Part shown: positions 1-64,000 of the stretch, in pieces | Layout of the letters: each line of letters opens with the position of its first letter | Position numbering within the stretch: position 1 is the stretch's first letter | Assembly (NCBI GenBank): GCA_038131485.1 | Contig: JAYPPO010000001.1 | Coordinates: 150,053 to 214,052 of the forward strand | DNA from: Alphaproteobacteria bacterium | GTDB taxonomy: Bacteria > Pseudomonadota > Alphaproteobacteria > MPNO01 > UBA830 | Length of the DNA stretch: 64,000 nt | Direction: 5' to 3' | Notes under the pieces: model-generated | Told to the model about the DNA's origin: nothing | The model's database searches: none | What the model saw: the letters and a program-made list of their open reading frames with translations, nothing else | Translations under genes and position numbers: made by a program

Positions 1-968
1 TCGCGCTCGAAGAACATTTCGCCATCGAGGACACGCTGATGGATTCGAAGGGCTACCTTCCGGACTACACTTGGGAGGAGCTAAAGGCGCGTATTCTCGA
101 CATCGAGGGCCGCCGGATTGAAGAAATGGATCGGTGGGGGATCGAGCTGATGATCTTGTCGCTGAACGCCCCCGCCGTGCAGGCGATCTGGGACCGTACT
201 AAGGCGGACGACATTGCTCGGAAATCAAACGATATGCTGGCCGAATGGGTGCAGCGCAATCCGGGACGGTTCCGAGGCTTTGCGGCGCTGCCAATGCAGG
301 ATGTCGACATGGCGTGCGCCGAGATGGAACGCTGTGTTAAGGAGCTGGGCTTCGTCGGCGCGCTGGTCAACGGCTTCTCGCAGATCGATGAACCGGAGAC
401 CGCCGTCTATTACGACCTGCCGCAATACAGGCCGTTCTGGAAGGTGATGGCTGAACTCGACGTGCCGTTCTACCTCCACCCGCGCAACCCCCTTAAATCT
501 ATGGCGCAGATCTACGACGGCCATCCGTGGCTGCTTGGCCCGACCTGGGCGTTCGGCCAAGAGACGGCGGTTCATTCGCTGCGCCTAATGGCGTCTGGCC
601 TGTTCGACGATCACCCTAACCTGCAGATCGTACTCGGTCATATGGGCGAGGGGCTGCCCTACAGCATGTGGCGCGTCGACAATCGCAACAAGTGGACCAA
701 TGCGGAGCCCGCCTATCCCGCAAAGCAGAAGCTTGCGCATTATTTCGAGAATAATTTCTACATCACCACCTCGGGCAACTTTCGCACCCAGACGCTGATC
801 GACGCGATGTTAGAAATCGGCTCGGATCGCATTCTGTTCTCCGCAGACTGGCCATTCGAGAACATCGACCACGCAGCGGAATGGTTCGACGTCTGCACCA
901 TCGCCGAAGCCGACCGTCAGAAGATCGGCCGCGACAACTCGATGCGGCTGTTCCGAATAGATATTTGA
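1..968 (+). CDS. Amidohydrolase-2 family non-oxidative decarboxylase (ACMSD / gamma-resorcylate decarboxylase-like); 5' end lies outside the window
   Basis: The frame is open from nt 3 (ALEEHFAIEDTL precedes the first Met at 39), matching the family-typical ALEEHF N-terminal strand. Later motifs FYLHPRNP, VLGHMGE and SADWPFEN fit the metal-dependent decarboxylase fold. Confidence 0.8.
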   Translation, partial: ALEEHFAIEDTLMDSKGYLPDYTWEELKARILDIEGRRIEEMDRWGIELMILSLNAPAVQAIWDRTKADDIARKSNDMLAEWVQRNPGRFRGFAALPMQDVDMACAEMERCVKELGFVGALVNGFSQIDEPETAVYYDLPQYRPFWKVMAELDVPFYLHPRNPLKSMAQIYDGHPWLLGPTWAFGQETAVHSLRLMASGLFDDHPNLQIVLGHMGEGLPYSMWRVDNRNKWTNAEPAYPAKQKLAHYFENNFYITTSGNFRTQTLIDAMLEIGSDRILFSADWPFENIDHAAEWFDVCTIAEADRQKIGRDNSMRLFRIDI

Positions 969-981
969 GAAATTAAATCGC

Positions 982-1045
982 GGTTCCGGCCCGCTCACCC
1001 AGCGCCAGTATCCTCATGGGTGGCCGGGGGCGGGCGGGCCGGAAC
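982..1045. repeat. REP-like intergenic hairpin element, copy 1 (conserved core CACCCAGCGCCAGTATCCTCATGGGTGG)
   Basis: A 12-bp outer stem GGTTCCGGCCCG / CGGGCCGGAAC(C) encloses an inner stem CACCCA/TGGGTG. The core is 26/28 identical, in reverse complement, to the core of the element at 7156..7232. Confidence 0.7.
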
Positions 1046-1063
1046 TGTTTTGACTAAGGCCCG

Positions 1064-1870
1064 CTACCGCGCCGGTGGTGCGGGAACGACGATCGACGCG
1101 AGATAGATCAGAGCGGACGCGCAGACGATCGCGGGTCCTGAGGGCAGGTCCCACAGCAGCGACGCCTGCAGCCCGGCCGCGACGGCGACGCATCCAGCAA
1201 GGGCGGCGAAAGCCGCCATCTGTTCAGGCGTGCGCGAGAACCGGCGCGCCGCGGCGGCGGGGATGATCAGCAGCGCGGTGACTAGGAGGATGCCGACCAC
1301 CTTCATCGCCATCGCGATAACCAGCGCGAACAGCACCATGAAGGCGATCTGCGTCCGGAGGATTGGCACGCCCTCGATGTGGGCGATTTCCTCGTGCACC
1401 GTGATAGCGACGAGGTCGCGCCAGATCCAGGCGAGCGCGGCCAGCGCGACGCCGCCGCCGCCGTAGATCCAGACAAGGTCGGCAGGCATTACAGACAGGA
1501 TATCGCCGAATAGGTAGCTCGTCAGGTCGACGCGGAGCGCGGCGACGAACGACACGGACACCAGCCCGAGGGCGAGAGACGAGTGGGCGAGGATGCCGAG
1601 CAGCGTGTCCTCGGCTAGGTAGCGCTGGCGTCGCAGGAAGACGAGACCGATCGAGATAATCAGGCAGACGCCGACGATGCCCGCGTTAGCGTCGATCCCG
1701 ATCATGAAGCCCAGCGCGACGCCGAGAAGCGCTGAATGCGCCAGCGTATCCCCGAAATAGGCCATGCGCCGCCATACGACGAAAACGCCAGTGACGCCCA
1801 TAACCGCCGCGACGCCAATCCCGGCGGCTAGCGCATAGAGAAAGAAATCGGGGAGACCGAAATTAGGCAT
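1064..1870 (-). CDS. znuB: Zinc ABC transporter permease ZnuB
   Basis: 268-aa polytopic membrane protein of the ABC-3 family. It overlaps znuC by 8 nt and lies in a zur-znuC-znuB operon divergent from znuA. Confidence 0.85.
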   Translation of the reverse strand: MPNFGLPDFFLYALAAGIGVAAVMGVTGVFVVWRRMAYFGDTLAHSALLGVALGFMIGIDANAGIVGVCLIISIGLVFLRRQRYLAEDTLLGILAHSSLALGLVSVSFVAALRVDLTSYLFGDILSVMPADLVWIYGGGGVALAALAWIWRDLVAITVHEEIAHIEGVPILRTQIAFMVLFALVIAMAMKVVGILLVTALLIIPAAAARRFSRTPEQMAAFAALAGCVAVAAGLQASLLWDLPSGPAIVCASALIYLASIVVPAPPAR

Positions 1871-2597
1871 GGTGGTGGTCGTGGCTGTGCGAGTAGAGCG
1901 CGACGGCCGCCGCGGTGTCGCCGAACAGCTCGCGGTAGGCGGGGTGAAGCGAGACGTCTTCCGGCTGGCCCGAACAGCAGATATGGCCGTTGAGGCAGAA
2001 CACGCGGTCGGTCGCTGACATCACGAGGTGTAGATCGTGCGAGACCAGCAGGATGCCGCAGCCTTGCTCGTCGCGGATGCGCGCGATCATCTGGTAGAAT
2101 TCGAGCTGGCCATGGACGTCGACGTTTGCCGTCGGCTCGTCGAGGATCAGCAGGTCCGGCTTGCGCAGGAGTGCCCGTGCAAGCATCACGCGTTTGCGCT
2201 CGCCGCCAGACAGAAGGCGGATTTCGCGGCCGAGAACCTCCGCCGCGCCGACCGAGGCGAGCGTCGTTTCCAGCATGGCCGGATCCTTTTCGCCCGCCAT
2301 CGCAAGGAAACGGCGCACGTCGAGCGGCAGTGTCCGATCGACCTCCAGCGACTGCGGCGTGTAGCCGACGCGGATATCCGGCATCTGGCGCACCGTCCCC
2401 GACAGTGGCGTCTCGAGTCCCAGCAGCGTGCGGACCAGCGTCGTCTTGCCGGACCCATTGGGCCCGACAAGCGTCACCAGCTCGCCGCGGTGGATGGCGA
2501 TGTCGACGTCGTGAAGAATAGTCCGTCGGCCGTGCCGGACACAGATTTTTTCGCCGGCGACGAGGACTTCCGCGAGCGCGGCAGTGCCGTCAGCCAT
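1863..2597 (-). CDS. znuC: Zinc ABC transporter ATP-binding protein ZnuC
   Basis: Walker A GPNGSGKTT, signature LSGGERKR and Walker B LLILDEP, plus a His-rich C-terminus (HSHDHHH) typical of ZnuC. Confidence 0.9.
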   Translation of the reverse strand: MADGTAALAEVLVAGEKICVRHGRRTILHDVDIAIHRGELVTLVGPNGSGKTTLVRTLLGLETPLSGTVRQMPDIRVGYTPQSLEVDRTLPLDVRRFLAMAGEKDPAMLETTLASVGAAEVLGREIRLLSGGERKRVMLARALLRKPDLLILDEPTANVDVHGQLEFYQMIARIRDEQGCGILLVSHDLHLVMSATDRVFCLNGHICCSGQPEDVSLHPAYRELFGDTAAAVALYSHSHDHHHA

Positions 2598-3090
2598 ACG
2601 CTGCCTCCGCGCAATGGCGGCACAGTCCCTCGATCTCGATTGTTTGGCGCGAAACGTCGAAGCCGACGCTCCTAGCCTTCCGCGCGATCAGCCGCGCAAT
2701 GTCGGGATCGTCGAGCTCTCCCACCTGGCGGCACTTGCCGCAGATCAGGAACTGCGCCGCATGGTCACCGTCTGGGCGGCCGCAGCCCACGAATGCGTTC
2801 AGGGACTCGATCTTGTGGACGAAGCCGTTCTCCAGCAAGAAATCCAGTGCGCGGTATACGGTGGGCGGGGCAGCGCTGCCGCGGTCGTCGCGCAGCTCTT
2901 CCAGAATGTCGTAGGCGCCGGTTGGCGCGTGACGGTTCCAGACGATCTCCAGCACGCGGCGGCGGATTTCCGTGAAACGTAGACCCCGCTCTCGGCATTC
3001 GCGCTCAGCTGCGTCAATTGCATCAGCGATACAGCTGTTGTGGTCATGGTCGCGTGTCGGAAACGTCTCGTCCATTGGCGAAGATGCCAT
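2590..3090 (-). CDS. zur: Fur-family zinc uptake regulator Zur
   Basis: 166 aa with a Fur-family winged helix (PPTVYRALDFLLENGFVHK) and CxxC pairs (CGKC, CRHC). It overlaps znuC by 8 nt. Confidence 0.85.
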   Translation of the reverse strand: MASSPMDETFPTRDHDHNSCIADAIDAAERECRERGLRFTEIRRRVLEIVWNRHAPTGAYDILEELRDDRGSAAPPTVYRALDFLLENGFVHKIESLNAFVGCGRPDGDHAAQFLICGKCRQVGELDDPDIARLIARKARSVGFDVSRQTIEIEGLCRHCAEAAYG

Positions 3091-3134
3091 TCGATATCCC
3101 CCGGGATTGACTAATGAAGCCTCTCACCTAACAT

Positions 3135-3153
3135 TGAAACAATATAACATTTC
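3135..3153. promoter_or_regulatory. Candidate Zur operator in the zur/znuA divergent region
   Basis: The only AT-rich imperfect palindrome (TGAAACAATATAACATTTC, contains ATAACAT) in the 76-bp gap between zur and znuA. Only about 12/18 positions are symmetric, so the call is weak. Confidence 0.3.
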
Positions 3154-3166
3154 GAATGAGGCGTCC

Positions 3167-4126
3167 ATGTTTTCACGTACATTCCTTTGCTCGGCCGCGG
3201 CTGCGGCCGCGCTGTCGCTCGCCGCTATCGGCCCGGCACGGGCGGAAGTCCCGACGGTCGTGGTTACGATTGCGCCACTCCATTCGCTCGCAGCGATGGC
3301 TATGGGCAGCGTCGGAAGTCCTCGGCTCCTGTTGCCAGGCAGCTCGTCGCCGCATGGTTACACGCTCCGCCCGTCTCAGCGGCGGGCGCTTGCAGAGGCA
3401 TCGTTGATCGTGCGCGTCGGCCCCGCACTGGAAGCGTTTCTCGACCGTCCGCTCGCGGCGCAGCGCAAGCGAGGCCGCGTGCTTGATGCGATCGAAATTC
3501 CGGGGATGCGCCGCTACTCGCTGCGAAAGGGTGGCGTTTGGGAGACTGCAAACCACGATCATGACCACGAAAAAGGCCATGACGCATCGCGCGATGCGGA
3601 CGGGGTCGATCCTCACTTTTGGCTTGATCCACGAAATGCGGAGATCGTCGTCGCTGCGATCGCCCGCCGCTTGGTGGAGATCAATCCAGTGAATGCCGCC
3701 ACGTACGTCCGTAATGCGACATCGGCTACTTCGACGCTCGACGCGCTGGAGAGAGAGCTGCGCAACGCGCTGACGCCTGTTCGCGATGCGCCCTTTATCG
3801 TCCTTCACGACGCTTGGCAGTATTTCGAACGCGCGTTCGGCCTGCGCGGTGCCGGGGCCATCACCCTCAGCCCCGAGAGGCGACCTGGCGCGCGTCGGAT
3901 CGCCGCGCTGCGCAAGCACCTAACGGCCACCGGTGTTCGTTGCGTCTTCTCCGAGCCACAGTTTCCAGCTGCCATCGTGGAGACGGTCGTCGGGGGAACT
4001 GGTATACGCACCGCGCCGCTCGACCCGCTAGGCGCGACGCTCTCTCCCGGAAAAGCGCTCTATCCGGCATTGATGCGCGCCATGGCCGGAACGATCGCCA
4101 ATTGCCTGCGGCCCGCAGGCGGCTAA
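3167..4126 (+). CDS. znuA: Zinc ABC transporter periplasmic binding protein ZnuA
   Basis: Start chosen at ATG 3167 (MFSRTFLCSAAAAAALSLAAIGPARA signal peptide). The track's start at 2972 would run antisense through zur. A His/Asp-rich loop (NHDHDHEKGHDASRD) is typical of ZnuA. Confidence 0.85.
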   Translation: MFSRTFLCSAAAAAALSLAAIGPARAEVPTVVVTIAPLHSLAAMAMGSVGSPRLLLPGSSSPHGYTLRPSQRRALAEASLIVRVGPALEAFLDRPLAAQRKRGRVLDAIEIPGMRRYSLRKGGVWETANHDHDHEKGHDASRDADGVDPHFWLDPRNAEIVVAAIARRLVEINPVNAATYVRNATSATSTLDALERELRNALTPVRDAPFIVLHDAWQYFERAFGLRGAGAITLSPERRPGARRIAALRKHLTATGVRCVFSEPQFPAAIVETVVGGTGIRTAPLDPLGATLSPGKALYPALMRAMAGTIANCLRPAGG

Positions 4127-4152
4127 GCTGTCTCCAGACAAAAAGGGAGAAA

Positions 4153-4758
4153 ATGATGACGACTAGAATTCCCCCCGACATCGATTTGGAATCCGGATCG
4201 AGATTGCCGCTGCCCGACCGTGAAAGTCTCGACGAAGCGGGGAAGCTGACCTACGACAATCTGGCGAGCCCGACCGGCGATACCCTGGCCGGCTTGCGTG
4301 GTCCGGGCGGAATCAGGCTGCACAGCCCCGACCTATCGCGCGGACTGCGCGAGGCGAACCAGTATCTGCGTGACCCGTCGATTATCCCCGCACGGATGCG
4401 CGAGCTCGCAATCCTGGTGACGGCGCGTGAGCACGACTGCCAGTTCGAATGGGCGGCGCACGAGGCTGAGGCCAAGAAGGAAGGCGTGTCGGAGGAGATC
4501 GTCGAGATCGTTCGCCACCGTCTGCCTGCCGACAGCCTCGACGAGGCAGATGCGGCCATCATCGCGTTCGGCAGAGAGCTGTTTGGCAATCACGCCGTCA
4601 GTTCCGCGACCTACGCCCGCGTCGCAGCCCTGTTCGACCGGCGGTCGCTGGTCAATCTCGTGAACCTGATGGGGATGTACGCAATGACGGCGGCAGTGCT
4701 GATTTCTTTCGATACGCAACTGCCGGACGGGGTCGAGCCGGGGCTTCCCCCCTTATAA
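4153..4758 (+). CDS. Carboxymuconolactone decarboxylase (CMD/AhpD-fold) family protein
   Basis: Start at ATG 4153 behind the RBS AAAAGGGAGAAA. The track extension to 3814 overlaps znuA in another frame. The motif TAREHDCQFEWAAHE is typical of the CMD family. Confidence 0.75.
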   Translation: MMTTRIPPDIDLESGSRLPLPDRESLDEAGKLTYDNLASPTGDTLAGLRGPGGIRLHSPDLSRGLREANQYLRDPSIIPARMRELAILVTAREHDCQFEWAAHEAEAKKEGVSEEIVEIVRHRLPADSLDEADAAIIAFGRELFGNHAVSSATYARVAALFDRRSLVNLVNLMGMYAMTAAVLISFDTQLPDGVEPGLPPL

Positions 4759-4760
4759 TA

Positions 4761-5306
4761 CTATACCCCTGCGGTTTCGTCGGGCTCTAGATCGACCTCG
4801 AGCGCCTGCAGGACGCGGGAATGCGAGATGTAGGCGCCGACCATCAGTGTAATCTCGACCACATGCCGGTCGCTGAAATGCTCCCTAAGCGGCTCGAAAA
4901 CCGTGTCCGGCACCATGATGTCGCGCGCCATAGCGTCGACATAGCCGAGAACCGCCTTTTCGGAAGAATCGAAAAGTCCCGAATTCCGCCAATCCGCCAG
5001 CGCATCGCACTCTTCTTGCGTCATGCCTTCGGCGGCGGCGAGTTTCGGGACGTGCTGGCGCAGCACGTAGGCCGATTTGACGAGATGGCCGAGCCGGATG
5101 ATGACGATTTCTCGCAGTCGGCCCGAAATCTCGGTGCCCCAGCGCACCCTGTTGATGTGCTCGAACCAGCTTTCGGCTAGCGGCGGGCTGTGCAGGAGCG
5201 TGCGATAGACGTTGATCAGGTTGCCGCGACGTTGCCCGCGGATCCGCTCGACGAGTTCTGCGTGGTCGGGAAGGTCTTCGGCGTCGAGGAACGGGACGCG
5301 GGCCAT
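4761..5306 (-). CDS. Carboxymuconolactone decarboxylase (CMD/AhpD-fold) family protein
   Basis: 181 aa resembling the CMD-family helical repeat (REIVIIRLGHLVKSAYVLRQH). Convergent with the previous gene, 2 nt apart. Confidence 0.7.
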   Translation of the reverse strand: MARVPFLDAEDLPDHAELVERIRGQRRGNLINVYRTLLHSPPLAESWFEHINRVRWGTEISGRLREIVIIRLGHLVKSAYVLRQHVPKLAAAEGMTQEECDALADWRNSGLFDSSEKAVLGYVDAMARDIMVPDTVFEPLREHFSDRHVVEITLMVGAYISHSRVLQALEVDLEPDETAGV

Positions 5307-5372
5307 GGTAATCGTGCTCCGTAGCTGCTAAATGCGAGAGCAAGATCATAACCGTTTCAGGGAGGGCGGCCC

Positions 5373-6446
5373 ATGGCCGTGATAGCTGTGCAGGACGACA
5401 AGATCCTGCGCTTTCTCGAGGTCATTCTGGACCCGCGAGTCTCGGCAGAGCGCGTCGAGGCCTTTCGCGATTACCTGTCGTTCGACTTGCCCGATGCCGA
5501 CGGCTGGTTCCAGGAACAGCGGCGCATCGCTGCGGCGATCTGCCCGTCGACGATACATCTATGCGAGGATGAGGCGGCGATGCGAGCCGCTCTTCCCGAG
5601 GCCGACGCCGTGGTCAGCGAAAGCTTTCATATCGGCGCCGACGATCTCGCGGCCGCGCCCAGGCTGAAATTCGTCCAGAAGTTCGGCATCGATGCGCGCA
5701 ACATCGATATCGCCGCAGTCGAGAAGGCGGGCCTCACCTTCCGCCGGCTGCGCCGCCGGGTGAACGGCACAGTCGCCGAGCATGCGATCCTGCTGATGAT
5801 GGCGGTCGGGCGGAAGCTGGTCGAGACCGACGGCGCGCTCGACTTCGCCTCGCTCCAGGCACTCGGGTACCATCCGAAAAAATTCCATCCCGACCATGTC
5901 GCCGGAGCTAACTGGGCGCGGGTTAACGGGCTGATCGCGCTCCAAGACGCGACGCTGGGCGCGCTTGGGCTCGGCGAGGTCGGCCGCGAAGTCGCCCAGC
6001 GCGCGAAGGCGATGGGCATGCGAATTGTCTATTACCAGCGTTCGCGCCTGCCAGAGGAAATCGAGCGCGAATTCGATGCAGAATACGTCTGCTATGAGGC
6101 ACTACTGGAACAGTCCGATTTCATCAGTGTGCATCTGCCGCTAAACGGCAGTACCCGTGGCATGATCGACCGCGAGGCGTTCGGCAGGATGAAGGAGGGC
6201 GCGATTATCGCGAACATTTCGCGCGCGCACATCATCGACCGCGACGCGCTGATAGGGGCGCTCGACTCGGGTCGTCTCGGCGGCGCAGGACTCGACGTGC
6301 ACTACGAGGAGCCAGGCGATCTGGACGAGCCGCTGAAGAACTACAGGAACGTCGTCCTGAGCCCCCATATCGCGGTCGCCGAACGGCGCCACAATATGGC
6401 CGACACGGCCGAACTCGTGCGCAATCTGGCCGAGATTCTGGGGTAG
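5373..6446 (+). CDS. D-isomer-specific 2-hydroxyacid dehydrogenase family protein (NAD-binding)
   Basis: Rossmann motif GALGLGEVGREVA plus the catalytic region ISRAHIIDRDAL...GAGLDV...SPHIA. Confidence 0.85.
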   Translation: MAVIAVQDDKILRFLEVILDPRVSAERVEAFRDYLSFDLPDADGWFQEQRRIAAAICPSTIHLCEDEAAMRAALPEADAVVSESFHIGADDLAAAPRLKFVQKFGIDARNIDIAAVEKAGLTFRRLRRRVNGTVAEHAILLMMAVGRKLVETDGALDFASLQALGYHPKKFHPDHVAGANWARVNGLIALQDATLGALGLGEVGREVAQRAKAMGMRIVYYQRSRLPEEIEREFDAEYVCYEALLEQSDFISVHLPLNGSTRGMIDREAFGRMKEGAIIANISRAHIIDRDALIGALDSGRLGGAGLDVHYEEPGDLDEPLKNYRNVVLSPHIAVAERRHNMADTAELVRNLAEILG

Positions 6447-6586
6447 AGCCCCTTGGGTAGTGACGTGTAGATCTAAGAGTATGACTTTTGTTGAATTGTT
6501 CATAAGTCGCTGAAAAATAACGTGTAAAAAAGTATTACCAGCGCCGCTACCGGGAAAATACGGGAAAAATCGCCGGACGCAGGCCG

Positions 6587-6598
6587 GGTAGTACTACC
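6587..6598. promoter_or_regulatory. Perfect 12-bp palindrome GGTAGTACTACC (candidate operator) upstream of the flavin reductase/LLM operon
   Basis: Self-complementary 12-mer 42 bp upstream of ATG 6640. It follows a tandem CGGGAAAATA/CGGGAAAAAT repeat (6551..6570) in an unusually AT-rich 190-bp intergenic region. Confidence 0.4.
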
Positions 6599-6639
6599 GG
6601 AAATCGACGGATCGCATCGCAGACCAAAGGAGAGAAAAA

Positions 6640-7140
6640 ATGGATGCAGACCAGAAGAAAACAGCCCTGCGGATGATCCCCTACGGGATCTATGTCCTGA
6701 CCGCCGAGGACGGCGGCGACATCGCCGCCGCGACGGTCAACTGGGTCACCCAGACCTCGTTCGACCCGCCGCTCGTCGTGATCGGCGTGAAGGCGGATTC
6801 GGGGGCCTACCAGATCGCCAAGAAGGCGGGCCATTTCGCGCTGAACGTTCTCGGCAAGGGCCAGCAGGGCGCCGCGTTCGCATTCTTCAAGCCGGCCGAG
6901 GTCGCGGACGGAAAGATATCCGGCGAAGCCTACCGCACCGGCACTACCGGCGCGCCGCTGCTCGACAGCGCGCCTGCGGCGGTCGAGTGCAAGGTCGCCG
7001 AGATCGTCGAGCGCGGCGATCACCACATCGTCATCGGCGAAGTGGTCGACGCGCACGTCAACAAGGCGCCCGACGGCCGCGCCGACGATGCGACGCTATG
7101 GATGCGCGAACTGGGCGACAACGTCTTCTACGGCGGGTAG
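6640..7140 (+). CDS. Flavin reductase (HpaC/NADH:FMN oxidoreductase-like)
   Basis: 166 aa with the flavin reductase domain pattern (IPYGIYVLTA...AATVNWVTQTSFDPPLVVIGV). RBS AAAGGAGAG precedes the start. Confidence 0.85.
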   Translation: MDADQKKTALRMIPYGIYVLTAEDGGDIAAATVNWVTQTSFDPPLVVIGVKADSGAYQIAKKAGHFALNVLGKGQQGAAFAFFKPAEVADGKISGEAYRTGTTGAPLLDSAPAAVECKVAEIVERGDHHIVIGEVVDAHVNKAPDGRADDATLWMRELGDNVFYGG

Positions 7141-7155
7141 GCTCTTAATATATGC

Positions 7156-7232
7156 GCGCCTGCCCGCTCCCCCTCCCGGCCGCCCATGAGGATACTGGCG
7201 TTGGGTGGCCGGGAGGGGGAGCGGGCAGGCGC
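7156..7232. repeat. REP-like intergenic hairpin element, copy 2 (26-bp perfect inverted repeat around the conserved core)
   Basis: GCGCCTGCCCGCTCCCCCTCCCGGCC (7156..7181) is the exact reverse complement of 7207..7232. The 25-nt spacer carries the core CCCATGAGGATACTGGCG shared with 982..1045. It lies inside an operon, between the flavin reductase and LLM genes. Confidence 0.8.
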
Positions 7233-7258
7233 CGCCAAAAATTACGGGAGAGGGTAAA

Positions 7259-8299
7259 GTGAAGTTCGGGATTTTCGATCACGTCGACAAGTCGGGCCGG
7301 CCGCTCGCCGAGCAGTTCGCGCAGCGCGTGGAATACGTCCAGGCGGCCGACCGACTCGGGTTCTACTGCTATCACGTCGCGGAACATCACGCGACGCCGC
7401 TCAACATGGTTCCGGTGCCCGGCGTGTTCCTGGGCGCGGTCGCGCAGGCGACGAAGAACATCCGGCTGGGCCCGCTCACCTACCTGCTGCCGCTCTATTC
7501 GCCGCTGCGGCTGATCGAGGAGATCGGCATGTTCGACCACATGTCGAACGGGCGCATGGAGATCGGCGTCGGGCGCGGCGTGTCGCCGTTCGAGCTCAAC
7601 TATCACGGCGTCGATCCGGAAATCGGCCGCGAGATCTATGCCGAGGCGCTGGAGGTGCTGATCGAGGGCATGACCCACGACCAGCTCACCTATTCCGGCA
7701 AGCATTTCACCTACAAGGACGTCCCGATGGAGCTGCGGCCGCTGCAGCAGCCCTATCCGCCGCTGTGGTACCCGTCCTCCAACGCGTCCAGTGCAACCGT
7801 CGCCGGCGAACAGGGCTTCCATTTCTGCACCTTGGGCGGCGGCGATGCGGCGAAGGCCAATATCGACGCTTTCAAGGAAGGTTACGCCAAGCGGGGTGCG
7901 CCGCCGCAGGGCGCCGAAAGCCCGTTCCCCGGCGGGGCCGCGATCGGCATCAGCCGTCAGGTGACGCTGGCCGAAACCGACGAAGAGGCGCTGAAGATCG
8001 CCGGCCCGGCCTACAAGACCTGGCATGCGAGCCTGACCAAGCTGTGGCGCGAAAATCAGGTCGAGGGCCCGTCTTTCGCACGGAACGCCGTCGATACGGT
8101 CGAAAAAGCCATGGCCGGCGGCAACCATCTCGCGGGCTCGCCTTCCACCGTTGCCGAGCAGCTCACCGAACAGATCGAGTTTTTCGGCGTCAATTACATG
8201 GTGATCGCCTTCAATATCGGCAGCATGGCGCACGAGGACGCGATGCGCTCGATCACGCTGTTCGGCGAGGAAGTAATGCCCAAGCTGGCGGAGCTGTAA
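7259..8299 (+). CDS. Luciferase-like (LLM class) flavin-dependent monooxygenase
   Basis: Start moved to GTG 7259 (VKFGIFDHVD, the canonical LLM N-terminus, behind GGGAGAGGG). The track start at 7205 lies inside the REP hairpin. Confidence 0.8.
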   Translation: MKFGIFDHVDKSGRPLAEQFAQRVEYVQAADRLGFYCYHVAEHHATPLNMVPVPGVFLGAVAQATKNIRLGPLTYLLPLYSPLRLIEEIGMFDHMSNGRMEIGVGRGVSPFELNYHGVDPEIGREIYAEALEVLIEGMTHDQLTYSGKHFTYKDVPMELRPLQQPYPPLWYPSSNASSATVAGEQGFHFCTLGGGDAAKANIDAFKEGYAKRGAPPQGAESPFPGGAAIGISRQVTLAETDEEALKIAGPAYKTWHASLTKLWRENQVEGPSFARNAVDTVEKAMAGGNHLAGSPSTVAEQLTEQIEFFGVNYMVIAFNIGSMAHEDAMRSITLFGEEVMPKLAEL

Positions 8300-8313
8300 T
8301 CGGGAGACAGCCG

Positions 8314-9129
8314 ATGACCGTAAAGGCCGCGGCACCGCCCCGCTGGCAGAATCACGACGAGCCGCCGCTCTCGCGCGACACGTTCGAGGCGCTGTGCCGG
8401 TTCGAGATACCGTGCGCGCGCATCCGGGGCTTCGCAACTGATGCCGAATGCGACGACCTGGTCGCCGCGATGGATGCGGTCGGCCTGCACAAGACCTACA
8501 AGGTGCCAGGGCTGAAGGAGCCGCCGCGCTATGTCGGGCTGACGCAGTTCGAAAAGCGCAAGCAGACCAAGGAAGACTATTTCCGCGAGGTGGACGAGGC
8601 CTGGGCCGAACAGGAAGCAGTGCTGTCGCACATGGGCTGGAACCCGTTCGAACGCATGTTCGACACCGTCCGCGCGCTCTATCCCGAAAAGACGCTGACC
8701 CTGGCCGACGAGCCGGGATACGGTCGCTATTACGCCGGCATCATCCGCGACACCAGCGGCGGCGGCACGCTGCATGCCGACGTCACCATGTACAGCGCCT
8801 GGGACTATGAGATCGGCAAGGTCGTCGACCAGATCACCTGGAACTTCTTCGCGAGCCACGTCGAGGGCGCCGGCGGCCGCACGACGATCCACAACCGGCC
8901 CTATCGCGTCGCGCCGGCCTCCGACGGGCGGATCGAGATCGAGGGCTTCGACCGGTCCTACGTCGCCGCCGCAGAAACGCATCTCTACGCCCCCGCCAAG
9001 GGCGACGTCGTGGTGTTCAACTCGCACAATCCCCACGAATGGACGGCCGTCGACGGCGCTCAGCGGCGCATGGGCGTCAGCACCTATATCGGGCGGCTTG
9101 CCGACGGCAATTTCATCTACTGGTCGTGA
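8314..9129 (+). CDS. Hypothetical protein, possible 2OG-Fe(II)/cupin-type oxygenase
   Basis: ATG 8314 lies 14 nt after the LLM stop. A candidate facial triad is present (TLHAD ... NSHNPHEW). The family assignment is tentative. Confidence 0.5.
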   Translation: MTVKAAAPPRWQNHDEPPLSRDTFEALCRFEIPCARIRGFATDAECDDLVAAMDAVGLHKTYKVPGLKEPPRYVGLTQFEKRKQTKEDYFREVDEAWAEQEAVLSHMGWNPFERMFDTVRALYPEKTLTLADEPGYGRYYAGIIRDTSGGGTLHADVTMYSAWDYEIGKVVDQITWNFFASHVEGAGGRTTIHNRPYRVAPASDGRIEIEGFDRSYVAAAETHLYAPAKGDVVVFNSHNPHEWTAVDGAQRRMGVSTYIGRLADGNFIYWS

Positions 9130-9133
9130 TCAG

Positions 9134-9694
9134 ATGACCGCGATCCCCGACGCCCAGATCAGCCATGTCGGCATCTACGTCACCGATCTGGACCGGATGG
9201 TGGATTTCTACGTGCGCGTGCTCGGCTTCACCGTCACCGACCGCGGGCCGCTGCCGTCGATGAAGGGCACGCCCGGCGCGCCCGAATATGTCTTCATGAG
9301 CCGAAACCCGGAAGAGCATCACCAGCTCGTGTTCGTGCCCGGCCGGCCGGCGGACGCGCCCTCGCAGATCGTGCAGCTCTCGCTCAAGGTAAGGACGCTC
9401 GCCGATCTCCGGACGATGCACGAAATCGTCACCGCCGACGCCGAAGCTCACGACATCCAGACCCGCGCGCACGGCGTCGCCTGGAGCATGTATTTCAAGG
9501 ATCCCGAAGAGAACACCGTCGAGGCCTTCACGCCGTCGCCGTGGTACGTCAACGCGCCGTCGGCCGTGCCGTTCGATTTCGACGCGATGACCGACGAGGA
9601 GATCTTCGACCACGTCGCCGCCGCGATAAGGGACATGCCCGGCTTCTCCTCCTACGACGACTGGAGGAAACGGGCGGCGGCGGAGATGGGCTGA
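9134..9694 (+). CDS. VOC (glyoxalase/bleomycin resistance/extradiol dioxygenase) family protein
   Basis: ATG 9134 lies 4 nt after the previous stop. The N-terminus ISHVGIYVTDLDRMVDFYVRVLGFTV is the classic VOC beta-alpha-beta module. Confidence 0.8.
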   Translation: MTAIPDAQISHVGIYVTDLDRMVDFYVRVLGFTVTDRGPLPSMKGTPGAPEYVFMSRNPEEHHQLVFVPGRPADAPSQIVQLSLKVRTLADLRTMHEIVTADAEAHDIQTRAHGVAWSMYFKDPEENTVEAFTPSPWYVNAPSAVPFDFDAMTDEEIFDHVAAAIRDMPGFSSYDDWRKRAAAEMG

Positions 9695-9724
9695 AACGGC
9701 TAGTCGCCGCCCGGGAGCGATAAC

Positions 9725-10351
9725 ATGTATCAGCCGCCGCTGTTTCGCGAAGAGAGGCCGCGCGTTCTCCGCGGCCTGATCGACGCGTTTCCGTTCGCAA
9801 CCGTCGTCGTCAACGGCACCCACGGTCCGGAGGCGAACCACATCCCGCTGATCTTCCACCCGGAAGAGGACGCGCATGGCATCCTGCGCGGCCATGTCGC
9901 CAGGGCGAACCCGCTCGGCGACGCCGCAAGGGACGCGGCGACCGCGCTCGCGATCTTCCAGGGGCCGCATCACTACGTCAGCCCGTCCTGGTATCCGTCG
10001 AAGGCGGCGCATGGCAGGGTCGTGCCGACGTGGAACTATGCCGTCGTCCATGTGCGGGGCACGCTGTCGGCGGTCGACGACCCGGCGCGGCTGCTCGCGC
10101 ACCTGAAATCGCTGACCGGACGGCACGAAGGCCCGCGCACGACGTCCTGGTCGGTCGACGATGCGCCGGCGGATTTCATCGAGAAGCAGCTCAAGGGGAT
10201 CGTGGGCCTCGAGTTGCGTATCGAGGCGATCGACGGCAAGTGGAAGATGAGCCAGAACCGGGATGCGGCGGATCGCGCCGGTGTGCTCGACGGGCTGGCC
10301 GACGAAGGCACCGACGGCGCGTCGGCGGTTCGTGGGGAAATGGAGCCCTGA
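9725..10351 (+). CDS. PaiB-family FMN-binding protein (annotated in databases as a negative transcriptional regulator)
   Basis: MYQPPLFRE... and WKMSQNR motifs are typical of the PaiB family. Last gene of the 6640..10351 operon. Confidence 0.8.
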   Translation: MYQPPLFREERPRVLRGLIDAFPFATVVVNGTHGPEANHIPLIFHPEEDAHGILRGHVARANPLGDAARDAATALAIFQGPHHYVSPSWYPSKAAHGRVVPTWNYAVVHVRGTLSAVDDPARLLAHLKSLTGRHEGPRTTSWSVDDAPADFIEKQLKGIVGLELRIEAIDGKWKMSQNRDAADRAGVLDGLADEGTDGASAVRGEMEP

Positions 10352-10366
10352 GGCTCCGGTCCGCTG

Positions 10367-10945
10367 CTATTTCAAGAGCGGTTTGACGGCCTCGCGAAAT
10401 TCGCGGCGGCGGTCGGCGCTGTGCAGCCACTCGTAATCGTAGTTCAGCGGCGGCGCGTCGCCCGGTTCGACCTTCAGCGCGCCGAACACCGGGCCTTTCA
10501 TCGCCAATAGCTCCGGCAGGTCGGCGGCGAACTGGTTGAGGCCCTCGTAGCTCGCCGCATGCGCATAGCCTGCCGCCCGCGCCATGCCGGCGAAGTCGAC
10601 CTTGCCGGTCTGCGGCGTCGGATGGCCGCCGTTGGCTTCGTAGGTGCCGTTCTCGACCACGAAGTGAACGAGGTTCTGCGGCGCCGCGTTCGAAATGGTC
10701 GTGAGCGTCGACATGTTCATCATCAGGCTGCCGTCGCCGTCGAGCACGATGATCTTCTGGTCCGGCAGGCCGATAGCGAGGCCGAGCGCGTGAGACGACG
10801 CCTGGCCCATCGCCCCGACGCTGACGAAATTGAGCGGGTTCGGATCGACCCGGTGCCATTCGAAAGCCGACGTGTAGGTCGCGACCACGATTGCGCCGTC
10901 GCGCAGGTCGCGGATCTTCTCGAAACAGGCCATGCGCTGCATCAT
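10367..10945 (-). CDS. Thiamine-diphosphate enzyme, C-terminal (PP-binding) half; sulfopyruvate/phosphonopyruvate decarboxylase beta-like
   Basis: Real start MMQRMACFEK at 10945. TPP motif GDGSLMMN...N (VLDGDGSLMMNMSTL). ATGA overlap with the alpha-like gene. The rest of the track's 644-aa ORF is an Arg-rich alternate-frame artefact. Confidence 0.8.
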   Translation of the reverse strand: MMQRMACFEKIRDLRDGAIVVATYTSAFEWHRVDPNPLNFVSVGAMGQASSHALGLAIGLPDQKIIVLDGDGSLMMNMSTLTTISNAAPQNLVHFVVENGTYEANGGHPTPQTGKVDFAGMARAAGYAHAASYEGLNQFAADLPELLAMKGPVFGALKVEPGDAPPLNYDYEWLHSADRRREFREAVKPLLK

Positions 10946-11457
10946 TGCCGGACGCTCCTTCCGATCAGGGCCACCATCGGGCGCGAGGTCTCGTAGGCCT
11001 TGTCGATGGCGCCGGGCAGCGCCGCGACGTCTTCGGACCCTTCGATCAGGATGTGGTCGATCTCCATGACGTCGAGGATCGGCTCGATGACGCGCACGCC
11101 GAAGCTCGCCGATTCCGCGGGCGACTTGTCGGCTTCCTTGCCCAGAAGGCCGACGATCATGCAGATCGGCTGTTCGTAGTCGCAGCCGACGGCGCGGATG
11201 TTGTTGAGCGAATCCATCAGGCCCGTCTGCTGCATCAGGAGAACGGACCGCTTTTCGCAATAGCCGAGCGCCGCGCAGATCGAGACGCCCTCGTCCTCCT
11301 TGCTCAGGCGGATCAGCTCCAGCTCGCCATCCTGGGAGAGGGGCCAGAGCAGACCGGCGCTGGTCGTCAGGTCCGGCAGCGCGCAGACGTGCCGGACGCC
11401 GGCCTCCTTGATGGCGGCGATGATCTCCGCGCCGCGCGGACCCTCGGGGGCCGCCAT
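10942..11457 (-). CDS. Thiamine-diphosphate enzyme, N-terminal (pyrimidine-binding) half; sulfopyruvate decarboxylase alpha-like
   Basis: 171 aa, EDEGVSICAALGY...LLMQQTGL pattern of the TPP N-terminal domain. Translationally coupled to 10367..10945. Confidence 0.75.
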   Translation of the reverse strand: MAAPEGPRGAEIIAAIKEAGVRHVCALPDLTTSAGLLWPLSQDGELELIRLSKEDEGVSICAALGYCEKRSVLLMQQTGLMDSLNNIRAVGCDYEQPICMIVGLLGKEADKSPAESASFGVRVIEPILDVMEIDHILIEGSEDVAALPGAIDKAYETSRPMVALIGRSVRQ

Positions 11458-11460
11458 GCG

Positions 11461-12264
11461 TTACGCCGCGACCGACAGTTCTGTGAGGAACGCGGCGAGC
11501 GCGATATTGAAGTCTTCCTCGTTCTCGATATTCGAGATATGGCCCGCCCGCGCGATCACGTCGTGACGGCAGTTGGGGATGGTCCTGGCCGCCTCGTGCA
11601 GAACTTCCGGCGGCGCGCCCTTGTCCATCTTGCCGCCGATGATCAGCGTCGGTACATGGATCTCGTCCAACCGCGAGCCGAAGGCGAGACGCTTCAGCGC
11701 CTCGCAGCAGCCTTCGTGGCCGACCGGGTTGGTCGTCCGCAGCATGTTGCGGACCTTGTCGAGGTAAGGTGGGTTCGCGGCGACCGTTTCCGGCGTGAAC
11801 CAACGTTCGATGGTCGGCTCCACGACGCCTTCCATGCCGCCGGTCTTGCGGACGGTGTCGATGCGGTACTGGAAATAGGCCGCGTAGTCCGGCGGCGCGT
11901 CGGGGCGCGAGTCGCACGCCGTCAGCGAGGTCAGCCGGTCGCCGTGGTTCTGCGCCATGCCGTAGCCCAGCATGCCGCCGATCGACAGGCCGACCCAGTG
12001 CGTCTCGTCGATCTCGAAGTGATCGAGCAGCGCGATGGCGTCCTTCATCAGGTCGTCGAACGAATAAGGTCCGGGGGGCGCGTCGGAGCCGCCGTGGCCG
12101 CGGTGGTCGTAGCGAAGGATGTGGAACCGGTCCTTCAGCATGTCGACCTGGGCGTCCCACAGGTGAAGATTGTTGCCGAGCGCGTGGCTGAACGTGAGCC
12201 ACGGCGCGCCTTCCTTGCCTTCCACCTCGCAGTTGAGCGAAAAGCCCCCGACATCGACTTTCAT
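11461..12264 (-). CDS. Alpha/beta hydrolase (3-oxoadipate enol-lactonase PcaD-like)
   Basis: HALGNNLHLWD, RYDHRGHGGSD and the nucleophile elbow GLSIGG are present. 3 nt upstream of the TPP alpha-like gene. Confidence 0.8.
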   Translation of the reverse strand: MKVDVGGFSLNCEVEGKEGAPWLTFSHALGNNLHLWDAQVDMLKDRFHILRYDHRGHGGSDAPPGPYSFDDLMKDAIALLDHFEIDETHWVGLSIGGMLGYGMAQNHGDRLTSLTACDSRPDAPPDYAAYFQYRIDTVRKTGGMEGVVEPTIERWFTPETVAANPPYLDKVRNMLRTTNPVGHEGCCEALKRLAFGSRLDEIHVPTLIIGGKMDKGAPPEVLHEAARTIPNCRHDVIARAGHISNIENEEDFNIALAAFLTELSVAA

Positions 12265-12348
12265 GATTTCCCTCCCGGTGGTCCCGTTGATTTGTTCTCA
12301 AAACCTATCAGCGGAGCGCGAGGGCGTACAGTCGCAGTCGATGCAGGT

Positions 12349-14211
12349 CTATCCTGCAATTTCTCCGGCGAAGTCCCTGCCGCCGTTGATTTCCGCCAGA
12401 AACGGCTCGGCGAAATCGCGCAGCTTGGAGGCGCCGACGCCGTGAACGTCGGCGAAATCGTCCGTGGTCTGCGGCCGGCGCTTGGCCATATCGATCAGCG
12501 ACTTGTCGCCAAAAACGACATAGGCCGGGACGCCGCGGGCCTTGGCGATCTCGAGCCGCAGCGCGCGCAGGCGGTTCAGGAGCTCGATGTCGGAGTCCGA
12601 CAGGTCGCCCGCCTCGGCGAGATCCTTGCGGCGCCGTGCCGCGGCGGGAGACTTCTTCACGGTATCGGGCCGGTACTTGAACGCCTCCTCGCCGCGCAGC
12701 AGATCGCCGCCCTTCGGCGTGAGTTTCAGCCCGCCGTAGTCCTGGACGTCGAGCGACAGAAACCCTGCGGCGACAAGCTGTCGGACGATCGACTGCCATT
12801 CGTTCTTGTGCAGCTCGGCACCCGCCCCGAAGACGGGCAGCTTGTCGTGGCTCGCCTTTTCGATCTTCTCCGTCGGGCTGCCGCGCAGGATGTCGATGAT
12901 GTGCGCCGCGCCGTAGAGCTGGCCGGTGCGCTCGACGGCGGTCAGTACCTGGGTCGCGAGGTCGGTGCCGTCCCGCACCTCGACCGGGTCGAGGCAGACG
13001 TCGCAATTGCCGCACGGCTCGATCCGTTCGCCGAAATAGGAGAGCAGCGACCGGCGGCGGCACTCCGGCGCCTCGCAATAGGCGACCAGCGCGTCGAGGC
13101 GCTTGTGCTCGCGGCGCTTGCGGTCGGGACCCGACTCCTCGTCCTCGATGAAGACCCGGCGCATGCGGATGTCCTGCAGGCCGTAGACCATATGGGCCTC
13201 GGCGTCCGCCCCGTCGCGCCCGGCGCGCCCGATTTCCTGGTAATAGGCCTCGAGGCTGCCGGGCAGGTCGACGTGAAGAACGAAACGCACGTCCGATTTG
13301 TCGATCCCCATGCCGAACGCGATGGTGGCGACCACCACGACGCCCGGATCCGTCATGAAGGCGTTCTGGTTGGCCTCGCGCAGGCTTTTATCCATGCCCG
13401 CGTGATAGGGCAGCGCGTTGACGCCCTTCGCGCGCAGCCAGGCGGCGGCTTCCTCGGTCTTCTTCCGCGACAGGCAGTAGACGATTCCGCTCTCGCCCGC
13501 GTGGCGTTCTACGAATTCGCCCATCTGCTTCTTCCAGTCGCGCTTCATCTCGACCGACAGCTTGATATTGGGCCGGTCGAAGCCGAGCACGACCGTCTCG
13601 GCGTCGCCGCCGAACAGCTTGGCGGCGATGTCGTCGCGGGTGACCGCATCGGCAGTCGCCGTCAGTGCCGCGATGGGGACGCCCGGGAACACCTCGCGCA
13701 GCGCGCCCAGCATTTCGTACTCGGGCCGGAAGGCAGGTCCCCATTGCGAGATGCAATGCGCCTCGTCGACGGCGATCAGCCGCAGGTCGAGCTTCGCCAG
13801 CGCCGCCAGCATGCGATCCGTCATCAGCCGCTCGGGCGCCATGTAGAGGAGCCGCAGCTCGCCCGCCGCGGCGCGTCGCCAGACGGCGACGTTGTCCTCG
13901 CGCGACTTGGCGGAGTTGATGGTGTCCGCCGCGACCCCCGCGAGCTTGAGCGCCGCGACCTGGTCTTGCATCAGCGCGACCAGCGGCGAGACGACGATCG
14001 TCAGCCCGCCCAGCGCCAGCGCCGGCACCTGGAAACACATCGATTTGCCGGAGCCCGTCGGCATGACCGTCATCACGTTGCGGCCGGCCAGCAGCGCGTC
14101 GACAACCTGCTCCTGTCCCGGCCGGAACGCGTCGAAGCCGAACACGTCCTTCAGGATGCGGTGCTTGTCGTCGAAAGGGGCGGCAGGATCCGAAAGGGCG
14201 GTTGCGGTCAT
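12349..14211 (-). CDS. recQ: ATP-dependent DNA helicase RecQ
   Basis: Motifs FRPGQEQVV, TGSGKS, DEAH, Zn-binding CxxxxCxxC (CGNCDVC) and a C-terminal HRDC region; 620 aa. Confidence 0.95.
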   Translation of the reverse strand: MTATALSDPAAPFDDKHRILKDVFGFDAFRPGQEQVVDALLAGRNVMTVMPTGSGKSMCFQVPALALGGLTIVVSPLVALMQDQVAALKLAGVAADTINSAKSREDNVAVWRRAAAGELRLLYMAPERLMTDRMLAALAKLDLRLIAVDEAHCISQWGPAFRPEYEMLGALREVFPGVPIAALTATADAVTRDDIAAKLFGGDAETVVLGFDRPNIKLSVEMKRDWKKQMGEFVERHAGESGIVYCLSRKKTEEAAAWLRAKGVNALPYHAGMDKSLREANQNAFMTDPGVVVVATIAFGMGIDKSDVRFVLHVDLPGSLEAYYQEIGRAGRDGADAEAHMVYGLQDIRMRRVFIEDEESGPDRKRREHKRLDALVAYCEAPECRRRSLLSYFGERIEPCGNCDVCLDPVEVRDGTDLATQVLTAVERTGQLYGAAHIIDILRGSPTEKIEKASHDKLPVFGAGAELHKNEWQSIVRQLVAAGFLSLDVQDYGGLKLTPKGGDLLRGEEAFKYRPDTVKKSPAAARRRKDLAEAGDLSDSDIELLNRLRALRLEIAKARGVPAYVVFGDKSLIDMAKRRPQTTDDFADVHGVGASKLRDFAEPFLAEINGGRDFAGEIAG

Positions 14212-14259
14212 CGGGCGATAGTAAGGATCGCAGCCGAATCGGGCGACAGCCGGCGCGGA

Positions 14260-15645
14260 TTATTCGCGGAAATTCGCTAGCCCGGAGATATTTTCAGCGT
14301 CGAAAAGACCGTCACAGAACGTCGTCAGCGCGTCGGCGCGGCCGTCCGGCCAGCCCGCGAAGGCCAGGTTGGCGCGGAACTTGGCTTCGAGCTCGGCGCG
14401 GCTGAGCGGTTCGCGCGCGCCGCCGCGCAGGTGCGGCTGCTCGACCTCGCGGACGCTGCCGTCCCTCAGGATCGCGCGGATATGGCCCGAGTAGTTGGCG
14501 GGATATTCGTTCCCGGGGTCGATCTCGTAGCCGATCCTGGCGGTGAGCGAGAGGATTTCGGGATCGCGGATGCGCGCCTCGGTGAACTGGGCGAGGCCGG
14601 CGGCGCGGTCGATCATCCCGGCAGCGATGCAGAACGGCACGCTGAATTTCGCCGAGTAAGGCGTCGACGGCGCGCGTTTCTCGGCCAGCACCTCCCACAG
14701 CCGGTGGACCGTGCCTTCGCCGACCTTGCAGGTGACGGTCTCGACGTCGCCCGCCGTCAGCCCGTCGTTGGCGAGCCGGATGGCGCAGTCGATGAAGGGC
14801 TGGGCCATGGTGCCGCAGGCATAGGGCTTGAAGGCGATGTTGGCGGCGTGCCACGTCTCGCCGAGCCCGTCGGTCAGCTTGCCGTAGTCGCGCTCGATCG
14901 CCGGGTCCGCGAAGCCGAAGAAGAAGCCGTGCCGGCCCTCCATCACGGTGCGCGGGCCCATGAAGCCCTCGCGGCCCAGCAGTGCCGCGCGCAGGCCGCT
15001 CTGCGCCGCCCAGCCGGCGTGGATGCGCTTGGTCCAGCTTCCTTCCGCGAGATATTCGATGATGCCGCCCGCGAAGCTTGCCGCGATGCCGATGGCGTCG
15101 ACCGTCTGTTTCGGCGAGAGCCGCAGCATCGTCGAGACGGCCGCAGCCGCGCCGAGCGCGCCGATCACGGCGGTCGGGTGGAACCCCGCGCGATGGACGG
15201 CCGTCGGCGCGACCAGCGCCATCCGGCACATAAGCTCGGTGCCTGCCGCGATGCCGCGCAGCGCGTCCGCGCCAGAGCATCCGAACCGTTCGCCCGCCGC
15301 GAGGACGGTGGGCAGAATCACCGCGCCCGTGTGGACCGGCGTGCCCTCGAACGTGTCGTCGTAGTCCTCGCCGTGCGCGGCGGTGCCGTTGACCAGCGCC
15401 GCGCCAGCCGCATCGACGCCCGCCGCATGGCCGAGCGCGGTGCAGCCGCCTGGCTCGCTCCCCGCCGCCAGTGTCGCGTGGACGTAGTCCTCGCCGCGTG
15501 CCGCGATGCAGAGCCCGGTGAAGTCGAGCAGCGCGTTGCCGGCCGCGGCGCGCACGCTGTCCGGGATGTCGCCGGCTTCCAGCCCGGTCGCCCAGGCGGC
15601 GAATTCCTCGCTTTTCGAGATATCGGGAAGGGCGTCGTCGCTCAT
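14260..15645 (-). CDS. MmgE/PrpD family protein (2-methylcitrate dehydratase-like)
   Basis: 461 aa with family-typical blocks (GTAAHGEDYDDT, FHPTAVIGALGAAA). ATGA overlap with the upstream monooxygenase gene. Confidence 0.85.
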   Translation of the reverse strand: MSDDALPDISKSEEFAAWATGLEAGDIPDSVRAAAGNALLDFTGLCIAARGEDYVHATLAAGSEPGGCTALGHAAGVDAAGAALVNGTAAHGEDYDDTFEGTPVHTGAVILPTVLAAGERFGCSGADALRGIAAGTELMCRMALVAPTAVHRAGFHPTAVIGALGAAAAVSTMLRLSPKQTVDAIGIAASFAGGIIEYLAEGSWTKRIHAGWAAQSGLRAALLGREGFMGPRTVMEGRHGFFFGFADPAIERDYGKLTDGLGETWHAANIAFKPYACGTMAQPFIDCAIRLANDGLTAGDVETVTCKVGEGTVHRLWEVLAEKRAPSTPYSAKFSVPFCIAAGMIDRAAGLAQFTEARIRDPEILSLTARIGYEIDPGNEYPANYSGHIRAILRDGSVREVEQPHLRGGAREPLSRAELEAKFRANLAFAGWPDGRADALTTFCDGLFDAENISGLANFRE

Positions 15646-17237
15646 GCGGCGGATCCCATGCGCCGCGCGATTTCCGCGGCGACCGTTCCGGCGTCGCCGG
15701 GCGCGAAGGTCGCGGCGACGTATTTGTCGGGCCGGACGAGCAGGATCTTGCCCTCGTAAGGCCGGAATTTCGGCAGGGTCTCGCCAGCTCGAAGCGTTGC
15801 GGTCCGGACGCGGGGGGCGGCATTCGCGGCGACGTCGGTCGTCAGCGCGACGCGGGCGGCGTCCAGCCGCTCCCAGACCGGCTGGTCCAGTGCTTCGAGC
15901 GCCGCTTCCGCGTCCAGGCCGAGCGCGAGCAGCGCAAAGCCGGGGCCGAGCAGGTTATCGAGTTTCGTCTCGTCGCCGTCGGGCAGGGCGACGACCGGCT
16001 GCGGCAGCATGCGCCCGACCAGCGTCTTCTTCGCCGATTGTCCGTCCGGAATCAGGAACCCGTCGAGGAACCGCGGCACCGGCTTATATTTCATGTTGAG
16101 AAAGTAGTCCCGCAGCTTCGGGATCAGGCCGGTAACCTTGAAGAAGACGATCTGGCCATAGGTATGGAACCAGTTGCGCGGCACCATCACCCAGCCCGTC
16201 TGGATCGCCATGCGGATCAGCAGCCACGCGTGGTCGCGGCGCTCGGTCTCGTATGTGTCCATGAGAGACGGCGGGAACTGTCCCTTCACGACGGCAGCGG
16301 CTTTCCACGCGAAGTTGGCGGCGTCGCGCTGGCCGCTGTTGAGACCCTGACCGGCGTAGGGCGGCGTCAGGTGCGCGGCGTCGCCGAGCAGAAACACGCG
16401 GCCCTTGCGCCAGTGGTCGGCGATGCGGGCGTGGAAGGTGTAGACGACCTTGCGGACGACCTCGACCGGCCGGTCGCCGATATAAGGACGCAGCAGATCC
16501 GCGATGGTTTCTTCCTTGAGGAAATGGTCCGCGTCCTCACCCGGGTGCACGATGAATTCCCAGCGGCGTGTCCCGCCGTACCCGGGCAGCGTGATGGCGG
16601 GCCGCCGATGGTCGCAATGGGCGACCGAATCCGGCGTGTCGTCGAAATCGTTGACCGTGTCGAAGACCAGCCAGCGCTCCTCGAAGCTGGAGCCGCGCAG
16701 CTCGGTGCCGATGGTGCGGCGGATCAGGGACCGGCCGCCGTCGCAGCCGGCGAGGTACTTGCCGCGGACCGCGTGCGTCGCGCCGTCCGGCCCCTTGGCG
16801 TAGGCGGTCACGCCGTCGGCGTCTTCCTCGAAGCGTTCGACCTCGTGCTCGAACAGGGTTTCTATCCCCGGGAACCGGTCGAGCCCCTTGAGCAGGGTCG
16901 CTTCGAGCTCGGGCTGGTGAAAGGCGGAACGCCGGGGATGGCCGTATTCCCGCGTCGTCGGCTTGACCCGCGCGAACTCGCGCTGGCCGGGCGAATAGTA
17001 GCGCGCGCCGTATCCGGGCAGCGTGCGCGGGACGATCTCGTCGACCAGGCCCAGCGTCTGCATGGAACGCATGGATTCGTCGTCGATCGAGACCGCGCGC
17101 GGCTCGGCGACCGTTCCCGCGTTGCGTTCGATGACGACGGCGCGGACGCCGTAGAGCCCGAGATAATTCGCGGTGGCGAGCCCCGCCGGCCCGGCGCCGA
17201 CGATGACGACGTCGGTGTCGATTACTCCCGCTTCCAC
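15642..17237 (-). CDS. FAD-dependent aromatic hydroxylase (MhpA / 3-(3-hydroxyphenyl)propionate hydroxylase-like)
   Basis: Start set at GTG 17237 (VEAGVIDTDVVIVGAGPAGL, GxGxxG). Also DG(x)RS (CDGGRSLIR) and GDAAH motifs. The track extension to 17552 runs through the upstream dioxygenase gene. Confidence 0.8.
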   Translation of the reverse strand: MEAGVIDTDVVIVGAGPAGLATANYLGLYGVRAVVIERNAGTVAEPRAVSIDDESMRSMQTLGLVDEIVPRTLPGYGARYYSPGQREFARVKPTTREYGHPRRSAFHQPELEATLLKGLDRFPGIETLFEHEVERFEEDADGVTAYAKGPDGATHAVRGKYLAGCDGGRSLIRRTIGTELRGSSFEERWLVFDTVNDFDDTPDSVAHCDHRRPAITLPGYGGTRRWEFIVHPGEDADHFLKEETIADLLRPYIGDRPVEVVRKVVYTFHARIADHWRKGRVFLLGDAAHLTPPYAGQGLNSGQRDAANFAWKAAAVVKGQFPPSLMDTYETERRDHAWLLIRMAIQTGWVMVPRNWFHTYGQIVFFKVTGLIPKLRDYFLNMKYKPVPRFLDGFLIPDGQSAKKTLVGRMLPQPVVALPDGDETKLDNLLGPGFALLALGLDAEAALEALDQPVWERLDAARVALTTDVAANAAPRVRTATLRAGETLPKFRPYEGKILLVRPDKYVAATFAPGDAGTVAAEIARRMGSAA

Positions 17238-18064
17238 GCGTGTCCCCAGAGATTGAGGGTGCGGTCCTCCGCCTTCCAGAGGCCGGGCGTCTTGTCGAAG
17301 TCGACCGTCTCCAGTTCCGCGGAGATTTCGACCGGATTGTGGTCGGGATCGCGGACGAAGATGAACAGGTTGTTGCCCGCGCCGTGGCGCGCCGCGCCCC
17401 ATTCGATCTCGGTGCGCATAGAGGCGAAATGATCGCCCCAGTCGCGGATGTCGTTCCAGCAGGTGGATTCGTAGCACTGGTGGTCGAACCGCGAGGTCGA
17501 GGCTGAGAACAGCGCGAGGCAGTGATGCTCGTGGTCGGAGCGCAGGAAGCACGCGGCGGTGTGCCCGTCGTCTTTCTTCACGATATCCGACGGCCGGTAG
17601 CCAACCGTGCCGGTGTAGAACTCGATCAGCTTGTCGATCTGCGGCGTGCAGATGCCGAGATGCTGGAGGCGGCCCGGCATCGGGTCGGGATCGGCCGATT
17701 CCGGCCGCGCCGGCACGCCGAAGATGAAAATGTTGCCGTCCGGATCGAGCACTGCGGTCTGGTCGTCAGTGAAGACGGGCGAACGAATGTCGGACAGTGG
17801 AACGCCCTTTTTTCGCATGTCTGCGTCGAATTTCGCAGACTGATCCGTATCTGCGAGCGCATACGCGGCATATGCTATACCGCGGGTTTCAGCAGGTTGG
17901 AGAACGATATTCCGCTGACCCGCGCTCAACAATATCTTGCCGCCGTCCACGGTTTCTGAGCTCAGCTCCAGATGTTTCTCGTACCAGCCGCGCATGACCT
18001 CAGGCTGGTCTGTGCGGAGACAGAAATGGTGGAGGTGGGCGGGCCAAAGGGGCGGTCTAGTCAT
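17222..18064 (-). CDS. Two-domain type I extradiol ring-cleavage dioxygenase (catechol 2,3-dioxygenase-like, VOC fold)
   Basis: Two VOC modules (HLHHFCLRT..., LQHLGICTP...) with His/Glu ligand context (DHEHHCLALF, HNPVEISAE). The start at ATG 18064 is preferred but not certain. Confidence 0.75.
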   Translation of the reverse strand: MTRPPLWPAHLHHFCLRTDQPEVMRGWYEKHLELSSETVDGGKILLSAGQRNIVLQPAETRGIAYAAYALADTDQSAKFDADMRKKGVPLSDIRSPVFTDDQTAVLDPDGNIFIFGVPARPESADPDPMPGRLQHLGICTPQIDKLIEFYTGTVGYRPSDIVKKDDGHTAACFLRSDHEHHCLALFSASTSRFDHQCYESTCWNDIRDWGDHFASMRTEIEWGAARHGAGNNLFIFVRDPDHNPVEISAELETVDFDKTPGLWKAEDRTLNLWGHAWKRE

Positions 18065-18150
18065 GGGGAAAGCTTCCGGCATGCTATGAACGGATGTTTT
18101 CGATTGCCTACACATTTACCGCCGCAAGGACGGCTTGAACAGATGGGGCG

Positions 18151-20004
18151 TCAGCCACCCTCGATCTCCTCGCGTTTCATCTCAAGCTCTAGCCAGAGCT
18201 CTTCCGCATCGGAGAGGTCAGTCTCGGCTACCTGCAGGTCTTTCGCCGTGGCCTCGAACCTAGCAGGGTCCCTGGCGAATAGGTTCGGGTCCGTCAGCGT
18301 ATCCCGGAGAGCGGTGATGCGCCCTTGAAGCTCGTCCATGCGAGCGGGCAGGGTCTCCAGCGCGTGCTTGTCCTTGAAGGACAGCTTGCGGCGTTCGAGG
18401 GCGGGCCGTTCCCGTGCGGGGGCGGGTGCAGCAGCCTTCTTTTCCCGAGCGGTTGACGGCTGCCGTGCTGCCAGGTCGCCGCCGCGCTGGGCCATCATGT
18501 CCGAATAGCCGCCGGCATATTCGACCCAGCGCCCGCTTCCTTCCGCCGCGATCACCGACGTGACCACCCGGTCGAGGAAGTCGCGGTCGTGGCTGACCAG
18601 CAGCACGGTGCCGGTATAGTCGGACAGCAGTTCCTGCAGCAGGTCGAGCGTTTCCAGGTCGAGATCGTTGGTCGGTTCGTCGAGCACCAGCAGGTTCGAC
18701 GGGCGACGCAGAGCGCGGGCCAGCATGATGCGGCCGCGCTCGCCGCCCGACAGCGCGCCGACCGGCGTGCGCGCCTGCTCCGGCAAGAAGAGGTAATCCT
18801 TCATGTAGCCGATTACGTGGCGCGTCTCGCCAGCAACCTCGACCTTGTCGCCGCCGCCGGTCAGCGCGTTGGTGAGGGTCTCGGCTGGGTCCAACGTATC
18901 ACGGCGCTGGTCGAGATATTCGACCTCGAGATTTTTTCCGACCCGCACGTTACCTTCGTCCGGTTTCAATTCGCCGGTAAGTAGCTGCAGCAGGGTCGTT
19001 TTGCCCGCGCCGTTGGGCCCCACGATGCCGACCCGGTCGCCGCGCGCGACCCGCGCCGAGAAATCGCGGACGATTATGGTGTCGCCGTAGCTCTTGGAGA
19101 TTGATTTCGCCTCAGCGACCAGCTTGCCAGACATTGTGCCTTCGGTCGCCATCATGTTGACGCGGCCCGCCGGCGCGCGCCGCGTTCGGCGCTCGGCGCG
19201 CATCTCATTTAGCGCGCGCAGCCGTCCCATGTTGCGTTTGCGCCGCGCGGTGACGCCCTTGTGCAGCCAGTCCATTTCCGAGGCAAGCTTGCGGTCAAAT
19301 TTGTGACGCTCTGTCGCCTCGGCCTCGATATAGTTTTCCCGCCATTGCTCGAACGCAGCAAAGCCGCGCTCCAGCCGATGGGTGCGGCCCTGCTCGATCC
19401 ACACGGTCGCGCTCGACAGGTTCTCGAGGAATTTGCGGTCGTGGCTGATCAGTACCAGCGCCGAGCGTATGCCGCGCAACTCCGTTTCCAGCCACTCGAT
19501 CACCGGCAGGTCGAGATGATTGGTAGGCTCGTCGAGTAGCAAGATGTCCGGTTCGGGCGCGAGCGTGCGGGCGAGCGCGGTGCGCCGCGCCTCGCCGCCC
19601 GATAGTGTGGCCGGGTCTTCGGTGCCAGTAAGGCCAAGCTGCTCGAGCAGCCACGGCGCGCGCTGAGGATCGTCGCCTGCCTCGAGGCCGGATTTGACAT
19701 AGTCGAGGGTCGTCTCATAACCGGAAAGGCTTGGCTCCTGTGGCAGGTAGCGGACCGTCGCGCCCGGCTGCAGGAATCGCTCGCCGTCATCGGGGGCGAT
19801 CTCGCCCGTCGCGATCTTCATCAGCGTCGACTTGCCCGAGCCGTTACGCCCCACGACGCACAGCCGCTCGCCAGGCGACACCGACAGCTCTGCTGCCTCG
19901 AACAGCGGCTTGCCGCCGAAGGTCAGCTCGATATCGCGAAGAAGCAGAAGCGGGGGCGCCACGGTATAGTCCTGTTGTTTGGTCCCTGTGTCGGCTATCG
20001 GCAT
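18151..20004 (-). CDS. ABC-F family ATPase (Uup-like, two ABC domains plus C-terminal coiled coil)
   Basis: Two Walker A sites (GRNGSGKST, GPNGAGKTT) and two signatures (LSGGEARR, LSGGERGR), with no membrane domain. ATG 20004 chosen over TTG 20040. Confidence 0.85.
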   Translation of the reverse strand: MPIADTGTKQQDYTVAPPLLLLRDIELTFGGKPLFEAAELSVSPGERLCVVGRNGSGKSTLMKIATGEIAPDDGERFLQPGATVRYLPQEPSLSGYETTLDYVKSGLEAGDDPQRAPWLLEQLGLTGTEDPATLSGGEARRTALARTLAPEPDILLLDEPTNHLDLPVIEWLETELRGIRSALVLISHDRKFLENLSSATVWIEQGRTHRLERGFAAFEQWRENYIEAEATERHKFDRKLASEMDWLHKGVTARRKRNMGRLRALNEMRAERRTRRAPAGRVNMMATEGTMSGKLVAEAKSISKSYGDTIIVRDFSARVARGDRVGIVGPNGAGKTTLLQLLTGELKPDEGNVRVGKNLEVEYLDQRRDTLDPAETLTNALTGGGDKVEVAGETRHVIGYMKDYLFLPEQARTPVGALSGGERGRIMLARALRRPSNLLVLDEPTNDLDLETLDLLQELLSDYTGTVLLVSHDRDFLDRVVTSVIAAEGSGRWVEYAGGYSDMMAQRGGDLAARQPSTAREKKAAAPAPARERPALERRKLSFKDKHALETLPARMDELQGRITALRDTLTDPNLFARDPARFEATAKDLQVAETDLSDAEELWLELEMKREEIEGG

Positions 20005-20042
20005 GGGACTGTCAATCGAGACCCAAGCGCGCAGGAGCAAGT

Positions 20043-20417
20043 ATGGAAATCAACATCCCCGAGGTTGTCGAGGAGGTCACGGCGGCCTTTATGGCTTATG
20101 AAAAGGCGCTTCTCGCCAACGACGTTGACATGATCGACGAGCTGTTTTGGGACGATGAGAAGACGCTTCGGTATGGGCCGAACGGCACCGTCGTCAGCCA
20201 TGCGGCGTTGTCCGCCTTTCGCCGGGCGCGCGATATCGGATCGTGGGAAAGGACGCTGAAGGATACCTCTATCATAACCTTCGGGCGAAATTTCGCGGTA
20301 GCCAACACAGAGTCCACGCGGCCGGGCAGCGACGATATCAGCCGCCAAAGCCAGACCTGGGTGCGGATGCCAGAGGGCTGGCGCATCGTAGCGGCTCATG
20401 TCTCTGACCAGCCTTAG
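20043..20417 (+). CDS. SnoaL/DUF3225-fold protein (AtzH / HpxZ-like)
   Basis: MEINIPEVVEEVTAAFMAYEKALLANDVDMIDELFW... resembles HpxZ/AtzH-type small proteins. The track's upstream extension is antisense to the ABC-F gene. Confidence 0.65.
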   Translation: MEINIPEVVEEVTAAFMAYEKALLANDVDMIDELFWDDEKTLRYGPNGTVVSHAALSAFRRARDIGSWERTLKDTSIITFGRNFAVANTESTRPGSDDISRQSQTWVRMPEGWRIVAAHVSDQP

Positions 20418-20519
20418 ATAAAAGCCGGTTCGGTCCTGTCTCCCGCCAGGCTACGCTTACAATACTGATGTTGGATGGTGGGCGAGGGAGAGGACTGATG
20501 AAGTTACCGAGAGGCGGCC

Positions 20520-21236
20520 CTAGGCCTTTGCCGGCGACTGCCGGCCGTAGACGCGGGAAACCATCACGACGCCGGTTAGCACCAGAGCGGTGCCGATGGC
20601 ATGATAGGGTCTCAAGGCCTCGTCAAAGAAGATCATGCCGAGGCCGGATCCGAAGATTGGGTGCAGGCACATGAATGCCGACGCTCGGTTCGGGCCAAGC
20701 TGGAGAGTGCCGCTGTTCCAGCAGATCCACGCCACGATGGTGCTGAAGACGGAGACGTAGCCGAGCGAGGCCCAGGTCAGCAAAGTCCAGCTCATTTTGT
20801 AACCCATGGCGAGCTCTACGCCGTAGGCGGGGACCAACCACAGGGTTGCGAAAGCGGACAGGACAACCAACAGCGACAATCCGGATATCTTCACCTGGGC
20901 ATGCTTGATCATCACCATGTAAAGCGCCCAGCAGATCACCGCGCCCAGCATGTATACGTCGCCCCAGCCAAACTGAAGCCTCAGCAGGATGCCGAGCTGT
21001 GCCTTGGTGACGACAGTAATGATGCCGGCGAAGGCGAGGACAATGCCGACGGCCTGCCAGCGATTGATGAGGTCGCGCAACATAAGCCACGAGAAGAAAA
21101 CGACCGCAACTGGGACTCCCGCGTTGATTAGCGCGGCGTTGACCACCGTGGTTTCCAGCACCGCGAAGTAGACCAGCGTATTGCCTGCTGCGAGCAGCGC
21201 TCCAATCAGGGCGAAGCTCCATAGCCGGGTCTTCAT
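20520..21236 (-). CDS. EamA/DMT family transporter (coordinates from the first ATG; the conserved N-terminal domain continues upstream to 21449 without a canonical start)
   Basis: Multi-TM DMT pattern. My translation of 21237..21449 in the same frame gives LRNPYFLLSFAILCWGGNFVVARW..., a typical EamA helix 1. See the finding on this gene. Confidence 0.75.
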   Translation of the reverse strand: MKTRLWSFALIGALLAAGNTLVYFAVLETTVVNAALINAGVPVAVVFFSWLMLRDLINRWQAVGIVLAFAGIITVVTKAQLGILLRLQFGWGDVYMLGAVICWALYMVMIKHAQVKISGLSLLVVLSAFATLWLVPAYGVELAMGYKMSWTLLTWASLGYVSVFSTIVAWICWNSGTLQLGPNRASAFMCLHPIFGSGLGMIFFDEALRPYHAIGTALVLTGVVMVSRVYGRQSPAKA

Positions 21237-21449
21237 CGTGGGCCAGTCGGTCTTGAGCAGCCGGATTACGAACGGAGCGATGAGAGCGACCGAGAATAGG
21301 TGCCGCCAGAACGACAGTGCGACCGGCGGCGCATCGAGATTAGCCCAGCGGGCGACGACGAAATTGCCGCCCCAACAAAGAATGGCGAAGCTCAGCAGGA
21401 AATAGGGATTACGGAGGAGGGTCAGCGTGGTTACTCGTCGCCAGGGTGT

Positions 21450-22220
21450 CTATTCGCCATAGGTGTTGGACAGCGTGCCGATGCCGTCGACGATCACGTC
21501 GATGGTCGAGCCGGGCTTCATCGGGAGGGCGCCGGGGCCGGTGCCGCAGGAGACGATATCGCCTGGCTCCAACGTCATGAAGTGTGACAGCCGGCTCACC
21601 AGCTCCACCGGCTGCAGGATCAGGTCGCTGACCGGATAGTTCTGGCGTTCGCGGCCGTTGAGCTCGGCGCGGATGGTGGCGCTCCCGAGGTCCATGTCGG
21701 TCGTGATTACGGGGCCGAACGGCCCGAACGTGTCGTACCCCTTGGCGCGCGCCCATTGCGGAAAGCTTGGGTCGGCGTCGAGCACCTGCAGTGCGGTCAC
21801 GTCGTTGACGCAGGTGTAGCCGAAGATGCAGTCGGCCGCCGCCGCCTCGTCGGCGTCCTTGCATTGCTTGCCGATGACGACGCCGAGCTCGGCCTCGTAG
21901 ATCACACGCCCGTCGTAGGAGGCGGGTTTGCGGATCGTGCCGTCGGGCGCCAGATAGGTGTTCGGGCCTTTCAGAAAGAACAGCGGATCCGCCGGCCGGC
22001 CGAGACCCTGCTTCTCCGCCGCCGACGCGGAATTGTTCCACAGCGCGACGATCTTGGACGGCACGCACGGCGTCAGGAGGGTGACGTCGGTAAGCTGCAG
22101 CGTTTCGCCGGTCGGCGTCGCGACGCCGAACATGTCGCCCTCGAAAACGCCGACCGCACCGCCCACTAGCGTGCCGAACGCGGTCTCACCGCCGCGCTCG
22201 AACCGGATCCAGTCGGTCAT
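21450..22220 (-). CDS. Fumarylacetoacetate hydrolase (FAH) family protein
   Basis: Start at ATG 22220 (MTDWIRFERGG...). FAH core blocks are present: YEAELGVVIGK, VNDVTA, ...GDIVSCGTGPG. Confidence 0.85.
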   Translation of the reverse strand: MTDWIRFERGGETAFGTLVGGAVGVFEGDMFGVATPTGETLQLTDVTLLTPCVPSKIVALWNNSASAAEKQGLGRPADPLFFLKGPNTYLAPDGTIRKPASYDGRVIYEAELGVVIGKQCKDADEAAAADCIFGYTCVNDVTALQVLDADPSFPQWARAKGYDTFGPFGPVITTDMDLGSATIRAELNGRERQNYPVSDLILQPVELVSRLSHFMTLEPGDIVSCGTGPGALPMKPGSTIDVIVDGIGTLSNTYGE

Positions 22221-22230
22221 CGCGGCTCTC

Positions 22231-23670
22231 CTATTGGTAGGCCGGCGGCAGGTCGGCCGCGAATTTTGCCTTGATGCGGTCGTCAAGCTCCTGCGACGAG
22301 CGCGCGACCTTCGGGAACGTGTCCTTGCGGGCGAACGGGATGCAGGCGTCAATCACCATGCGCGAATTGCGGCGGTCGTGGTCGTCGTCGAAGCACATCG
22401 GGTCGAGATGCGTGCTCCAGCAGCCGTTCAGGATGTCGACGCCCTCGCGCGGATCGAACCGCGTGCACATCGCCCAGACGACGTCGTTCATGTTCGACGG
22501 GTCGATATCGTCGTCGACGACGACGACCCAGCGGTTGGCGTAGGCGCCGGCGTGGCACTGTGAGGCGACGAGGCCGGCCTGTTTGGAATGGCCGCCGTAC
22601 ATCTGCTTGATCGAGACGGTCAGCCACATGCGGCTGCCGCCGGCCTCGTGCGCGTAGACGCCCTTGACACCCGGAATGCCGGCGGCTTCGAGCTGGTTCC
22701 ACACGGCAGCGGCGCGGTAGGCGCCCATGTAATAGGTGTTGTCGTTGGGCGGCACCGCCGGGATCGCGCCGGTGATGACCGGATTGTCGCGGTGCCACAG
22801 CGTCTCAATGCGGATTGCAGGTTCTGGCCGCTGGCCGCCCGCGTAGTAGCCCGTCCATTCGCCGAGCGGGCCTTCCAAAATCTCGTCGTTGGGCGAGATG
22901 TAGCCTTCAAAGGCGATCTCCGCGCCAGCGGGAACCGGCAGGCCGGTCTTGGGCATGTTAATGACCTCGATGCCCTCGCCGAAAATTCCGCCGACCACGT
23001 CGAGCTCGTTGCGGCCGTAAGCGACTTCGAAGCCGCCGATCATGAACATTAGCGGATGGACGCCGGCTACCACCGCGACCGGGCACTTCTCGCCGCGGTC
23101 GTGATATTTCTTCATCATCAGGCGGCAGTGCTTGCCCGGCGACATCATAACGGTCGCTGTACGTTCATCGTGCGTCTGCACGCGGTAGGTGCCGTAGTTC
23201 ACCCAGCCGGTGTCGGGATCGCGCATGGCGACGATGCAGCCGGTGCCGATGAAGTTGCCGCCGTCATGCTCGTGCCACTTGGGCGACGGCAGCGTCTTGA
23301 TGTTGACTTGGTCGCCCTCGAATACGTTGTCGATGATCGGCCCGCCGTTGACCTCGATCGGTGGGTGCTCCGGCGCGTCGGCGCCGAGATAGTGCCGCCA
23401 CCAGTCGATCAGCTGCTGCTCGGTCGCGTCCGGCGGCAGGCCTAGCGCGATCGCGCAGCGCGGCCGCGACATGATGATATTGGCGAGGACGCGAAAGCCG
23501 TCGGGATATCCTGCGATCTTGTCGAAAAGAACGGCCGGGTTGCCGAGATCGCGCATGTAAATGTCGACGATGCCGCCGATGGCCTCTTCGGCGTCGGCGC
23601 CGCTGATGTTCTTCAGCTCGCCGATCTTTTCGATTTCCTCGATGAAATTGCGAAGGTCCTTGTTCGCCAC
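22231..23670 (-). CDS. UbiD-family (prFMN-dependent) aromatic acid decarboxylase
   Basis: Start at GTG 23670 behind GGGAGAA (MANKDLRNFIEEIEKIGEL, the canonical UbiD N-terminus). About 479 aa. No UbiX-like partner is in the window. Confidence 0.85.
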   Translation of the reverse strand: MANKDLRNFIEEIEKIGELKNISGADAEEAIGGIVDIYMRDLGNPAVLFDKIAGYPDGFRVLANIIMSRPRCAIALGLPPDATEQQLIDWWRHYLGADAPEHPPIEVNGGPIIDNVFEGDQVNIKTLPSPKWHEHDGGNFIGTGCIVAMRDPDTGWVNYGTYRVQTHDERTATVMMSPGKHCRLMMKKYHDRGEKCPVAVVAGVHPLMFMIGGFEVAYGRNELDVVGGIFGEGIEVINMPKTGLPVPAGAEIAFEGYISPNDEILEGPLGEWTGYYAGGQRPEPAIRIETLWHRDNPVITGAIPAVPPNDNTYYMGAYRAAAVWNQLEAAGIPGVKGVYAHEAGGSRMWLTVSIKQMYGGHSKQAGLVASQCHAGAYANRWVVVVDDDIDPSNMNDVVWAMCTRFDPREGVDILNGCWSTHLDPMCFDDDHDRRNSRMVIDACIPFARKDTFPKVARSSQELDDRIKAKFAADLPPAYQ

Positions 23671-23836
23671 GTCCCGTTCTCCCGGTCTCGTACTATATCG
23701 TGCCGCGACAATCCGGTTTTCGCCGGGTTCGGTCAAGGCACGCCCCTGAAACGGCTCATTTCGATATTGCAAAACCGCCGTGGGAGTACGAAAAGAGATC
23801 CACGCCAAAACGATACAACAAAAGGGAGAGAAGACG

Positions 23837-24739
23837 ATGGCAAGCTACAGGCTACTCAATTACGCGGGCGACAACGGTAAGCCGTGCCCGGGCATTCTCG
23901 TCGGTGACGACGTGATAGATCTCGCCGCGGCCGGTATTTCCGGTTCGACGTATGAACTGCTGCAGGACTGGGCCGAGAACGATGCGAAGCTGGCAAGGCT
24001 GGCCGACGATCCTGGGTCGCACGTCTGTACAAAACTCGAGTCCGTGAAGCTGATGGCGCCGGTGCTCTACCCGCCGGTCGTGTTCAATGCAGGCGCGAAC
24101 TACGTCGATCACCAGAAGGAAATGTCGCCGGACGGCAAGACCCAGCTTGTGAAGGAAGACACTGATCCGTACTTCTTCCTGAAGTCGGGCCCGCATTGCA
24201 TCATCGGGCCGGGCGACGAAATCCAGCTTCCCAAGGTATCAAACTTCATCGACTGGGAAGCAGAGCTTGCTGTTGTCATCGGCAAGCCTGCGCGTAACGT
24301 GAAGGCTGCTAATGCGCTCGACTATGTTGCCGGCTACACCATCTTCAACGATCTGTCGGCGCGCGATCTCGGCAAGCCTCGCAACCGGCCGTTCAACACG
24401 CACTGGTTTGTCCACAAGAACTTTGAGGGCTCCGGCCCAATGGGCCCATGGATGGTGCCAGCGTCCGATATTCCGGACCCGCATAACATCGACATCAAGC
24501 TGTGGGTCAACGACAGCCTCGAGCAGGATTCGAATTCGAAATATCTGTTCTTCAACATCAACGAGCAGATCGAGTACATCAGCGCGCGTCTCACCATGCG
24601 TCCAGGCGACGTGATCGCCACCGGAACGCCCGCGGGCGTGGGCAGGCCCAAAGGCAAATGCCTGAAGCCCGGCGATACGGTGACAATCGAGCTCGAAGGC
24701 ATCGGCACGCTCAAGAACCCCGTCGTTCAAGGAATCTAA
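23837..24739 (+). CDS. Fumarylacetoacetate hydrolase (FAH) family protein
   Basis: ATG 23837 behind AAAGGGAGAG. Motifs WEAELAVVIGK, FNDLSARD, GDVIATGTPAGVG. Confidence 0.85.
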   Translation: MASYRLLNYAGDNGKPCPGILVGDDVIDLAAAGISGSTYELLQDWAENDAKLARLADDPGSHVCTKLESVKLMAPVLYPPVVFNAGANYVDHQKEMSPDGKTQLVKEDTDPYFFLKSGPHCIIGPGDEIQLPKVSNFIDWEAELAVVIGKPARNVKAANALDYVAGYTIFNDLSARDLGKPRNRPFNTHWFVHKNFEGSGPMGPWMVPASDIPDPHNIDIKLWVNDSLEQDSNSKYLFFNINEQIEYISARLTMRPGDVIATGTPAGVGRPKGKCLKPGDTVTIELEGIGTLKNPVVQGI

Positions 24740-24748
24740 AATAGCGCT

Positions 24749-24781
24749 CCGCACTCCGCTTGCGCGGGGTGCGGGGTTTTT
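24749..24781 (+). terminator. Rho-independent terminator
   Basis: 11-bp stem CCGCACTCCGC/GCGGGGTGCGG (one G-U pair) with loop TTGC, followed by GGTTTTT. It lies 10 nt after the FAH stop. Confidence 0.8.
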
Positions 24782-24996
24782 GCACATGGCAAAACTGTTC
24801 GCAGCCTTCGGCAGCAACGCGAGCATTAGCCTGTTTGGCTCGGGCGCGCCCAGCCATCTCCTTGTGAGCGAGCCTCTAGACGAGAAAATCGTTGCGGCGG
24901 TGCCGCCCGATCCCAGCCTAGACTGAATAACTGCCAGCATACCAGTCTAAGGCGATGAACGGCGTCGATCTAGGCTTCGCGATCTTGCGCCGAGCG

Positions 24997-25449
24997 TTAT
25001 GACGGTAAAGTGCCGTCGTTCTCTTCGCCCGCGCGAGTTGTCTTCGCATCGGGAAAGACAGTGGAGATCGCGTAGCGCGCGATTTGCTCGTCCTCATGGG
25101 ACTTCACGCCGGAGATGCCCACCGCGCCGATGATGTCGCCGTCGACAATGATAGGCAGGCCTCCTTTGGCGGCCAGGAACGGGAACGTGGCGTAAGCCCT
25201 GTGGGTCGTCTCGATCCAGTGTTCCCAGACGCCGCTCGGTCGGCAGGTCATCGCCGCCGTGTTGGCCTTGGCGAGCGCGATGTCGTCGTTACCGGGCCGG
25301 GCGCCGTCCATTCGGTGAACCGCCACGATGCGGCCGCCGTCGTTGACGACGGAGATCACCACTTCCCAGTTGTTGCGCCTTGCCTCTTCCTCGGCAGCCT
25401 CGAGCAGTTTCTTCGCATCTTCGAGCGTGATCGCAGGTTTCATCCGCAT
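24997..25449 (-). CDS. GlcG/HbpS-like (DUF336) heme-binding protein
   Basis: 150 aa with the pattern AKANTAA...GGLPI...G.IGAVGISG typical of the family. Confidence 0.8.
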   Translation of the reverse strand: MRMKPAITLEDAKKLLEAAEEEARRNNWEVVISVVNDGGRIVAVHRMDGARPGNDDIALAKANTAAMTCRPSGVWEHWIETTHRAYATFPFLAAKGGLPIIVDGDIIGAVGISGVKSHEDEQIARYAISTVFPDAKTTRAGEENDGTLPS

Positions 25450-25482
25450 TGCTTTACCTCCCTTGGACCGTCGAACGTTTTT

Positions 25483-26298
25483 CTAATCCCTGAACCCCGG
25501 TTGTTCCTTGTCCATCCAGCGGACCAGGGCGGGCCATCGCATCTCCTCGGTCTTGTCGTTGATGGCCCACGCCTGCTGCGCTGATTTTTCGCAGACCTCG
25601 GACGACGGCAGGATGAGATGCGAGTCGTCGGCACCCGTTGCACCGGCCATCAACTGCGCGACACAGCCTTTTTCCAGGTGGTACATGAGAGTGAAGGCCT
25701 CGGCGATAGTTCGGCCCGCCGTTAGCAGGCCGTGATTGCGGAGGATCAGCGCGCGATGCTCGCCCAAGCTTGCGACCAGCCGGCCTCGCTCGCCAAGCTC
25801 GAGCGAGATGCCTTCGTAATCGTGATAGCCGTGGCGGTTGTAGAATCGGACAGCGTCCTGGTTGAGCGGCAGTAGACCGCATTTCAGCGAAGAAATCGCG
25901 AGGCCCGCCTCAGTGTGGGTGTGCAGCACGCAACCGACGTCCTCACGCGCCGCATGGATCGCGCTGTGGATCGTGTAACCCGCCGGATTGATGCCGTAAG
26001 GGGTCTCGTCAAGCACGTTGCCGTCGAGATCGATCTTGACAAGGTTCGACGCTGTCACCTCGTTGTACATCGGGCCGTACGGGTTGATCAGGATAGTCCC
26101 GTCCTCGCCCGGCACGCGAGCTGAGATGTGGTTGAGATTGAGGTGATGCCAGCCGTAGTGAAATACGAGGCGGTAGCACGCCGCGAGATCGACACGGACC
26201 TGCCACTCTTCCGCTGAGACGCGGGCCTTCACGCCTTCCGGCCGCACTAGTGCACCGTGCGCGTAGCCGACGGCGGCGGATACCTGGAACGTATCCAT
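25483..26298 (-). CDS. Class II aldolase/adducin family protein (possible decarboxylase/aldolase)
   Basis: Start at ATG 26298 behind GAGGAG. His-ligand blocks are present (VLHTHT, HGLL). Confidence 0.8.
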   Translation of the reverse strand: MDTFQVSAAVGYAHGALVRPEGVKARVSAEEWQVRVDLAACYRLVFHYGWHHLNLNHISARVPGEDGTILINPYGPMYNEVTASNLVKIDLDGNVLDETPYGINPAGYTIHSAIHAAREDVGCVLHTHTEAGLAISSLKCGLLPLNQDAVRFYNRHGYHDYEGISLELGERGRLVASLGEHRALILRNHGLLTAGRTIAEAFTLMYHLEKGCVAQLMAGATGADDSHLILPSSEVCEKSAQQAWAINDKTEEMRWPALVRWMDKEQPGFRD

Positions 26299-26309
26299 GA
26301 GGGGCTCCT

Positions 26310-26675
26310 CTATTTTTCCGGAAACGCTATCTCTTGCGCTGCGTCGCGGCAAGACGCACCTGGGTCGGGCACTCGCTGCCAGACTCGCTCGACGATGGCA
26401 AACTCGAACAGGTCGGCCCTCGTATAGGGGTCGTTACGATGGAAATCCTCGACCGTTGCCCGATCGGCTGCGAAGACGAGGACGTTACCAGTGATGTCGC
26501 GGATATCCACATCGCCGGACGTTTCGGTTCCGTCACTGACCAACCCGCCGCCGTAAACAATCAGTGGCAGGAACGGCTGCTGGTAGGCTGCGTGCTCCGA
26601 CTGCAGGCGGGCGCGTTCCGCCGCCCGGGCCGGACGGTCTCGGCGCACTAGGACGTAGAGCAGTGTCCCCGACAT
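26310..26675 (-). CDS. YciI-like protein
   Basis: 121 aa with YciI/DGPF-type pattern (DPYTRADLFE). The start abuts the stop of the preceding YciI gene (TAAATG). Confidence 0.6.
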   Translation of the reverse strand: MSGTLLYVLVRRDRPARAAERARLQSEHAAYQQPFLPLIVYGGGLVSDGTETSGDVDIRDITGNVLVFAADRATVEDFHRNDPYTRADLFEFAIVERVWQRVPDPGASCRDAAQEIAFPEK

Positions 26676-27032
26676 TTAGACCACCTGCGCCGTCTGGTCC
26701 GAATAGTTGATCGTGACCGTGAAGCTACCCTCGTTCATTACCCATTTGTGGATTTCGTATTCTCGGAGGCCTGCCTTGTGGAAGGGGTCCTCCGCGGCGA
26801 TGGCATCGGCTTCCTCGAACGAGTTCGCACGGATAACGATCATCCCAAACGCCGGTCTCTCACCGCCCTTCTCGAACATCGGGCCGGCGCCGAACATGAT
26901 ACCTTTCCTCTCCAACTCCACCTGGCGGTCGAGATGTTGCGGCAGCAGTTTGCGGATTTCCTCCGGCTCGCCGACCGGCCGCGTGAAAACCACATAGAGT
27001 TCCTTGCCGAGCATCGTTGCGGTGTCTGCCAT
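26676..27032 (-). CDS. YciI-like protein
   Basis: 118 aa, strong RBS AAGGAGGA, pattern H...G....GP....G.........F...EA...DPF...L typical of the YciI family. Confidence 0.7.
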   Translation of the reverse strand: MADTATMLGKELYVVFTRPVGEPEEIRKLLPQHLDRQVELERKGIMFGAGPMFEKGGERPAFGMIVIRANSFEEADAIAAEDPFHKAGLREYEIHKWVMNEGSFTVTINYSDQTAQVV

Positions 27033-27153
27033 GATTTTCCTCCTTTATCTTGGTCGCGTGTTTGCTATCGGGGATAATGGGAGGACAGGGTTGCCGTGGG
27101 CAAGGCCGGACCCAAAAGTTGAGGCCCGAGGCACAACCGGGCGGGGGAGACGA

Positions 27154-28161
27154 ATGACGATCGACATGCACACCCATTTCGTGCCGGAAGCGATGGCGGG
27201 TGAGCTACGCAAGCGGAGCGCGCCGCCGTGGATTAAGGCGCTGCAGGACGGGACGGAACGGATCCATCTGCCCATCGAAAACCTCGCTTTCGGATCCGAC
27301 TATATGGACATGGGGGAGCGCATCGCCTTCATGGATGAACGGGGCATCGAACGCCAGCTTCTGTCATTCCCCGGCCTGTTCGGGCTCGACAGTCTGCCGG
27401 CGGATGAGTCGCTCCCGCTGCTGTCGCTATTCAATGACGAGGCGGCAGCGTTGTCGAAGGCGCATCCCGACCGGTTTTCTGGCCTCGCCGCGCTGCCGTT
27501 CGCCGATATGCCGAAAGCGGTGTCTGAACTGCAAAGGTGTTGCGGGCCAGAAGGCGGCCTCGGCCTCGCTGGCGCGATTTTGCCCAACAACGCTTTCATT
27601 TCGATCGCCGAGGCAGAAAAGCTGCGGCCGGTGTTCGAAGCCGGCAACGAGATCGGGCTTCATTTCTTCGTCCATCCCGGCCGCCGCCCCGACGAGGTGC
27701 CGTCGCTGGGAGCCACCCCGACGTCGCCGTTCCCGGACACTGTTTTCGCGCGCCAGGCGCTCGGTGTTCAGGCCAGTGTTGCGCAGGCGACCGCGACCCT
27801 GCTCTTCTCTGATTTCCTGAACGACTACTCCAACGTCACGGTTCACATCGCCAATCTCGGCGGCTCGTTGCCGATGGTGATCGAGCGGATGGAGCATGTC
27901 GCTGAGACGCGCGGTATCGGCGGCGACCGGCCCATGAAGCGCGCCCGCGACTCGCGTCTCCACGTCGATTGCTCGTCGCTCGGCCCGCACGCGCTCGAAA
28001 TTGCGGTGGCAGTCTTTGGCGCTGGCAAGATCGTCGTGGGCACAGATTGCCCAATCTTCTCAACCGACTGGACGCTCGCCGCGATCCGGGACGCCGCCAT
28101 TTCGAGCGCGGACCGGCAGGCGATCCTGCGCGAGAACGCCGCCCACCTGCTGAAAGCCTGA
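27154..28161 (+). CDS. Amidohydrolase-2 family protein (ACMSD/LigW-like decarboxylase or hydratase)
   Basis: Start at ATG 27154 (MTIDMHTHFVPE, the HxH metal motif) behind GGGGGAGA. A C-terminal VGTDCP motif is present. Confidence 0.85.
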   Translation: MTIDMHTHFVPEAMAGELRKRSAPPWIKALQDGTERIHLPIENLAFGSDYMDMGERIAFMDERGIERQLLSFPGLFGLDSLPADESLPLLSLFNDEAAALSKAHPDRFSGLAALPFADMPKAVSELQRCCGPEGGLGLAGAILPNNAFISIAEAEKLRPVFEAGNEIGLHFFVHPGRRPDEVPSLGATPTSPFPDTVFARQALGVQASVAQATATLLFSDFLNDYSNVTVHIANLGGSLPMVIERMEHVAETRGIGGDRPMKRARDSRLHVDCSSLGPHALEIAVAVFGAGKIVVGTDCPIFSTDWTLAAIRDAAISSADRQAILRENAAHLLKA

Positions 28162-28162
28162 C

Positions 28163-28495
28163 ATGAGCCTCTACTACGTCCAGAAGCTGCTGTACCAGCT
28201 CAACCGAGATCCCGGCATCCGCGAACGTTTCGGCGACAACGAAGACTCGGTTCTGGCCGACTACGAGTTGACCAGAGATGAGCTCGCGGCCATCCGCAAG
28301 CCGGATATCGGCCTCCTCTACGTCCTTGGCGTAAACGGCCAGCTGTTAATGCATTTCGCGGCGATGAAGGGTTATGCGTGGGACGAATACTTAAATGCGA
28401 TGCGCGACGGGCGCGCCGTGCATGGTCCGGTGCGCGCAGGCGTTTACGCGCTGGTTCAAGACACGGAAACGGATACAGACGGGGGGGACGCCTGA
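28163..28495 (+). CDS. LigA-like small subunit of a class III extradiol dioxygenase
   Basis: 110 aa; YYVQKLLYQLNRDPGIRERF... resembles the protocatechuate 4,5-dioxygenase alpha-subunit family. It starts 1 nt after the amidohydrolase stop. Confidence 0.75.
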   Translation: MSLYYVQKLLYQLNRDPGIRERFGDNEDSVLADYELTRDELAAIRKPDIGLLYVLGVNGQLLMHFAAMKGYAWDEYLNAMRDGRAVHGPVRAGVYALVQDTETDTDGGDA

Positions 28496-29316
28496 TGACG
28501 ATGGTCTTTGCCGGCGCCTGCAGCCATGCACCAGGCATCACGGGGCGTGCCGACCGGGCCGACCCAGAGAAGCGCGCGGCGCTCTACGCCCAATTTGCGC
28601 GGATGAAAGACGCTATCGATGGATCCGATGCCGAGGCGCTAGTGGTGATCGCGGCAGAGCATTTCGCCAACTTCTTCATGAACAACATGCCCGCCTTCTG
28701 CGTCGGCATGGGTGACAGTTATTTTGGTCCGATCGAGGATCCCGCCTGGCTCGGCATCGAGCCGCGAACGATCCCCGGAGCGCCCGACCTGTCGAAGCGG
28801 CTGATCGAACGTATGATGGAAGACGTCGACGTCGCGTATGCCGAGGAATGGAAATTCGACCACGGCATCATGGTGCCGCTCCATTTCCTAAGCCCTGACA
28901 ACGGACTGCCTATCATCCCGGTGAACATCAACTGCCAGGGCCCACCGCTCGCGCCAATGAAACGGGTTTACGAGTTCGGCCGCGCGCTCCGCAAGGCCTG
29001 CGATTCCGTGCCGGAAAAGATCGCCGTGATCGGCACCGGCGGCATCTCGCACTGGCCGGCGACGCCCGACTCGGGCCGTATCAACGAGGAATGGGACCGC
29101 GAATTCCTCGACCGGTTCGTCAATAACCGGCGCGACGAGCTGATTTCCTATACCGACGAGGACACCTACCGGCAGGGCGGGCAGGGCGGTTTCGAGATCC
29201 GCACCTTCGTCGCCGTCGCCGGTGCGACCGAGGGCGCGACCGGCGAGCTGTGGCACTACGACCCGATCCCGATCTTCGCGGTCGGCTGCACCGTCGCCGT
29301 GATGGACGTGGAATGA
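28495..29316 (+). CDS. LigB-like catalytic subunit of a class III extradiol dioxygenase
   Basis: ATG 28495 overlaps the LigA-like stop (TGATG). Motifs CSHAPG, EHFANFF, FDHG and GTGGISHWP are typical of the LigB family. Confidence 0.85.
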   Translation: MTMVFAGACSHAPGITGRADRADPEKRAALYAQFARMKDAIDGSDAEALVVIAAEHFANFFMNNMPAFCVGMGDSYFGPIEDPAWLGIEPRTIPGAPDLSKRLIERMMEDVDVAYAEEWKFDHGIMVPLHFLSPDNGLPIIPVNINCQGPPLAPMKRVYEFGRALRKACDSVPEKIAVIGTGGISHWPATPDSGRINEEWDREFLDRFVNNRRDELISYTDEDTYRQGGQGGFEIRTFVAVAGATEGATGELWHYDPIPIFAVGCTVAVMDVE

Positions 29317-29329
29317 CGGAGCGGGCGCG

Positions 29330-30334
29330 ATGACTGCGCGCGCCAAGCCGCCGTTCCGCGCCGATCACGTCGGCAGCCTGCTTCGGCCGGCGCGCCTCGC
29401 CGAAGCGCGCGCCAGAGGCAAGGCCGGCGAGATATCGGCCGACGCGGTCCGCGCCGTCGAGGACGATTGCGTCGCGGACGCCGTCGCGCTGCAGGAGGGG
29501 CTCGGGCTCCACGGCGTCACGGACGGCGAGTTCCGGCGCGACTGGTGGCATCTCGATTTCCTGTGGGGGTTCGCCGGCGTCGAGCCATGGGAGGCGCTGC
29601 GCGCGCAGAGCTTCTCCAACGACGAGCAGCCGCCGATGGCCAAGATCGTCGGCAAGGTCGGCCATCCGCACGGCATCTTCACCGACATGTTCGGTTATCT
29701 CGCGAAGACGACGCGCGAGACCGCGAAGCAGACGATCCCCGGCCCCGCGATGATCCATCTCCGCCCCGGGCGCGAAGCGGTCGAGCAGAGCGCGTATCCC
29801 GACATGGACGCGTTCTGGGCCGACTGGACGGCGGCCTCGATGACGACGCCGGCTGCCGCGCAGGTCGACTGGCCTATCGTGCGATGAGGCGATGCGCGCC
29901 TCGATGCGCGACCGCGGCGACGATGCGGCGCTATACCGACCGCCCCGCCGACATGACGGTGACCGTCCATACCTGCCGCGGCAATTTCAAGTCGAGCTGG
30001 GTCGCGCAGGGCGGTTACGAGCCGGTCGCCGAGACCGTGTTCGGCGGGCTCGATGTCGACGGCATCTTCATGGAGTTCGACAGCGACCGCGCCGGCGGCT
30101 TCGAGCCGCTGCGCTACGTTCCCGACGGCCAGACGGTCGTGCTCGGCCTGATCACCACCAAGACGCCCGCGTTGGAGGATGCCGACGCCGTCCGGCGCCG
30201 CATCGACGAGGCGTCGGCGTATGTGCCGCTGTGCCTCAGCCCGCAATGCGGCTTTTCCTCGACGCACCACGGGCACCGAGGACGACCAGCAATGGCGCTG
30301 GTCGTCGATCGCGGAGCTAAAACGCGCCCTATAG
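29330..30334 (+). pseudogene. Cobalamin-independent methionine synthase II (MetE C-terminal-like) family gene, inactivated by multiple frameshifts and a net internal deletion
   Basis: Family-conserved segments are spread over all three frames:
- KPPFRADHVGSLLRP...FWADWTAA in frame 0
- DAGCR in frame 2
- QVD in frame 0
- CDEAMRASMRDRGDDAA in frame 1
- TDRPADMTVTVHTCRGNF...SPQCGFSST in frame 2
- TEDDQQW...* in frame 0
An intact paralog lies at 62363..63517. Confidence 0.8.
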
Positions 30335-31628
30335 GATGCTGCATCGGCGGTTCTCGCCGATAGAGTTCGGACACCTCCCGCGCGAAGGCCCGGAGCGCGG
30401 CGGGATCGTCGGCGTCGCCGCCGATCTCGCTTGCCGGCACCACCAGATCGTTCGCGAAGCTCGGCGGGATCTCGCCTCCCGGCGGGGAAAAGCCTTTTGG
30501 GTCTTCGCCGCGGGCGACTGCCTCGATGCCCTCGCGCACGATGCGCCGGAACAGGACGATGCCCTGGTCCTGCGAGCCTAGATGCTCCAGCGCATGGACG
30601 TTAATTGGTCCCTGGCCGACCTGCGCGTCATGGTCGCCCGGGATCCATTGGCGGTCGAGATAGGGGCGCAGGCCCTTCTGGCCAAACACCTCGAGGCGCC
30701 GCCGCTCATCGAACGGCATCGTTTCGTCGCTGAAAACGTGGCTGACATAAAAGGTGATGCAGCGGTCGTCGTCGACCGGCAGCGTCCAGAATGTCATGAA
30801 TGGGCGGCTTGCTGGCTTCGGCTCGCGGCCGTTTTCGAAGATCGAGCTGATCGCGTGAATGTTGCTGCCGTATACCTCGGCCGAGCGGACCCACACAGTG
30901 TCGTCGACGCGCCTAGCGGCGAGATAGATCACGCCCGCGGGAGTTTCGGTCCAGACAATCTGCGGGATGTGCTCGAACTCATCGGCGAAGTGCGCCATGC
31001 CGCGGAGCTGCGGAATGACGTGCAGCGTGTGTGTGTGGAGCGGGTCGATCGCGTTTTCTTTTACCTGCAGCCAGTTGCAAGCGAAATCGAAGCGCTCACC
31101 CGGCACCAGTTGCGCGCCCGGGACGGAAAACCGGTCGAGCGCCGGAAACGCCGGGATGCGGTCGGGCGGGCCCATGTAGGCGAACACGATTCCGGCGAAT
31201 TCGTGTGTGGGGTAGGCGCCCTGGCTGACCTCGTCCTTCAGGGTTTTGGCCGCGGGATCGCCTGGGATGTCGACGATCGTGCCGTCGACGTCGAAGACGC
31301 GGCCGTGATAGCAGCAGCGGATACCCGCTTCGGTCAGGATGCCGTATTCCAGCGATGTGTTGCGGTGGCAGCAATGGAGGTGCATGACGCCGATACGGCC
31401 TGAGAGATCGCGGAAAGCGACGAGATCTTCACCCAGCGCGCGAACGCGCAGCGGCACGTCGCCCAGTTCGGAAAGGTAACAGACTGGTTGCCAGAAGCGC
31501 CGGTGATATTCGCCCGCCCGCGTGCCGCGCCCGACTTCCAGCAAGGCCAGATCGGGTTCCGCCTCGATGCGGCGCTCGTATCCCCGGAATGCCAGCCCGT
31601 TGGGCGGCGGCCGTGCCGTGTTGTCCAT
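30114..31628 (-). CDS. Rieske [2Fe-2S] non-heme-iron oxygenase, catalytic (alpha) subunit
   Basis: Start at ATG 31628 behind GGAGGAA. Rieske motif CCH-x17-CCYH. Mononuclear-iron region NWLQVKENAIDPLHTHTLH. The last ~75 codons are Arg/Ser-rich and antisense to the MetE-like pseudogene, so the annotated 3' end is doubtful. Confidence 0.75.
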   Translation of the reverse strand: MDNTARPPPNGLAFRGYERRIEAEPDLALLEVGRGTRAGEYHRRFWQPVCYLSELGDVPLRVRALGEDLVAFRDLSGRIGVMHLHCCHRNTSLEYGILTEAGIRCCYHGRVFDVDGTIVDIPGDPAAKTLKDEVSQGAYPTHEFAGIVFAYMGPPDRIPAFPALDRFSVPGAQLVPGERFDFACNWLQVKENAIDPLHTHTLHVIPQLRGMAHFADEFEHIPQIVWTETPAGVIYLAARRVDDTVWVRSAEVYGSNIHAISSIFENGREPKPASRPFMTFWTLPVDDDRCITFYVSHVFSDETMPFDERRRLEVFGQKGLRPYLDRQWIPGDHDAQVGQGPINVHALEHLGSQDQGIVLFRRIVREGIEAVARGEDPKGFSPPGGEIPPSFANDLVVPASEIGGDADDPAALRAFAREVSELYRREPPMQHPIGRVLAPRSTTSAIAGRPRCPWCVEEKPHCGLRHSGTYADASSMRRRTASASSNAGVLVVIRPSTTVWPSGT

Positions 31629-31773
31629 GACGGGATTCCTCCGCTTCCACCCGCAAACATTAGGAACGCTCCCCAGCAATGTCCATCCGCGTCCGGCCTC
31701 CAGCGTTGAATGCCCTCGTGCGCTGGCGCATAGTCCGCGCCAAGAGATACCAATTTACAAACGAGGAACCACG

Positions 31774-32610
31774 ATGGCTGATACCTATACCCCGCCGAAG
31801 GTCTGGACATGGGAGTCCGAGGCCCAGGGACCTTACGCCAAGCTCAACCGGCCGATCGCCGGCGCGACGCACGACAAGGAGCTGCCGCTCGGCAAGCATC
31901 AACACCAGCTTTATTCGCTGGCGACGCCCAATGGGGTCAAGGTCACGATCATGTTCGAGGAATTGCTCGCGGCTGGTCACAAGGATGCGGAGTACGACGC
32001 GTGGCTAATCCGCATCCGTGACGGCGAGCAGTTCGGCAGCGGATTCGTGTCGATCAACCCGAATTCGAAAATACCGGCGATGCTCGATGTCAGCACCGAT
32101 CCGCCGACGCGGGTCTTCGAATCCGGTGCAATCCTGCTCTATCTCGCCGAGAAATTCGGTGCCTTCCTGCCGGAGGACCCCTCGGCGCGGGCCGAGTGCT
32201 ATTCGTGGCTATTCTGGCAGATGGGCAGCGCTCCCTATCTCGGCGGCGGCTTCGGGCATTTCTACCACTATGCGCCGGACAAACTGCAATACCCGATCGA
32301 CCGCTTCACCATGGAGGTAAAGCGCCAGCTTGACGTGCTCGATAGGAACCTCGCCGACCGGCAATTCCTGTGTGGGGACGACTACAATATTGCCGACATG
32401 GCGACCTATCCTTGGTACGGCAACGTGGTGCTGAACGACCAGTACGAGGCGACTGAGTTCCTCGACGTCGCGAGCTACAAGAACGTCGCCCGCTGGGCGA
32501 CGGAGATCCAAAACCGCCCCGCCGTTCAGCGCGGCCGGCGCGTCAACCGAGTGATGGGCCCGGAGGAAATGCAGCTCGCCGAGCGTCATGACGCTAGCGA
32601 TCTGGATTAA
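31774..32610 (+). CDS. Nu-class glutathione S-transferase (YghU-like)
   Basis: MADTYTPPKVWTWES...LYSLATPNGVKVTIMFEELL...EYDAWLIRI.DG.QF closely resembles E. coli YghU as I recall it. Confidence 0.85.
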   Translation: MADTYTPPKVWTWESEAQGPYAKLNRPIAGATHDKELPLGKHQHQLYSLATPNGVKVTIMFEELLAAGHKDAEYDAWLIRIRDGEQFGSGFVSINPNSKIPAMLDVSTDPPTRVFESGAILLYLAEKFGAFLPEDPSARAECYSWLFWQMGSAPYLGGGFGHFYHYAPDKLQYPIDRFTMEVKRQLDVLDRNLADRQFLCGDDYNIADMATYPWYGNVVLNDQYEATEFLDVASYKNVARWATEIQNRPAVQRGRRVNRVMGPEEMQLAERHDASDLD

Positions 32611-32684
32611 ATGGGTCGCAACAACCCGTTGGTCTAAGTCTCAGCCGCTTCGCGTAAAACGATTTTGCGACGCTGTCCTGCGAT

Positions 32685-33623
32685 TTACCGCGGCCCCGGT
32701 ACCTCCAGACCGACGCCACGCAGGTGCCCGAAAAGTGCGGCGAGCTTCGCGCGGTCGGCATCGGGGAGCGGCGGGCTGAGGATCGACGCGACGTTTGAGC
32801 GCAGGTGATCGGGGTTCCCGGTGCCGAACAGTACCACGTCTGCGCCGGGCTCGTGGCGCGCATAGCGGTATGCGGCGTCGATGAGACTGGTCGCGCCGCG
32901 GTCGTGGATCAGGAAACCGAGCGGATTGTCCGTTGCCAGCTCGGCCGGCACTTTTCCGTCCGCCGCGAGCTCCCGCATCGTCTCCTCGAGGCGTCCCGGC
33001 ACACTGAAGACATTGCGGACGGTGAACATCATCAGGGTGCCAATGCCGTTCGCCATTGTGTGCGGGAAGACGCGGTCGCGCGCGACCTGATGCATCAAGT
33101 TGAAGCCCAGCATGATCACGTCCCAGCAGCCATTGTGGACGGCGCGACCCAGCATCTCATGCTCGTGGTCGTTGGGGGACGTCTCGGTGATGCCGAGAAA
33201 GCGTAGCTTGCCCCGCTCCTTCTCGCGCAGCAGCGCCGGGGCGAGTTCGTTCAGCGCATGGTCGTACTGGCGCGGCGAGACGCCGTGCAGCATGAAGATG
33301 TCGACGCAATCGGTGCCGAGCTCGCGCAGTGACTTCTCAAGCGCCGCGACGGTGCTCTCCGGGGATCCGCCAGCGAGGTGCTTGGTCGAAATCACGACCT
33401 GGTCGCGCGGCACGTCTGCGATCGCCCTGCCGAGCACACCCTCGGTGCCGTAGCTCCGCGCCGTGTCGAAGAAATTGATGCCAAGGTCCATCGCCTCGCG
33501 CAGGATCGCGACCGCGCCTCGGTCGCCCGCGCCGGTGCCAAGCCCCGCCTTGCTGTTGCCACCGCAGCCGAAGCCTGCGACGCTGACCTTGAGGCCGGTG
33601 CGGCCGAGGGTGGTGTAGTCCAT
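32685..33623 (-). CDS. Aldo/keto reductase
   Basis: 312 aa with AKR blocks (FFDTARSYG, ISTK, LGITETS). Confidence 0.85.
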   Translation of the reverse strand: MDYTTLGRTGLKVSVAGFGCGGNSKAGLGTGAGDRGAVAILREAMDLGINFFDTARSYGTEGVLGRAIADVPRDQVVISTKHLAGGSPESTVAALEKSLRELGTDCVDIFMLHGVSPRQYDHALNELAPALLREKERGKLRFLGITETSPNDHEHEMLGRAVHNGCWDVIMLGFNLMHQVARDRVFPHTMANGIGTLMMFTVRNVFSVPGRLEETMRELAADGKVPAELATDNPLGFLIHDRGATSLIDAAYRYARHEPGADVVLFGTGNPDHLRSNVASILSPPLPDADRAKLAALFGHLRGVGLEVPGPR

Positions 33624-33636
33624 CCGCTTTCTCTTC

Positions 33637-34374
33637 TTATCCGATCCTCTTGCCGCCGCGGTCGTAGTCCTTCGACTGGATCGAATCCTCAGCGGCGAAC
33701 GACTCTAGATAGGCTTCGCTCCGAAGTTTAGACGCATCGTAGCGCTCGTAGTGGACAATGCTGTCGAGCGCGCGGCGGCTCTTGGGTGTGGCGATCACCT
33801 CGGTATAGCCGACCGGCACGATTTGATAGACCCTCAGCTCCTTCGGGATACCCAGCATGTGCTTGAGCATCAGACTGAAATAGGGTGATGCGGCGTCGCT
33901 GACATATTGCGTCGACAGGCCGAAGGATTCGGCCATAAGCATCAGCTGCAGCGTCGCGTTGGCGAGACCACTGTAGAAATGCGAGTCCGCCTTGTCCTCC
34001 GCCGTCCGCAGCGGAAAGCACAGCGACGTGCGCGGATCGCCGAGAACGAGGATCAGGACCGGCGCGTTGCGCCAGCCGACGCCGCTGACGCTTGTCGTCC
34101 CGCGTATTGTGCGTTCCAGTTCGATCTTTTCGGTCAGCTGCTGCTTGTAGAGGTCGGCGATGCGCACCCGCGTGTCCTTGTTGCGGATAACAAGGAATTC
34201 CCATGGCTGCGCGTTGCCGCCCGATGGTGCCGCCCGGGCGGCTTCCAGCAGCAGCTCCAGCATTTTTTCTGGCACCTCGGTGTTCTCGAGAAAGCCGGTG
34301 CGCGACGAGCGCCGCCGGCGCATCATCTCCAACAGTTCCAACGGCTCGATTCCTGTCGTGCCGCTCGTGGCCAT
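33637..34374 (-). CDS. Nitroreductase-family flavoprotein
   Basis: Start at ATG 34374, 2 nt after the FAH stop. RRSSRTGF...AARAAPSGGNAQPWEFLVI is the nitroreductase FMN-binding signature. Confidence 0.8.
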   Translation of the reverse strand: MATSGTTGIEPLELLEMMRRRRSSRTGFLENTEVPEKMLELLLEAARAAPSGGNAQPWEFLVIRNKDTRVRIADLYKQQLTEKIELERTIRGTTSVSGVGWRNAPVLILVLGDPRTSLCFPLRTAEDKADSHFYSGLANATLQLMLMAESFGLSTQYVSDAASPYFSLMLKHMLGIPKELRVYQIVPVGYTEVIATPKSRRALDSIVHYERYDASKLRSEAYLESFAAEDSIQSKDYDRGGKRIG

Positions 34375-34376
34375 TC

Positions 34377-35237
34377 TTAGACCTCCTCGTCGACCACCTC
34401 GTTCGAGAGCAGCCCTATCCCCGGCACCTCGACCTCGACCACGTCGCCTGGGACTAGCCATTTTGGCGGGTCGAAGCGCGCGCCCGCGCCGGTTGGCGTG
34501 CCGGTCGAGATGATGTCGCCGCGGCGCAGCGTCATAAAGGTCGACACGTAGGAGATGAGATAAGTGAAATCGAAAATGATGTTTTCGGTCGTGTCGTCCT
34601 GGCGCACCTCGCCGTTGACCCGGGTTGTCACGCGCATGGGTGCGGTCATGTCGAACTCGTCGGCGGTCACCATCCACGGGCCGATGGATGCTGTCCGGTC
34701 GAAATTCTTTCCTTGCGTGACGTTGAATTTCGAATGGCGCAGCCAGTCGCGGATGGTGCCTTCTTGCAGGATTGTAAGCGCGGCGATGTGATCGAGCGCC
34801 TTTTCCTTCGGGATACGTCTGCCTTCCTCGCCGATGACAATGGCTATCTCACCCTCATAGTCGAGCTGATTGGACTCGGGCGGGCGCACGATTTTCGCGC
34901 CATGGCCGACGAAGGATTCCGGCGTTCGGAAAAACATGCTGGGATAGTCGGGGAGATTGGAGTTGTCCTTATACTCTTCGTTGCGGTTGGCGTAGTTGAC
35001 GCCGATGCAAAGGATCTTGCCTGGCCGGTCTACCGGGACCAGGAGGGTCGCGTCGGCCAGCGCGCAATTTGTCGAAGCGCTCGCGACGATCTTCTCCGCT
35101 TCCGCCAGCTTTTCCGGGATCAGCAGATCTTCTGGCGCGAGCACGGAATCGATCCTTCCGGCCAGATCAACGATTCCCTCGTTCTTCACGGCGCCGAACG
35201 ACTTGTGGCCGGCTGTCTCATATGAGACGATCTTCAT
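34377..35237 (-). CDS. Fumarylacetoacetate hydrolase (FAH) family protein
   Basis: 286 aa; motifs YEGEIAIVIGE and GDIISTGTPTGAG. Confidence 0.85.
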   Translation of the reverse strand: MKIVSYETAGHKSFGAVKNEGIVDLAGRIDSVLAPEDLLIPEKLAEAEKIVASASTNCALADATLLVPVDRPGKILCIGVNYANRNEEYKDNSNLPDYPSMFFRTPESFVGHGAKIVRPPESNQLDYEGEIAIVIGEEGRRIPKEKALDHIAALTILQEGTIRDWLRHSKFNVTQGKNFDRTASIGPWMVTADEFDMTAPMRVTTRVNGEVRQDDTTENIIFDFTYLISYVSTFMTLRRGDIISTGTPTGAGARFDPPKWLVPGDVVEVEVPGIGLLSNEVVDEEV

Positions 35238-35257
35238 ATTGTTGACTCCCCAACAAT
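35238..35257. promoter_or_regulatory. Inverted repeat ATTGTTG-N6-CAACAAT in the FAH / dehalogenase-like divergent promoter region
   Basis: 7-bp perfect arms immediately adjacent to the FAH start codon, in a 105-bp divergent intergenic region. Confidence 0.35.
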
Positions 35258-35342
35258 TATCGCGACGGAACGGTCGCGCTTGTCCGGGGACACATTATCA
35301 TGCTGGTTCGCGTGCGCCAGCGCCCGGCGAGAGGGGTTGGGG

Positions 35343-37538
35343 ATGCTCTTTTATCCGAAGTCGAAGGACAGGCCGTATCATCTCGGTTCCTATCCGCTCG
35401 AAGTACTTCCGCGCGACGACGGTGTGCTGGAAGTCGAGGCCGCCCGCCCGCGCGCGCGCGCCAAGGTGGCCGCGGTCGCGTCGGGTCCGCTCGGCGACGC
35501 GGCGGTGAAATACAGCGGCCTATTCGAACGCTTCATCGAGGAAGCTCCCGTCGAGAAACAAGCACCAGTCCCCGCCGACCTCGACCGCCGTGTGCAGGAC
35601 GTAAAAGGCTGCGCCTATTTCATGGATGCGAGCCAGGTCGGCATTTGCTGTATCCCGAACAACGCCTGGCTCGAGGGCGCGACGCCGGTCGCGGATCAAA
35701 CCCACGCCGTCGTCATGCTGTTCGAGCATCCGCGCCTGCCCGACGTCGGCAATCTTGCGCGCGACTTGGTCGACGGCGCCGTCGACGCATCCTGCGAAAT
35801 GCGCGCACTCGAGATCGCGGCCTGCGTCGCGGGGCACTTGCGACAGATGGGCTTCGAAACCCGCATCCACATGCCGGGCAAGAGCCTGCTCGACCTCGAT
35901 CGGATGACGGTGCTGGCCGGGCTCTGCGTTCGCGAGGGCGATACTCTCGCCAACCCGTTCATCGAGGGCAGCTACACGATCGCCGCCATCTCGACCAACT
36001 ACGAGCTCGCCTGCGACCGGCCACTGGCTGCCTCTGCGGCGAACGCGCGCGACAGGGCCTACTGGAAAGGCATCAACGGCGCGACGTCCGGCCGCGAACG
36101 CGTGCGCCGGGCCAAGCGCAAATCGCATGACAGCCGGTATCCCATGGAAACCGTCAAGCGCGTCGACCGTCCGACGACGCTGATCCTCGACGACGAGGTG
36201 CCCCGCGTGCCCAAACGCGCTGCGTTCTTCGAACGTGCGTTGCAGGGCGATCTAGGCGACAAGGCGCGTCGCGAGCGCACGCGCTTTTCGTTCAAGCACC
36301 CGCTGTCGATGAGCCTGTTGAAGGTGATCCGCTCGATGGTGCCACATCAGAGTGGCGAGATCGCAGACGGGGTGAACTCAGAGGAGTATGGTGATCCAGA
36401 GGAAAACGCGAAGGCGATCAAGGCACTGTCCTATTTCCTCGGCTCTGATCTGACCGGCATATGCGAGATCCCGCGTTATGCCTGGAATTCGCACAAGGAG
36501 GACGGCCAGCCGATCGAGATGTATCACCGCTACGCCGTCGTGATGCTGATAGACCAGGGCTACGAAACAATGGAGGGTGCGTCCGGCGACGACTGGATTT
36601 CTGGCGTGCAGTCGATGCGCGGCTATCTGCGCGGCGCCGAGATCGCCGGCGTGATGGGCGAGACGATGCGCTCGCTCGGTTTCCCGTCGCGTTCGCAGAC
36701 CAATGCGGATTCCGACGTCCTCCACATCCCGCTGGTTCTGTGGGCCGGGCTCGGCGAGCTGAGCCGTATCGGTGAGCTAGTCCTCAACCCGTTCGTTGGT
36801 CCGCGCTTCAAGTCGGTGGTGCTGACGACCGACATGCCGCTTGCCGTCGATAAGCCGATCGACTTCGGCCTTCAGTATTTCTGCGACCATTGCCACAAGT
36901 GTGACCGCGAATGCCCGTGCGACGCGATCCCGCACGGCCCCAAGGTCATGTTCAACGGCTACGAAATCTGGAAGCCCGACGTTGAGCGCTGCACGCGCTA
37001 CCGACTGACCAACTCCAAGGGTTCTGCCTGCGGGCGCTGCATGAAGACTTGCCCCCTCAACAAGGTGGTCGATCTCGACGGCGCGCTGATGACGCGGATG
37101 GCGAGTTGGCTCGGGGTCAACGCGCGTTTCCTGAAGCCCGCCTTGGTGCCGCTCGCAACCTGGATCGACGACAAGCTGGGCAACGGCATGCGCAATCCGG
37201 TTAAGAAATGGTGGTTCGACCATGAGATCGTCGAAGACGGCGTGATCGAAGCAAAGGCGACCAACCAACGCGACATTGAGCCGAAGAAAGAGGTCGATAT
37301 CGAAGGCCAGAAGGTCGCCTACTACCACGCCAGCATGATGCCGCCGCCGGATCAGCCGGATACCTTCCCGGTCGATCGCAAGGCGGCGATGGCGGCGAAG
37401 GACCTGCTCGAGACGCCGGCAGAGGCGAGGACGCGGAAGGCGAAGGGAGGTCCGACGCCGGATCATTACAAGCCGACGGCGGCGCTTGGCATTGGTGCGG
37501 CCAAAGACCGTACGGCAAGCCCCTACGCGGACGACTGA
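35343..37538 (+). CDS. Soluble (non-respiratory, 'catabolic-type') reductive dehalogenase homolog with two [4Fe-4S] motifs
   Basis: - Start at ATG 35343 behind GAGAGGGG.
- Cluster motifs CDHCHKCDRECP (CxxCxxCxxxCP) and C-x12-CGRCMKTCP.
- RdhA-type core (AIKALSYFLGSDLTGICEIPRYAW...YAVVMLIDQ) preceded by a degenerate copy of the same module (VKGCAYFMDASQVGICCIPNNAW...HAVVMLFEH).
- No twin-arginine signal and no rdhB-like anchor gene nearby. Confidence 0.7.
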   Translation: MLFYPKSKDRPYHLGSYPLEVLPRDDGVLEVEAARPRARAKVAAVASGPLGDAAVKYSGLFERFIEEAPVEKQAPVPADLDRRVQDVKGCAYFMDASQVGICCIPNNAWLEGATPVADQTHAVVMLFEHPRLPDVGNLARDLVDGAVDASCEMRALEIAACVAGHLRQMGFETRIHMPGKSLLDLDRMTVLAGLCVREGDTLANPFIEGSYTIAAISTNYELACDRPLAASAANARDRAYWKGINGATSGRERVRRAKRKSHDSRYPMETVKRVDRPTTLILDDEVPRVPKRAAFFERALQGDLGDKARRERTRFSFKHPLSMSLLKVIRSMVPHQSGEIADGVNSEEYGDPEENAKAIKALSYFLGSDLTGICEIPRYAWNSHKEDGQPIEMYHRYAVVMLIDQGYETMEGASGDDWISGVQSMRGYLRGAEIAGVMGETMRSLGFPSRSQTNADSDVLHIPLVLWAGLGELSRIGELVLNPFVGPRFKSVVLTTDMPLAVDKPIDFGLQYFCDHCHKCDRECPCDAIPHGPKVMFNGYEIWKPDVERCTRYRLTNSKGSACGRCMKTCPLNKVVDLDGALMTRMASWLGVNARFLKPALVPLATWIDDKLGNGMRNPVKKWWFDHEIVEDGVIEAKATNQRDIEPKKEVDIEGQKVAYYHASMMPPPDQPDTFPVDRKAAMAAKDLLETPAEARTRKAKGGPTPDHYKPTAALGIGAAKDRTASPYADD

Positions 37539-37638
37539 GAAACGCCATCGTCAGATGCATGGCTTTTCGAACTGGACCTTGGAACTAGTCCGAGGTGACA
37601 GTTCGAGGGAGACTTAGCGAAGCGGGGACGACAGCAAT

Positions 37639-38610
37639 ATGAAAATCTGCATCTACGGCGCAGGCGCCATCGGCGGCTTGATCGGCGGCTATCTCGCGCG
37701 CGAGGGCCAAGACGTCTCGCTGATCGCCCGAGGCCCGCATCTCGACGCCTTTAAGGCCGGCGGGCTGACGGTGGAGACGCCCGACGGTGGGCGGTTTACT
37801 GCAACCTGCGAGGCCTCCGACGATCCCGGCGACCTCGGGACGCAGGACGTCGTCTTCGTCGCGGTGAAGAACCCCGCCCTGCCATCCGTCGCCGCCGGCA
37901 TCGCCCCTCTGCTCGGCCCGGGCACCGTCTTCGTAACCGCCATGAACGGCCTGCCGTGGTGGTTCTTCAACGGGTTTCCGTCGGACGGCCCGATGATCGA
38001 TATTTCGGCGCTTGATCCCCAAGGCGCGATCAGCCGCGCGATACCGAAGGAACGCGTCGTCGGCTGCGTCATCCATATGGGGGCGGAGGTGCCTGCGCCG
38101 GGAAATGCGCGGCACATAGGCGGCGGGCTGCTGATCTTCGGCGAGGCGACCGGAGAGGTTTCGGACCGCGTGCGCGCGATTGCCGGGATCTTCGCGCCCA
38201 CGCCGCTCGAGACGAAGACCGTCGACGATCTTCGCCTCGAAATCTGGCTCAAGCTTCTCGGCAATTTCAACTTTGGGCCGATCTCGGCGCTGACCGGCGC
38301 AACCAACAGCGCCATCGGGGCGGATCCTGCGCTACGCAACCTCGCCAACAACCTGTTTGAGGAGGCGGCCGAGGCCGGACGCTGCGTCGGACTGGTGCCC
38401 GACATGACCGCCGACGAGCGAACCGCTCTTGGCGCGCAGCTTGGCAACTTCAAGACCTCGATGCTGCAGGATTTCGAAAACGGTAAGACGCCCGAGATCG
38501 ACGCCATTGTTGCCGCGCCAGTCGCCCTCGGCCATGCGGTCGGAGTGCCGATGCCGGTCTCGGAAGCGGTGCTGGCGCTGGTGCGCGCGAAGGCCGCCGC
38601 GATTTCCTGA
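37639..38610 (+). CDS. 2-dehydropantoate 2-reductase (PanE/ApbA) family oxidoreductase
   Basis: MKICIYGAGAIGGLIGGYLA Rossmann N-terminus; KTSMLQD motif. Confidence 0.85.
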   Translation: MKICIYGAGAIGGLIGGYLAREGQDVSLIARGPHLDAFKAGGLTVETPDGGRFTATCEASDDPGDLGTQDVVFVAVKNPALPSVAAGIAPLLGPGTVFVTAMNGLPWWFFNGFPSDGPMIDISALDPQGAISRAIPKERVVGCVIHMGAEVPAPGNARHIGGGLLIFGEATGEVSDRVRAIAGIFAPTPLETKTVDDLRLEIWLKLLGNFNFGPISALTGATNSAIGADPALRNLANNLFEEAAEAGRCVGLVPDMTADERTALGAQLGNFKTSMLQDFENGKTPEIDAIVAAPVALGHAVGVPMPVSEAVLALVRAKAAAIS

Positions 38611-38616
38611 GAGGCG

Positions 38617-39657
38617 TTATTCAGCCCGCGGCGCCGCCGTTTCCGCCGCGATCATTTCCTCCAGCGCCTTGCGGGCGGCTATCGGCGCGGCGTCGACGTT
38701 GATGTCGATGCCGGGGGCGTCAGGTTTAAGGTCCATCATCCGCTGCTGCGCCTCGAACACGACGACGTCCTCCCTGAACACGTCGACGAAGTCGACCGCC
38801 ATCATGGTTTCGAGCGCAGGGTCTTCGTGGCCGAAATCGCGCACGAACGCGAAGAAGTAATGCGTGGTGCGCTCGGTCTCGGGGGTCGGCGCGCTTAGCG
38901 CCTTCAACGTGATGCCCCGGCGGCGGTCGCCTTCGGGAGCGCCGGTGCCGGCGACAGCGCAGCCGGCGTCGTTGACGCTGAAGCAGGGCGGCACATGCTC
39001 GACGATCTGCCAGCGGTCGACGTTGCCCTCGAAATTGCCGGCGGCCTTATACATGGGTGGCGGCGGGCGGTCGAGAATCCAGCGCGTCATCGTTACCTGC
39101 TTGCCATGGCGTTCGGTCTTAGACGGAAAATCGTTGATCGCCGCATTGCCGATGGAACTGCGGTGGACATAAGCGAGGTGCGTCGTGTCGAGAACGTTAT
39201 CGTTCACGAGCCGGTAGTTGCAGGCGATGTGCATCGGGTCGGGCAGGGTGACGGTCCAGGCCGGGTCCTCGAGCCACGGCCAAGGCGGAAACATCTCGTC
39301 GTCGACCCGGTCGGTCTCTCCCATCCAGATCCAGATCCAGCCGGCTTTCTCGATGACGGGATACGTGCGGATGGCAGCGCCGGGCGGCACGCGCGACTGG
39401 CCGGGAACGGCGACGCACGTCCCCGTCGCGTCGAATTCGAGCCCGTGATAGCCGCACTGCAGCCGGTCACCCATGATGCGGCCGCAGGACAGCGGCAGGT
39501 GACGGTGGCAACACCGGTCTTCGAGTGCGGCGACCGAGCCGTCATCCCGGCGGAACAGCACCACAGGACAATCCAGGAAGGTCCGGCCGAGCGGTTCGTC
39601 TCCCAATTCGCGGCTCAACGCTGCCACGTACCAAGCGTTGTGAAGGTAGTCGGCCAT
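38617..39657 (-). CDS. Rieske [2Fe-2S] oxygenase, VanA / phthalate-family (class IA-type) oxygenase component
   Basis: NAWYVAA...CCHR-x17-CGYHG Rieske motif and NVLDTTHLAYVH iron motif; 346 aa, as in the VanA-like family. Confidence 0.85.
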   Translation of the reverse strand: MADYLHNAWYVAALSRELGDEPLGRTFLDCPVVLFRRDDGSVAALEDRCCHRHLPLSCGRIMGDRLQCGYHGLEFDATGTCVAVPGQSRVPPGAAIRTYPVIEKAGWIWIWMGETDRVDDEMFPPWPWLEDPAWTVTLPDPMHIACNYRLVNDNVLDTTHLAYVHRSSIGNAAINDFPSKTERHGKQVTMTRWILDRPPPPMYKAAGNFEGNVDRWQIVEHVPPCFSVNDAGCAVAGTGAPEGDRRRGITLKALSAPTPETERTTHYFFAFVRDFGHEDPALETMMAVDFVDVFREDVVVFEAQQRMMDLKPDAPGIDINVDAAPIAARKALEEMIAAETAAPRAE

Positions 39658-39670
39658 TGCCGGCTCCTCC

Positions 39671-40711
39671 CTACTTGTCCAACGTATTCTCCGCGAAAAT
39701 CTCTTCTAACTTCAACTTTCGGGGCGTGAGACCCTGTTCGAATGAATACTGCGCGATGGTTTCCAGGGTCTTGCGGTTGGCGATCACCCCATGGCGCACC
39801 AGCGGCGTTGCCAGCGCCTGCTTGGACTCGGGCGGCAGCAAGCCAGCGTCGAGATAGTAGGCCGTCTGCGCCATGCGCTGCTGGTCGACCATCGCGTTGG
39901 CGTCCTCGAACGCCTTGAAGATGTTGAGGATCGCCCATGGGTGCCTTTCGGCGACCTCGCGCTTAATGACCATGCCGTGATTGATGGGATAAAGGCCGGT
40001 CTTCGAATAGAACCGCTTGCCCTCTGCATAGGCATCGGGGAACAAAGGCCGGATGTCCGGGTGATTATCGAGGTCTGCGGTCGAACGGTCGACGAGGTTA
40101 CCGCCCGGCAGGTAGAGCAGCGTCGCGTCTAGTTCCTTGTCGAGCATCATCTGGCCGATATTTTTCTCGATCGGGATCTGGTTGACGGTGACGCCGGGCG
40201 GTGGTGCGAAGCCGGTGGAGCCGCCGTGGCTGATGTCCGGCGTGCGCTCCATGAAAAATTCCATGTCCTTCGGCTCGACGCCGAACTCGTGCTGCAGGAT
40301 GCCGCGCGACCACAGCGCCGCCGTTTGCTGGAATTCCGGCACGCCGACCCGTTTGCCCTTCAGATCCTCCGGCTTTTCGATGCCGGCGTCCTTGCGGACG
40401 AGCGCCCAGGTCTGGAAGAAGAACCGCGTGGTGAAAATCGGCAGGCCGATGAAGCGGTCGTCGCCGCGCGCGACCGCCATAAGCAGCGACGAGACCGACA
40501 TTTCCGAGACGTCGAACTCCGCGAATTTGAGCTGGCGCCAGAATAGCTCAGAGGGATGCAATTCCGATGTCACCATGTCGATCGCATCGGCGGTGATGAA
40601 GCCGTCGAGGATTGGCCTGGTGCGCAGGTTCGGCGTTAGCCCGACGCTAAGCTGCACGCGCGTGTTCGCCCCGCTGCCAGCGTGGTTCTTCTGCGGTCCG
40701 AGGTCTACCAT
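39671..40711 (-). CDS. 4,5-dihydroxyphthalate decarboxylase-like protein (periplasmic-binding-protein fold, no signal peptide), paralog 1
   Basis: NLRTRPILDG...ELFWRQLKFAEFDVSEMSVSSLL pattern of the PhtD/Pht5-type family as I recall it. By eye roughly two thirds identical to the adjacent paralog. Confidence 0.65.
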   Translation of the reverse strand: MVDLGPQKNHAGSGANTRVQLSVGLTPNLRTRPILDGFITADAIDMVTSELHPSELFWRQLKFAEFDVSEMSVSSLLMAVARGDDRFIGLPIFTTRFFFQTWALVRKDAGIEKPEDLKGKRVGVPEFQQTAALWSRGILQHEFGVEPKDMEFFMERTPDISHGGSTGFAPPPGVTVNQIPIEKNIGQMMLDKELDATLLYLPGGNLVDRSTADLDNHPDIRPLFPDAYAEGKRFYSKTGLYPINHGMVIKREVAERHPWAILNIFKAFEDANAMVDQQRMAQTAYYLDAGLLPPESKQALATPLVRHGVIANRKTLETIAQYSFEQGLTPRKLKLEEIFAENTLDK

Positions 40712-40738
40712 TTCGTCATTCCTGTCTTTTCCTTTGGG

Positions 40739-41734
40739 TTACGTATTCATCATCGGGGGCGCGAAGAGCTCCTCGAGCGCGACGCGCTTCGGCGTTAGCC
40801 CCTGTTCGAAGGAATAGTCTGCGATCGTCTCGAGCACGTTGCGATTGGTAGCGATGCCGTAGCGCACGAGAGGTGTCTCCAGCGCCGTCTTCGCCGCAGC
40901 CGGCAGCAGGCCGGCCGCGATATGGTTTTCGCAAAGCGCCATCCGATGGCGGTTAACGAGATCGTTCGCCGCCGTGAACGCTTCAAGGATCTTTTCCGGC
41001 AGCCACGGGTGCCTCTCCAGCGTGTCACGGCGGATCGCCATGCCATGGTTGATCGGGAACACCCCGGTCGCCTCAAAGTACCGCTTGCCCTCGGCGAGCG
41101 GGTCGAACAACAGGCGGATATCGCAGCGCTTACTGAGGTCCGCCGTCGACCGGTCGACTAGGTTGCCGCTGCGGATGTAGCGGAGCGTCGCGTCGAGCTC
41201 GCCCGAAATCAGCATCGAGCCGATGTTCTTCTCCGGTGGGATGCGGTTGACCGTGACGCCCGGTGGCGGCTCGAACCCGGTGGAGCCGCCGTGGCTCACC
41301 TCCGGGGTGCGCTCCATGAAGAATTCCATGTCCTTTGGCTCAACGCCGAATTCGTGCTGCAGCGCTCCTCGCGCCCACAGCGCGGCCGTCTGCTGATATT
41401 CGGGCACGCCGACCTTCTTGCCTCTGAGGTCGGCGGCTTCGTTTATACCGCGGTCTGTGCGGACCAGGATTGCTGTGTGATAGAACGCTCGCGTCGTAAA
41501 GACCGGTATGCCGACGAACCGGTCGTCGCCGCGCGCGACCGCCATCAGGAGCGACGACATCGACATCTCCGAGACGTCGAACTCGGCAAATTTGAGCTGC
41601 CGCCAGAACATTTCCGAAGGGTGCATTTCGGTGACCGTCGCTGCGACGCCGTCGACCGTGACGTACCCGTCGATGAAGGGTTGCGTGCGCGGGTTGGGCG
41701 ACAGGCCAAAGGAAAGCGACAGTAGTTCCGTCAT
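40739..41734 (-). CDS. 4,5-dihydroxyphthalate decarboxylase-like protein, paralog 2
   Basis: Start at ATG 41734 in an ATGA overlap with the upstream aldolase-like gene (MTELLSLSFGLSPNPRTQPFIDG...). Same family blocks as 39671..40711. Confidence 0.65.
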   Translation of the reverse strand: MTELLSLSFGLSPNPRTQPFIDGYVTVDGVAATVTEMHPSEMFWRQLKFAEFDVSEMSMSSLLMAVARGDDRFVGIPVFTTRAFYHTAILVRTDRGINEAADLRGKKVGVPEYQQTAALWARGALQHEFGVEPKDMEFFMERTPEVSHGGSTGFEPPPGVTVNRIPPEKNIGSMLISGELDATLRYIRSGNLVDRSTADLSKRCDIRLLFDPLAEGKRYFEATGVFPINHGMAIRRDTLERHPWLPEKILEAFTAANDLVNRHRMALCENHIAAGLLPAAAKTALETPLVRYGIATNRNVLETIADYSFEQGLTPKRVALEELFAPPMMNT

Positions 41735-42447
41735 GAAGACGGTGGCATCGCGCGGCGGCACCACGCTTCCCAAGTGCGTTCGAGGCCGAGCGGGCCGAGC
41801 TGGGTCTTCGTGCTCGCTTCGATTTCCTTCGCCGTCAGGTAATCGGGGGTGCCGATTTGCATAGCCTGCATCTGCAGCTTCGCATTGACCTGCAGATAGA
41901 CCGCTCTCATCACCGCTTCCTGCAGCGTCGCTCCGACGACGACGCAGCCGTGGCGCTTCATCAGAGCGATGGACTGGCCGCCGAGCGCGGCGCCGAGGTC
42001 GCGTCCCTGGTCCATGGTAACGACCAGGTGATCGCCTTCGCCGAACTTGTCACGAATGTCCCACGTCGGAATATCTTCGCCGATCACGCCGCAGGTATGC
42101 ATTACCGGGCGGATGGGCACGCCGGTCGACGCGAACGGGATAACCTCGTAGGAATGGTTGTGGATCACGGCACCCACGTCCCCGCGGAGCTCGTATATCG
42201 CGCCGTGGATCATGCGCTCGCCGTAGGGGCGCCTGCCGTTTAGGTCGATGCCGTCGCCGTCGAGGCGGAACTCCACAATGTCCTCCGCCTCGATCATTTC
42301 CGGCGCCCGCGCCCACGACAGAAGGTAGCGCTCGCGGTCCGTCGGATGGCGCACGCTCACATGGCCGAAGGAGTCGACGACGCCTTCATGCGCAAGAATG
42401 CGGTTCGCGATCACGAGATCAAGTAGGGTCTCAGGGCTGGCAGACAT
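41731..42447 (-). CDS. Class II aldolase/adducin family protein
   Basis: Start preferred at ATG 42447 (GGAG at -10). Motifs HVSVRHP, VIHNHS and RHGCVVVG. Confidence 0.8.
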   Translation of the reverse strand: MSASPETLLDLVIANRILAHEGVVDSFGHVSVRHPTDRERYLLSWARAPEMIEAEDIVEFRLDGDGIDLNGRRPYGERMIHGAIYELRGDVGAVIHNHSYEVIPFASTGVPIRPVMHTCGVIGEDIPTWDIRDKFGEGDHLVVTMDQGRDLGAALGGQSIALMKRHGCVVVGATLQEAVMRAVYLQVNAKLQMQAMQIGTPDYLTAKEIEASTKTQLGPLGLERTWEAWCRRAMPPSS

Positions 42448-42478
42448 TCGGTGCTCCGGCGGGCGTTTCGGCCTGTCT

Positions 42479-43087
42479 TCAGGCGTCAACGCGTTCCTCG
42501 CGGGAGGGCACGCGCTTGTGCAGGTCCCCGTAGAACTCTTCGACCGGCATGAAGCCCGGCGCCTCTCGGCACATCTTTTCGGTGATGTCCATCAGCTCGC
42601 CCTCGTCCATGTTGAAGTCCATGGGCTTCAGGAAAGGCTGGGTGACGTACCAGGGGCTGTCTGCGAAGAATTCGATGCCGTTGCCCTCGGGATCTGTTGC
42701 GTACATCGTCCAACAGATCCCGTGCGTGCCTGTCATGATCTTGGTGTCAGGGCGTTCACGCTGGATACGGAGATACATGGCGCGCAGGTCGGAGAGGGAC
42801 TCGAGCCGGAAGGCCATGTGATGGATAACGCCGCCGGCGCCCTTGGCGATGGTGTTGCCGGGGACGTCGTCCGGACGGCCGTCCACGAGAAAAATCTGAT
42901 GGTGTTCTTCCGGGTCAAGCGTCATGAAGATCATGGTGACGCCGGCGCCGGTCAGCCCGCCGTCCGTGCGTTCGAAACCGATGACGCGGGTGTAGAAGTC
43001 TTCCATCATTTCGATGTCCTTCACGACCAGCCCCATGTGGCTGAATCGCGCTGTGATCTTCTTGTCCGTCGTTGCGTCGACAGGCAT
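42479..43087 (-). CDS. VOC family protein (extradiol dioxygenase/glyoxalase fold)
   Basis: Start at ATG 43087 behind GGGAGGAA. FSHMGLVVKDIEMMEDFYTRVIGF is the VOC module. Confidence 0.8.
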   Translation of the reverse strand: MPVDATTDKKITARFSHMGLVVKDIEMMEDFYTRVIGFERTDGGLTGAGVTMIFMTLDPEEHHQIFLVDGRPDDVPGNTIAKGAGGVIHHMAFRLESLSDLRAMYLRIQRERPDTKIMTGTHGICWTMYATDPEGNGIEFFADSPWYVTQPFLKPMDFNMDEGELMDITEKMCREAPGFMPVEEFYGDLHKRVPSREERVDA

Positions 43088-43202
43088 GCCATTCCTCCCG
43101 AGAAATTTGTGGAACATATTCTGTGTCAGGGAAGGGCGAGAATCAATTCACGCCATACGAGAGTGCCCGGGCCGGGGGCGGCCAATAAGGTCCATAAAGA
43201 TA

Positions 43203-43230
43203 CGGCGGGCGAGGTTTCCCGCGCCCGCCG
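43203..43230 (-). terminator. Probable terminator of the selenoprotein operon
   Basis: 9-bp GC stem CGGCGGGCG/CGCCCGCCG with a 10-nt loop, 23 nt after the redoxin stop. On the minus strand it is followed by UAUCUUUAU. Confidence 0.5.
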
Positions 43231-43253
43231 AGTCTAAGGCCTGCAAATTCAAG

Positions 43254-43724
43254 TTATTTGCGCGATTCGTAGAAATTCACGAGTTTCACGACGTCTTCGG
43301 CCTGAATACGGCCGAGCGGTCCATCGGCGTAGCTCGACGCGACGACCTTGTTGTCTTCGCCCAGGATGAATTCGGATGGCTGGATGATCTGGCGGCGGTC
43401 TTCCCACCAAGAGCCCAACGCGTCTGCGATGTCGCGGGTAACTTCGAAGCCGACCGGGAAATTGACCTCGTTGGTTACTTCCTTCGCCTTGTCTTCCGGA
43501 TCGATGCTCGCCGCGACGACCGAAATCCCGAGCTTGTCTAGCTCAGCCTTCTGTTCTGCGAAGCCGACCAACTGCCGGCGGCAGTAGGGTCACCAATGAC
43601 CCCGATAGAAGAGGATGACCTTGTATTTAGAATTCAGGTCACCCGGAAGGTCCAGCGTGCCCCCGCCGACGGTCTTGATCGTCAAGCTGGGAAACGCGGC
43701 GCCAATCCCAAGTTTATCGGACAT
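43254..43724 (-). CDS. AhpC/TSA-type thiol-disulfide oxidoreductase (Prx-like redoxin) selenoprotein; in-frame TGA (43592..43590) read as Sec, motif W-U-P-Y-C
   Basis: ATG 43724 behind a perfect AAGGAGAA RBS. 44 sense codons (…KVILFYRGHW), then TGA, then PYCRRQLVGFAEQ... continue in the same frame into track ORF 43254..43571. The TGA replaces the first Cys of the redoxin WCPYC motif. Confidence 0.75.
43566..43591 (-). promoter_or_regulatory. Candidate SECIS hairpin of the redoxin selenoprotein
   Basis: mRNA GACC-CU-ACUGCC-GCC-GGCAGU-U-GGUC: 4-bp and 6-bp stems beginning at the GA of the UGA. The apical loop is small and slightly closer to the UGA than in textbook bacterial SECIS. Confidence 0.45.
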
Positions 43725-43837
43725 ACGTTCTCCTTTTCTTCACGAGGGCGGACCGCCCGAAGGTGGCCCGTCCCCGTAGAATGCACAAGCAGGGACGGCG
43801 GCGCAATGGACGCCACGGTAAGATCTAAGCAAAACAT

Positions 43838-44965
43838 TTACTCTGCGGTGTTGGAGGCCGCGTCCTCCTCTAACGCCATCTTTTGCGAGGCGAACGCGTC
43901 GATGCCGATTTCGGCGCGAAGAACGGCGGTGACCGCCGCCTTGTCCTCTTCGAGCGGCTGGCCGGTCGAATCGGCGACGCGGTCGATGGCGTTGAACAGG
44001 GCAGCGACGGCGGCCGAATCGACTAGCGCGTCCCCGCCCATCGCATCGACGATCGCCTGACGCGCGCGGATCAGCCTGTCGACGTCGGGGTCGAGCACCG
44101 CCTCTGCGAACTCGATCAGTAGCGCGCCTTGTTCGACGCCCGTGTCGCCCGCGCCTGACCCTTCAGTGATGGCGTGGAAGTTGAGGGTCTCACCAGCATG
44201 TTCGCTGCCCGCACGGAGCAGTACCGAATGGCTGGTCGTTCAATAGGTACACTGGTTGAGGGCGGAGATCCGGGCCGCGATCAGTTCGATCTGCAGGTGG
44301 CTGATCGCGCGGAATTCCTTCGTGAAGTCGCGCATCTGCGAGCCCGCTAGATACTGCGCGGCGACGACGTCGAAGAAGCTGCGCGCCTCGTCCGGCACTA
44401 GCGTAAGCGCGCGCCGAATGTTGGCCTCTGGACCGACGAAATAGTCTGCCTCGTTAGGTCCGAACTCGTCCCACGCGATATTTGGCGCCCACGCCTGATG
44501 CTGGCGCGCCTCCGTTGGCCGGTAGTGCGAAGGCTCGCCCCCTTGCGCGTCGGGCAGGGCGCGCGGTGGGATGCCCATGCCGTGCGCGAAGGTGTCGATC
44601 GCGATCGTGTGCGCAACGACGCTGACGATCTCGACGAAATGGGTCTCCGGGATCGCCGCGATGGTGCAGTCGTACCAGCTTCTGGTTAGGCGGCCCGGGT
44701 CGGCGACAATAAGGTGGATCATGTCGACCCAGTCACGTGGAAGATCGGTTCCGGCATCGTGCGAGTGTGTCACCAGGAAGGGCGAGAGCGCGTCGCGGAC
44801 TGCGACGCAGGTCGTGCAGCCCCGGGCATGGCGCGTTTCCGCCATTACCTCCACGCGCTGCTCGCCGGTCAGCCAGGCGCCCGGTTTCGACAGCCGGTCC
44901 CAGGCGCGAGCATGCGACTCGCTCAGCTCGTCGCGGATCTTATAGGGGGAGTCGGTGTAGTCCAT
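43838..44965 (-). CDS. Two-repeat AhpD/CMD-fold (alkylhydroperoxidase-like) selenoprotein; in-frame TGA (44242..44240) read as Sec, motif C-T-Y-U-T-T-S-H
   Basis: Track ORFs 44240..45037 and 43838..44098 share one frame and are separated only by the TGA plus 47 sense codons. Start taken at ATG 44965 (MDYTDSPYK) because 45037 would overlap tRNA-Sec. The N-terminal repeat carries an ordinary CTTC pair. Confidence 0.75.
44193..44235 (-). promoter_or_regulatory. Candidate SECIS hairpin of the AhpD-like selenoprotein
   Basis: Starts 7 nt after the UGA. Stems CCAGC/GCUGG, UUCG/CGAA and CUGCU/GGCAG, with a 3-nt bulge, a small internal loop and a 7-nt apical loop CCGUGCG. Confidence 0.6.
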
Positions 44966-45008
44966 AGTGGCTCTTTCCCGTCTGGTCGGCGTTCGTGCGC
45001 CGGGGATT

Positions 45009-45104
45009 TGGCGGAAAAGAGTGGGAGTCGAACCCACCAGGGACGTCTAACGCCCCTCACCGGTTTTGAAGACCGGGCGCCCCACCGGGGTGCGATTCTC
45101 TTCC
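45009..45104 (-). tRNA. selC: tRNA-Sec (anticodon UCA)
   Basis: 96 nt: GGAAGAGA...TCTTTTCC-G-CCA gives an 8-bp acceptor stem. Anticodon loop CUUCAAA (UCA), long variable arm GGTGAGGGGCGTTAGACGTCCCTGG, T-arm GTGGGTTCGACTCCCAC, encoded CCA. Confidence 0.9.
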
Positions 45105-45200
45105 GACCGACCGCAAAAACTAGCAGACAGTGCGAGTGGGCGGCAATGACGGCCGATAAGGGTGTCGGACTCCGGCCGCGCCTGCTAATTTTCGCCAGTC

Positions 45201-46115
45201 GTGACTGACCGTCCTTTTATCCTCGAAGCCTATCGCGGCTATGGTGCGCGCGGGCGCGCTGTATTGCGCGGGCGTATCTACCGCGAACCGCGATGCCGGT
45301 TCGCCTATTTACGCCGTCTCGCGCGGCGGGGGATCGGCGATATCGCGGTGACGGCACTTCTTGGAGGCGTCGAGGCGCGGGCCCGCACCGATCGGGACGG
45401 CTATTTCCGGCTCGCCTGGGACGCGCTTGATGACGGTCTCGAAGGTTGGCGTGACGTGTCGCTGAGCGCCGCCGGGACGACGGCGGCGGGTGAGTTACAC
45501 TTGCGCGGCGCTGCCAGCCGGTTCGTCGTCATCAGCGACATCGACGACACGGTGATGGTCACCGGCGTTGCCAACAAAGCGGCGATGTATTGGCGGCTGT
45601 TTCTGCAATCGCCCGACGCTCGCCGGGTATTTCCCGGCGCGCCGGCTTTCTATCGCGCGCTCCGCGACGGGACGGGGGGCGAGGACAATCCCGTCCTTTT
45701 CGTCTCGCGCGCGCCCTGGAGCATTTACGACGCATTGTCCCGGTTCTTCGCGAGTCAGGGAGTGGCAGAGCGGCCGATCCTGCTGATGCGCGAATGGGGG
45801 CTGACGCTTCAGAGCCCGATGCCGCGACGTGCGCGTGCCCACAAGCGCGAGCTGATCGACGAAATCCTCTCGGTCTACGGCAATGTTGATTGCGTGCTAA
45901 TTGGCGACAACGGCCAGCTAGATCCCGCCCTCTATGCTGATATCGCGGCGTCAAATCCTGGGATAATTCGCGCTGTCTATATCCGCGACGTCGCCGGGAC
46001 TGGCAGGGCCGATCCGCTGGAGAAACTGGATGCGTTGATTGTTAGCGCGGAAACGACCGACATGCTGCGGCACGCGGCTGCAGTGGGGCTGATCGCAGAC
46101 GTCACTCCCCGTTGA
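45201..46115 (+). CDS. App1-family (DUF2183) phosphatase-like protein
   Basis: GTG start; the VISDIDDTV and IGDNGQLDP motifs fit the HAD-like App1 catalytic domain. The 3' end overlaps selB convergently by 14 nt. Confidence 0.7.
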   Translation: MTDRPFILEAYRGYGARGRAVLRGRIYREPRCRFAYLRRLARRGIGDIAVTALLGGVEARARTDRDGYFRLAWDALDDGLEGWRDVSLSAAGTTAAGELHLRGAASRFVVISDIDDTVMVTGVANKAAMYWRLFLQSPDARRVFPGAPAFYRALRDGTGGEDNPVLFVSRAPWSIYDALSRFFASQGVAERPILLMREWGLTLQSPMPRRARAHKRELIDEILSVYGNVDCVLIGDNGQLDPALYADIAASNPGIIRAVYIRDVAGTGRADPLEKLDALIVSAETTDMLRHAAAVGLIADVTPR

Positions 46116-48027
46116 ACGCGTCGGCCGCTGGCCGGATGACCTCGTGGCCGTCGCCTATCCGCCGTGTGAATTTCACCTTGTCGAAAAATTCCAGCACCTC
46201 GATCGCAAGATTGCGGCCGATGTCGGAGGCGTCCCGAAAGGCGGCGGCAGTGACCATGCCGTCGGGCGCGTCGTCGGCGATCCGCTCAGTGATCTCGCCC
46301 AGCAAGCGCAGCGACGCCGGCGGGTAGAAGCGGTTCTTGGAGACTCGTACGACCATGCCGTGCCTTCCGGCGCGAACAAGCAGCGATTCCACCTTGCGGG
46401 GCTCGCTGCCGATTTCGCGGGCGATCTCGACGACAACGGGCGGCCGCAAGCCGCCGTCGAGCAAAATCGGTTCGATCTTGCGCCAGTTCGCGGCATCCGG
46501 GCCCTGCAGCGCCGGCCGATGGTCGGGCAGGCGGACGCCCATGCCTTCCTTAACGATGGCACCTTCGCGCACCAGTTCTGCGGCGATGGCGACCGCGGCA
46601 TCCGCGGGCAGTCGAATCCCAGTGCCGGCGAGGATCCGATTTTCGCCCGGGCCGACAACGTCCGGCGATTTTCTGTGGAAGGCGGCGAGGCCCTCCAGCA
46701 CGGCTATGCGAAGTTTCGCCCAGCGTGTTTCGGAGAAGGCAAGCGGCGCGCCTGGGACGCTGACGCGTTTCATTGCCACCAACTCTGCCATTGCTCCGAT
46801 GTCGTCCGGCGTCAGATTGCGCGCGGCGGCGAACCGGTCGAGATCGAGTCCATTGGGCGCAGCGTCGAGCAGGGCCGATAGCGCGGTCGCGTCGTCCGCT
46901 TCCTCCATCGCCGACAAGAAGGCGAGACGGCTGAGGTGCGCGCGGCCCCGCACCGGAGGGAAGATATCGACTACGCGTCCGCCGCCCACGGTGCGCTGTG
47001 CCGACTGGTCGCGGACGATCAGCCCGTCGCCGTGCACCGCCCCGACCGGTACGTCGAGCACAAGCTGGACCAACGCATCCTCGCCTGGCTGCACCGCGGC
47101 CCCTTCGAGTATCGCAACGCGCCCGGTCGTCTCCATCGCGCCGAGATGGACGTGCACCGGCGTCCAGTGCGTGAGCGGCTGCGCTTCCGACCCGAGCACG
47201 CGAAGCCGGACGTCGATCTTGCGGGCGGGGGGCGGAACGTTGCCAGTAACGACCCAGTCGCCGCGCTTGATCAGATCCTTGTCGAGCTCGGTGCCCGCGA
47301 GGTTGAGGGCGCAGCGCTGGCCCGCCTGGCCGCGCTCGGCTTGGGCGTTCTGCGCATGGACGCCTCGGACGCGCACCTCCATGCCAGCGCCGGCGATACG
47401 GGCTGGCTCGCCGGGTGAGATTTTCCCTGAAAACGCGGTCCCCGTGACGACCAGTCCCGCGCCGACGACGTTGAAGCGCCGGTCGATGGCGAGCCGAAAA
47501 TTGCCGGCCGTCGGGCGCCGTGGCAGGTCGCGCGCGCTCGCGATGAGGTGTTCCTTGAGCGCCTCGATTCCGTCGCCGGTCATGGCGGACAGCGGGAATA
47601 TCGGCGCGTCTTCGAGCGTGGTACCCGCCAGCAGCAGATCTATCTCTTCCGCCACCTCGACGGCGCGCTCTTCCGGCACCCGGTCGATTTTAGTCAGGGC
47701 CACCGCGCCGCGAGAGACGCCAAGTAGGTCAAGAATCGCAAGATGTTCTTGCGTCTGCGGCATCGGACCGTCGTCCGCCGCGACGATGAACAGCACGAAA
47801 TCGATGCCCGCGACACCGCACAGCATGTTGCGAATGAACTTTTCATGGCCGGGCACGTCGATGAAACCGATGGTCTCCGCCCCTTCGAGCGGTAGATACG
47901 CGAAGCCAAGATCAATGGTGAGGCTGCGCTTCTTCTCTTCCGGCAGCCGGTCTGTATCCACGCCCGTCAGCGCCTTGATCAGCAGCGTCTTGCCGTGATC
48001 GACGTGGCCCGCCGTGGCAATGATCAT
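46102..48027 (-). CDS. selB: Selenocysteine-specific translation elongation factor SelB
   Basis: MIIATAGHVDHGKTLLIKALTG...DRLPEEKKRSLTIDLGF GTPase domain plus long C-terminal winged-helix region; 641 aa. ATGA overlap with selA. Confidence 0.9.
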   Translation of the reverse strand: MIIATAGHVDHGKTLLIKALTGVDTDRLPEEKKRSLTIDLGFAYLPLEGAETIGFIDVPGHEKFIRNMLCGVAGIDFVLFIVAADDGPMPQTQEHLAILDLLGVSRGAVALTKIDRVPEERAVEVAEEIDLLLAGTTLEDAPIFPLSAMTGDGIEALKEHLIASARDLPRRPTAGNFRLAIDRRFNVVGAGLVVTGTAFSGKISPGEPARIAGAGMEVRVRGVHAQNAQAERGQAGQRCALNLAGTELDKDLIKRGDWVVTGNVPPPARKIDVRLRVLGSEAQPLTHWTPVHVHLGAMETTGRVAILEGAAVQPGEDALVQLVLDVPVGAVHGDGLIVRDQSAQRTVGGGRVVDIFPPVRGRAHLSRLAFLSAMEEADDATALSALLDAAPNGLDLDRFAAARNLTPDDIGAMAELVAMKRVSVPGAPLAFSETRWAKLRIAVLEGLAAFHRKSPDVVGPGENRILAGTGIRLPADAAVAIAAELVREGAIVKEGMGVRLPDHRPALQGPDAANWRKIEPILLDGGLRPPVVVEIAREIGSEPRKVESLLVRAGRHGMVVRVSKNRFYPPASLRLLGEITERIADDAPDGMVTAAAFRDASDIGRNLAIEVLEFFDKVKFTRRIGDGHEVIRPAADAFNGE

Positions 48028-49436
48028 TTGGCCGGAGAGAGTTTGAAAAGCTGAGCCGCAAACCCGGCCTCGTCGTCGAGGCAGCGAAGATCGAGGACGA
48101 AGCTGTCACCCTGGATACGGCCGATCACAGGAACAGGCAGGAAGCGGAACGCGCTAGCCAGCCCGTTCAGCGAGGAACCAGCCGACTTCGTTTTTTTCGG
48201 TACAACGGCGAGCCCGGCGCTCGGTATGCGCTGGGTCGGGAGCGCGCCGGAGCCGATCTGGCTGTCGCAGTCGGCGACCTCGACAACTCCGAAGTCGCCA
48301 ACGGCTTGCTGCAACGCCGGCTGCAGCCGAGAGGCCGCGGCGCGTATGTCTTCGACCGGCCGGGCGAGCCAGCGCAGCGTGGGGACCCGCGCGACCAGGC
48401 GGTCTGGATTGGCGTAGAGCCGGAGGGTGGCCGACAGCGCCGCGATCGTCATCTTGTCGCAGCGGAGTGCACGTTTCATCGGGTTCTTTTTGAGTTTCGC
48501 GACGATGTCTTTCCTGCCGACGATGATGCCGCATTGCGGTCCGCCCAGCAGCTTGTCGCCCGAGAACGTCACGACGTCCGCACCGTTCTTCATCGCCTCC
48601 ATCGGCGTGGGCTCGTGCGGGAGCCCAAAGCGTTCGAGATTGACAAGCGTGCCGCTGCCGAGGTCGATGGCGAAGGGCAGGCCGTTGTCGTGGCAAAGCT
48701 TCGCAAGCTTGGATTCCGGCACTTCGGCCGTGAAACCCTCGACAACATAGTTGCTGGTATGAACCTTCATGATCATGCCGGTCCTGCGCCCGATCGCCTC
48801 GGCATAGTCCTTCAAGTGCGTCCGATTGGTGGTACCGACTTCGATCAGCTTACAGCCCGACCGCGCCATGATGTCCGGCATGCGGAAGGAGCCGCCGATC
48901 TCGATCAGCTCGCCGCGCGACATCGGCACTTCCTTTCGGCTGGCGAGGCTGTTGAGAACCAGCATAACTGCAGCGGCGTTGTTGTTGACGATGGTGGCTG
49001 CTTCCGCGCCCGTCATCCGGGAGAGGATGCTCTCGATATGCTCGTCGCGGTCTCCGCGTTTTCCGGGCTCGATACGGTACTCGAGGTTGCTCGCGCCGCG
49101 CGCGGCTTCGGCGACGGCGTTGATCGCCTCTTCAGGAAGCGCGGCGCGGCCGAGATTCGTGTGAAGGACCGTGCCGGTCAGGTTGTAGACCGGTCGAAGC
49201 GAAGGGGTCGCCCGACGGTCGAGCTCCTCGGCAACGGCGGCGGCTATGGCGGGAATTTCCATAGCCGGGCCTCCCTCGTTGCGCAGCGTCTCGCGAAGCT
49301 TCGACAGCACTTGCCTGACGGCGTCGGTAGTTTCGCTCCGACCGAACTCCTCTGCGAGCGGCGCCATTTCGGCGTCGCCTAGCAGGCGGTCGACGCTCGG
49401 GAGCGCTGCAAGCGGGTTTCTGGTGTCGTCCGGCAT
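48024..49436 (-). CDS. selA: L-seryl-tRNA(Sec) selenium transferase SelA
   Basis: 470 aa; VNNNAAAV, KVHTSNY and the PLP-lysine block FSGDKLLGGPQCG are present. Confidence 0.9.
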   Translation of the reverse strand: MPDDTRNPLAALPSVDRLLGDAEMAPLAEEFGRSETTDAVRQVLSKLRETLRNEGGPAMEIPAIAAAVAEELDRRATPSLRPVYNLTGTVLHTNLGRAALPEEAINAVAEAARGASNLEYRIEPGKRGDRDEHIESILSRMTGAEAATIVNNNAAAVMLVLNSLASRKEVPMSRGELIEIGGSFRMPDIMARSGCKLIEVGTTNRTHLKDYAEAIGRRTGMIMKVHTSNYVVEGFTAEVPESKLAKLCHDNGLPFAIDLGSGTLVNLERFGLPHEPTPMEAMKNGADVVTFSGDKLLGGPQCGIIVGRKDIVAKLKKNPMKRALRCDKMTIAALSATLRLYANPDRLVARVPTLRWLARPVEDIRAAASRLQPALQQAVGDFGVVEVADCDSQIGSGALPTQRIPSAGLAVVPKKTKSAGSSLNGLASAFRFLPVPVIGRIQGDSFVLDLRCLDDEAGFAAQLFKLSPAK

Positions 49437-49597
49437 AACGGGTGGAGAATAGGCCTTTCGAAGGCTGACGAAAACCTTCCGGGCGGCCCGGGTCGCGGCT
49501 CTTTATGCGATCGCGAAGACATTTACGGCTTGATCAAACGCAGGTGCCAAAAAACAAGATACGTCCTATTCTCTGCGGCAAGAGAGAGACGAAATGG

Positions 49598-49798
49598 ATG
49601 CCAGTTCACGATGCGCTCTTGGCGCTGATCGCCAGGGGCGCCGGTCTCAATGCGCTAGAGAACGACCGTTATGATGTCGTGATGATCGCGTCGGTCACGG
49701 ACAATACAAAGACGCGCGGTATCGTGCTGAAGGCTGGTACCAGCCCGTTTGATGGCTCGAGGCTCCTCATGCTGGCTGAGAAATGCGGCTACACTTAA
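49598..49798 (+). CDS. Hypothetical small protein (66 aa)
   Basis: Inner ATG of track ORF 49505..49798 with GAGAGAG upstream. Moderate GC3 in a lower-GC intergenic region. No recognisable family. Confidence 0.3.
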   Translation: MPVHDALLALIARGAGLNALENDRYDVVMIASVTDNTKTRGIVLKAGTSPFDGSRLLMLAEKCGYT

Positions 49799-49871
49799 GT
49801 GGCCGACACACTGCGCGCGGCGGGCGGCCGGCCCTGACCGGATGAAGCCGCCGCAGTCCCAGGAGGGTGAT

Positions 49872-51089
49872 ATGGACGAAAACGTTTCACGCAATCTCCG
49901 GCCGTCGCTCAAAGCCTCCGCGCGGCGATTCACTGACATAGGCTCTTTTCCCGAACCGGCGCGTACCCGCGTCGGCCAGGTTTTCGAGGCGGCGAAAGCG
50001 TCGCTCGCCCGCGAGTTTGTCGGAATCACGGCGGGTGATATTCCGCGCGGCCTGTTTCCCGTCGTCAAGACCGGCATATCGATGGCGTCGGTACTCAAGG
50101 CTGCGGACCGCCTCCGGGCGGCGCTTGGCCATGACCTGTGGACGCAGGCCTGCTTTCCCGTAGAGGACGACGGTCCGTGGCGGTCGTGGCACAATATGCA
50201 CATCTTCCTCATGCGCCACGGCGTCTCTCTTGCCGAGCTGAGTGATGCCCAGCGCAATGCGGCGCTCGGCCTCGTCGAGGCGTGCTCCAGCGCCGCCGGC
50301 TACCGCAACGCGCGCGACATCATGCGCCTGAACGAGCATGCCGCCGAGATTACTGGCGACCACGAGGAATTCGGCGAATGGTGGTACTGGATCAGCCTTT
50401 TCGGCGAGCCATCCGAGACCGCCCCGTGGGGCTGGCAGATCGACGGTCACCACCTAATCGTCAACTGCTTCATCTACGGCGATCAGATGGTGATGACCCC
50501 CGATTTCCGCGGTTCCGAGCCGGTGCATGCGAAATCCGGCAAGTACGCGGGCACCCGTGTCTTCCACGAGGAACAGTCGCGCGGGCTTCAGTTCATGCAG
50601 GCGCTGTCGGCCAGCCAACAGGAACAGGCGGTCGTTTGCACTCAGCTGCCGCGCGATGTGATTACGACCGCGCAGATGGACAATCTCGAGCTGGCCTATG
50701 CGGGTATCCGTTCTGACGTGTTGGAGCCCACCCAGCAGAAGCTCTTGATGGAGCTGATCGAGATTTATGTCGGGCGCCTGCCCACGGGCCATGACAAGAT
50801 CCGGATGGACGAGGTGAAGAAGCATCTTGCGGAGACACATTTCTCCTGGATCGGCATGCATGAAGCGTCGGAGCCTTTCTACTACAGGGTGCACAGCCCA
50901 GTGATCCTGATCGAGTTCGATCATCTACCCGGCATCATCTGGGACAACATGGAGCCGACGCAGGACCATATCCACACCATCGTGCGGACGCCGAACGGCA
51001 ATGACTACGGCCGCGACCTGCTGCGCCAGCACTACGAGCACCACGACCACAGCCACGCGAATACTCCGCACCGAAAGGGGCTGGTGTGA
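49872..51089 (+). CDS. DUF3500 family protein
   Basis: ATG 49872 behind AGGAGGG. The block WYWISLFGEPSETAPWGWQIDGHHLIVN matches my recollection of DUF3500. Confidence 0.7.
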   Translation: MDENVSRNLRPSLKASARRFTDIGSFPEPARTRVGQVFEAAKASLAREFVGITAGDIPRGLFPVVKTGISMASVLKAADRLRAALGHDLWTQACFPVEDDGPWRSWHNMHIFLMRHGVSLAELSDAQRNAALGLVEACSSAAGYRNARDIMRLNEHAAEITGDHEEFGEWWYWISLFGEPSETAPWGWQIDGHHLIVNCFIYGDQMVMTPDFRGSEPVHAKSGKYAGTRVFHEEQSRGLQFMQALSASQQEQAVVCTQLPRDVITTAQMDNLELAYAGIRSDVLEPTQQKLLMELIEIYVGRLPTGHDKIRMDEVKKHLAETHFSWIGMHEASEPFYYRVHSPVILIEFDHLPGIIWDNMEPTQDHIHTIVRTPNGNDYGRDLLRQHYEHHDHSHANTPHRKGLV

Positions 51090-51199
51090 CGCAATTGTTG
51101 TAAAGAAGATGGGCCAGGAAGACGGACAGGTGTTAGACGCGCCCCTGAGCAACATCGAGGTATCAGCAGGGATCGGTCTAAGACCGGCCTGAACGGTGC

Positions 51200-52804
<1,605 letters not shown>

Positions 52805-52943
52805 GTCATATTCCTGAGGATCGGTGCGGCGCGAATATAGGGTGGGTTGGGCAGAATTTACAGGGAAAGCTCCAGTAGTCGATTTGTCACTTCCTGCGCG
52901 CTACGATAACTGGAGACAAACGGCACGGTGCGAGGGACACGCC

Positions 52944-54254
52944 ATGGATACGCTCACCGCCACCAAGCTCGACTACCAGTCCGGTTTTGGTAACGAATTC
53001 GCCACGGAGGCGCTGCCCGGCGCGCTGCCGGAAGGGCGGAATTCGCCGCAAAAAGCGCCCTACGGGCTCTATGCCGAACTGATCAGCGGCACGGCTTTCA
53101 CGCAGCCGCGGGGCGAAAATCTGCGCACCTGGGTCTACAGGATGCGTCCGTCGGCGACGCACGGTGCATTCCGCCGGATCGATGCCGGGTTGTGGCGCAC
53201 CCCGCCGTTTTCCGGGGGTGTTCTCACGCCTCAGCAGAATCGTTGGGACCCGTTCCCGATCCCCAAGGGCGACGTCGACTTCATCGACGGGATGAGCACG
53301 ATCGGTGGCAACGGCGATGCCAACGCGCAGGCAGGTATCGGCATCCACGTCTATACGGCGAATAAGTCGATGACCGGGAGGTTCTTGTATAACGCCGACG
53401 GCGAGATGTTGTTCGTCCCGCAGCAGGGACGGCTGCGGGTAGTGACCGAGTTGGGCGTCCTTGAGGCGGCACCGAACGAGATCGCTGTCGTCCCACGCGG
53501 GGTCAAGTTCCGCGCCGAGCTTCCCGACGGGCCATCGCGAGGCTATGTCTGCGAAAACTACGGAGCGGCGCTGCGTCTTCCCGACCTCGGGCCGATCGGC
53601 TCGAACGGGCTCGCCAATCCGCGCGACTTCCGTGCCCCGGTCGCCGGATTTGAGGACAAGGAGGGTGACTTCGAGCTGGTCGCCAAGTTCGGCGGCGGGC
53701 TGTGGGCGGCTGAAATGGGCCATTCACCGCTTGACGTTGTCGCGTGGCACGGCAATCTCGCACCATACAAGTACAACCTCGCCAACTTCATGGCGATCGG
53801 CACGGTCAGCTTCGATCACCCGGATCCGTCAATCTATACGGTGCTCACCTCGCCGTCGGGACCGCTCGGGCTCGCCAACGTCGATTTCGTGATTTTCCCG
53901 CCGCGCTGGCTCGTAGGCGAGGATACGTTCCGGCCGCCGTGGTATCATCGCAACTTCATGAGCGAATTCATGGGGCTCGTACGAGGCCAGTACGATGCCA
54001 AGCCAGAAGGTTTCGTACCCGGTGGCGCCAGCCTGCACAACGCGATGTCGGCGCACGGACCCGACGTGGATGCTTTCGAGAACGCGACGAAAGCCGATCT
54101 AAAGCCCGTGAAGCTGGACGAAACGATGGCATTCATGTTCGAGACCCGCTACCCGATCCGGCTGACGGACTGGGCGGCCAATAGCCCCCAGATGCAGCAA
54201 GGCTATTCGGCGTGCTGGGACGGGCTTGAGAAGAAATTCACGGGGAAAAAATAA
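52944..54254 (+). CDS. hmgA: Homogentisate 1,2-dioxygenase
   Basis: ATG 52944; [26 protein letters not shown] and later blocks are diagnostic. The track extension to 52824 is unsupported. Confidence 0.9.
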
Positions 54255-55576
54255 TGCCGACATTGAACGACACCCACGATCCGGCCCTGGAGAGCTGGGT
54301 CGAAGGGGCCGATGCGCACAGCGCGGATTTTCCGGTCCAGAACCTGCCTTTCGGCGTGTTCGTCCATCCCGACACCGGCGCGCCGACGGTCGGCGTTGCC
54401 ATCGGAGGCTCGATCCTCGACGTCTCGGCCGCCTATGCGAAGGGCTTGATAGGTGGCGCTGCGGACGATGCGGCGCAGGCTTGCGGCGGGCCGACGTTGA
54501 ACGCGCTGATGTCGCTCGGTGGGCAACACTGGTCGGCGCTGCGGGCGGCCCTCTCGCTGTTGCTGCGGGCTGATACCGAGGCCGGCGAGCAGGCCCAAGA
54601 AGTTGCGGGAGAAATTCTCGTCCCGATGGCCGGCACTAAGCTGCTGCTGCCGGTCCAGATCGGCGACTACACGGATTTCTACGCCTCGATCTTCCACGCG
54701 ACCAACGTCGGCAAGATGCTGCGGCCGGATAATCCTCTGATGCCGAACTACAAGCACATTCCGATTGCCTATCACGGTCGTGCGTCGTCAATCGTCGTCA
54801 GCGGCGAACCGTGCAAGCGCCCTGTGGGCCAGTTAAAGGCACCCGATGCCGAAGCGCCGTCCTTCGGCGCGTCAATGGCATTCGACTACGAGACCGAGAT
54901 TGCTTTCTATGTTGGGCCCGGCAACCCGCTCGGCCAGCCCGTGGCGTTAGAAGAGGCGGAGGACCACATCTTCGGGCTCTGTATCCTCAACGACTGGTCG
55001 GCACGCGACATCCAGGCGTGGGAATACCAGCCGCTCGGCCCGTTCCTTGCCAAGAGCTTCGCCTCGCACCTCTCGCCCTGGGTAGTGACGATGGAGGCCC
55101 TTGCGCCGTTCCGCTGTGGTGCCTACCGCCGCCCGGAGGGCGATCCGTCACCGCTGCCTTACCTGACGTCTGCCGCCAACGAGTCAGAAGGTGGATTCGA
55201 CGTTCAAATCGAGGTCTCCATCGCGTCCGCGAAGATGCGCGCCGAGGGGATGGATCCCGAGGTCCTCGCGGTCACCAATATGCAGCATCTCTACTGGACT
55301 ATCTTCCAGATGCTAACTCACCACACGTCCAACGGTTGCAACCTGCGCCCCGGAGACATGATGGGGACGGGTACTATTTCCGGGCCCGACGAGGACTCGC
55401 TCGGCTCGATTCTCGAGATCACCAAACGCGGCACGAGTCCTGTGAAGCTGCCGACCGGCGAGGAACGAAAGTTCCTCGGCGACGGCGACGAGCTGACCAT
55501 GCGCGCCTGGTGCGAGAAGGACGGCGCACGGGCCATCGGCTTCGGCGCTTGCAGCGCCGTGATCGAGCCCGCCTGA
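54254..55576 (+). CDS. fahA: Fumarylacetoacetase
   Basis: The start overlaps the hmgA stop (TAATG). SWV...DFPVQNLPFGVF N-terminal domain plus FAH core; 440 aa. Confidence 0.9.
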   Translation: MPTLNDTHDPALESWVEGADAHSADFPVQNLPFGVFVHPDTGAPTVGVAIGGSILDVSAAYAKGLIGGAADDAAQACGGPTLNALMSLGGQHWSALRAALSLLLRADTEAGEQAQEVAGEILVPMAGTKLLLPVQIGDYTDFYASIFHATNVGKMLRPDNPLMPNYKHIPIAYHGRASSIVVSGEPCKRPVGQLKAPDAEAPSFGASMAFDYETEIAFYVGPGNPLGQPVALEEAEDHIFGLCILNDWSARDIQAWEYQPLGPFLAKSFASHLSPWVVTMEALAPFRCGAYRRPEGDPSPLPYLTSAANESEGGFDVQIEVSIASAKMRAEGMDPEVLAVTNMQHLYWTIFQMLTHHTSNGCNLRPGDMMGTGTISGPDEDSLGSILEITKRGTSPVKLPTGEERKFLGDGDELTMRAWCEKDGARAIGFGACSAVIEPA

Positions 55577-55599
55577 CGGGCGGCCTCCGGTTCCAATCC

Positions 55600-57924
55600 A
55601 TGGCGGACATCGTCGGCGCCCGTGTCAAAAGGATCGAGGATCCCGACCTGCTGCGCGGGCGCGGCGTGTTCGTCGACGACATCCACCTCGCCGCCGGGCT
55701 CCATGCCGCGTTCGTCCGTAGCCCGCATCCGCACGCCGACATCCACGGAATCGATGCAGCTGCAGCCCGCGCGGCGCTGGGCGTGCATGCCGTTTTCACG
55801 CTCGACGATTTCCGGCCTCATCTGACCGGTCCGCGCCTGCCGCTGGAATTTCCCAATAAAGCTCTATCGGACAAAGTGACGCCCTATCTGCTGGCGTCAT
55901 CCGAGGTGTGTTATGTCGGCGAGCCGGTTGCGATGGTAATTGCTGACAGCCGCTATCTTGCGGAGGACGCAGCGATGCTGGTCGAGGTTGACTACGACCC
56001 GCTGCCGTCGGTGGCGGGATGTGCGGCGACCTACGCTGCGGGTTCACCGGCTGTTCATTCGGGGGACACGGATAACATCCTCGCCGAGATCGAGCAGGCC
56101 TATGGTGACGTGGAGGCGGCCTTCGCCGCCGCGCATTCGGTCTATTCAGACCGCTTTCTGCAGCATCGCGGCGGCGCGCACCCGATCGAGGGACGTGGCG
56201 CAGTTGCACGCTACGATGCCATGGATGACCGACTGACGGTTTGGTCGTCGACCCAAATGTCGCATGAGGTCCGCTCCGCGGTCGTTCAGATGTTAAATAT
56301 AGACGAGGGCCGCATCCGCGTCGTTGCACCCGAGGTCGGCGGAGGGTTTGGCTCCAAATACATCGCCTATGCTGAGGAGGTCGCCGTCGCGCTTGCCGCG
56401 AAACTGCTCGACAGACCGGTGAAATGGGTCGAAGACCGGCGCGAACACTTCATTGCCGCCATTCAGGAGCGAGAACAGGACTGGCGAATGGAGATCGCCG
56501 TCGATGCCGACGGCCATGTGTTGGGCGTTCGAGGCGAGATGATCCACGATCAGGGCGCCTACACGCCGCAGGGCATCAACATGCCCTACAACGCATCTAC
56601 TGCCGTGCCCGGTCCCTATGTGGTACCGGCCTATGCAATCAAGGTGCACGTGGTGGAAACCAACGCGGTCCCGACGGCACCAGTGAGGGGCGCAGGCTAC
56701 CCAGAAGGCAACTACGCGATGGAGCGGCTACTTGACAGGGCTGCACAGGGGCTAGGCATGGACCGTGCCGAGATTCGCCGGCGCAACCTGATCCCGGCGG
56801 ACGAGATGCCCTATACGACGCCCCTGCTGACGCGCGCTGGCACGCCGGTCGAGGCCGACAGCGGCGATTTCCCTGAATGCCAACGCATAGCGATGGACGC
56901 TGTGGACTACGCCGGGTTCCCGGCGCGACAAGCGGCGGCTCGGGCTGAGGGCCGCTATATTGGCATCGGTGTTGCCAACAGCCTGAAGGGAACCGGGCGA
57001 GGGCCGTTCGAATCGGGTTCTGTCCGGATCGAGCGCTCCGGCAAGGTTCGCGTGTTTACTGGCGCGCTTGCCATGGGGCAGGGGCTCAAGACGATGCTGG
57101 CGCAGGTGACAGCGGAACAGCTTGGCGTGGGTCTCGACGAGATCGAGGTCGTCGCAGGCGATACCGGCACCATCGCGCTCGGTCTTGGCGGTTTTGCGAG
57201 CCGCCAAACGGTGACGGCCGGCTCGTCCGTACACTATGCTGCATCCGAAGTCCGAACGAAGGTGCTCAAGCTCGCCGCGCACCTGATGGAAGCGGCTGAA
57301 GAAGATCTTGAAATCGTGGACGGCATGATCCGGGTCCGCGGCGCTGACGTGACGATCCCTATGAAGGCCGTTGCCGAGGCGGCATCCGGCGCGCCGGGCT
57401 ACTCGATGCCAGAGGGAATAGATCCGGGGCTGGAAGCGAACGTTAATTTCAAGCCACCGGCGCTGACTTATTCGAACGGCACGCATGTGGTCGAGGCGGA
57501 GGTCGATATTGGGACCGGCTCGGTCGCCTTTCTGCGTTACGTTGTCGTGAGCGACTGCGGCACGCTGATCAACCCGATGATCGTCGACGGCCAAATCGCC
57601 GGCGGAGTCGCACACGGCATCGGTAATGCTTTGTTCGAATGGATGGGCTATGATGAGCGAGGCCAGCCGCTGACCACGAATTTCGGCGAATATCTGATCC
57701 CCAGTGCGCCGGAAATCCCTGATTTCGAGCTGCACTACATGCAGTCGCCGACGCCCTTGAACCCGCTGGGCGTGAAAGGCGTGGGCGAAACAGGCACCGT
57801 GCCGGCCGCTGCCGCGGTGGTCGCCGCGGTTGAGGACGCGCTGTCGCCGTTTGGTGCGAGGATTTCTGATTACCCGGTCAGTCCGGCGAAGATCGTGGAA
57901 ATCGTCCAGAGCGCTCTTGTCTGA
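55600..57924 (+). CDS. Xanthine dehydrogenase/CoxL-family molybdopterin-binding subunit (no small or medium subunit genes adjacent)
   Basis: ATG 55600 (MADIVGARVKRIEDPDLLRGRG, the typical family N-terminus). The track's 54811 start is an alternate-frame run through fahA. 774 aa. Confidence 0.85.
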   Translation: MADIVGARVKRIEDPDLLRGRGVFVDDIHLAAGLHAAFVRSPHPHADIHGIDAAAARAALGVHAVFTLDDFRPHLTGPRLPLEFPNKALSDKVTPYLLASSEVCYVGEPVAMVIADSRYLAEDAAMLVEVDYDPLPSVAGCAATYAAGSPAVHSGDTDNILAEIEQAYGDVEAAFAAAHSVYSDRFLQHRGGAHPIEGRGAVARYDAMDDRLTVWSSTQMSHEVRSAVVQMLNIDEGRIRVVAPEVGGGFGSKYIAYAEEVAVALAAKLLDRPVKWVEDRREHFIAAIQEREQDWRMEIAVDADGHVLGVRGEMIHDQGAYTPQGINMPYNASTAVPGPYVVPAYAIKVHVVETNAVPTAPVRGAGYPEGNYAMERLLDRAAQGLGMDRAEIRRRNLIPADEMPYTTPLLTRAGTPVEADSGDFPECQRIAMDAVDYAGFPARQAAARAEGRYIGIGVANSLKGTGRGPFESGSVRIERSGKVRVFTGALAMGQGLKTMLAQVTAEQLGVGLDEIEVVAGDTGTIALGLGGFASRQTVTAGSSVHYAASEVRTKVLKLAAHLMEAAEEDLEIVDGMIRVRGADVTIPMKAVAEAASGAPGYSMPEGIDPGLEANVNFKPPALTYSNGTHVVEAEVDIGTGSVAFLRYVVVSDCGTLINPMIVDGQIAGGVAHGIGNALFEWMGYDERGQPLTTNFGEYLIPSAPEIPDFELHYMQSPTPLNPLGVKGVGETGTVPAAAAVVAAVEDALSPFGARISDYPVSPAKIVEIVQSALV

Positions 57925-58164
57925 ATGAATGGCCGCTTTCTTGCTACCCTTCGCGATTGCCGTCCGGAGACGGATCTATGCGCCGAAAACCAGCTTAGAT
58001 TTACTAGTGCCTAAGACGGGCGTCGCATTGTCGATCGAGGCCTTAAAAAACTAATGACTCTTTGAGCCCGACACCGGACCCAGGCACAGCTAGCGCTTCT
58101 TGGGTTCGGCGGAGAAGGCCGGGTCGGCCGACCCGTCGATTCTGCATGGCGCAGCGGCGCCCCA

Positions 58165-58632
58165 TTAGTTGTCCAGTCTAACCAGCTGGCCCATGTCGGC
58201 GCAGTCCTCATCGGTCTTGAGGCCGGCGGCATGGATCCCATGGGCAGCCATGTCCTCGTCAACGTTCTGACGGTCGCCGGTGACGCCGACCGCGCCAATC
58301 ACCTCTCCCGCGCTATTGCGGATCAGGCGGCCGCCGCCTTCGCAGAATATTTGGTGGTTAGAAGCCTGGTGTAGGTAATCCATAAACATCGGGCGTTCGT
58401 CGGCCCGCACTTGAACGAGGCTCGACGACCGGCCGAGGGCCAGCGCGGCGTACGTCTTGCCCAGCGCCATTTCGAGGCGTAGCGCCGAGGCATGGTCTTC
58501 CTTCTTAAACGCTTTGACAACGTTGCCCGGCTCGACGACGACGGCGGTCATCGGCCTGAGGTTCAACTCCCGGCTCTTTTCGAATATTGCGTCGATGATC
58601 TTGTCGGCCTGCGCTAGGCTGATGATATTCAC
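58165..58632 (-). CDS. GlcG/HbpS-like (DUF336) heme-binding protein
   Basis: 155 aa; ...GKTYAALALGRSS... and GGG.LIR...GEVIGAVGVTG family pattern. Confidence 0.8.
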   Translation of the reverse strand: MNIISLAQADKIIDAIFEKSRELNLRPMTAVVVEPGNVVKAFKKEDHASALRLEMALGKTYAALALGRSSSLVQVRADERPMFMDYLHQASNHQIFCEGGGRLIRNSAGEVIGAVGVTGDRQNVDEDMAAHGIHAAGLKTDEDCADMGQLVRLDN

Positions 58633-58912
58633 GTGATGGCTCCCTGAGTTGAATTTCGTCTCCCTTTATGGGACAGACAAAACCATAGCGCTAGACGCGA
58701 GAAGAAGCGCTTTTAAATGACCCGTCTCTGTGCGGGCCCGGACTATAATTTTCGCCCCCGAAGATCGCGCCGACGCCGAAAGCCTGTTGTGCCCAGGCGC
58801 ATGTGTTCGGTCCGCTCGACCTGTTGGATCAGTTTTTGGGCTGGTGCGACGACGACGAGACGCGCCACCGAATACTTGTCGCGAACATCGCAAGGCTTTA
58901 CGACTTTCCGGC

Positions 58913-59428
58913 ATGAGCGAACGCGAAGTATGGTCCAAATTAATCTTCGACAAGTTGGTCGAGGCCGAAGTCAGCCTATTCACCTATGTGCCTGATTTCG
59001 GCAATGCCGCGATCGTCGAGATGGCGGAGGAGCACAACAGCACGCGCACCGTCCTGCTTGCGAGCGAGGAAGAAGGCGTGGCGCTGTGCGCCGGTGCCGA
59101 TTTGGTGGGCGCGCGCGGTGTGCTGCTGATGCAGTCGTCTGGTGTCGGCAATTGCCCGAACATGCTGTCACTGGTCCAGGGCGGCAGATTTCCCATGCTT
59201 ATGATCGTCACCATGCGGGGCGACTACGGCGAGCAAAACCCGTGGCAGTATCCGATGGGACAGGCGGTGGTGCCGGTGCTTAAGGCGATGGGCATCCTGT
59301 GCATAGAGGTCGAAAGAGAGAACGAGCTCGAACAAGCGGTTGACGCCGCACTGTCGGCATCGTTCAAGGCGGGCAACGGAGTCGCGCTGATCCTGACCCA
59401 GAAATTTCTTGGCGCGAAAGCCTTCTGA
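58913..59428 (+). CDS. Thiamine-diphosphate enzyme, N-terminal half (sulfopyruvate decarboxylase alpha-like), second copy
   Basis: ATG 58913 (MSEREVWSKLIFDKL...). EEEGVALCAGA...LLMQSSGVGN pattern. Followed 5 nt later by the beta-like half. Confidence 0.75.
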   Translation: MSEREVWSKLIFDKLVEAEVSLFTYVPDFGNAAIVEMAEEHNSTRTVLLASEEEGVALCAGADLVGARGVLLMQSSGVGNCPNMLSLVQGGRFPMLMIVTMRGDYGEQNPWQYPMGQAVVPVLKAMGILCIEVERENELEQAVDAALSASFKAGNGVALILTQKFLGAKAF

Positions 59429-59433
59429 GGGCA

Positions 59434-60030
59434 ATGGAGATGGACGCGACAATCGACCGCAGGGACCTGATGCCCCAGCTGTTCCCAAAGCCTGAGAGGT
59501 ATCTTCTGGTGACCGGCCTGGCCGGGGCGGCCAAGGACATGGCGGCCTATACGAAGGAAGCGGACAATCTCATCACCCTCGGCGGTGCAATGGGCGGTGC
59601 GGTGCCGATGGCGCTCGGCGTGGCCCTGTCGGCGTCGGATGAGAGCGTCGTCTGCGTCACCGGCGACGGAGAATTGATGATGAGCCTCGGGGCGCTGGCG
59701 ACGGTCGCCAGCGTGATGCCGAAGAACCTGTCAATCGTCTGCGTCGACAACGGACAGCACGGTGAGACCGGTGGTCAGGCGGGGCACACGTCGCGGCGTA
59801 CCGATCTCGCGAAGGTCGCCGATGGCGCCGGCATTCCCTCGGTAATGACGGTGACTAAGGAAAGCGAGTACGAGGCGGCCCGCGCATTCCTCGAAGAGGC
59901 GCCCGGTCCCCGGTTCCTGCTGGCCCGCGTGATGCCCGGCGCGCCAACTAAATACAACCGGAACTGGAATTTAGCGGAAACCCGTCTAATATTCCGAAAC
60001 GCCTATCTCGCTACGCGGAAGGGCGTATGA
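59434..60030 (+). CDS. Thiamine-diphosphate enzyme, C-terminal half (sulfopyruvate decarboxylase beta-like), second copy
   Basis: TPP-binding motif GDGELMMSLGALATV...VDNGQHGETG. Confidence 0.75.
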   Translation: MEMDATIDRRDLMPQLFPKPERYLLVTGLAGAAKDMAAYTKEADNLITLGGAMGGAVPMALGVALSASDESVVCVTGDGELMMSLGALATVASVMPKNLSIVCVDNGQHGETGGQAGHTSRRTDLAKVADGAGIPSVMTVTKESEYEAARAFLEEAPGPRFLLARVMPGAPTKYNRNWNLAETRLIFRNAYLATRKGV

Positions 60031-60094
60031 TCCGCCGCCTGCCACCTATTTGATCGCGGGGACGATAGCGTCACTTTAGGGCCACCCCCCTCGC

Positions 60095-61159
60095 TTAATC
60101 GAGCTTGAGCAGCGACTTCGCGTTGCCGCCCCAAATCGCCGCCTTGTCGCCCGCGTCCAGCGTGTCGACTAGATCAACTAGCTCGACAGGGTTGTAGTCG
60201 CCCATGTCGTACGGGTAGTCGGTTCCCATTACGAGCTTTTCGGTGCCGTACTGCTCGATCAAGTATTTGAGCTGATGCGGCGTAAAGACGACGGTGTCGA
60301 GCCACATCTTCTTGAGATAATTTGTCGGCGGCTGGGTGACGAACTGGCGGCCGTCCTCGCGCGCACCCCAAACGTGGTCGATACGTCCGGAATAGGCTGG
60401 CAGGTACCCGCCGCCGTGTGCGAGCAGGATCCGCAGGTTCGGGTATCGTTCCATGATGCCGTCGAATATCAGCCGGTGAACGGCAATGGTCGTCTCGAGC
60501 GGGTTGCCGATCACGTTGTTGAAATAGTGGTCCTTGAACCGCTCGGCTGAGGTGAAGCCGTTCGGGTGGATAAAGATCAGCGTATCTAACTCCTGCGCCT
60601 TCGCCCAGAACACATCGAGGCGCGGATCGGATATCTCCGAGCCATTGACATTCGTGAGGATCTGGAAGCCCTTAAGGCCGAGCTTGGTAACGCCGCGTTC
60701 CAGTTCCTCGACTGCCATCGAGGCGTCCTGCAGCGGGATCGTGCCGAAGGCGACGAAGCGGTCGGGCATGTCATCGACGATCTCTGCGAGCCCGTCATTA
60801 ACGAGCTGTGCGGACTTCATGCCGATTTCCGCCGGCAGCCAATAATATGCCTGGAAGGGCGGAGGGATAATGGTCTGCAAGTCGATCCCCATCTTGTCCA
60901 TGTCGATCAGCCGATGGTCGACAGTCGTTAGATGAGGCATGCGATCAACGTTCTGCTGCATATTGATTTCGCGCGTCATCTGGTTCGCGAACAGGACGGC
61001 GGGCTCCATATCCGGCGTGAAATGCGGCTCCGCGACGTCAGCGGCGGCCGGAATGTGGACATGGCAGTGAATGTCCACGGTGAAAGCGTCGGGTTTCTTC
61101 GGCGCGGTGCCGGGTTGGGGTCGGGCGGATGTGTATACGTAGGGCTGTGCGCCGGCCAT
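60095..61159 (-). CDS. Amidohydrolase-2 family protein (ACMSD-like decarboxylase/hydratase)
   Basis: Start at ATG 61159 behind AGAGGAAA. VDIHCHVH metal motif, IHPNGF, LAHGGG, MGTDYPYD. Confidence 0.85.
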   Translation of the reverse strand: MAGAQPYVYTSARPQPGTAPKKPDAFTVDIHCHVHIPAAADVAEPHFTPDMEPAVLFANQMTREINMQQNVDRMPHLTTVDHRLIDMDKMGIDLQTIIPPPFQAYYWLPAEIGMKSAQLVNDGLAEIVDDMPDRFVAFGTIPLQDASMAVEELERGVTKLGLKGFQILTNVNGSEISDPRLDVFWAKAQELDTLIFIHPNGFTSAERFKDHYFNNVIGNPLETTIAVHRLIFDGIMERYPNLRILLAHGGGYLPAYSGRIDHVWGAREDGRQFVTQPPTNYLKKMWLDTVVFTPHQLKYLIEQYGTEKLVMGTDYPYDMGDYNPVELVDLVDTLDAGDKAAIWGGNAKSLLKLD

Positions 61160-61193
61160 CGGAAGTTTCCTCTTCGTTTTGGTGTCGGGCTGG

Positions 61194-62264
61194 TTAGCGG
61201 AGGCGCTCCACGCCGAGGTCGTCGGCGAGTACGTCAAGATTTTTGAGCAGCGCGGCGTGCACTGGTACGCCGTTCGCCTCGTAGTCTTCGAGCTTCGCTG
61301 CGCGGCCGTCGCCCGGCACCCGGACGGCATCGTAGCCAGGCAGCGGCGTGGCGCTGCGCATCGTGCGGGAGACCGCGTCGACGCGTTTGCCGAAATCGGC
61401 TGGGTCGCTGAACCGGGCTGGATCGACAACGATGATGAAATGGCCGTTGTTGACCGGCGTTGACTGATAGGCTTCGTCGCCCATTCCCTCGACATCGACC
61501 CCCATCTGCGCGCCCGACAAAGTTGCAGCAAGAAGTCCGACGACGAGCGACAATGCATAGCCCTTGTGCTCGCCGATGGGGCTCAGCGTCCCTTCTGAAA
61601 TGCGGGTGGAGTCGGTGAGCGGCTTGCCGTCGCGGTCAAACATCCAGCCTACCGGCAGCTCCTCGCCGCGTTGAGCGGCCGTGCGCACCCTGCCGAATGA
61701 GGCGGTCGTCGTCGCGATGTCCATTACGACCGGCGGTTCCTCGCTGGCGGGGATCGCGGCAGCGATCGGGTTGGTACCGAGCAGCAGATCGGCGCTACCC
61801 CAAGGTGCCATGTGATTGGCGCTGCCGTTAGTGCCGTAGAGAGCGATCATGCCTTGGTCGGCTGCCATTGAGACATAGGTCGCTGCGGCGCCTGCGTGGT
61901 TGGAGTGTCGCGCACCGACCCAGGCGCAGCCGGCTTCCGCCGCTTTGTCGATCGCGAGGTTGGTAGCGAATTGCATCACGAGATGACCCATCGCGTTGTC
62001 GCCGTCGACGACCGCTGTTGCGGCCGATTCCTGAAGTGCCCGGATGTTCGGCGTGACGTTGATGCCGCCAGAGCGGATGCGTTTTACGTATTGTGAGAGC
62101 CGAAAAATGCCGTGCGTATGGAAGCCGGCGAGATCCGACGCCACCATAAGCCGTCCGCAATCCGCGGCGTCGGTTTCGGAGAAACCAAGATGCAAGAGCG
62201 TCTGGGAAATGAAGCCGGCGATGGCGTCGGCGGAAAAACGCTGTTCGGCAAGGGTGTCGGGCAT
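61194..62264 (-). CDS. Ldh_2 family (malate/L-lactate/ureidoglycolate dehydrogenase-type) oxidoreductase
   Basis: 356 aa; FHTHGIFRLSQYV, ARHSNHAGAAA and GEHKGYALS blocks. Confidence 0.85.
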   Translation of the reverse strand: MPDTLAEQRFSADAIAGFISQTLLHLGFSETDAADCGRLMVASDLAGFHTHGIFRLSQYVKRIRSGGINVTPNIRALQESAATAVVDGDNAMGHLVMQFATNLAIDKAAEAGCAWVGARHSNHAGAAATYVSMAADQGMIALYGTNGSANHMAPWGSADLLLGTNPIAAAIPASEEPPVVMDIATTTASFGRVRTAAQRGEELPVGWMFDRDGKPLTDSTRISEGTLSPIGEHKGYALSLVVGLLAATLSGAQMGVDVEGMGDEAYQSTPVNNGHFIIVVDPARFSDPADFGKRVDAVSRTMRSATPLPGYDAVRVPGDGRAAKLEDYEANGVPVHAALLKNLDVLADDLGVERLR

Positions 62265-62362
62265 GTGCGTCAGAATACCGTTCGGGGATGGGACAGCAAG
62301 CGGCTGCGAGATTAGCGGTTTTGACCCGCGTTAGGCGAGTCGGTGGTCGCGGCCCGCCGGCC

Positions 62363-63517
62363 CTAGGTCTCGCCCCACACGTCCGTGGCAACGTCAACGA
62401 TCCGCGCGAGCTTGGTTTCCTCATCGGCCTCCGACAGTGGATTCCCCTTCACCGAGCTGGCGAAGCCGCACTGGGTTGTGAGGCCGAGGCGTTCAAGGGG
62501 CGCGTGTCTCGCCGCCTCGTCGATGCGGCGCTTGATGAAGTCAGCGTCTTCCAGCACCGGCGTCTTGGTCGAAACGATACCGAGTAGCGCAACCTTTCCC
62601 TCGGGCACGAGGCGCAGCGGCTCGAACGAGCCGGCGCGCTCGGTGTCGTATTCGAGGTGATAGCAGTCGACGTCGATGGCGTTGAACAGCACGTCGGCGA
62701 CTAGGTCGTACCCGCCTTCCGCCGCCCAGAACCCCTCGCGATTGCCGCGGCACTGGTGCATGCCGACTGTAACGCCTTCGGGCAGCGCATTGAGCACGTC
62801 GTTGATGCGTTTCGCGTACTCGGCGAGGAGCGCGTTGGCGTTCGTTCCCCAGCCCGCAAATACGGGCGCGTAGTCCGGGTCGCAAAGGAACGGCAGCGCC
62901 ACGTCGTCGAGTTGGATATGGGTACAGCCCGCGTCGGCCAGCGCCTTGAGCTCTGCCCGGTAGGCCGCGGTGAGGTCCGTCCAGAACGCTTCCTCGTCGC
63001 CAGCGTAGGGTGTGCTCGCCAGCGCTCCCGGCCCGCCCATAAAGGAATGGACGACCGGCGGAGCGGGCAGGGTGACCTTGCCGACGGCGTCTCCAGAGTT
63101 CTCGTTCAGGAATTTGAAGGCGTCTACGATCGGGCTCTCGCGCCATGAAATCCTGCCGTCGACGAAGACGGTCGAGAACGCCTGCTGGAAGCCCTTCTCA
63201 TTCTTCCAGCCGAACGGTGAAGAAGTGTCTTGTCGGTTTGCCGAGAACCCATCCCAGTTCATGATCAGCTCTAGCCACCAGCTGCGCCGCCGCATCTCGC
63301 CGTCGGTAGCGCCCTTGAGCCCGACGCGCGCCTGCATGGCGATCGCCTCGCGGATGCAGTCGTCCTCCACCGCCGCGAGATTTATGTCGCCGTGTGGGCC
63401 GAGATTGCTCTCCGCCGTGTCCTCACCTAGCCGAGCGACCCGCGCGTCTTTTAGCCGCTGGGGACGAAGCAGGCTTCCGACATGATCGGCGCGAAACGGA
63501 GGCTTGGTGCCACGCAT
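62363..63517 (-). CDS. Cobalamin-independent methionine synthase II (MetE C-terminal-like) family protein, intact paralog
   Basis: Start at ATG 63517 (MRGTKPPFRADHVGSLLRP). HQCRGN, TKTPVLED and QCGFAS zinc-site blocks are in one frame; 384 aa. Confidence 0.8.
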   Translation of the reverse strand: MRGTKPPFRADHVGSLLRPQRLKDARVARLGEDTAESNLGPHGDINLAAVEDDCIREAIAMQARVGLKGATDGEMRRRSWWLELIMNWDGFSANRQDTSSPFGWKNEKGFQQAFSTVFVDGRISWRESPIVDAFKFLNENSGDAVGKVTLPAPPVVHSFMGGPGALASTPYAGDEEAFWTDLTAAYRAELKALADAGCTHIQLDDVALPFLCDPDYAPVFAGWGTNANALLAEYAKRINDVLNALPEGVTVGMHQCRGNREGFWAAEGGYDLVADVLFNAIDVDCYHLEYDTERAGSFEPLRLVPEGKVALLGIVSTKTPVLEDADFIKRRIDEAARHAPLERLGLTTQCGFASSVKGNPLSEADEETKLARIVDVATDVWGET

Positions 63518-63616
63518 AAGACAATCTTCTCTATTTTGTTGGTTACTATTGAGGCCAAACACAATAGCGCCTTCTACGGCTTGCGTGTAGGCTAAGACGA
63601 CATTGGTCTTCAGCAC

Positions 63617-63685
63617 GCGGGCGTGGTGAAATTGGTAGACACAAGGGACTTAAAATCCCTCGGCTTAGGCCTTGCCGGTTCGAGT
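63617..63685 (+). tRNA. tRNA-Leu (anticodon UAA), 3'-truncated: ends in the T-loop, with the 3' T-stem and acceptor strand missing
   Basis: GCGGGCG-TG-GTG-AAATTGGTAGA-CAC-A-AGGGA-CTTAAAA-TCCCT-variable arm-GCCGG-TTCGAGT is then followed by GATAGGCC instead of CCGGC+CGCCCGC. No CGCCCGC occurs downstream in the window. Confidence 0.75.
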
Positions 63686-64000
63686 GATAGGCCTTCGATA
63701 GATTCGAAATATCGTATAAAAAACAATATATTAAAAAAATACCCAGTTTTTTTCTATCCTCTATACTGATCGGTCAGAAGGCTATTTTTTTTCCGGTGAT
63801 ACTTCTGTGATACTTTTTTCGTGGGCATATCTGAAATTTAGCAAGTCTGGGCGATGCTTCTGCAATTGCGGTGATTCGGTTTGAGCAGGTTCTGGTCTTT
63901 TTTTTAGATTAAGATACGAAATAAGCAGTAAAACATACAAATTTATAGGTTCATTCATCATATTTGATGATAAGCCCCGCATTTTGGCTATATTTTTAAC
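63686..64000. mobile_element. Edge of AT-rich, compositionally foreign DNA (putative integrated element / genomic island) abutting the broken tRNA-Leu
   Basis: The composition switches abruptly from GC-rich to AT-rich (poly-A/T runs, about one third GC by eye) exactly at the tRNA break. Only 315 bp are visible and no integrase is seen. Confidence 0.5.

Follow-up and report, generated by a model that had tools for sequence, protein, structure and literature searches.

The 64,000-nucleotide stretch analyzed here (the window) encodes a 731-aa protein, RdhA, which we assign, with a probability of about 0.85, to the cytoplasmic, monomeric, oxygen-tolerant catabolic reductive dehalogenases of the NpRdhA ('truncated', reductase-less) subfamily. 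Members of this family remove bromine or chlorine from phenolics in a B12- and iron-sulfur-dependent reaction, which lets aerobic bacteria consume such compounds. The protein is a full-length homolog of an already crystallized family and, because both the vestigial domain and the 'truncated' catabolic clade lacking a reductase domain have been described (PMC10463259), its identification is a recognition rather than a discovery.

Family assignment and gene structure

The gene and its functional regions are as follows.

35343..37538, plus strand: rdhA, 731-aa NpRdhA-type ('truncated') catabolic reductive dehalogenase (phmmer, TIGR02486, AlphaFold, Foldseek)
35529..36029, plus strand: vestigial N-terminal copy of the cobalamin-binding core, aa 63-229 (hhalign against aa 334-507)
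36342..36863, plus strand: functional cobalamin-binding core, aa 334-507, with S424, Y428 and K490 (64% identical to NpRdhA over phmmer alignment rows 414-516)
36882..36917, plus strand: first [4Fe-4S] motif CDHCHKCDRECP, aa 514-525 (Fer4_7 match at aa 514-572; cysteines invariant)
36990..37055, plus strand: second [4Fe-4S] motif C-x12-CGRCMKTCP, aa 550-571, including the invariant R554 (R552 of NpRdhA)

Membership in the family, architecture, residue conservation and synteny can be read directly from the data. At the sequence level, phmmer aligns the protein with NpRdhA (4RAS) over aa 6-701 (E = 1.6e-194), with an overall identity of about 47%. The TIGR02486 reductive dehalogenase model reaches 163 bits, less than 3 bits above its cut-off of 160.35, and spans aa 395-600 only; the Pfam Dehalogenase model gives no match. 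The AlphaFold model (pTM 0.86) superimposes on the NpRdhA structures 4RAS, 6ZXU and 6ZXX with Foldseek TM scores of 0.85-0.90 (E ~1e-68). An earlier note on this DNA had proposed a soluble, TAT-less, catabolic-type RdhA with two Fe-S motifs and a degenerate core copy; this core assignment holds, with soluble NpRdhA as the best match in both sequence and structure, and all of the note's observations on the sequence itself could be reproduced.

The class III cobalamin enzyme superfamily includes QueG (epoxyqueuosine reductase), respiratory RdhAs and the window protein alike, and the QueG model TIGR00276 does match weakly. The protein could on these grounds be taken for a QueG or for an RdhA of the respiratory, membrane-associated type, but we regard the chance of either as negligible, and both identities were rejected. 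With 24 bits, the QueG model stays below its cut-off of 200, and Foldseek places QueG far behind (TM 0.2-0.4, E ~1e-5). Respiratory PceA is matched in sequence at aa 462-624 (E = 1.9e-23), which covers the C-terminal core only, and in structure with TM scores of 0.3-0.5; moreover, a TAT leader and rdhB are both absent.

Concerning the leader, no RR motif was found in the first 80 residues by regular expression, nor any Arg-Arg pair in the first 60 by inspection. The maximal 19-residue Kyte-Doolittle hydrophobicity is 1.18, so the protein lacks a transmembrane segment. Nowhere in the 64-kb window does an ORF of 60-160 aa carry at least two TM-like segments, so an rdhB-like anchor gene is lacking as well, as had been claimed. 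The protein begins MLFYPKSKDRPYHLG, and its first methionine aligns with a near-invariant Met column in 57 homologs; we therefore place the start at ATG 35343 and not at the upstream TTG 35280. At the other end it terminates after the Fe-S domain and a tail: Pfam detects no FAD, NAD or 2Fe-2S domain, hence no fused reductase domain.

Internal duplication and active site

The suggested internal duplicate is borne out by a profile-profile comparison over the family alignment of 57 sequences: hhalign matches aa 63-229 to aa 334-507 with a probability of 99.7% and E = 1.3e-25 (167 columns, 25% identity). The repeated peptides quoted in the earlier note, at aa 87 and aa 359, lie within this duplication. 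The N-terminal copy has Glu in place of the catalytic Tyr and Thr in place of the Lys; it corresponds to the vestigial duplicated cobalamin domain of the catabolic RdhA family (PMC10463259). By homology, this dead copy would substitute for the dimer partner of the respiratory enzymes.

The functional core retains the catalytic residues. S424, M425, Y428 and K490 are invariant in the 57 homologs and correspond to S422, M423, Y426 and K488 of NpRdhA (PMC7565698); the equivalents of NpRdhA R552, F290 and F310 are likewise identical in the window protein and invariant. Thus, a check of the active site finds the proton-donor Tyr and the phenol-OH-binding Lys, Arg and Ser all conserved. The pocket departs from that of NpRdhA at three positions, namely G421 for A419, R312 for K307 and S316 for P311, and these substitutions are fixed in the clade of the window protein (Ser or Ala at position 316). 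Because of these fixed differences, the substrate may differ from that of NpRdhA, in which K307 forms an entrance salt bridge to a carboxylate.

The pocket differences also bear on another reading: with the same fold and cofactors, the clade might reduce a non-halogenated phenolic or aromatic-acid pathway intermediate. The clade is found in the genomes of at least 581 species; its 57 aligned sequences, which bear the labels of alpha-, beta- and gammaproteobacterial MAGs, have a mean column identity of 70%; the neighborhoods are variable and free of halogen-specific genes (no halide exporter or the like was seen near rdhA); and the closest assayed enzyme is the one with only about 47% identity. 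We nevertheless consider this reading unlikely, given the invariant proton donor and the invariant triad, which in NpRdhA sets the ortho-halophenol on the cobalt (PMC7565698). Furthermore, all characterized catabolic RdhAs use ortho-halophenols (PMC10463259).

Comparison with known dehalogenases

NpRdhA from Nitratireductor pacificus, the oxygen-tolerant, catabolic and crystallized enzyme, falls into the same length class as the window protein and shares its domain order: vestigial core copy, cobalamin core, a region with two [4Fe-4S] clusters and C-terminal tail. Both lack a TAT leader, RdhB and a fused reductase, and the Tyr/Lys dyad, the Arg/Ser ligands of the phenol OH, and F290, F310 and M423 all have their equivalents; the differences are those of overall identity and of the three pocket positions. 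In N. pacificus, a ferredoxin reductase and two ferredoxins are encoded near NpRdhA (PMC10463259), whereas the 64-kb window contains neither ferredoxin nor ferredoxin-reductase genes, nor cob/btu genes or a B12 riboswitch, and has a LigAB/FAH/PanE cluster instead. In a comparison of 83 loci, the surroundings of rdhA show no recurring gene for a redox partner.

The self-sufficient enzymes BhbA (Comamonas sp. 7D-2) and JtRdhA (Jhaorihella thermophila) share the vestigial N-terminal domain with the window protein (PMC10463259). They are cytoplasmic and oxygen-tolerant, and the phenolics they dehalogenate are fed into aerobic ring cleavage (PMC10463259), but the window protein differs in stopping after its Fe-S domain and tail, with no FAD, NAD or 2Fe-2S domain found by Pfam. 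Respiratory RdhAs, such as PceA from Sulfurospirillum multivorans (4UQU) and the membrane RDH complex 8Q4H, have the same cobalamin core and two-[4Fe-4S] module, but are TAT-exported, RdhB-anchored and dimeric, and do not possess the vestigial domain.

Conserved neighborhood and proposed function

Four neighboring regions recur with rdhA in related loci.

27154..29316, plus strand: Amidohydro_2 (ACMSD / gamma-resorcylate-decarboxylase-like), LigA and LigB (gallate / protocatechuate 4,5-dioxygenase-like) ring-cleavage module (Pfam)
34377..35237, minus strand: FAH-family gene (HpaG / OPET-decarboxylase-like), conserved divergent neighbor of rdhA (Pfam FAA_hydrolase, E = 2.6e-68)
37639..38610, plus strand: PanE/ApbA-like NAD(P)H 2-oxoacid reductase, directly downstream of rdhA (NF005089, 360.7 bits; cut-off 223)
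39671..43117, minus strand: conserved downstream block of two PBP-fold proteins, a class II aldolase-fold protein (PhtC-like) and a VOC/glyoxalase protein (Pfam, NCBIfam)

Conservation of the cluster extends to the related loci L001, L002, L003, L052 and L081/L082, and the FAH gene, whose nearest solved structures are 8SKY, the OPET decarboxylase 6IYM and HpaG (1GTT), is syntenic in all of them. The PanE-like gene is syntenic in L001, L002, L003 and L052, and in L081 there is a 4-bp overlap between it and the stop codon of rdhA. The ring-cleavage module (PDB matches: DesB 1.6e-27, LigB 1.1e-23, ACMSD 8e-18) is shared with L002, L003, L052 and L081, the downstream block with L003, L052 and L081/L082. 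The conserved partners of rdhA are hence FAH, CHMI (lost in the window), the PanE-like reductase and the LigAB-type meta-cleavage set. The setting is an aerobic one, with O2-dependent enzymes encoded nearby: Rieske oxygenases, an extradiol dioxygenase and an FAD hydroxylase.

Taken together, Amidohydro_2-LigA-LigB, FAH, (CHMI)-rdhA-panE, further decarboxylase-like genes and the VOC protein form the conserved aromatic-acid cluster of this lineage, in which RdhA likely takes bromine or chlorine off a halogenated hydroxy-aromatic acid. Hydroxylation of the dehalogenated ring and its cleavage by the LigAB-type dioxygenase would then likely follow, before FAH/CHMI-type enzymes process the product. 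For the enzyme itself, we infer cofactor loading, activity, substrate class and electron donor from its homologs: a donor of the ferredoxin or flavodoxin type, encoded by a gene of its own, would deliver electrons via the two [4Fe-4S] clusters to the cobalamin in the core. An ortho-halogenated phenol would dock with its OH gripped by S424, K490 and R554 and its halogen on the cobalt; after reductive carbon-halogen cleavage, Y428 would protonate the carbon.

The adjacent nitroreductase

Two further genes follow FAH on the minus strand.

33637..34374, minus strand: nitroreductase-superfamily FMN protein (245 aa), lineage-specific insertion (Pfam Nitroreductase, E = 1.2e-28)
32685..33623, minus strand: aldo-keto reductase (AKR), last gene of the FAH-nitroreductase-AKR operon, lineage-specific insertion (Pfam Aldo_ket_red, E = 2.7e-34)

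The nitroreductase starts at ATG 34374 (RBS AGGAGG), 2 nt past the stop codon of FAH, and the translation of these two genes is probably coupled; the AKR starts 13 nt past the nitroreductase stop. With gaps of only 2 and 13 nt, the three genes form a tight operon divergent from rdhA, as previously described. The two insertions flank rdhA in the nearest relative only. Among 80 related loci, the nitroreductase stands beside rdhA in one (L001), and relatives with 78-82% identical RdhA lack it; an AKR ortholog (90% identity) is likewise confined to L001, the AKR-family gene of L063 being just 31% identical. In L001, a gene for a 399-aa membrane protein lies between the AKR ortholog and the nitroreductase.

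What is not convincing is the earlier proposal of two dehalogenases back to back, with the nitroreductase as a flavin-dependent enzyme of the iodotyrosine deiodinase type working alongside RdhA; we judge it very improbable. Its appeal lies in the operon context and in the iodotyrosine deiodinases being the best named PDB relatives (E = 1.9e-12), aligned over the full length with an FMN-binding nitroreductase fold in common, a kinship at subgroup level only. But the uncharacterized nitroreductase 4DN2 matches better (7e-20, against ~2e-12 for iodotyrosine deiodinase and 4e-9 for BluB), and the gene accompanies rdhA in a single locus. The lid region is also shorter (about 33 residues) and lacks the Glu-x3-Tyr...Lys triad, which is kept in nearly all deiodinases and required for efficient dehalogenation (PMC8668982).

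Slimmer still are the prospects of the nitroreductase being RdhA's missing NAD(P)H-dependent electron donor or a B12-processing helper (BluB/CblC-like). PMC10463259 knows no native donor for the reductase-less clade, the gene belongs to the operon divergent from rdhA, and BluB is its top NCBIfam match; yet the score of 64 bits is far under the cut-off of 150, and the gene is not conserved with rdhA. In addition, nitroreductases are usually hydride donors, and passage of single electrons to Fe-S clusters is not usual for them.

The divergent spacer

35238..35342, no strand: 105-bp divergent spacer between FAH and rdhA, with 7-bp and 6-bp inverted repeats inside

The spacer had been interpreted as a shared divergent promoter region with an inverted repeat. 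Both spacer and repeat exist: ATTGTTG-N6-CAACAAT lies at 35238-35244 / 35251-35257, next to a second, 6-bp repeat at 35261-35266 / 35273-35278. The regulatory reading fares less well. Inverted repeats of 7 bp whose arms are at most 10 nt apart turn up in 6.6% of spacer shuffles and in 11% of the 105-bp tiles of the window, so that the repeat is no more than expected by chance, and no sigma-70-like promoter was found in the 105 bp. The arrangement itself is derived: in six loci (five related lineages) the CHMI gene stands between FAH and rdhA, and this gene has been lost in the window. The 105-bp spacer is about 90% identical in L001.

Identity and fold of the RdhA homolog

The gene at the center of this analysis encodes a catabolic reductive dehalogenase without a fused reductase domain; this identification is correct and well supported, is already explained by published work, and would not surprise a specialist. 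The gene was read as follows.

35343..37538, + strand: rdhA, product of 731 aa (ORF reading; Met1 aligned to a nearly invariant Met in 57 homologs)

In a phmmer search of the PDB, NpRdhA, the soluble catabolic enzyme of Nitratireductor pacificus pht-3B (4RAS, 6ZXU), aligns to aa 6-701 with E = 1.6e-194, at ~47% identity overall and 64% across aa 414-516 (counted from the HMMER match line); the respiratory dehalogenase PceA matches the C-terminal part only (E = 1.9e-23). An AlphaFold2 model built from an alignment of 57 sequences (pTM 0.86) gave the same order in Foldseek: all NpRdhA chains rank first (TM 0.85-0.90, E ~1e-68), with PceA and the membrane RDH complex behind them (TM 0.3-0.5). The HMM search proposed in the earlier note places the protein just above the curated cut-off of the NCBIfam reductive dehalogenase model TIGR02486 (163.0 vs 160.35 bits), with a match confined to aa 395-600. 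Pfam yields Fer4_7 alone, below threshold, and its Dehalogenase model does not match the protein. Identity with QueG was considered and rejected (TIGR00276, 24.4 bits vs a cut-off of 200; Foldseek E ~1e-5, TM 0.2-0.4). Because NpRdhA leads both the sequence and the structure searches and QueG follows far behind, the best match is neither QueG nor an unrelated Fe-S protein, and the original call of a soluble RdhA stands.

The architectural details of that call hold as well. The two RdhA-type Fe-S motifs lie at aa 514-525 (CDHCHKCDRECP) and aa 550-571 (C-x12-CGRCMKTCP), and all their cysteines are invariant in the 57 homologs. An RR motif is absent from the first 80 residues, and the maximum 19-residue Kyte-Doolittle value is 1.18, without any hydrophobic segment. 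Within the 64 kb, no small ORF has two or more TM-like segments, hence there is no rdhB. A respiratory RdhA was rejected on these grounds, as such an enzyme would have a TAT signal peptide and rdhB next to its gene. According to Pfam, the 731-aa protein also lacks the PDOR-type C-terminal reductase domain; the alignment to the 704-residue 4RAS chain stops at residue 695. Catabolic RdhAs without the fused phthalate-dioxygenase-reductase domain have been termed the 'truncated' clade, to which NpRdhA belongs (PMC10463259). The Roseobacter debrominase Ros_A3X954 was considered as a closer characterized relative and dismissed, since its architecture is short, its Fe-S motifs lie at residues 283-345 and it lacks the vestigial domain.

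This vestigial N-terminal domain is the internal duplicate of the core that had been suspected from two similar peptides, which we located at aa 87 and aa 359. A profile-profile comparison (hhalign) aligns aa 63-229 with aa 334-507 at a probability of 99.7% (E = 1.3e-25). In the N-terminal copy, the catalytic Tyr is replaced by Glu and the Lys by Thr.

Active site and substrate pocket

In NpRdhA, Y426 donates the proton, the substrate hydroxyl is hydrogen-bonded by K488, R552 and S422, F290, F310, P311, A419 and M423 form a hydrophobic wall, and K307 provides an entrance salt bridge to the carboxylate (PMC7565698). The window protein conserves Y426 (as Y428), K488 (K490), R552 (R554), S422 (S424), F290 (F295), F310 (F315) and M423 (M425); its pocket differs at three positions, i.e. 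G421 (A419 in NpRdhA), R312 (K307) and S316 (P311). All ten equivalent positions are invariant in the 57 homologs (64-93% identity), except that position 316 is Ser or Ala. This invariance argues that the catalytic apparatus and the recognition of ortho-halophenols would be retained, and the predicted activity is the reductive dehalogenation of ortho-halogenated phenols. Cobalamin is probably bound in the base-off form, as suggested by the identity across the core and the fold match to NpRdhA. The protein is a further well-supported member, with a conserved gene context, of the oxygen-tolerant catabolic reductive dehalogenases. Interest in these enzymes comes from the bioremediation of brominated and chlorinated phenolics under aerobic conditions and from the halogen cycle of the sea and of soils.

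Distribution and annotation of the clade

A word-indexed search found 2823 proteins related to RdhA with E <= 1e-20; the best 120 clusters are at least 64% identical to it, nearly all over the full length. In a collection with one genome per species, at least 581 stretches encode a relative, so that the clade is very widespread. The 80 loci kept for comparison all derive from MAGs, labelled mainly as alpha-, beta- and gammaproteobacteria; more distant relatives, of 46-50% identity, bear the labels Acidimicrobiia, Rokubacteria and Entotheonella. When the vestigial N-terminal domain alone was the query, at least 448 clusters (50% identity level) matched, 74 of them with E <= 1e-30; proteins of ~1040-1090 aa among these matches are probably of the self-sufficient type. 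Source names for clade members include "reductive dehalogenase", "Fe-S protein", "ferredoxin" and "hypothetical". Given these varied names, and a Pfam Dehalogenase model that misses the window RdhA, the clade is routinely mis-annotated.

Conserved gene neighborhood

We searched the window's neighboring genes by tblastn against the 80 loci and, in addition, used the annotated contig of a Paracoccaceae MAG (L081), whose RdhA is 78% identical. Genes flanking rdhA in the window are:

32685..33623, - strand: AKR, 13 nt from the nitroreductase gene
33637..34374, - strand: nitroreductase (start corrected to ATG 34374)
34377..35237, - strand: FAH, in an operon with the nitroreductase and AKR genes
37639..38610, + strand: panE, PanE/ApbA-like

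A conserved core recurs in the related loci L002, L003, L052 and L081/L082. In order, it consists of Amidohydro_2-LigA-LigB (plus strand), FAH (minus strand), CHMI-rdhA-panE (plus strand) and minus-strand genes for PBP-fold, class II aldolase-fold and VOC proteins. The CHMI gene, which encodes a 138-aa protein matching the 5-carboxymethyl-2-hydroxymuconate isomerase model below its cut-off, separates FAH from rdhA in five related lineages (L002, L003, L032, L052 and L081/L082); in L081, panE and the rdhA stop overlap by 4 bp. We conclude that CHMI-rdhA-panE was the ancestral operon. Neither the window nor L001 contains a CHMI gene according to tblastn. The window further carries a lineage-specific insertion of a LigXa-like Rieske oxygenase, a YghU-type GST, the AKR and the nitroreductase; among the 80 loci, the latter three were detected only in L001 (91% identity), on a short contig that stops at the GST gene. 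In L001, the closest relative, the AKR and nitroreductase genes are separated by a gene (1775..2974, - strand) for a 399-aa multi-pass membrane protein with a high content of Ile, Phe, Lys and Trp; it is absent from the window.

Below ~75% RdhA identity, tblastn across the 80 loci revealed no neighbor in common. When all ORFs up to 6 kb from rdhA were clustered, these loci likewise gave no universal partner, the commonest being an SDR (14 loci) and an Amidohydro_2 gene (11 loci).

The closest characterized relatives of LigB are gallate and protocatechuate 4,5-dioxygenases, those of Amidohydro_2 are ACMSD and the gamma-resorcylate and 5-carboxyvanillate decarboxylases, and those of FAH are OPET decarboxylase and HpaG. 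A UbiD decarboxylase, two more FAH paralogs, an MhpA-like FAD hydroxylase, a VanA-like O-demethylase and the homogentisate pathway are also encoded in the window. We describe it as an aerobic island for hydroxylated aromatic acids, in which the dehalogenase sits within a meta-cleavage module.

Candidate non-oxidative aromatic-acid decarboxylases and FAH paralogs are unusually numerous in the window (3..968, 21450..24739, 27154..28161, 39671..42489 and 60095..61558). Three Amidohydro_2 genes and one UbiD/VdcC-like gene are candidate decarboxylases, and FAH-family genes number four in all, plus hmgA-faa at 52824..55576. The class II aldolase-fold protein has its best match, below cut-off, in PhtC (3,4-dihydroxyphthalate decarboxylase). 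Two PBP-fold proteins (39671..41773), which we presume to resemble 4,5-dihydroxyphthalate decarboxylase, give weak SsuA-family matches only (NCBIfam) and have no obvious signal peptide on inspection. A gene of the MetE-like, cobalamin-independent methionine-synthase family (29330..30363, + strand), which in L002 follows Amidohydro_2-LigA-LigB, appears disrupted: in a tblastx comparison with the intact L002 ortholog, the query passes from frame 1 to 2 to 3 near 29840-29940 and the subject stays in one frame. It is either a pseudogene or the result of two sequencing errors.

The divergent operon and its spacer

FAH, nitroreductase and AKR form an operon on the minus strand, as described earlier; it is tight, the genes being only 2 and 13 nt apart. 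The accompanying proposal of a divergent promoter region with a 7-bp inverted repeat is borne out in part: the spacer to rdhA is exactly 105 bp long and contains ATTGTTG-N6-CAACAAT, but the repeat is at chance level and the spacer is derived. The latter is concluded because CHMI occupies this place in related lineages and is lacking in the window and in L001. As an operator the repeat was rejected, since comparable repeats occur in 6.6% of shuffles and in 11% of window tiles. It is kept in L001, but this is uninformative because the whole spacer is ~90% identical there. One repeat arm abuts the FAH start codon, the loop holds the GGGAG ribosome-binding site of FAH, and no sigma-70 consensus was found in the spacer.

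Whether the nitroreductase could be a second dehalogenase, back to back with RdhA as the earlier note had it, depends on its relatives. Its PDB matches are, in order, the uncharacterized 4DN2 (7e-20), 4G8S, iodotyrosine deiodinases (~2e-12, full length) and BluB (4e-9), so that deiodinases are indeed among them. Deiodinases are defined by an E1 lid with Glu-x3-Tyr...Lys, which they need both to bind the halotyrosine zwitterion and to dehalogenate efficiently (PMC8668982). The pattern E-x3-Y-x(15-25)-K is absent from the whole nitroreductase; compared with the deiodinases, its lid region (aa 71-103) comprises 33 residues and has neither E-x3-Y nor a Lys at the aligned position. A role as the 5,6-dimethylbenzimidazole synthase BluB was rejected too (TIGR02476, 64.4 bits vs a cut-off of 150). 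Because the lid triad is lacking, the BluB score is below cut-off and the gene is missing from 79 of the 80 rdhA loci, a second dehalogenase is unsupported.

Electron donor and cobalamin supply

The physiological electron donor of the 'truncated' clade is not established (PMC10463259). The 64 kb contain no ferredoxin, ferredoxin reductase, PDOR-type reductase or cob/btu gene, and an Rfam scan returned tRNA-Sec alone, without a cobalamin riboswitch. Apart from the Rieske oxygenases, a motif screen found no ferredoxin-type motifs in the window; among 83 loci, three have a 4Fe-4S motif near rdhA and six a plant-type 2Fe-2S motif. The adjacent PanE-like protein is unlikely to feed electrons to the RdhA clusters, because its family, NAD(P)H-dependent 2-oxoacid reductases, carries no flavin or Fe-S. 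Most probably, another part of the genome would encode the donor, a ferredoxin or flavodoxin system. Since rdhA has no linked redox-partner gene in the 83 loci, the question of how reductase-less enzymes are reduced in vivo becomes sharper.

Candidate substrates

The recurrence of CHMI-rdhA-panE beside LigAB and FAH makes it possible to guess the substrate class in concrete, testable terms. RdhA would dehalogenate a halogenated hydroxy-aromatic acid, and hydroxylation and LigAB-type cleavage would follow. Such coupling of dehalogenation to ring catabolism is workable, because the homolog JtRdhA enables E. coli W to grow on 3-bromo-4-hydroxyphenylacetate (PMC10463259). A further-reaching interpretation, which we consider rather improbable, is that the clade forms an orthologous group apart from NpRdhA, dedicated to one natural halogenated hydroxy-aromatic acid (e.g. 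a bromo-hydroxyphenylacetate or bromo-hydroxybenzoate), with RdhA as the entry step of widespread aerobic organobromine mineralization. This group would be marked by the high identity among the best 120 clusters, the fixed G421/R312/S316 pocket (with Ser or Ala at 316) and, in the window's sub-lineage, the ancestral operon within a LigAB/FAH meta-cleavage cluster. If this interpretation is true, the conserved cluster could show which substrate the reductase-less catabolic dehalogenases use physiologically and, by co-expression, which native donor supplies their electrons. The residual interest of the dehalogenase lies in its substrate, its donor and the conserved context of this very widespread clade.

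A neighboring selenium island

Just past the aromatic cluster, ~2 kb from its far end (VOC gene, 43117), lies a compact selenium island with a complete selenocysteine-insertion set and two selenoprotein genes:

45009..49436, - strand: complete selenocysteine-insertion set (selA, selB, tRNA-Sec)
48024..49436, - strand: selA
46102..48027, - strand: selB
45009..45104, - strand: tRNA-Sec (ARAGORN; Rfam RF01852 at 76 bits)
43838..44965, - strand: AhpD-related selenoprotein gene, in-frame TGA 44242..44240, motif ALNQ-C-T-Y-U-T-TSHS
43254..43723, - strand: Prx-like (AhpC/TSA) selenoprotein gene, in-frame TGA 43592..43590, redox motif W-U-P-Y-C

Both selenoprotein genes are split by mechanical ORF calling, and both families are already catalogued (PMC2398784). 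The AhpD-related gene reads through cleanly to 43838; its N-terminal part scores 289.5 bits (cut-off 175) on NCBIfam NF041238, 'AhpD_rel_CFYUT (seleno)protein', matching profile positions 1-238 of 357 only. With U read as C, the Prx-like product matches the whole AhpC-TSA profile at 76 bits, vs 35 bits for the truncated ORF. Homologs 80% identical to it are syntenic in L052 and L082, where they are also called as two pieces. A hairpin is present after its UGA, but it was rejected as a SECIS element, as the 66-nt fold is no better than that of shuffles (z = -0.82).

A different selenoprotein, without a homolog in the window, was observed in the Paracoccaceae MAG 4.7 kb downstream of rdhA (L081 16918..~17550, - strand). 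Read through its in-frame TGA (...ALAFGSYT-U-PPFRNQ...EAHPSDGW), it is deiodinase-like, scoring 87 bits on Pfam T4_deiodinase (cut-off 27) and 164 bits on NCBIfam deiodinase_rel, below the cut-off of 250. Its motif FGSYT-U-PPF presumably resembles the Sec-containing active site of vertebrate iodothyronine deiodinases, and the protein is a candidate for a Sec-dependent ortho-halophenol dehalogenase beside the B12-dependent one.

Follow-up and report, generated by a model that had tools for sequence, protein, structure and literature searches.

The 64-kb stretch of DNA that was analysed (the window) contains a real and intact cluster of selA, selB and selC with two client selenoprotein genes, for enzymes of an antioxidant type, from a marine-type alphaproteobacterium, and three of the four selenocysteine (Sec) insertion genes are present. 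The gene map of the window has selA, selB, the tRNA-Sec gene, an AhpD-like Sec gene and a Prx-like Sec gene in this order on the minus strand, and each was found where the initial annotation, which described the last of them as a redoxin gene, had placed it. It is likely that the locus functions in Sec decoding, with three of the four dedicated genes beside two clients; this assessment includes the redox relay and the transcription units proposed below. The arrangement is not due to chance, because it recurs across many independent genomes. Each part comes from an already described family, and thus the cluster is a tidy example rather than a discovery. The genes are as follows:

48024..49436, minus strand: selA, L-seryl-tRNA(Sec) selenium transferase, 470 aa (TIGR00474, Pfam SelA)
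46102..48027, minus strand: selB, Sec-specific elongation factor, 641 aa (TIGR00475)
45201..46115, plus strand: APP1_cat (DUF2183) phosphatase-like gene (Pfam PF09949, 136 bits)
45009..45104, minus strand: selC, tRNA-Sec with anticodon UCA, 96 nt including the encoded CCA (ARAGORN, Rfam RF01852)
43838..44965, minus strand: AhpD-like (COG2128/YciW-type) selenoprotein gene, 375 codons (NCBIfam NF041238)
43254..43724, minus strand: Prx-like, thioredoxin-fold selenoprotein gene, 156 codons (Pfam AhpC-TSA, Redoxin)

SelA gave a full-length match to the TIGR00474 equivalog (588.3 bits compared to a cut-off of 267.9; residues 10 to 456) as well as to Pfam SelA (PF03841; 534 bits) and the Se-cys_synth_N domain, and the gene is 99% identical to selA of the related locus L001. 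SelB, which scored 432.3 bits with TIGR00475 (cut-off, 242.25), has both the GTPase and the winged-helix portions of the family (GTP_EFTU, Beta-barrel_SelB, SelB-wing_2, and SelB-wing_3 domains). The ATG of selB overlaps the stop codon of selA, with 4 nt shared (ATGA at 48024-48027), and we infer that the two genes form a single translationally coupled unit. The tRNA-Sec gene, the sole tRNA that ARAGORN detected within the window, was matched by the full Rfam model (positions 1-91) with 76.2 bits (gathering score, 47; E = 7e-14).

The first client gene has an in-frame TGA at 44240-44242, within the motif N-Q-C-T-Y-U-T-T-S-H (CxxU). The match of its product to NF041238 (AhpD_rel_CFYUT, "alkylhydroperoxidase-related (seleno)protein") was full length and crossed the UGA, with residues 10-360 on profile positions 1-357 and a score of 443.2 bits compared to a cut-off of 175. 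In alignments with solved structures, U takes the place of the second Cys, a redox cysteine, of the AhpD motif CxxCxxxH: C-T-Y-U-T-T-S-H is matched to C-Y-Y-C-L-T-A-H in PDB 3c1l and to C-V-Y-C-A-V-S-H in 6k40. The score with Pfam CMD (20.3 bits) was below the threshold of 23, and no recognisable fold match was found for the N-terminal 210 residues. The TGA is kept in all 36 homologous genes, namely that of the window and those at the 35 related loci retrieved, of which L030 has two, and the 133 codons that follow it encode sequences with 46 to 98% amino-acid identity among homologues. From these sequence features, the protein looks like the COG2128-type "AhpD-like 1" family.

The second client gene has its in-frame TGA at 43590-43592, in the motif G-H-W-U-P-Y-C (UxxC), and this codon is kept in 25 of 25 homologous genes. 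The product was recognised by Pfam AhpC-TSA (PF00578; 76.2 bits) and Redoxin (50 bits), and no NCBIfam model reached its own cut-off. Among proteins of solved structure it is closest to ResA-type CxxC oxidoreductases, in which W-C-P-H-C aligns with W-U-P-Y-C, so that U falls at the first Cys. With an AhpC/TSA-type thioredoxin fold and UxxC replacing the TxxC of peroxiredoxins, the protein fits the metagenomic family "Prx-like 1, UxxC" (PMC1088965, PMC2398784).

A hairpin with G/U in its loop follows each of the two UGA codons, as in bacterial SECIS elements, and its pairing is kept in relatives:

44192..44236, minus strand: SECIS-like stem-loop of the AhpD-like gene (pairing across homologues)
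43563..43579, minus strand: SECIS-like hairpin of the Prx-like gene, 6 bp with loop AGUUR (pairing across homologues)

In the AhpD-like gene, the apical hairpin (44205-44221) presents a CGUGC loop 25 to 29 nt after the UGA codon. Among 26 distinct sequences the loop is almost invariant and the apical helix was paired in 99.4% of cells, with CG-to-GC swaps; pairing is poorer in the lower helices (62% and 75% of cells). The Prx-like hairpin starts 11 nt after the UGA, has its loop 17 to 21 nt after that codon and was paired in 100% of cells among 20 distinct sequences, one pair occurring as GU, AU, GC and UA. When the partner columns were slid as a control, 51% of cells at most were paired. An alternative hairpin of minimum free energy, predicted from the single Prx-like sequence, was without covariation support. 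Judged by this conservation of pairing, both UGA-proximal hairpins are SECIS elements and predicted targets of SelB.

By homology, SelA would convert Ser-tRNA(Sec) to Sec-tRNA(Sec), which SelB would carry to both in-frame UGA codons, each marked by the SECIS hairpin immediately downstream. The CxxU YciW/AhpD-like protein and the UxxC Prx-like protein would most likely act as a two-component thiol/selenol redox relay, a proposal drawn only from the adjacency of their genes and the analogy with AhpC and AhpD. In the alkylhydroperoxide reductase pair AhpC-AhpD of Mycobacterium tuberculosis, a peroxiredoxin-fold gene lies beside an AhpD-fold gene, and the CxxC-type centre of AhpD can reduce a peroxiredoxin-fold partner. 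The window has the same adjacency of a Prx-fold and an AhpD-fold gene, and its U aligns with the AhpD CxxC. However, Sec is present in both centres here, the UxxC of the Prx-like protein is of the thioredoxin type with no Prx TxxC, and the AhpD-like protein has an extra N-terminal region of ∼210 aa.

Prx-like and AhpD-like selenoprotein genes have also been found co-located in marine metagenomes (Zhang & Gladyshev 2008, PMC2398784; 2026 review, PMC13188914). That pair and the one in the window share in-frame UGA codons, CxxU and UxxC motifs, adjacency on one strand and a marine habitat signal. The single published read combines "Prx-like 1" with "AhpD-like 2" (pfam02627), whereas the AhpD-like gene here is of the NF041238 type and looks like "AhpD-like 1". 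Linkage to selABC, present here, is not mentioned in PMC2398784 or PMC13188914.

Three further features bear on the transcription of selC and both client genes:

45105..45200, no strand assigned: divergent intergenic region of 96 bp between the APP1-like gene and selC (gene layout)
44966..45008, minus strand: spacer of 43 nt between selC and the AhpD-like gene, with a purine-rich, ribosome-binding-like stretch, GGGAAAGAG (sequence)
43205..43222, minus strand: terminator-like hairpin with a U-rich tract behind it, 32 nt past the stop codon of the Prx-like gene (consensus match only)

The measured distance from the 3' end of selC to the first selenoprotein ATG agreed with the 43 bp given in the initial annotation. 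The corresponding selC-to-gene spacers are ∼52 nt in L024 and ∼15 nt in L030. A terminator scan predicted no terminator-like site in the spacer of the window and, from selC to the Prx-like stop codon, only one weak site, which is inside the AhpD-like coding sequence. From the gene layout, we infer that the 96-bp region is the sole possible site for the promoter of selC, and for that of the selenoprotein genes if they are co-transcribed. Nowhere in 43000-49700 did a consensus scan report a promoter-like site; a weak TTGCCG-N17-CTAGTT motif was read by eye 13 nt upstream of the tRNA-Sec 5' end. It is possible that selC and the selenoprotein genes are on a shared transcript. The three genes would then probably form the second transcription unit in this genome, which would start in the 96-bp region and run to the hairpin beyond the Prx-like gene, a likely end of the transcription unit, with tRNA-Sec cut out of the 5' end of the mRNA.

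The thrU-tyrU-glyT-thrT-tufB operon of Escherichia coli is an example of a tRNA-mRNA co-transcript. Common to such transcripts and the locus described here is a tRNA gene immediately upstream of a coding gene in the same orientation, without an intervening terminator. Processing of the tRNA would form the 5' end of the mRNA, which is putative in the present case, and the putative leader tRNA-Sec is one that is needed to decode its own mRNA. A polycistron of selB, selC and an ORF has been hypothesised previously (Mukai 2021, PMC8124441).

The competing explanation, to which we give somewhat less than an even chance, is that selC has a short transcript of its own and that the promoter of the AhpD-like and Prx-like genes overlaps either the spacer or the 3' portion of the tRNA gene. 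In related loci with spacers of 133 to 245 nt (L020, L023, and L025), TTGAC(C/G)-N15-17-TA-rich motifs could be read by eye between selC and the AhpD-like gene, and in many relatives selC lies 6.5 to 8.3 kb away, beyond a run of catabolic genes, from the selenoprotein genes, which are thus expressible without an adjacent selC. Because the relatives with longer spacers show the TTGAC-type motif, a separate promoter between selC and the AhpD-like gene may have been the ancestral state. However, the distance between the tRNA 3' end and the ATG is short in the window and still shorter in L030, neither a promoter-like nor a terminator-like site was predicted in or near the spacer, and TTCGAC ... 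AAATCC of the T-arm region, read by eye, matches a -35/-10 pair poorly.

The order selA-selB-selC, followed after 0 to 8 kb by the AhpD-like and Prx-like genes, was found in many alphaproteobacterial metagenome-assembled genomes, adjoining the same homogentisate-pathway genes. In 16 of 28 species-representative genomes the AhpD-like gene has a tRNA-Sec gene of the same orientation no more than 10 kb upstream, and in 20 of 26 it is directly followed by a Prx-like Sec gene. A selenoprotein gene next to co-directional selA, selB and selC is seen again in L019, L020, L022-L025, L030, and L035. The gene set is thus a conserved syntenic unit among relatives, but the module, for which the initial annotation had asked whether it travels as a unit, does not always do so: no sel genes were detected within 10 kb of distant AhpD-like homologues (48 to 57% identity; L004/L028, L027, L031, and L032), and selC is separated from its clients by the catabolic genes noted above in many close relatives.

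The locus looks like a vertically inherited chromosomal arrangement of the clade and no mobile cassette. Transfer of the Sec trait is said to need clustered selABC and at least one selenoprotein gene (PMC1794560), and a locus this compact, into which an unrelated APP1-like gene has been inserted and whose genes in the interval from selC to the clients differ among relatives, could be read as a horizontally mobile Sec cassette with its own clients, as proposed for selABC-fdhA transfers. This seems improbable, because relatives at 70 to 79% identity have the same chromosomal neighbours: hmgA-fahA adjoin selA in the window, L001, L019, and L035 (fahA in L023), and an aldolase_II gene and an NMT1-like gene are downstream on the other side in the window and L033. 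Furthermore, the GC content is flat (0.58 to 0.67), with no deviation at the locus, and no integrase, transposase or repeat boundary was found among the flank ORFs scanned.

The absence of selD and formate dehydrogenase, reported at the outset, holds for the 64-kb window. A tblastn search with an E. coli SelD probe gave no match there, and selD was not found within 10 kb of the 35 related loci either. No formate-dehydrogenase-type molybdopterin domain was present among the ORFs of the window scanned with Pfam, a scan that took in all non-nested ORFs of at least 600 aa, and smaller ones only beyond the first 30 kb. The description of the locus as a "self-contained" Sec module is wrong, because selenophosphate synthetase is needed and is missing here. 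selD evolves independently of the other Sec components (PMC1794560); an unlinked selD is a common situation and no peculiarity of this locus, and we assume that the gene is encoded elsewhere in the genome. Decay of the Sec trait, with both TGA codons true stops, the downstream frames remnants, and selA, selB and selC persisting without selD, is very improbable: selD was found neither in the window nor at any related locus examined, and public gene callers annotate just truncated products of ∼245 aa, but such truncation is the usual artefact of gene callers at Sec codons, SelA, SelB and tRNA-Sec are full length and far above their family cut-offs, and conservation of the TGA codons, the downstream coding sequences and the SECIS hairpins, compensatory changes included, extends across genomes to proteins only 48% identical, which is incompatible with neutral decay.

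Operons of selA, selB and selC with a neighbouring fdhA, and fdoGHI-selABC(D) arrangements, are known from Alpha-, Beta-, and Gammaproteobacteria (PMC1794560; Mukai 2021, PMC8124441). The locus in the window has the same three genes in the same order on one strand, with selA and selB coupled and selC downstream of selB; in both cases at least one client is adjacent, and selD is often outside the core unit. The clients here are AhpD-like and Prx-like proteins instead of formate dehydrogenase. In many Rhizobiales selC is nested in or overlaps selB, whereas there is no overlap here. A further difference from the selABC-fdhA operons is the unrelated convergent gene between selB and selC.

This APP1/DUF2183 gene splits the locus and overlaps the 3' end of selB by 14 nt (46102-46115), as initially annotated. 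The surroundings are also, as had been proposed, a region of aromatic catabolism: ORF profile scans identified catabolic genes in the flanks, namely homogentisate dioxygenase, fumarylacetoacetase, UbiD, an FAD ring hydroxylase, and VanA-like and LigXa-like Rieske oxygenases. The APP1-like gene is outside Sec function. Among the related loci compared, it occupies the selB/selC junction only in the window and the near-identical L001; where relatives have both selB and selC, the distance from one to the other is mostly ∼10 to 150 nt, with selC second.

The selenocysteine (Sec) locus consisted of five minus-strand elements within window positions 43.2 to 49.4 kb.

48024-49436, minus strand: selA (TIGR00474, 588 bits; cut-off, 268)
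46102-48027, minus strand: selB (TIGR00475, 432 bits; cut-off, 242), with SelB winged-helix domains
45009-45104, minus strand: tRNA-Sec (selC), anticodon UCA, CCA encoded (ARAGORN; Rfam RF01852, 76 bits; gathering score, 47)
43838-44965, minus strand: AhpD-like (CxxU) selenoprotein gene, in-frame TGA at 44240-44242
43254-43724, minus strand: Prx-like (UxxC) selenoprotein gene, in-frame TGA at 43590-43592

The gene map, ARAGORN, Rfam, and profile matches agreed with all of the coordinates and features listed in the initial annotation, and its description of a compact Sec locus holding both machinery (selA, selB, and selC) and client genes (the two selenoprotein genes) was borne out. The selA stop codon and the selB ATG overlap (ATGA), and the 3' end of the tRNA lies 43 nt from the AhpD-like ATG. 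The gene convergent to selB, with a 14-nt overlap, is on the plus strand and encodes an APP1_cat domain (45201-46115; referred to here as APP1-like). The tRNA-Sec gene was the sole tRNA gene across the 64-kb window, in which RF3 was also encoded besides SelA.

The 375-amino-acid AhpD-like product, with Sec (U) read as cysteine, matched NCBIfam NF041238, titled "alkylhydroperoxidase-related (seleno)protein," at 443 bits (cut-off, 175), and the match crossed the UGA. Its C-T-Y-U-T-T-S-H segment aligned onto the CxxCxxxH redox motif of the solved AhpD-core proteins 3c1l and 6k40. The Sec codon was TGA in 36 of 36 genes (35 related loci, with two genes in L030, plus the window), and the 133 codons 3' of the UGA were 46 to 98% identical among related loci. 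The best 120 homologues listed from a search of 5.8 billion proteins were ∼235 to 290 amino acids long, mostly ∼245, and spanned only the portion preceding the UGA, because gene callers stop at that codon. In the SECIS-like hairpin, located 3' of the UGA, 99.4% of the cells of the apical 6-bp helix were paired over 26 distinct sequences; CG-to-GC swaps occurred in the helix, and the CGUGC loop was nearly invariant. An AlphaFold2 model of the N-terminal 241 amino acids had a mean pLDDT of 66, and a Foldseek search with this model against the PDB gave zero matches with E < 0.001; a weak Foldseek match to Sestrin2 (E = 1.9) was not taken as evidence. A second conserved cysteine pair, R-H-A-x-x-C50-x-x-C53, is located in this N-terminal region at residues 45 to 60 (window ∼44786-44833, minus strand). 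C50 is invariant, C53 is present in at least 90% of sequences, and the pair could be a second redox center.

The 156-amino-acid Prx-like product had an AhpC/TSA fold (76 bits), and its W-U-P-Y-C motif aligned onto the W-C-P-H-C of ResA-type thiol-disulfide oxidoreductases. Its Sec codon was TGA in 25 of 25 homologous genes. The SECIS-like hairpin of this gene, a 6-bp helix with an AGUUR loop, showed pairing in 100% of cells; at one position, the pair varied among GU, AU, GC, and UA. The minimum-free-energy hairpin 3' of the same UGA was rejected as the SECIS, being only 87% paired and not above shuffled controls. Single-sequence folding z-scores were unremarkable (-1.3 and -1.8), leaving only the comparative analysis informative, and an Rfam search of the window sequence for bacterial SECIS elements returned no match. 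When the window was scanned, by a crude procedure, for genes with an in-frame TGA and coding-like GC3 on either side, the AhpD-like gene was recovered, and the only other candidate with a cysteine beside the TGA was antisense to hmgA. The scan is insensitive, because the Prx-like gene itself fell below its filters. The family matches, the position of Sec, the truncated annotations, and the SECIS-like hairpins together indicate that both UGA-containing genes are real selenoprotein genes. Public gene calls cut both products at the UGA, and the locus is useful for mending truncated annotations.

By homology, SelA would produce Sec-tRNA(Sec), and SelB, via its winged-helix domains, would read the SECIS hairpins and decode the two UGAs. 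The two client genes are neighbors in most relatives, and Sec lies within a redox motif in each product; from this we infer that the two products most likely form a selenol/thiol redox relay, comparable to AhpC-AhpD. Both families were first described in metagenomes of the Sargasso Sea and GOS surveys, in which they are among the most abundant selenoproteins (PMC1088965, PMC2398784), and their co-location has already been noted (PMC2398784; 2026 review, PMC13188914). The locus provides a concrete gene pair with which the function of these two abundant marine families can be tested.

The initial annotation suggested that the locus, lacking selD and formate dehydrogenase, may be a self-contained redox-defense module. 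The compact locus with its clients stands, but "self-contained" does not, as a search of the window with an approximate E. coli SelD sequence gave no selD. No formate-dehydrogenase-type molybdopterin domain was found by Pfam in the scanned part of the window, which covered all non-nested open reading frames (ORFs) of at least 600 amino acids and smaller ORFs only beyond the first 30 kb. The absence of both genes from the locus is correct, though unremarkable. The selD gene of E. coli is linked to neither selAB nor selC. selD evolves independently of selABC and is often paired with ybbB (Zhang et al., PMC1794560). That the UGA, the SECIS, and the codons beyond them are conserved points to a working pathway, and therefore selD is probably encoded elsewhere in the genome.

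The relatives were scanned with one genome per species, which gave 28 loci with an AhpD-like selenoprotein gene. All 28 were in alphaproteobacterial metagenome-assembled genomes (MAGs), mostly labeled Rhodospirillaceae or unclassified Alphaproteobacteria, and many were marine. A tRNA-Sec gene was present upstream of the AhpD-like gene, on the same strand and within 10 kb, in 16 of the 28 loci (13 of the 21 whose upstream sequence extends for 9 kb or more), and the Prx-like Sec gene immediately followed the AhpD-like gene in 20 of 26 related genomes. Most of the tRNA-Sec-bearing loci had selB, and often selA too, upstream of the tRNA. The spacing between selC and the AhpD-like gene varied: ∼15 to 250 nt in L020, L023 to L025, and L030; one small intervening gene in L019, L022, and L035; and, in ten further species genomes, a stretch of 6.5 to 8.3 kb occupied by catabolic genes. 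Neighbors were also shared between the window and relatives at 70 to 79% identity, with hmgA-fahA beside selA and aldolase_II and an NMT1-like gene downstream. The module does not travel as a unit in all relatives: the gene order recurs, but distant AhpD-like homologues (48 to 57% identity) are alone, without sel genes nearby. The picture from these comparisons is of an inherited chromosomal arrangement that has loosened in some lineages, rather than a mobile cassette.

The locus of GCA_038116875.1 (L001) was nearly identical to that of the window, including the APP1-like gene. In most relatives with selB upstream of tRNA-Sec, the gap from selB to selC was ∼10 to 150 nt, and the APP1-like gene is therefore a recent insertion in the lineage of the window. 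A DUF3500 gene (329 bits; 49749-51089, plus strand), divergent from selA, was 100% identical in L001 and was detected by tblastn in none of the other related loci. In L021, tRNA-Sec (3022-3117) is 6.9 kb upstream of the AhpD-like gene with no SelB match in the 3 kb upstream of the tRNA, and selC seems to be detached from selB. L030 (4379-7213, plus strand) carries two tandem AhpD-like Sec genes followed by a Prx-like Sec gene; its tRNA-Sec 3' end is ∼15 nt before the first AhpD-like start codon, and its selB and selC are ∼1.1 kb apart.

The initial annotation also proposed a shared promoter for selC and its clients. Since the 3' end of selB falls within a convergent gene, a separate promoter would be needed for selC and the two selenoprotein genes, and the only room for it is the 96 bp upstream of selC. 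Apart from a weak match at chance level within the AhpD-like coding sequence, there was no terminator-like site from selC to the Prx-like stop codon; beyond the Prx-like gene is a hairpin whose tail is U-rich (43205-43222). Short selC spacers were present in three separate genomes (43 nt in the window, ∼52 nt in L024, and ∼15 nt in L030). Counting against co-transcription, a consensus scan found no promoter-like site in the Sec-locus region, and in relatives with 133 to 245 nt from selC to the AhpD-like gene, this spacer had TTGAC-type motifs. On balance, putative co-transcription of selC with the selenoprotein genes in the genome of the window is slightly favored, and it would provide a simple matching of tRNA-Sec supply to demand.

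It is rather doubtful that, in this lineage, tRNA-Sec serves as the 5' leader of the clients' mRNA and that, in addition, the Sec trait is kept only by these redox selenoproteins. One promoter would then set tRNA-Sec supply together with the UGA/SECIS-bearing mRNA, RNase P and 3'-end processing would generate the mRNA 5' end, and these aerobic marine alphaproteobacteria would have a Sec trait without Sec-containing formate dehydrogenase or SelD. An older rule holds that every selenoproteome contains formate dehydrogenase (FdhA) or SelD (PMC1794560), to which maintenance of the trait by redox selenoproteins alone would be an exception. For Alphaproteobacteria, a polycistron joining selC to ORFs downstream of it has been hypothesized (PMC8124441). 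A selA-selB-selC operon with neighboring fdhA is a described pattern in Alpha-, Beta-, and Gammaproteobacteria (PMC1794560, PMC5029168), whereas the clients in the window are redox selenoproteins instead of fdhA. As a clear and well-conserved case, the locus shows that the clustering of Sec machinery with client genes extends beyond formate dehydrogenase, to ocean-abundant redox selenoproteins. The cited literature does not spell out the combination of selABC with AhpD-like and Prx-like genes beside homogentisate-pathway genes in a marine alphaproteobacterial clade. The locus leaves the current understanding of Sec decoding unchanged and is not expected to surprise a specialist.

The aromatic-catabolism surroundings described initially were evident in both flanks. 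Homogentisate 1,2-dioxygenase and fumarylacetoacetase genes are on the selA side; the other side encodes a VOC/glyoxalase-fold protein, a class II aldolase, VanA-like and LigXa-like Rieske oxygenases, UbiD, and an FAD ring hydroxylase. GC content was flat over the region (0.58 to 0.67). A 752-amino-acid ORF at 35280-37538 (plus strand) had a coding-like GC3 of 0.81, and its only Pfam hit was a weak one to a 4Fe-4S dicluster domain, at a sub-threshold 24 bits. The large subunit of a xanthine-dehydrogenase/aldehyde-oxidase-type molybdenum hydroxylase is encoded at ∼55600-57924 (plus strand), ∼6 kb from selA, and in L033 (5275-8914) and L034, selC is separated from the AhpD-like gene by three genes for a CoxM/S/L-like molybdenum hydroxylase. 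In L035, from a 4.3-Mb MAG, the AhpD-like and Prx-like genes are followed by a third selenoprotein gene (11814-12506, plus strand), deiodinase-like, with an in-frame TGA and the motif F-G-S-Y-T-U-P-P-F; therefore, the sel locus in some relatives appears to collect further selenoprotein genes.

Follow-up and report, generated by a model that had tools for sequence, protein, structure and literature searches.

An alphaproteobacterial Prx-like 1 selenoprotein gene with a covarying SECIS hairpin close to selA, selB and tRNA-Sec

The Prx-like 1 family and the gene at 43254..43724

Prx-like 1, also known as Prx-like thiol:disulfide oxidoreductase, is a family of pfam00578 selenoproteins with a U-x-x-C motif (PMC2398784, Table 2; PMC1088965), which the sections of the literature used here cover from the Sargasso Sea study of 2005 (PMC1088965) through the Global Ocean Sampling (GOS) study of 2008 (PMC2398784) to Table 1 of a 2026 review (PMC13188914). 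In these accounts it is a wide category that takes in secreted proteins of the FWTTWUPFC type and other sequences as well, and the 2008 study had noted the adjacency of Prx-like and AhpD-like genes (PMC2398784).

Within the 64,000-nt stretch of alphaproteobacterial DNA analysed here (the window), we find a gene that is a member of this published family, known since 2004-2008. It shares with Prx-like 1 the Pfam domain, the Sec-first U-x-x-C, the signature FYRGHW-U-P[YF]-CRRQL...IQPSEF, the habitat in marine Alphaproteobacteria and the adjoining AhpD-like selenoprotein gene, which has likewise been published; set against the accounts cited above, it shows no essential difference and represents one cytosolic subfamily. 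Indeed, reads filed as '#Prx-like 1' in GOS Dataset S1 carry FYRGHWUPYC/FC (30 'GHWUP' strings; PMC2398784), and by BLASTP they match the window protein at 84% over 49 aa and 55% over 127 aa. Publications of 2004-2008, summed up in the 2026 review, already described the family with its UxxC motif, its abundance in the sea and the occasional AhpD-like pairing, and the scientific addition made by this gene is small; a covariation-supported SECIS and a linkage to tRNA-Sec and selAB were not found in the sections used of PMC1088965, PMC2398784 and PMC13188914.

The complete coding sequence (43254..43724, minus strand) runs from an ATG at 43724..43722 to a TAA at 43256..43254 and, with the internal TGA read through, encodes 156 aa, as judged from its translation, its Pfam match and homologs with the same start. 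A Shine-Dalgarno-like AAGGAGAA can be read from the sequence at 43728..43735 (minus strand), the GGAG core of which ends 5 nt before the ATG. The frame opens with 44 codons ending in ...KVILFYRGHW, meets the TGA and continues with PYCRRQLVGF..., such that the UGA (43590..43592, minus strand) specifies residue 45, the first position of U-P-Y-C; in a mechanical list of open reading frames it appears as two pieces, 43590..43724 and 43254..43571. All of these elements lie where the initial annotation, which had proposed a TGA-hidden selenoprotein of the AhpC/TSA redoxin type with a U-x-x-C site, had placed them. The comparison with AhpC/TSA proteins that it suggested gave an end-to-end alignment: Pfam AhpC-TSA (PF00578) matches residues 7-129 with positions 1-123 of its 124, spanning the TGA, at an E-value of 2.8e-21 and a score of 76.2 bits (cut-off 26).

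Relatives of the gene occur in 403 species-level genomes, of which the best 80 loci were compared. The TGA occupies the Sec column in all of these best 80 of 403 (52-88% identity), amid protein sequence that is conserved before and after it, and again in three metagenome loci; the His-Trp preceding it is encoded as CAY TGG throughout the same 80. Three outcomes had been named at the outset as speaking against a selenoprotein, and the data went the other way in each. The 44 codons of the N-terminal piece are homologous to redoxin N-termini. Full-length homologs begin at the same, common Met as the window protein, the shorter ones with Leu or Val starts being database truncations. Finally, Cys orthologs do align at the TGA, with HWCP[YF]C in register with the Sec in P0003, P0007 and P0009 and with a TGC codon confirmed in the DNA for L004, such TGC orthologs being rare. 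With the Pfam alignment running across the TGA and the TGA column kept in 80 of the best 80 loci, the pattern is far beyond chance, and at the level of sequence the reading of 43724..43254 as one selenoprotein gene, encoding an AhpC/TSA-Pfam redoxin with a U-x-x-C site, is supported.

Two database sequences, P0029 and P0062, have R and Q, respectively, at the Sec column. Their codons are truly CGA and CAA, each seen on one contig that is short or of poor quality. The hairpin described below (hairpin B) is intact in both, and we treat them as decayed or erroneous copies that form no pattern.

The SECIS hairpin and the reading of the UGA

In E. coli fdhF, the minimal SECIS is a stem-loop of 17 nt that follows the UGA at a distance of 11 nt and has G-U in its loop. 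The bSECIS consensus of Zhang and Gladyshev, as drawn in Fig. 2A of PMC13188914, has a loop of 3-9 nt, a stem of 4-16 bp and a G in loop position 1-2, lies 16-37 nt from the UGA and has a minimum free energy of -7.5 kcal/mol or below. The corresponding element of the window gene is hairpin B, GCCGGC-AGUUG-GUCGGC (43563..43579, minus strand), identified by covariation, RNAalifold and folding energy. With a 6-bp stem (GCCGGC/GUCGGC), a 5-nt apical loop (AGUUG, 43573..43569), a UGA-to-loop distance of 16 nt and an energy of -10.2 kcal/mol, it falls within the model as given in that figure, its spacing being at the bottom edge of the published 16-37 nt range. Like the bSECIS and fdhF elements, it sits just 3' of the UGA and inside the frame (spacer of 10 nt, compared with 11 nt in fdhF), with a GC-rich upper stem and G then U at loop positions 2-3; unlike them, it has no bulged U, its loop reads AGUUG rather than GGUC, and its spacing just reaches the minimum that the model allows.

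Across the family alignment, 99.0% of the cells of hairpin B are paired, part of which reflects protein conservation, as most stem positions are also under amino-acid constraint (C-R-R-Q-L-V-G). The independent evidence for the RNA is thus confined to compensating changes and synonymous-codon bias. Three of the six pairs change on both sides, giving a covariation score that was reached by 0 of 500 shuffles. The loop codons, in turn, are fixed as UUR and CAG, each in 80/80 of the best 80 of 403 loci; UUR for the loop Leu compares with a background of 19%, and the Pro codon 5' of the stem is free to vary. RNAalifold predicted hairpin B as the sole structure, and it is the minimum-energy fold once the 12-nt segment that begins with the UGA is kept from pairing. 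An optional lower stem, CUGC/GCAG, suggested by folding energy, would extend the element to 43556..43584 (minus strand) and bring the total to -15.2 kcal/mol; as a conserved part of the SECIS it was rejected, for with 66% of its cells paired it is lineage-specific and not defining. An Rfam search of 43000..45300 at E-values up to 1 returned tRNA-Sec as the one significant match and none at the hairpin.

The initial annotation had pointed to a different hairpin, starting at the UGA itself, and had recommended that alternative SECIS folds be checked. That structure, hairpin A (GACC..ACUGCC-GCC-GGCAGU..GGUC; 43566..43591, minus strand), is indeed present and, folded by itself, has a stability of -14.9 kcal/mol. 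In the free window RNA it represents the fold of minimum energy and competes with hairpin B (-14.9 versus -10.2, or -15.2 with the lower stem), and 90% of its cells pair across the family. As a conserved element, however, it does not hold up: its covariation is not above the shuffle control (113/500), 4 of its 10 pairs are broken in 19-23 sequences of the best 80 of 403 loci, and it is absent from the RNAalifold prediction. Moreover, the distance between the UGA and its GCC loop is 10 nt, less than the 16-37 nt of the model as published in the review, and since the stem of hairpin A contains the UGA itself, this hairpin must melt with that codon in the A site. We therefore regard a role of hairpin A as the functional SECIS as highly improbable; it probably arises as a side effect of the palindrome formed by the Cys-Arg-Arg-Gln codons. 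The recommended check paid off in that hairpin B, which overlaps hairpin A, is mutually exclusive with it and lies 12 nt further 3', both covaries and fits the model.

The TGA itself might be a real stop, leaving either a pseudogene or a 44-aa peptide followed by a 105-aa protein from the TTG at 43571, and public annotations with a 104-105 aa 'peroxiredoxin' and a 59-aa 'hypothetical protein' agree with this. Yet all of the best 80 of 403 loci (80/80) keep the TGA and show purifying selection before and after it, the Pfam domain runs through it without a break and the Sec machinery is adjacent; the 105-aa piece would be left without the redox motif and the initial beta-strands, and its TTG 'start' is the loop Leu codon of the SECIS. 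We give a genuine stop next to no credence, and hardly any either to a TGA decoded as a standard amino acid such as Trp, whether through an alternative code or near-cognate read-through, to give HW-W-PYC. W stands at this column in dozens of homologs deposited in databases, but these entries come from short metagenome contigs, their codon is TGA called under code 4, and the deposited protein is not reproduced under code 11. In addition, TGA is the stop of selA, selB, a glyoxalase-fold gene and an aldolase gene in the window, Trp is encoded by the TGG right beside the TGA, and natural orthologs carry Cys, not Trp. An alternative genetic code with TGA as Trp is ruled out by this stop-codon usage together with the DNA checks, and in what follows we keep to selenocysteine at residue 45.

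Active site, fold and likely chemistry

The window protein resembles ResA, TlpA and StoA (PDB 3c71, 1su9) in the position of the W-C-x-x-C motif, the cis-Pro-type loop (QPSEF versus LPTTF) and the core fold. Whereas ResA and TlpA are Cys proteins anchored in the membrane outside the cytoplasm, the window protein has Sec and carries Prx-like C-terminal elements, with an overall structure nearer to BCP/Prx. Its N-terminus, MSDKLGIGAAFPSLTIKTVGGG, has no hydrophobic segment, the first beta-strand beginning at residue 14, and the membrane anchor or signal peptide of ResA/TlpA is lacking. With BCP/PrxQ, Prx6 and AhpC, it shares the fold (TM about 0.8), the Pfam AhpC-TSA domain and a cysteine, Cys48, at the position of the peroxidatic Cys. 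The structure modelled (AF2) is that of the natural Cys ortholog P0003, 69% identical to the window protein, with a pLDDT of 91.7; by Foldseek, this model has a TM of about 0.8 to Prx/BCP and a TMt of 0.82 to ResA (1su9).

Unlike in canonical peroxiredoxins, the Pro, Thr and Arg of the catalytic site are Arg41, Sec45 and Pro116 in the window protein. This is borne out by profile alignments to four Prx structures (6q5v, 2cx3, 2ywn and 5xbs), which place Arg41 on the Prx Pro, Sec45 on the Prx Thr, Pro116 on the Prx Arg and Cys48 on the Prx Cys; the Arg before the ...FIID strand is replaced by the proline of an invariant Q-P-S-E-F loop (K-R-A-V-F-I versus Q-P-S-E-F-I). Cys48 alone is kept of the four catalytic residues, and the P-x-x-x-T/S-x-x-C motif is absent. 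In contrast, hhalign aligned the protein with ResA at 96% probability, pairing HWUPYC with TWCEPC and IQPSEFIL with PLPTTFLI, the ResA query being confirmed against a database sequence over its first ~100 residues. No NCBIfam model exceeded its cut-off for the protein: PrxU (NF040737) reached 26.7 bits versus 270, ResA 24.7 versus 170 and the SelL-related redox protein (NF040769) 23.3 versus 120. PrxU also differs in its motif, TxxU instead of UxxC, so that the window Sec lies three residues N-terminal to that of PrxU.

W-U-P-Y-C had been interpreted initially as a peroxiredoxin/thioredoxin-type W-C-P-x-C with Sec in place of the nucleophilic Cys. The thioredoxin-like part of this, a CxxC with Sec first, stands, and the peroxiredoxin part falls, as three of the four Prx residues are replaced. 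As far as alignments and model can tell, the active site is a thioredoxin/ResA-like UxxC with a cis-Pro-type proline on a Prx-like scaffold, not a peroxiredoxin site. The loss of the three Prx residues and the position of the Sec, first in a CxxC opposite this proline, favour thiol-disulfide oxidoreductase chemistry.

Selenocysteine needs no Prx-type activation to react rapidly with peroxides, and Sec45 could reduce them without the Prx Thr and Arg. A true selenoprotein might then act as a peroxidase, with Sec45 oxidised by peroxide to a selenenic acid which Cys48 then resolves, in the manner of GPx or Sec-Prx, and with the AhpD-related selenoprotein encoded upstream as reductant, making the two a counterpart, based on Sec, of AhpC/AhpD in mycobacteria. 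That the overall fold is closest to BCP, Prx6 and Prx1 (TM about 0.8), that the best PDB sequence matches of the profile are peroxiredoxins and that an AhpD-family neighbour is found in 17 of the best 80 of 403 loci would all suit such a peroxidase. The replacement of three of the four catalytic residues does not, nor do the PrxU score (26.7 bits versus 270) and the absence of the AhpD-related partner from 63/80 of these best loci; the Sec, moreover, is first in a CxxC-type motif and not at the peroxidatic position of Sec-Prx, given as TxxU in PMC1088965. We consider the peroxidase unlikely, though worth keeping in view, and prefer the thiol-disulfide oxidoreductase.

Sec machinery, the AhpD-related gene and a proposed mode of action

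The gene directly upstream (43838..44965, minus strand) encodes an AhpD-related selenoprotein with C-T-Y-U, which matches the curated family NF041238 (NCBIfam E-value 7.6e-133; 443 bits, cut-off 175). Its TGA at 44242..44240 is followed by a hairpin of its own, CUGCUC-CGUGC-GGGCAG at 44221..44205, which is conserved in 22 sequences and has the same 6-bp/5-nt N-G-U-N-N format as hairpin B; the UGA-to-loop distance is 24 nt here versus 16 nt in the Prx-like gene, for a common SelB. The stop codon, TAA at 43840..43838, lies 113 nt upstream of the Prx-like ATG. Among the best 80 of 403 loci, the AhpD-related gene immediately precedes the Prx-like gene, in the same orientation, in 17, always with its TGA. 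Further upstream follow tRNA-Sec with anticodon UCA (45009..45104; ARAGORN, and Rfam RF01852 with 76.2 bits versus a gathering score of 47), selB for the Sec-specific elongation factor (46102..48027; TIGR00475, E-value 3e-129), with the SelB beta-barrel and winged-helix Pfam domains, and selA for L-seryl-tRNA(Sec) selenium transferase (48024..49436; TIGR00474, E-value 9.9e-177), all on the minus strand and within 6 kb of the Prx-like gene. In the best 80 loci, selB lies at most 6 kb away in 26, and tRNA-Sec is directly upstream in 8.

From their adjacency, the Prx-like and AhpD-related genes are likely to form an operon. Of the two-gene peroxide/thiol-redox operon proposed in the initial annotation, the AhpD-like neighbour at 113 nt and its recurrence in 17/80 remain, and the 'peroxide' half is unsupported because the active site is thioredoxin/ResA-like rather than that of a peroxiredoxin. 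The GC hairpin proposed for the gene end was recovered by a consensus scan, as a pattern match, in the form of a terminator-like hairpin with a T-rich tail at 43205..43222 (minus strand), about 30 nt past the stop codon of the Prx-like gene. A sigma-70 promoter scan of 43000..45300 found none, which neither supports nor opposes a promoter in the 113-nt spacer.

We propose that the ribosome at the UGA (43592..43590) would unwind the first ~12 nt downstream and thereby leave hairpin B (43579..43563) at the mRNA entrance. SelB with Sec-tRNASec would bind the G-U-containing apical loop of hairpin B and deliver selenocysteine in place of termination. In the protein, Sec45 would be the attacking nucleophile, as the thioredoxin/ResA arrangement of W-U-P-Y-C opposite Q-P-S-E-F suggests, and would form a selenenylsulfide with Cys48, the protein cycling as a thiol/disulfide (or sulfenate) oxidoreductase whose partner would probably be the CxxU AhpD-related selenoprotein encoded just upstream. 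While the comparisons above demonstrate a single gene with its Sec codon and SECIS hairpin, the architecture of the active site, the linkage to neighbouring genes and the membership in the family, we regard the explanation as a whole, a 156-aa cytosolic Prx-like 1 selenoprotein made by hairpin-B decoding and engaged in such a redox cycle, as very probable. Rather doubtful is the idea that Prx-like 1 (UxxC) and the AhpD-related protein (CxxU) constitute a dedicated two-selenoprotein redox relay, a Sec-Sec counterpart of AhpC/AhpD; if true, the position of the genes right after tRNA-Sec and selAB, seen in many marine Alphaproteobacteria, would point to the relay as the main reason why these lineages keep the Sec trait. 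Weaker still is an addition to this idea, in which hairpins A and B, being mutually exclusive, might form a ribosome-triggered switch which exposes the SECIS solely during UGA decoding.

The gene is a real but ordinary selenoprotein that gene callers split at the in-frame TGA. With no NCBIfam model over its cut-off, databases still store it as the 59-aa and 104-105-aa fragments, named 'hypothetical protein' and 'peroxiredoxin', or at full length with a spurious Trp. The practical value of the analysis lies in annotation, as a family HMM combined with the covariation-supported SECIS would mend such split gene calls. One database protein, P0011, is 99% identical to the window protein.

A redoxin gene interrupted by a Sec codon

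The redoxin gene (minus strand, 43254..43724) opens at an ATG at 43724, preceded by the Shine-Dalgarno-like sequence AAGGAGAA (43735..43728), and runs for 44 codons ending ...KVILFYRGHW up to a TGA (43592..43590). Past this codon the same frame continues as PYCRRQLVGFAEQ..., unbroken to the TAA at 43256..43254, giving 156 aa on read-through. All of this is as the initial annotation had described it, as are the AhpD-like gene 113 nt upstream and a downstream GC hairpin, which our pattern scan located as a terminator-like hairpin with a T-rich tail at 43222..43205. In the mechanical ORF list, the gene appears as two pieces, 43590..43724 and 43254..43571, the second of which opens at a TTG that is the Leu codon following Gln in ...C-R-R-Q-L-V-G-F.

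The read-through product aligns with the AhpC/TSA family continuously through the TGA: Pfam AhpC-TSA matches residues 7-129 to model positions 1-123 of 124 (E 2.8e-21), and the Redoxin domain is matched at E 4.2e-13. Searching 5.8 billion proteins returned 749 matches in two classes, one full-length (about 156 aa, 55-78% identity) and one, numerous, of 104-105 aa (73-99% identity) that covers only the C-terminal 67% of the protein and represents the same shortened gene call as in the window. The N-terminal part has database entries of its own, 59-aa "hypothetical proteins" such as MAQ03557.1. Most full-length homologs are written HW-W-PYC; on their contigs, which are short, code 11 fails to yield the deposited protein and the codon at the W is TGA. 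These entries come from gene calling under code 4. A genetic code reading TGA as Trp is excluded here, since TGA is the ordinary stop of selA, selB and two neighboring genes in the window, with Trp encoded by TGG. Cys orthologs with HWCP[YF]C (P0003, P0007, P0009) align with the TGA column, and TGC was confirmed in the Cys-form locus L004.

Scanning one genome per GTDB species, we found relatives in 403 genomes; in the best 80 (52-88% identity), the Sec column is TGA in 80/80 loci. Their hosts are mainly uncultured marine Alphaproteobacteria/Rhodospirillaceae, along with Hyphomicrobiaceae, Devosia, some Burkholderiales and one gammaproteobacterium. Two metagenome contigs, L085:250-720 and L086:1187-1867, carry CAA (Gln) and CGA (Arg) at this column with the downstream hairpin (hairpin B, below) intact. 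In L085, this codon is the sole difference from L079 within the 51 nt compared; in L086, the C-terminus is frameshifted and an AhpD-related gene with TGA lies elsewhere on the locus. In both cases, decay of the copy or an assembly error is the probable cause.

The finding correctly recovers a selenoprotein family that was already known. Table 2 of the 2008 Global Ocean Sampling study lists "Prx-like 1, pfam00578, UxxC" with 225 selenoprotein sequences from 37 samples, and the study mentions one read with Prx-like 1 and AhpD-like 2 genes side by side (PMC2398784). Its Dataset S1 includes, under "#Prx-like 1", the read EYKVILFYRGHWUPFCRRQLVGFEEQKAALEKLGVSVVAASIDPADKAQ; Prx-like 1 reads there are 84% identical to our protein over 49 aa and 55% over 127 aa. 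The 2026 review likewise has an entry "Prx-like thiol:disulfide oxidoreductase, PF00578, UxxC" as a high-confidence prediction, equates NF041238 with the Sargasso "hypothetical protein 1" (CxxU), and notes that Prx-like and AhpD-like genes cluster in operons (PMC13188914). Relative to these entries, our additions are modest: a covariation-supported SECIS, a frequent place directly behind tRNA-Sec/selAB, and the lack of any NCBIfam model above its cut-off, which leaves the gene split in databases. The initial interpretation is supported with two corrections, concerning the SECIS position and the type of active site.

Position of the SECIS element

Two mutually exclusive hairpins can form in the RNA 3′ of the UGA. 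Hairpin A, from the G of UGA to +27 with loop GCC, was the SECIS originally proposed; hairpin B, GCCGGC-AGUUG-GUCGGC, spans +14..+30 (43579..43563, minus strand). In a gap-free alignment of 80 distinct Sec-form sequences, 90.4% of cells are paired for hairpin A versus 99.0% for hairpin B, with both sides changed in 1/10 and 3/6 pairs, respectively. Four pairs of hairpin A are broken in 19-23 sequences, whereas hairpin B has no systematic breaks. The covariation score was attained by 113/500 shuffles for hairpin A and by 0/500 for hairpin B taken together with its lower stem. The changing pairs of hairpin B (CG/UA/UG/GC; GU/GC/AU/UA/UG; GC/GU/UA) in some cases alter the amino acid, e.g., Gly to Asp paired with CGC to CGU, and an independent RNAalifold run predicted hairpin B as the sole structure.

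Synonymous-site usage agrees with hairpin B. The Leu codon in its loop is UUR in 80/80 sequences, whereas UUR makes up 19% of the Leu codons at other positions of these genes and 8% of those in the window (63.5% GC); the Gln codon is CAG in 80/80, and at the Pro position immediately 5′ of the stem the four codons are about equally frequent. In the window, hairpin A folds at -14.9 kcal/mol and hairpin B at -10.2, or -15.2 with a lineage-specific lower stem, and if the UGA and what follows it, 12 nt in all, are masked as they would be by a ribosome, hairpin B is the minimum-energy fold. It also satisfies every element of the consensus bSECIS model in Fig. 2A of the review: a 3-9 nt loop starting with G then G or U, a 4-16 bp stem, a UGA distance of 16-37 nt and MFE <= -7.5 kcal/mol (PMC13188914). 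Hairpin A, with its 10-nt spacing, lies outside this consensus and was rejected on this ground along with the covariation and RNAalifold results, so that the SECIS position shifts to hairpin B.

The false TTG start of the 105-aa ORF (43569..43571, minus strand) is the Leu UUG codon in the apical loop. The SECIS itself thus generates the misleading start chosen by gene callers, its UUR being held by RNA-level selection in 80/80 genes.

A thioredoxin-like site on a Prx-like scaffold

By family profile, peroxiredoxins rank top, whereas the nearest solved structures by sequence are ResA-type W-C-x-x-C oxidoreductases, followed by BCP and other Prx. The AlphaFold model of the Cys ortholog P0003 (69% identical; pLDDT 91.7, pTM 0.88) reaches TM about 0.8 against BCP/Prx6/Prx1 and TMt 0.82 against ResA. 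Aligned with four Prx structures, however, the Sec column falls on the Thr of T-x-x-C, C48 on the peroxidatic Cys, R41 on the Prx Pro and the invariant P116 on the catalytic Arg, whereas hhalign (96% probability) pairs HW-U-PY-C with TW-C-EP-C of ResA and IQPSEFIL with its cis-Pro loop PLPTTFLI. The protein thus combines a Prx-like scaffold with a thioredoxin-like active site; the Sec gene, its U-x-x-C motif and the AhpC/TSA domain proposed initially stand, and the peroxiredoxin-like site does not. Direct peroxide reduction by the Sec, as the profile ranking might suggest, appears unlikely. With a thioredoxin-like site, Sec45 would attack a substrate disulfide or sulfenate, form a selenenylsulfide with Cys48 and then be re-reduced, the AhpD-related CxxU protein being a plausible redox partner. 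As no hydrophobic segment was found at its N-terminus, the protein is predicted to be cytosolic, in contrast to ResA and TlpA.

Sec machinery and neighboring genes

On the minus strand, the order is selA (48024..49436; TIGR00474, 1e-176), selB (46102..48027; TIGR00475, 3e-129), tRNA-Sec (45009..45104; ARAGORN, Rfam 76 bits), the AhpD-related gene (43838..44965) and the redoxin gene. Within 6 kb of the redoxin gene, selB is present in 26/80 loci and selA in 24/80; tRNA-Sec was detected in 24/59 Sec-form loci scanned. No Sec machinery was found near Cys-form L004. The 4-nt overlap of selA stop and selB start (ATGA-type, 48024..48027, minus strand) suggests that the two may be translationally coupled.

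The AhpD-related product is a full-length AhpD_rel_CFYUT (seleno)protein NF041238 (7.6e-133; 443 bits versus a cut-off of 175) with C-T-Y-U, its TGA at 44242..44240; the ORF list again splits the gene (44240..45037 and 43838..44098). Its hairpin CUGCUC-CGUGC-GGGCAG (44221..44205; 6 bp, 5-nt loop, 24 nt past its UGA), conserved as CUGCUC-CGUGC-GRGCAG in 22 sequences, shares the format of hairpin B, which would fit a single SelB recognizing both. The gene, always keeping its TGA, lies directly upstream on the same strand in 17/80 loci (gaps 29-181 bp), including the closest relatives of the window. In 8 of the 24 tRNA-Sec-bearing loci, the redoxin gene follows tRNA-Sec after 27-244 nt, with no gene between (L005 (1141-1375), L028, L029, L035, L047, L048, L050, L061). 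One of them, L005, is the closest relative and lacks the AhpD-related gene at this place, so this gene seems to come and go within the cluster, as an insertion or a deletion. L046 and L066 carry two such genes in tandem upstream of the redoxin gene, each with C-F-Y-TGA.

The cluster is broken up by an opposite-strand 304-aa ORF (45201..46115, plus strand) between tRNA-Sec and selB, which shares 14 nt with the stop end of selB, matches the phosphatidate-phosphatase domain APP1_cat of Pfam (1.2e-39) and shows 83% conservation in L005, the closest locus. Just past selA lie genes for a DUF3500 protein (49749..51089, plus strand; 3e-98) and release factor 3 (prfC, 51200..52804, minus strand; 1e-227), the latter's proximity to a Sec-decoding cluster perhaps being coincidence. 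Downstream on the minus strand follow genes for a glyoxalase/VOC-fold protein (42479..43117) and a class II aldolase/adducin-family protein (41731..42489), found within 6 kb downstream in 11/80 and 14/80 loci, respectively (53-90% identity), a conserved synteny of the closest clade.
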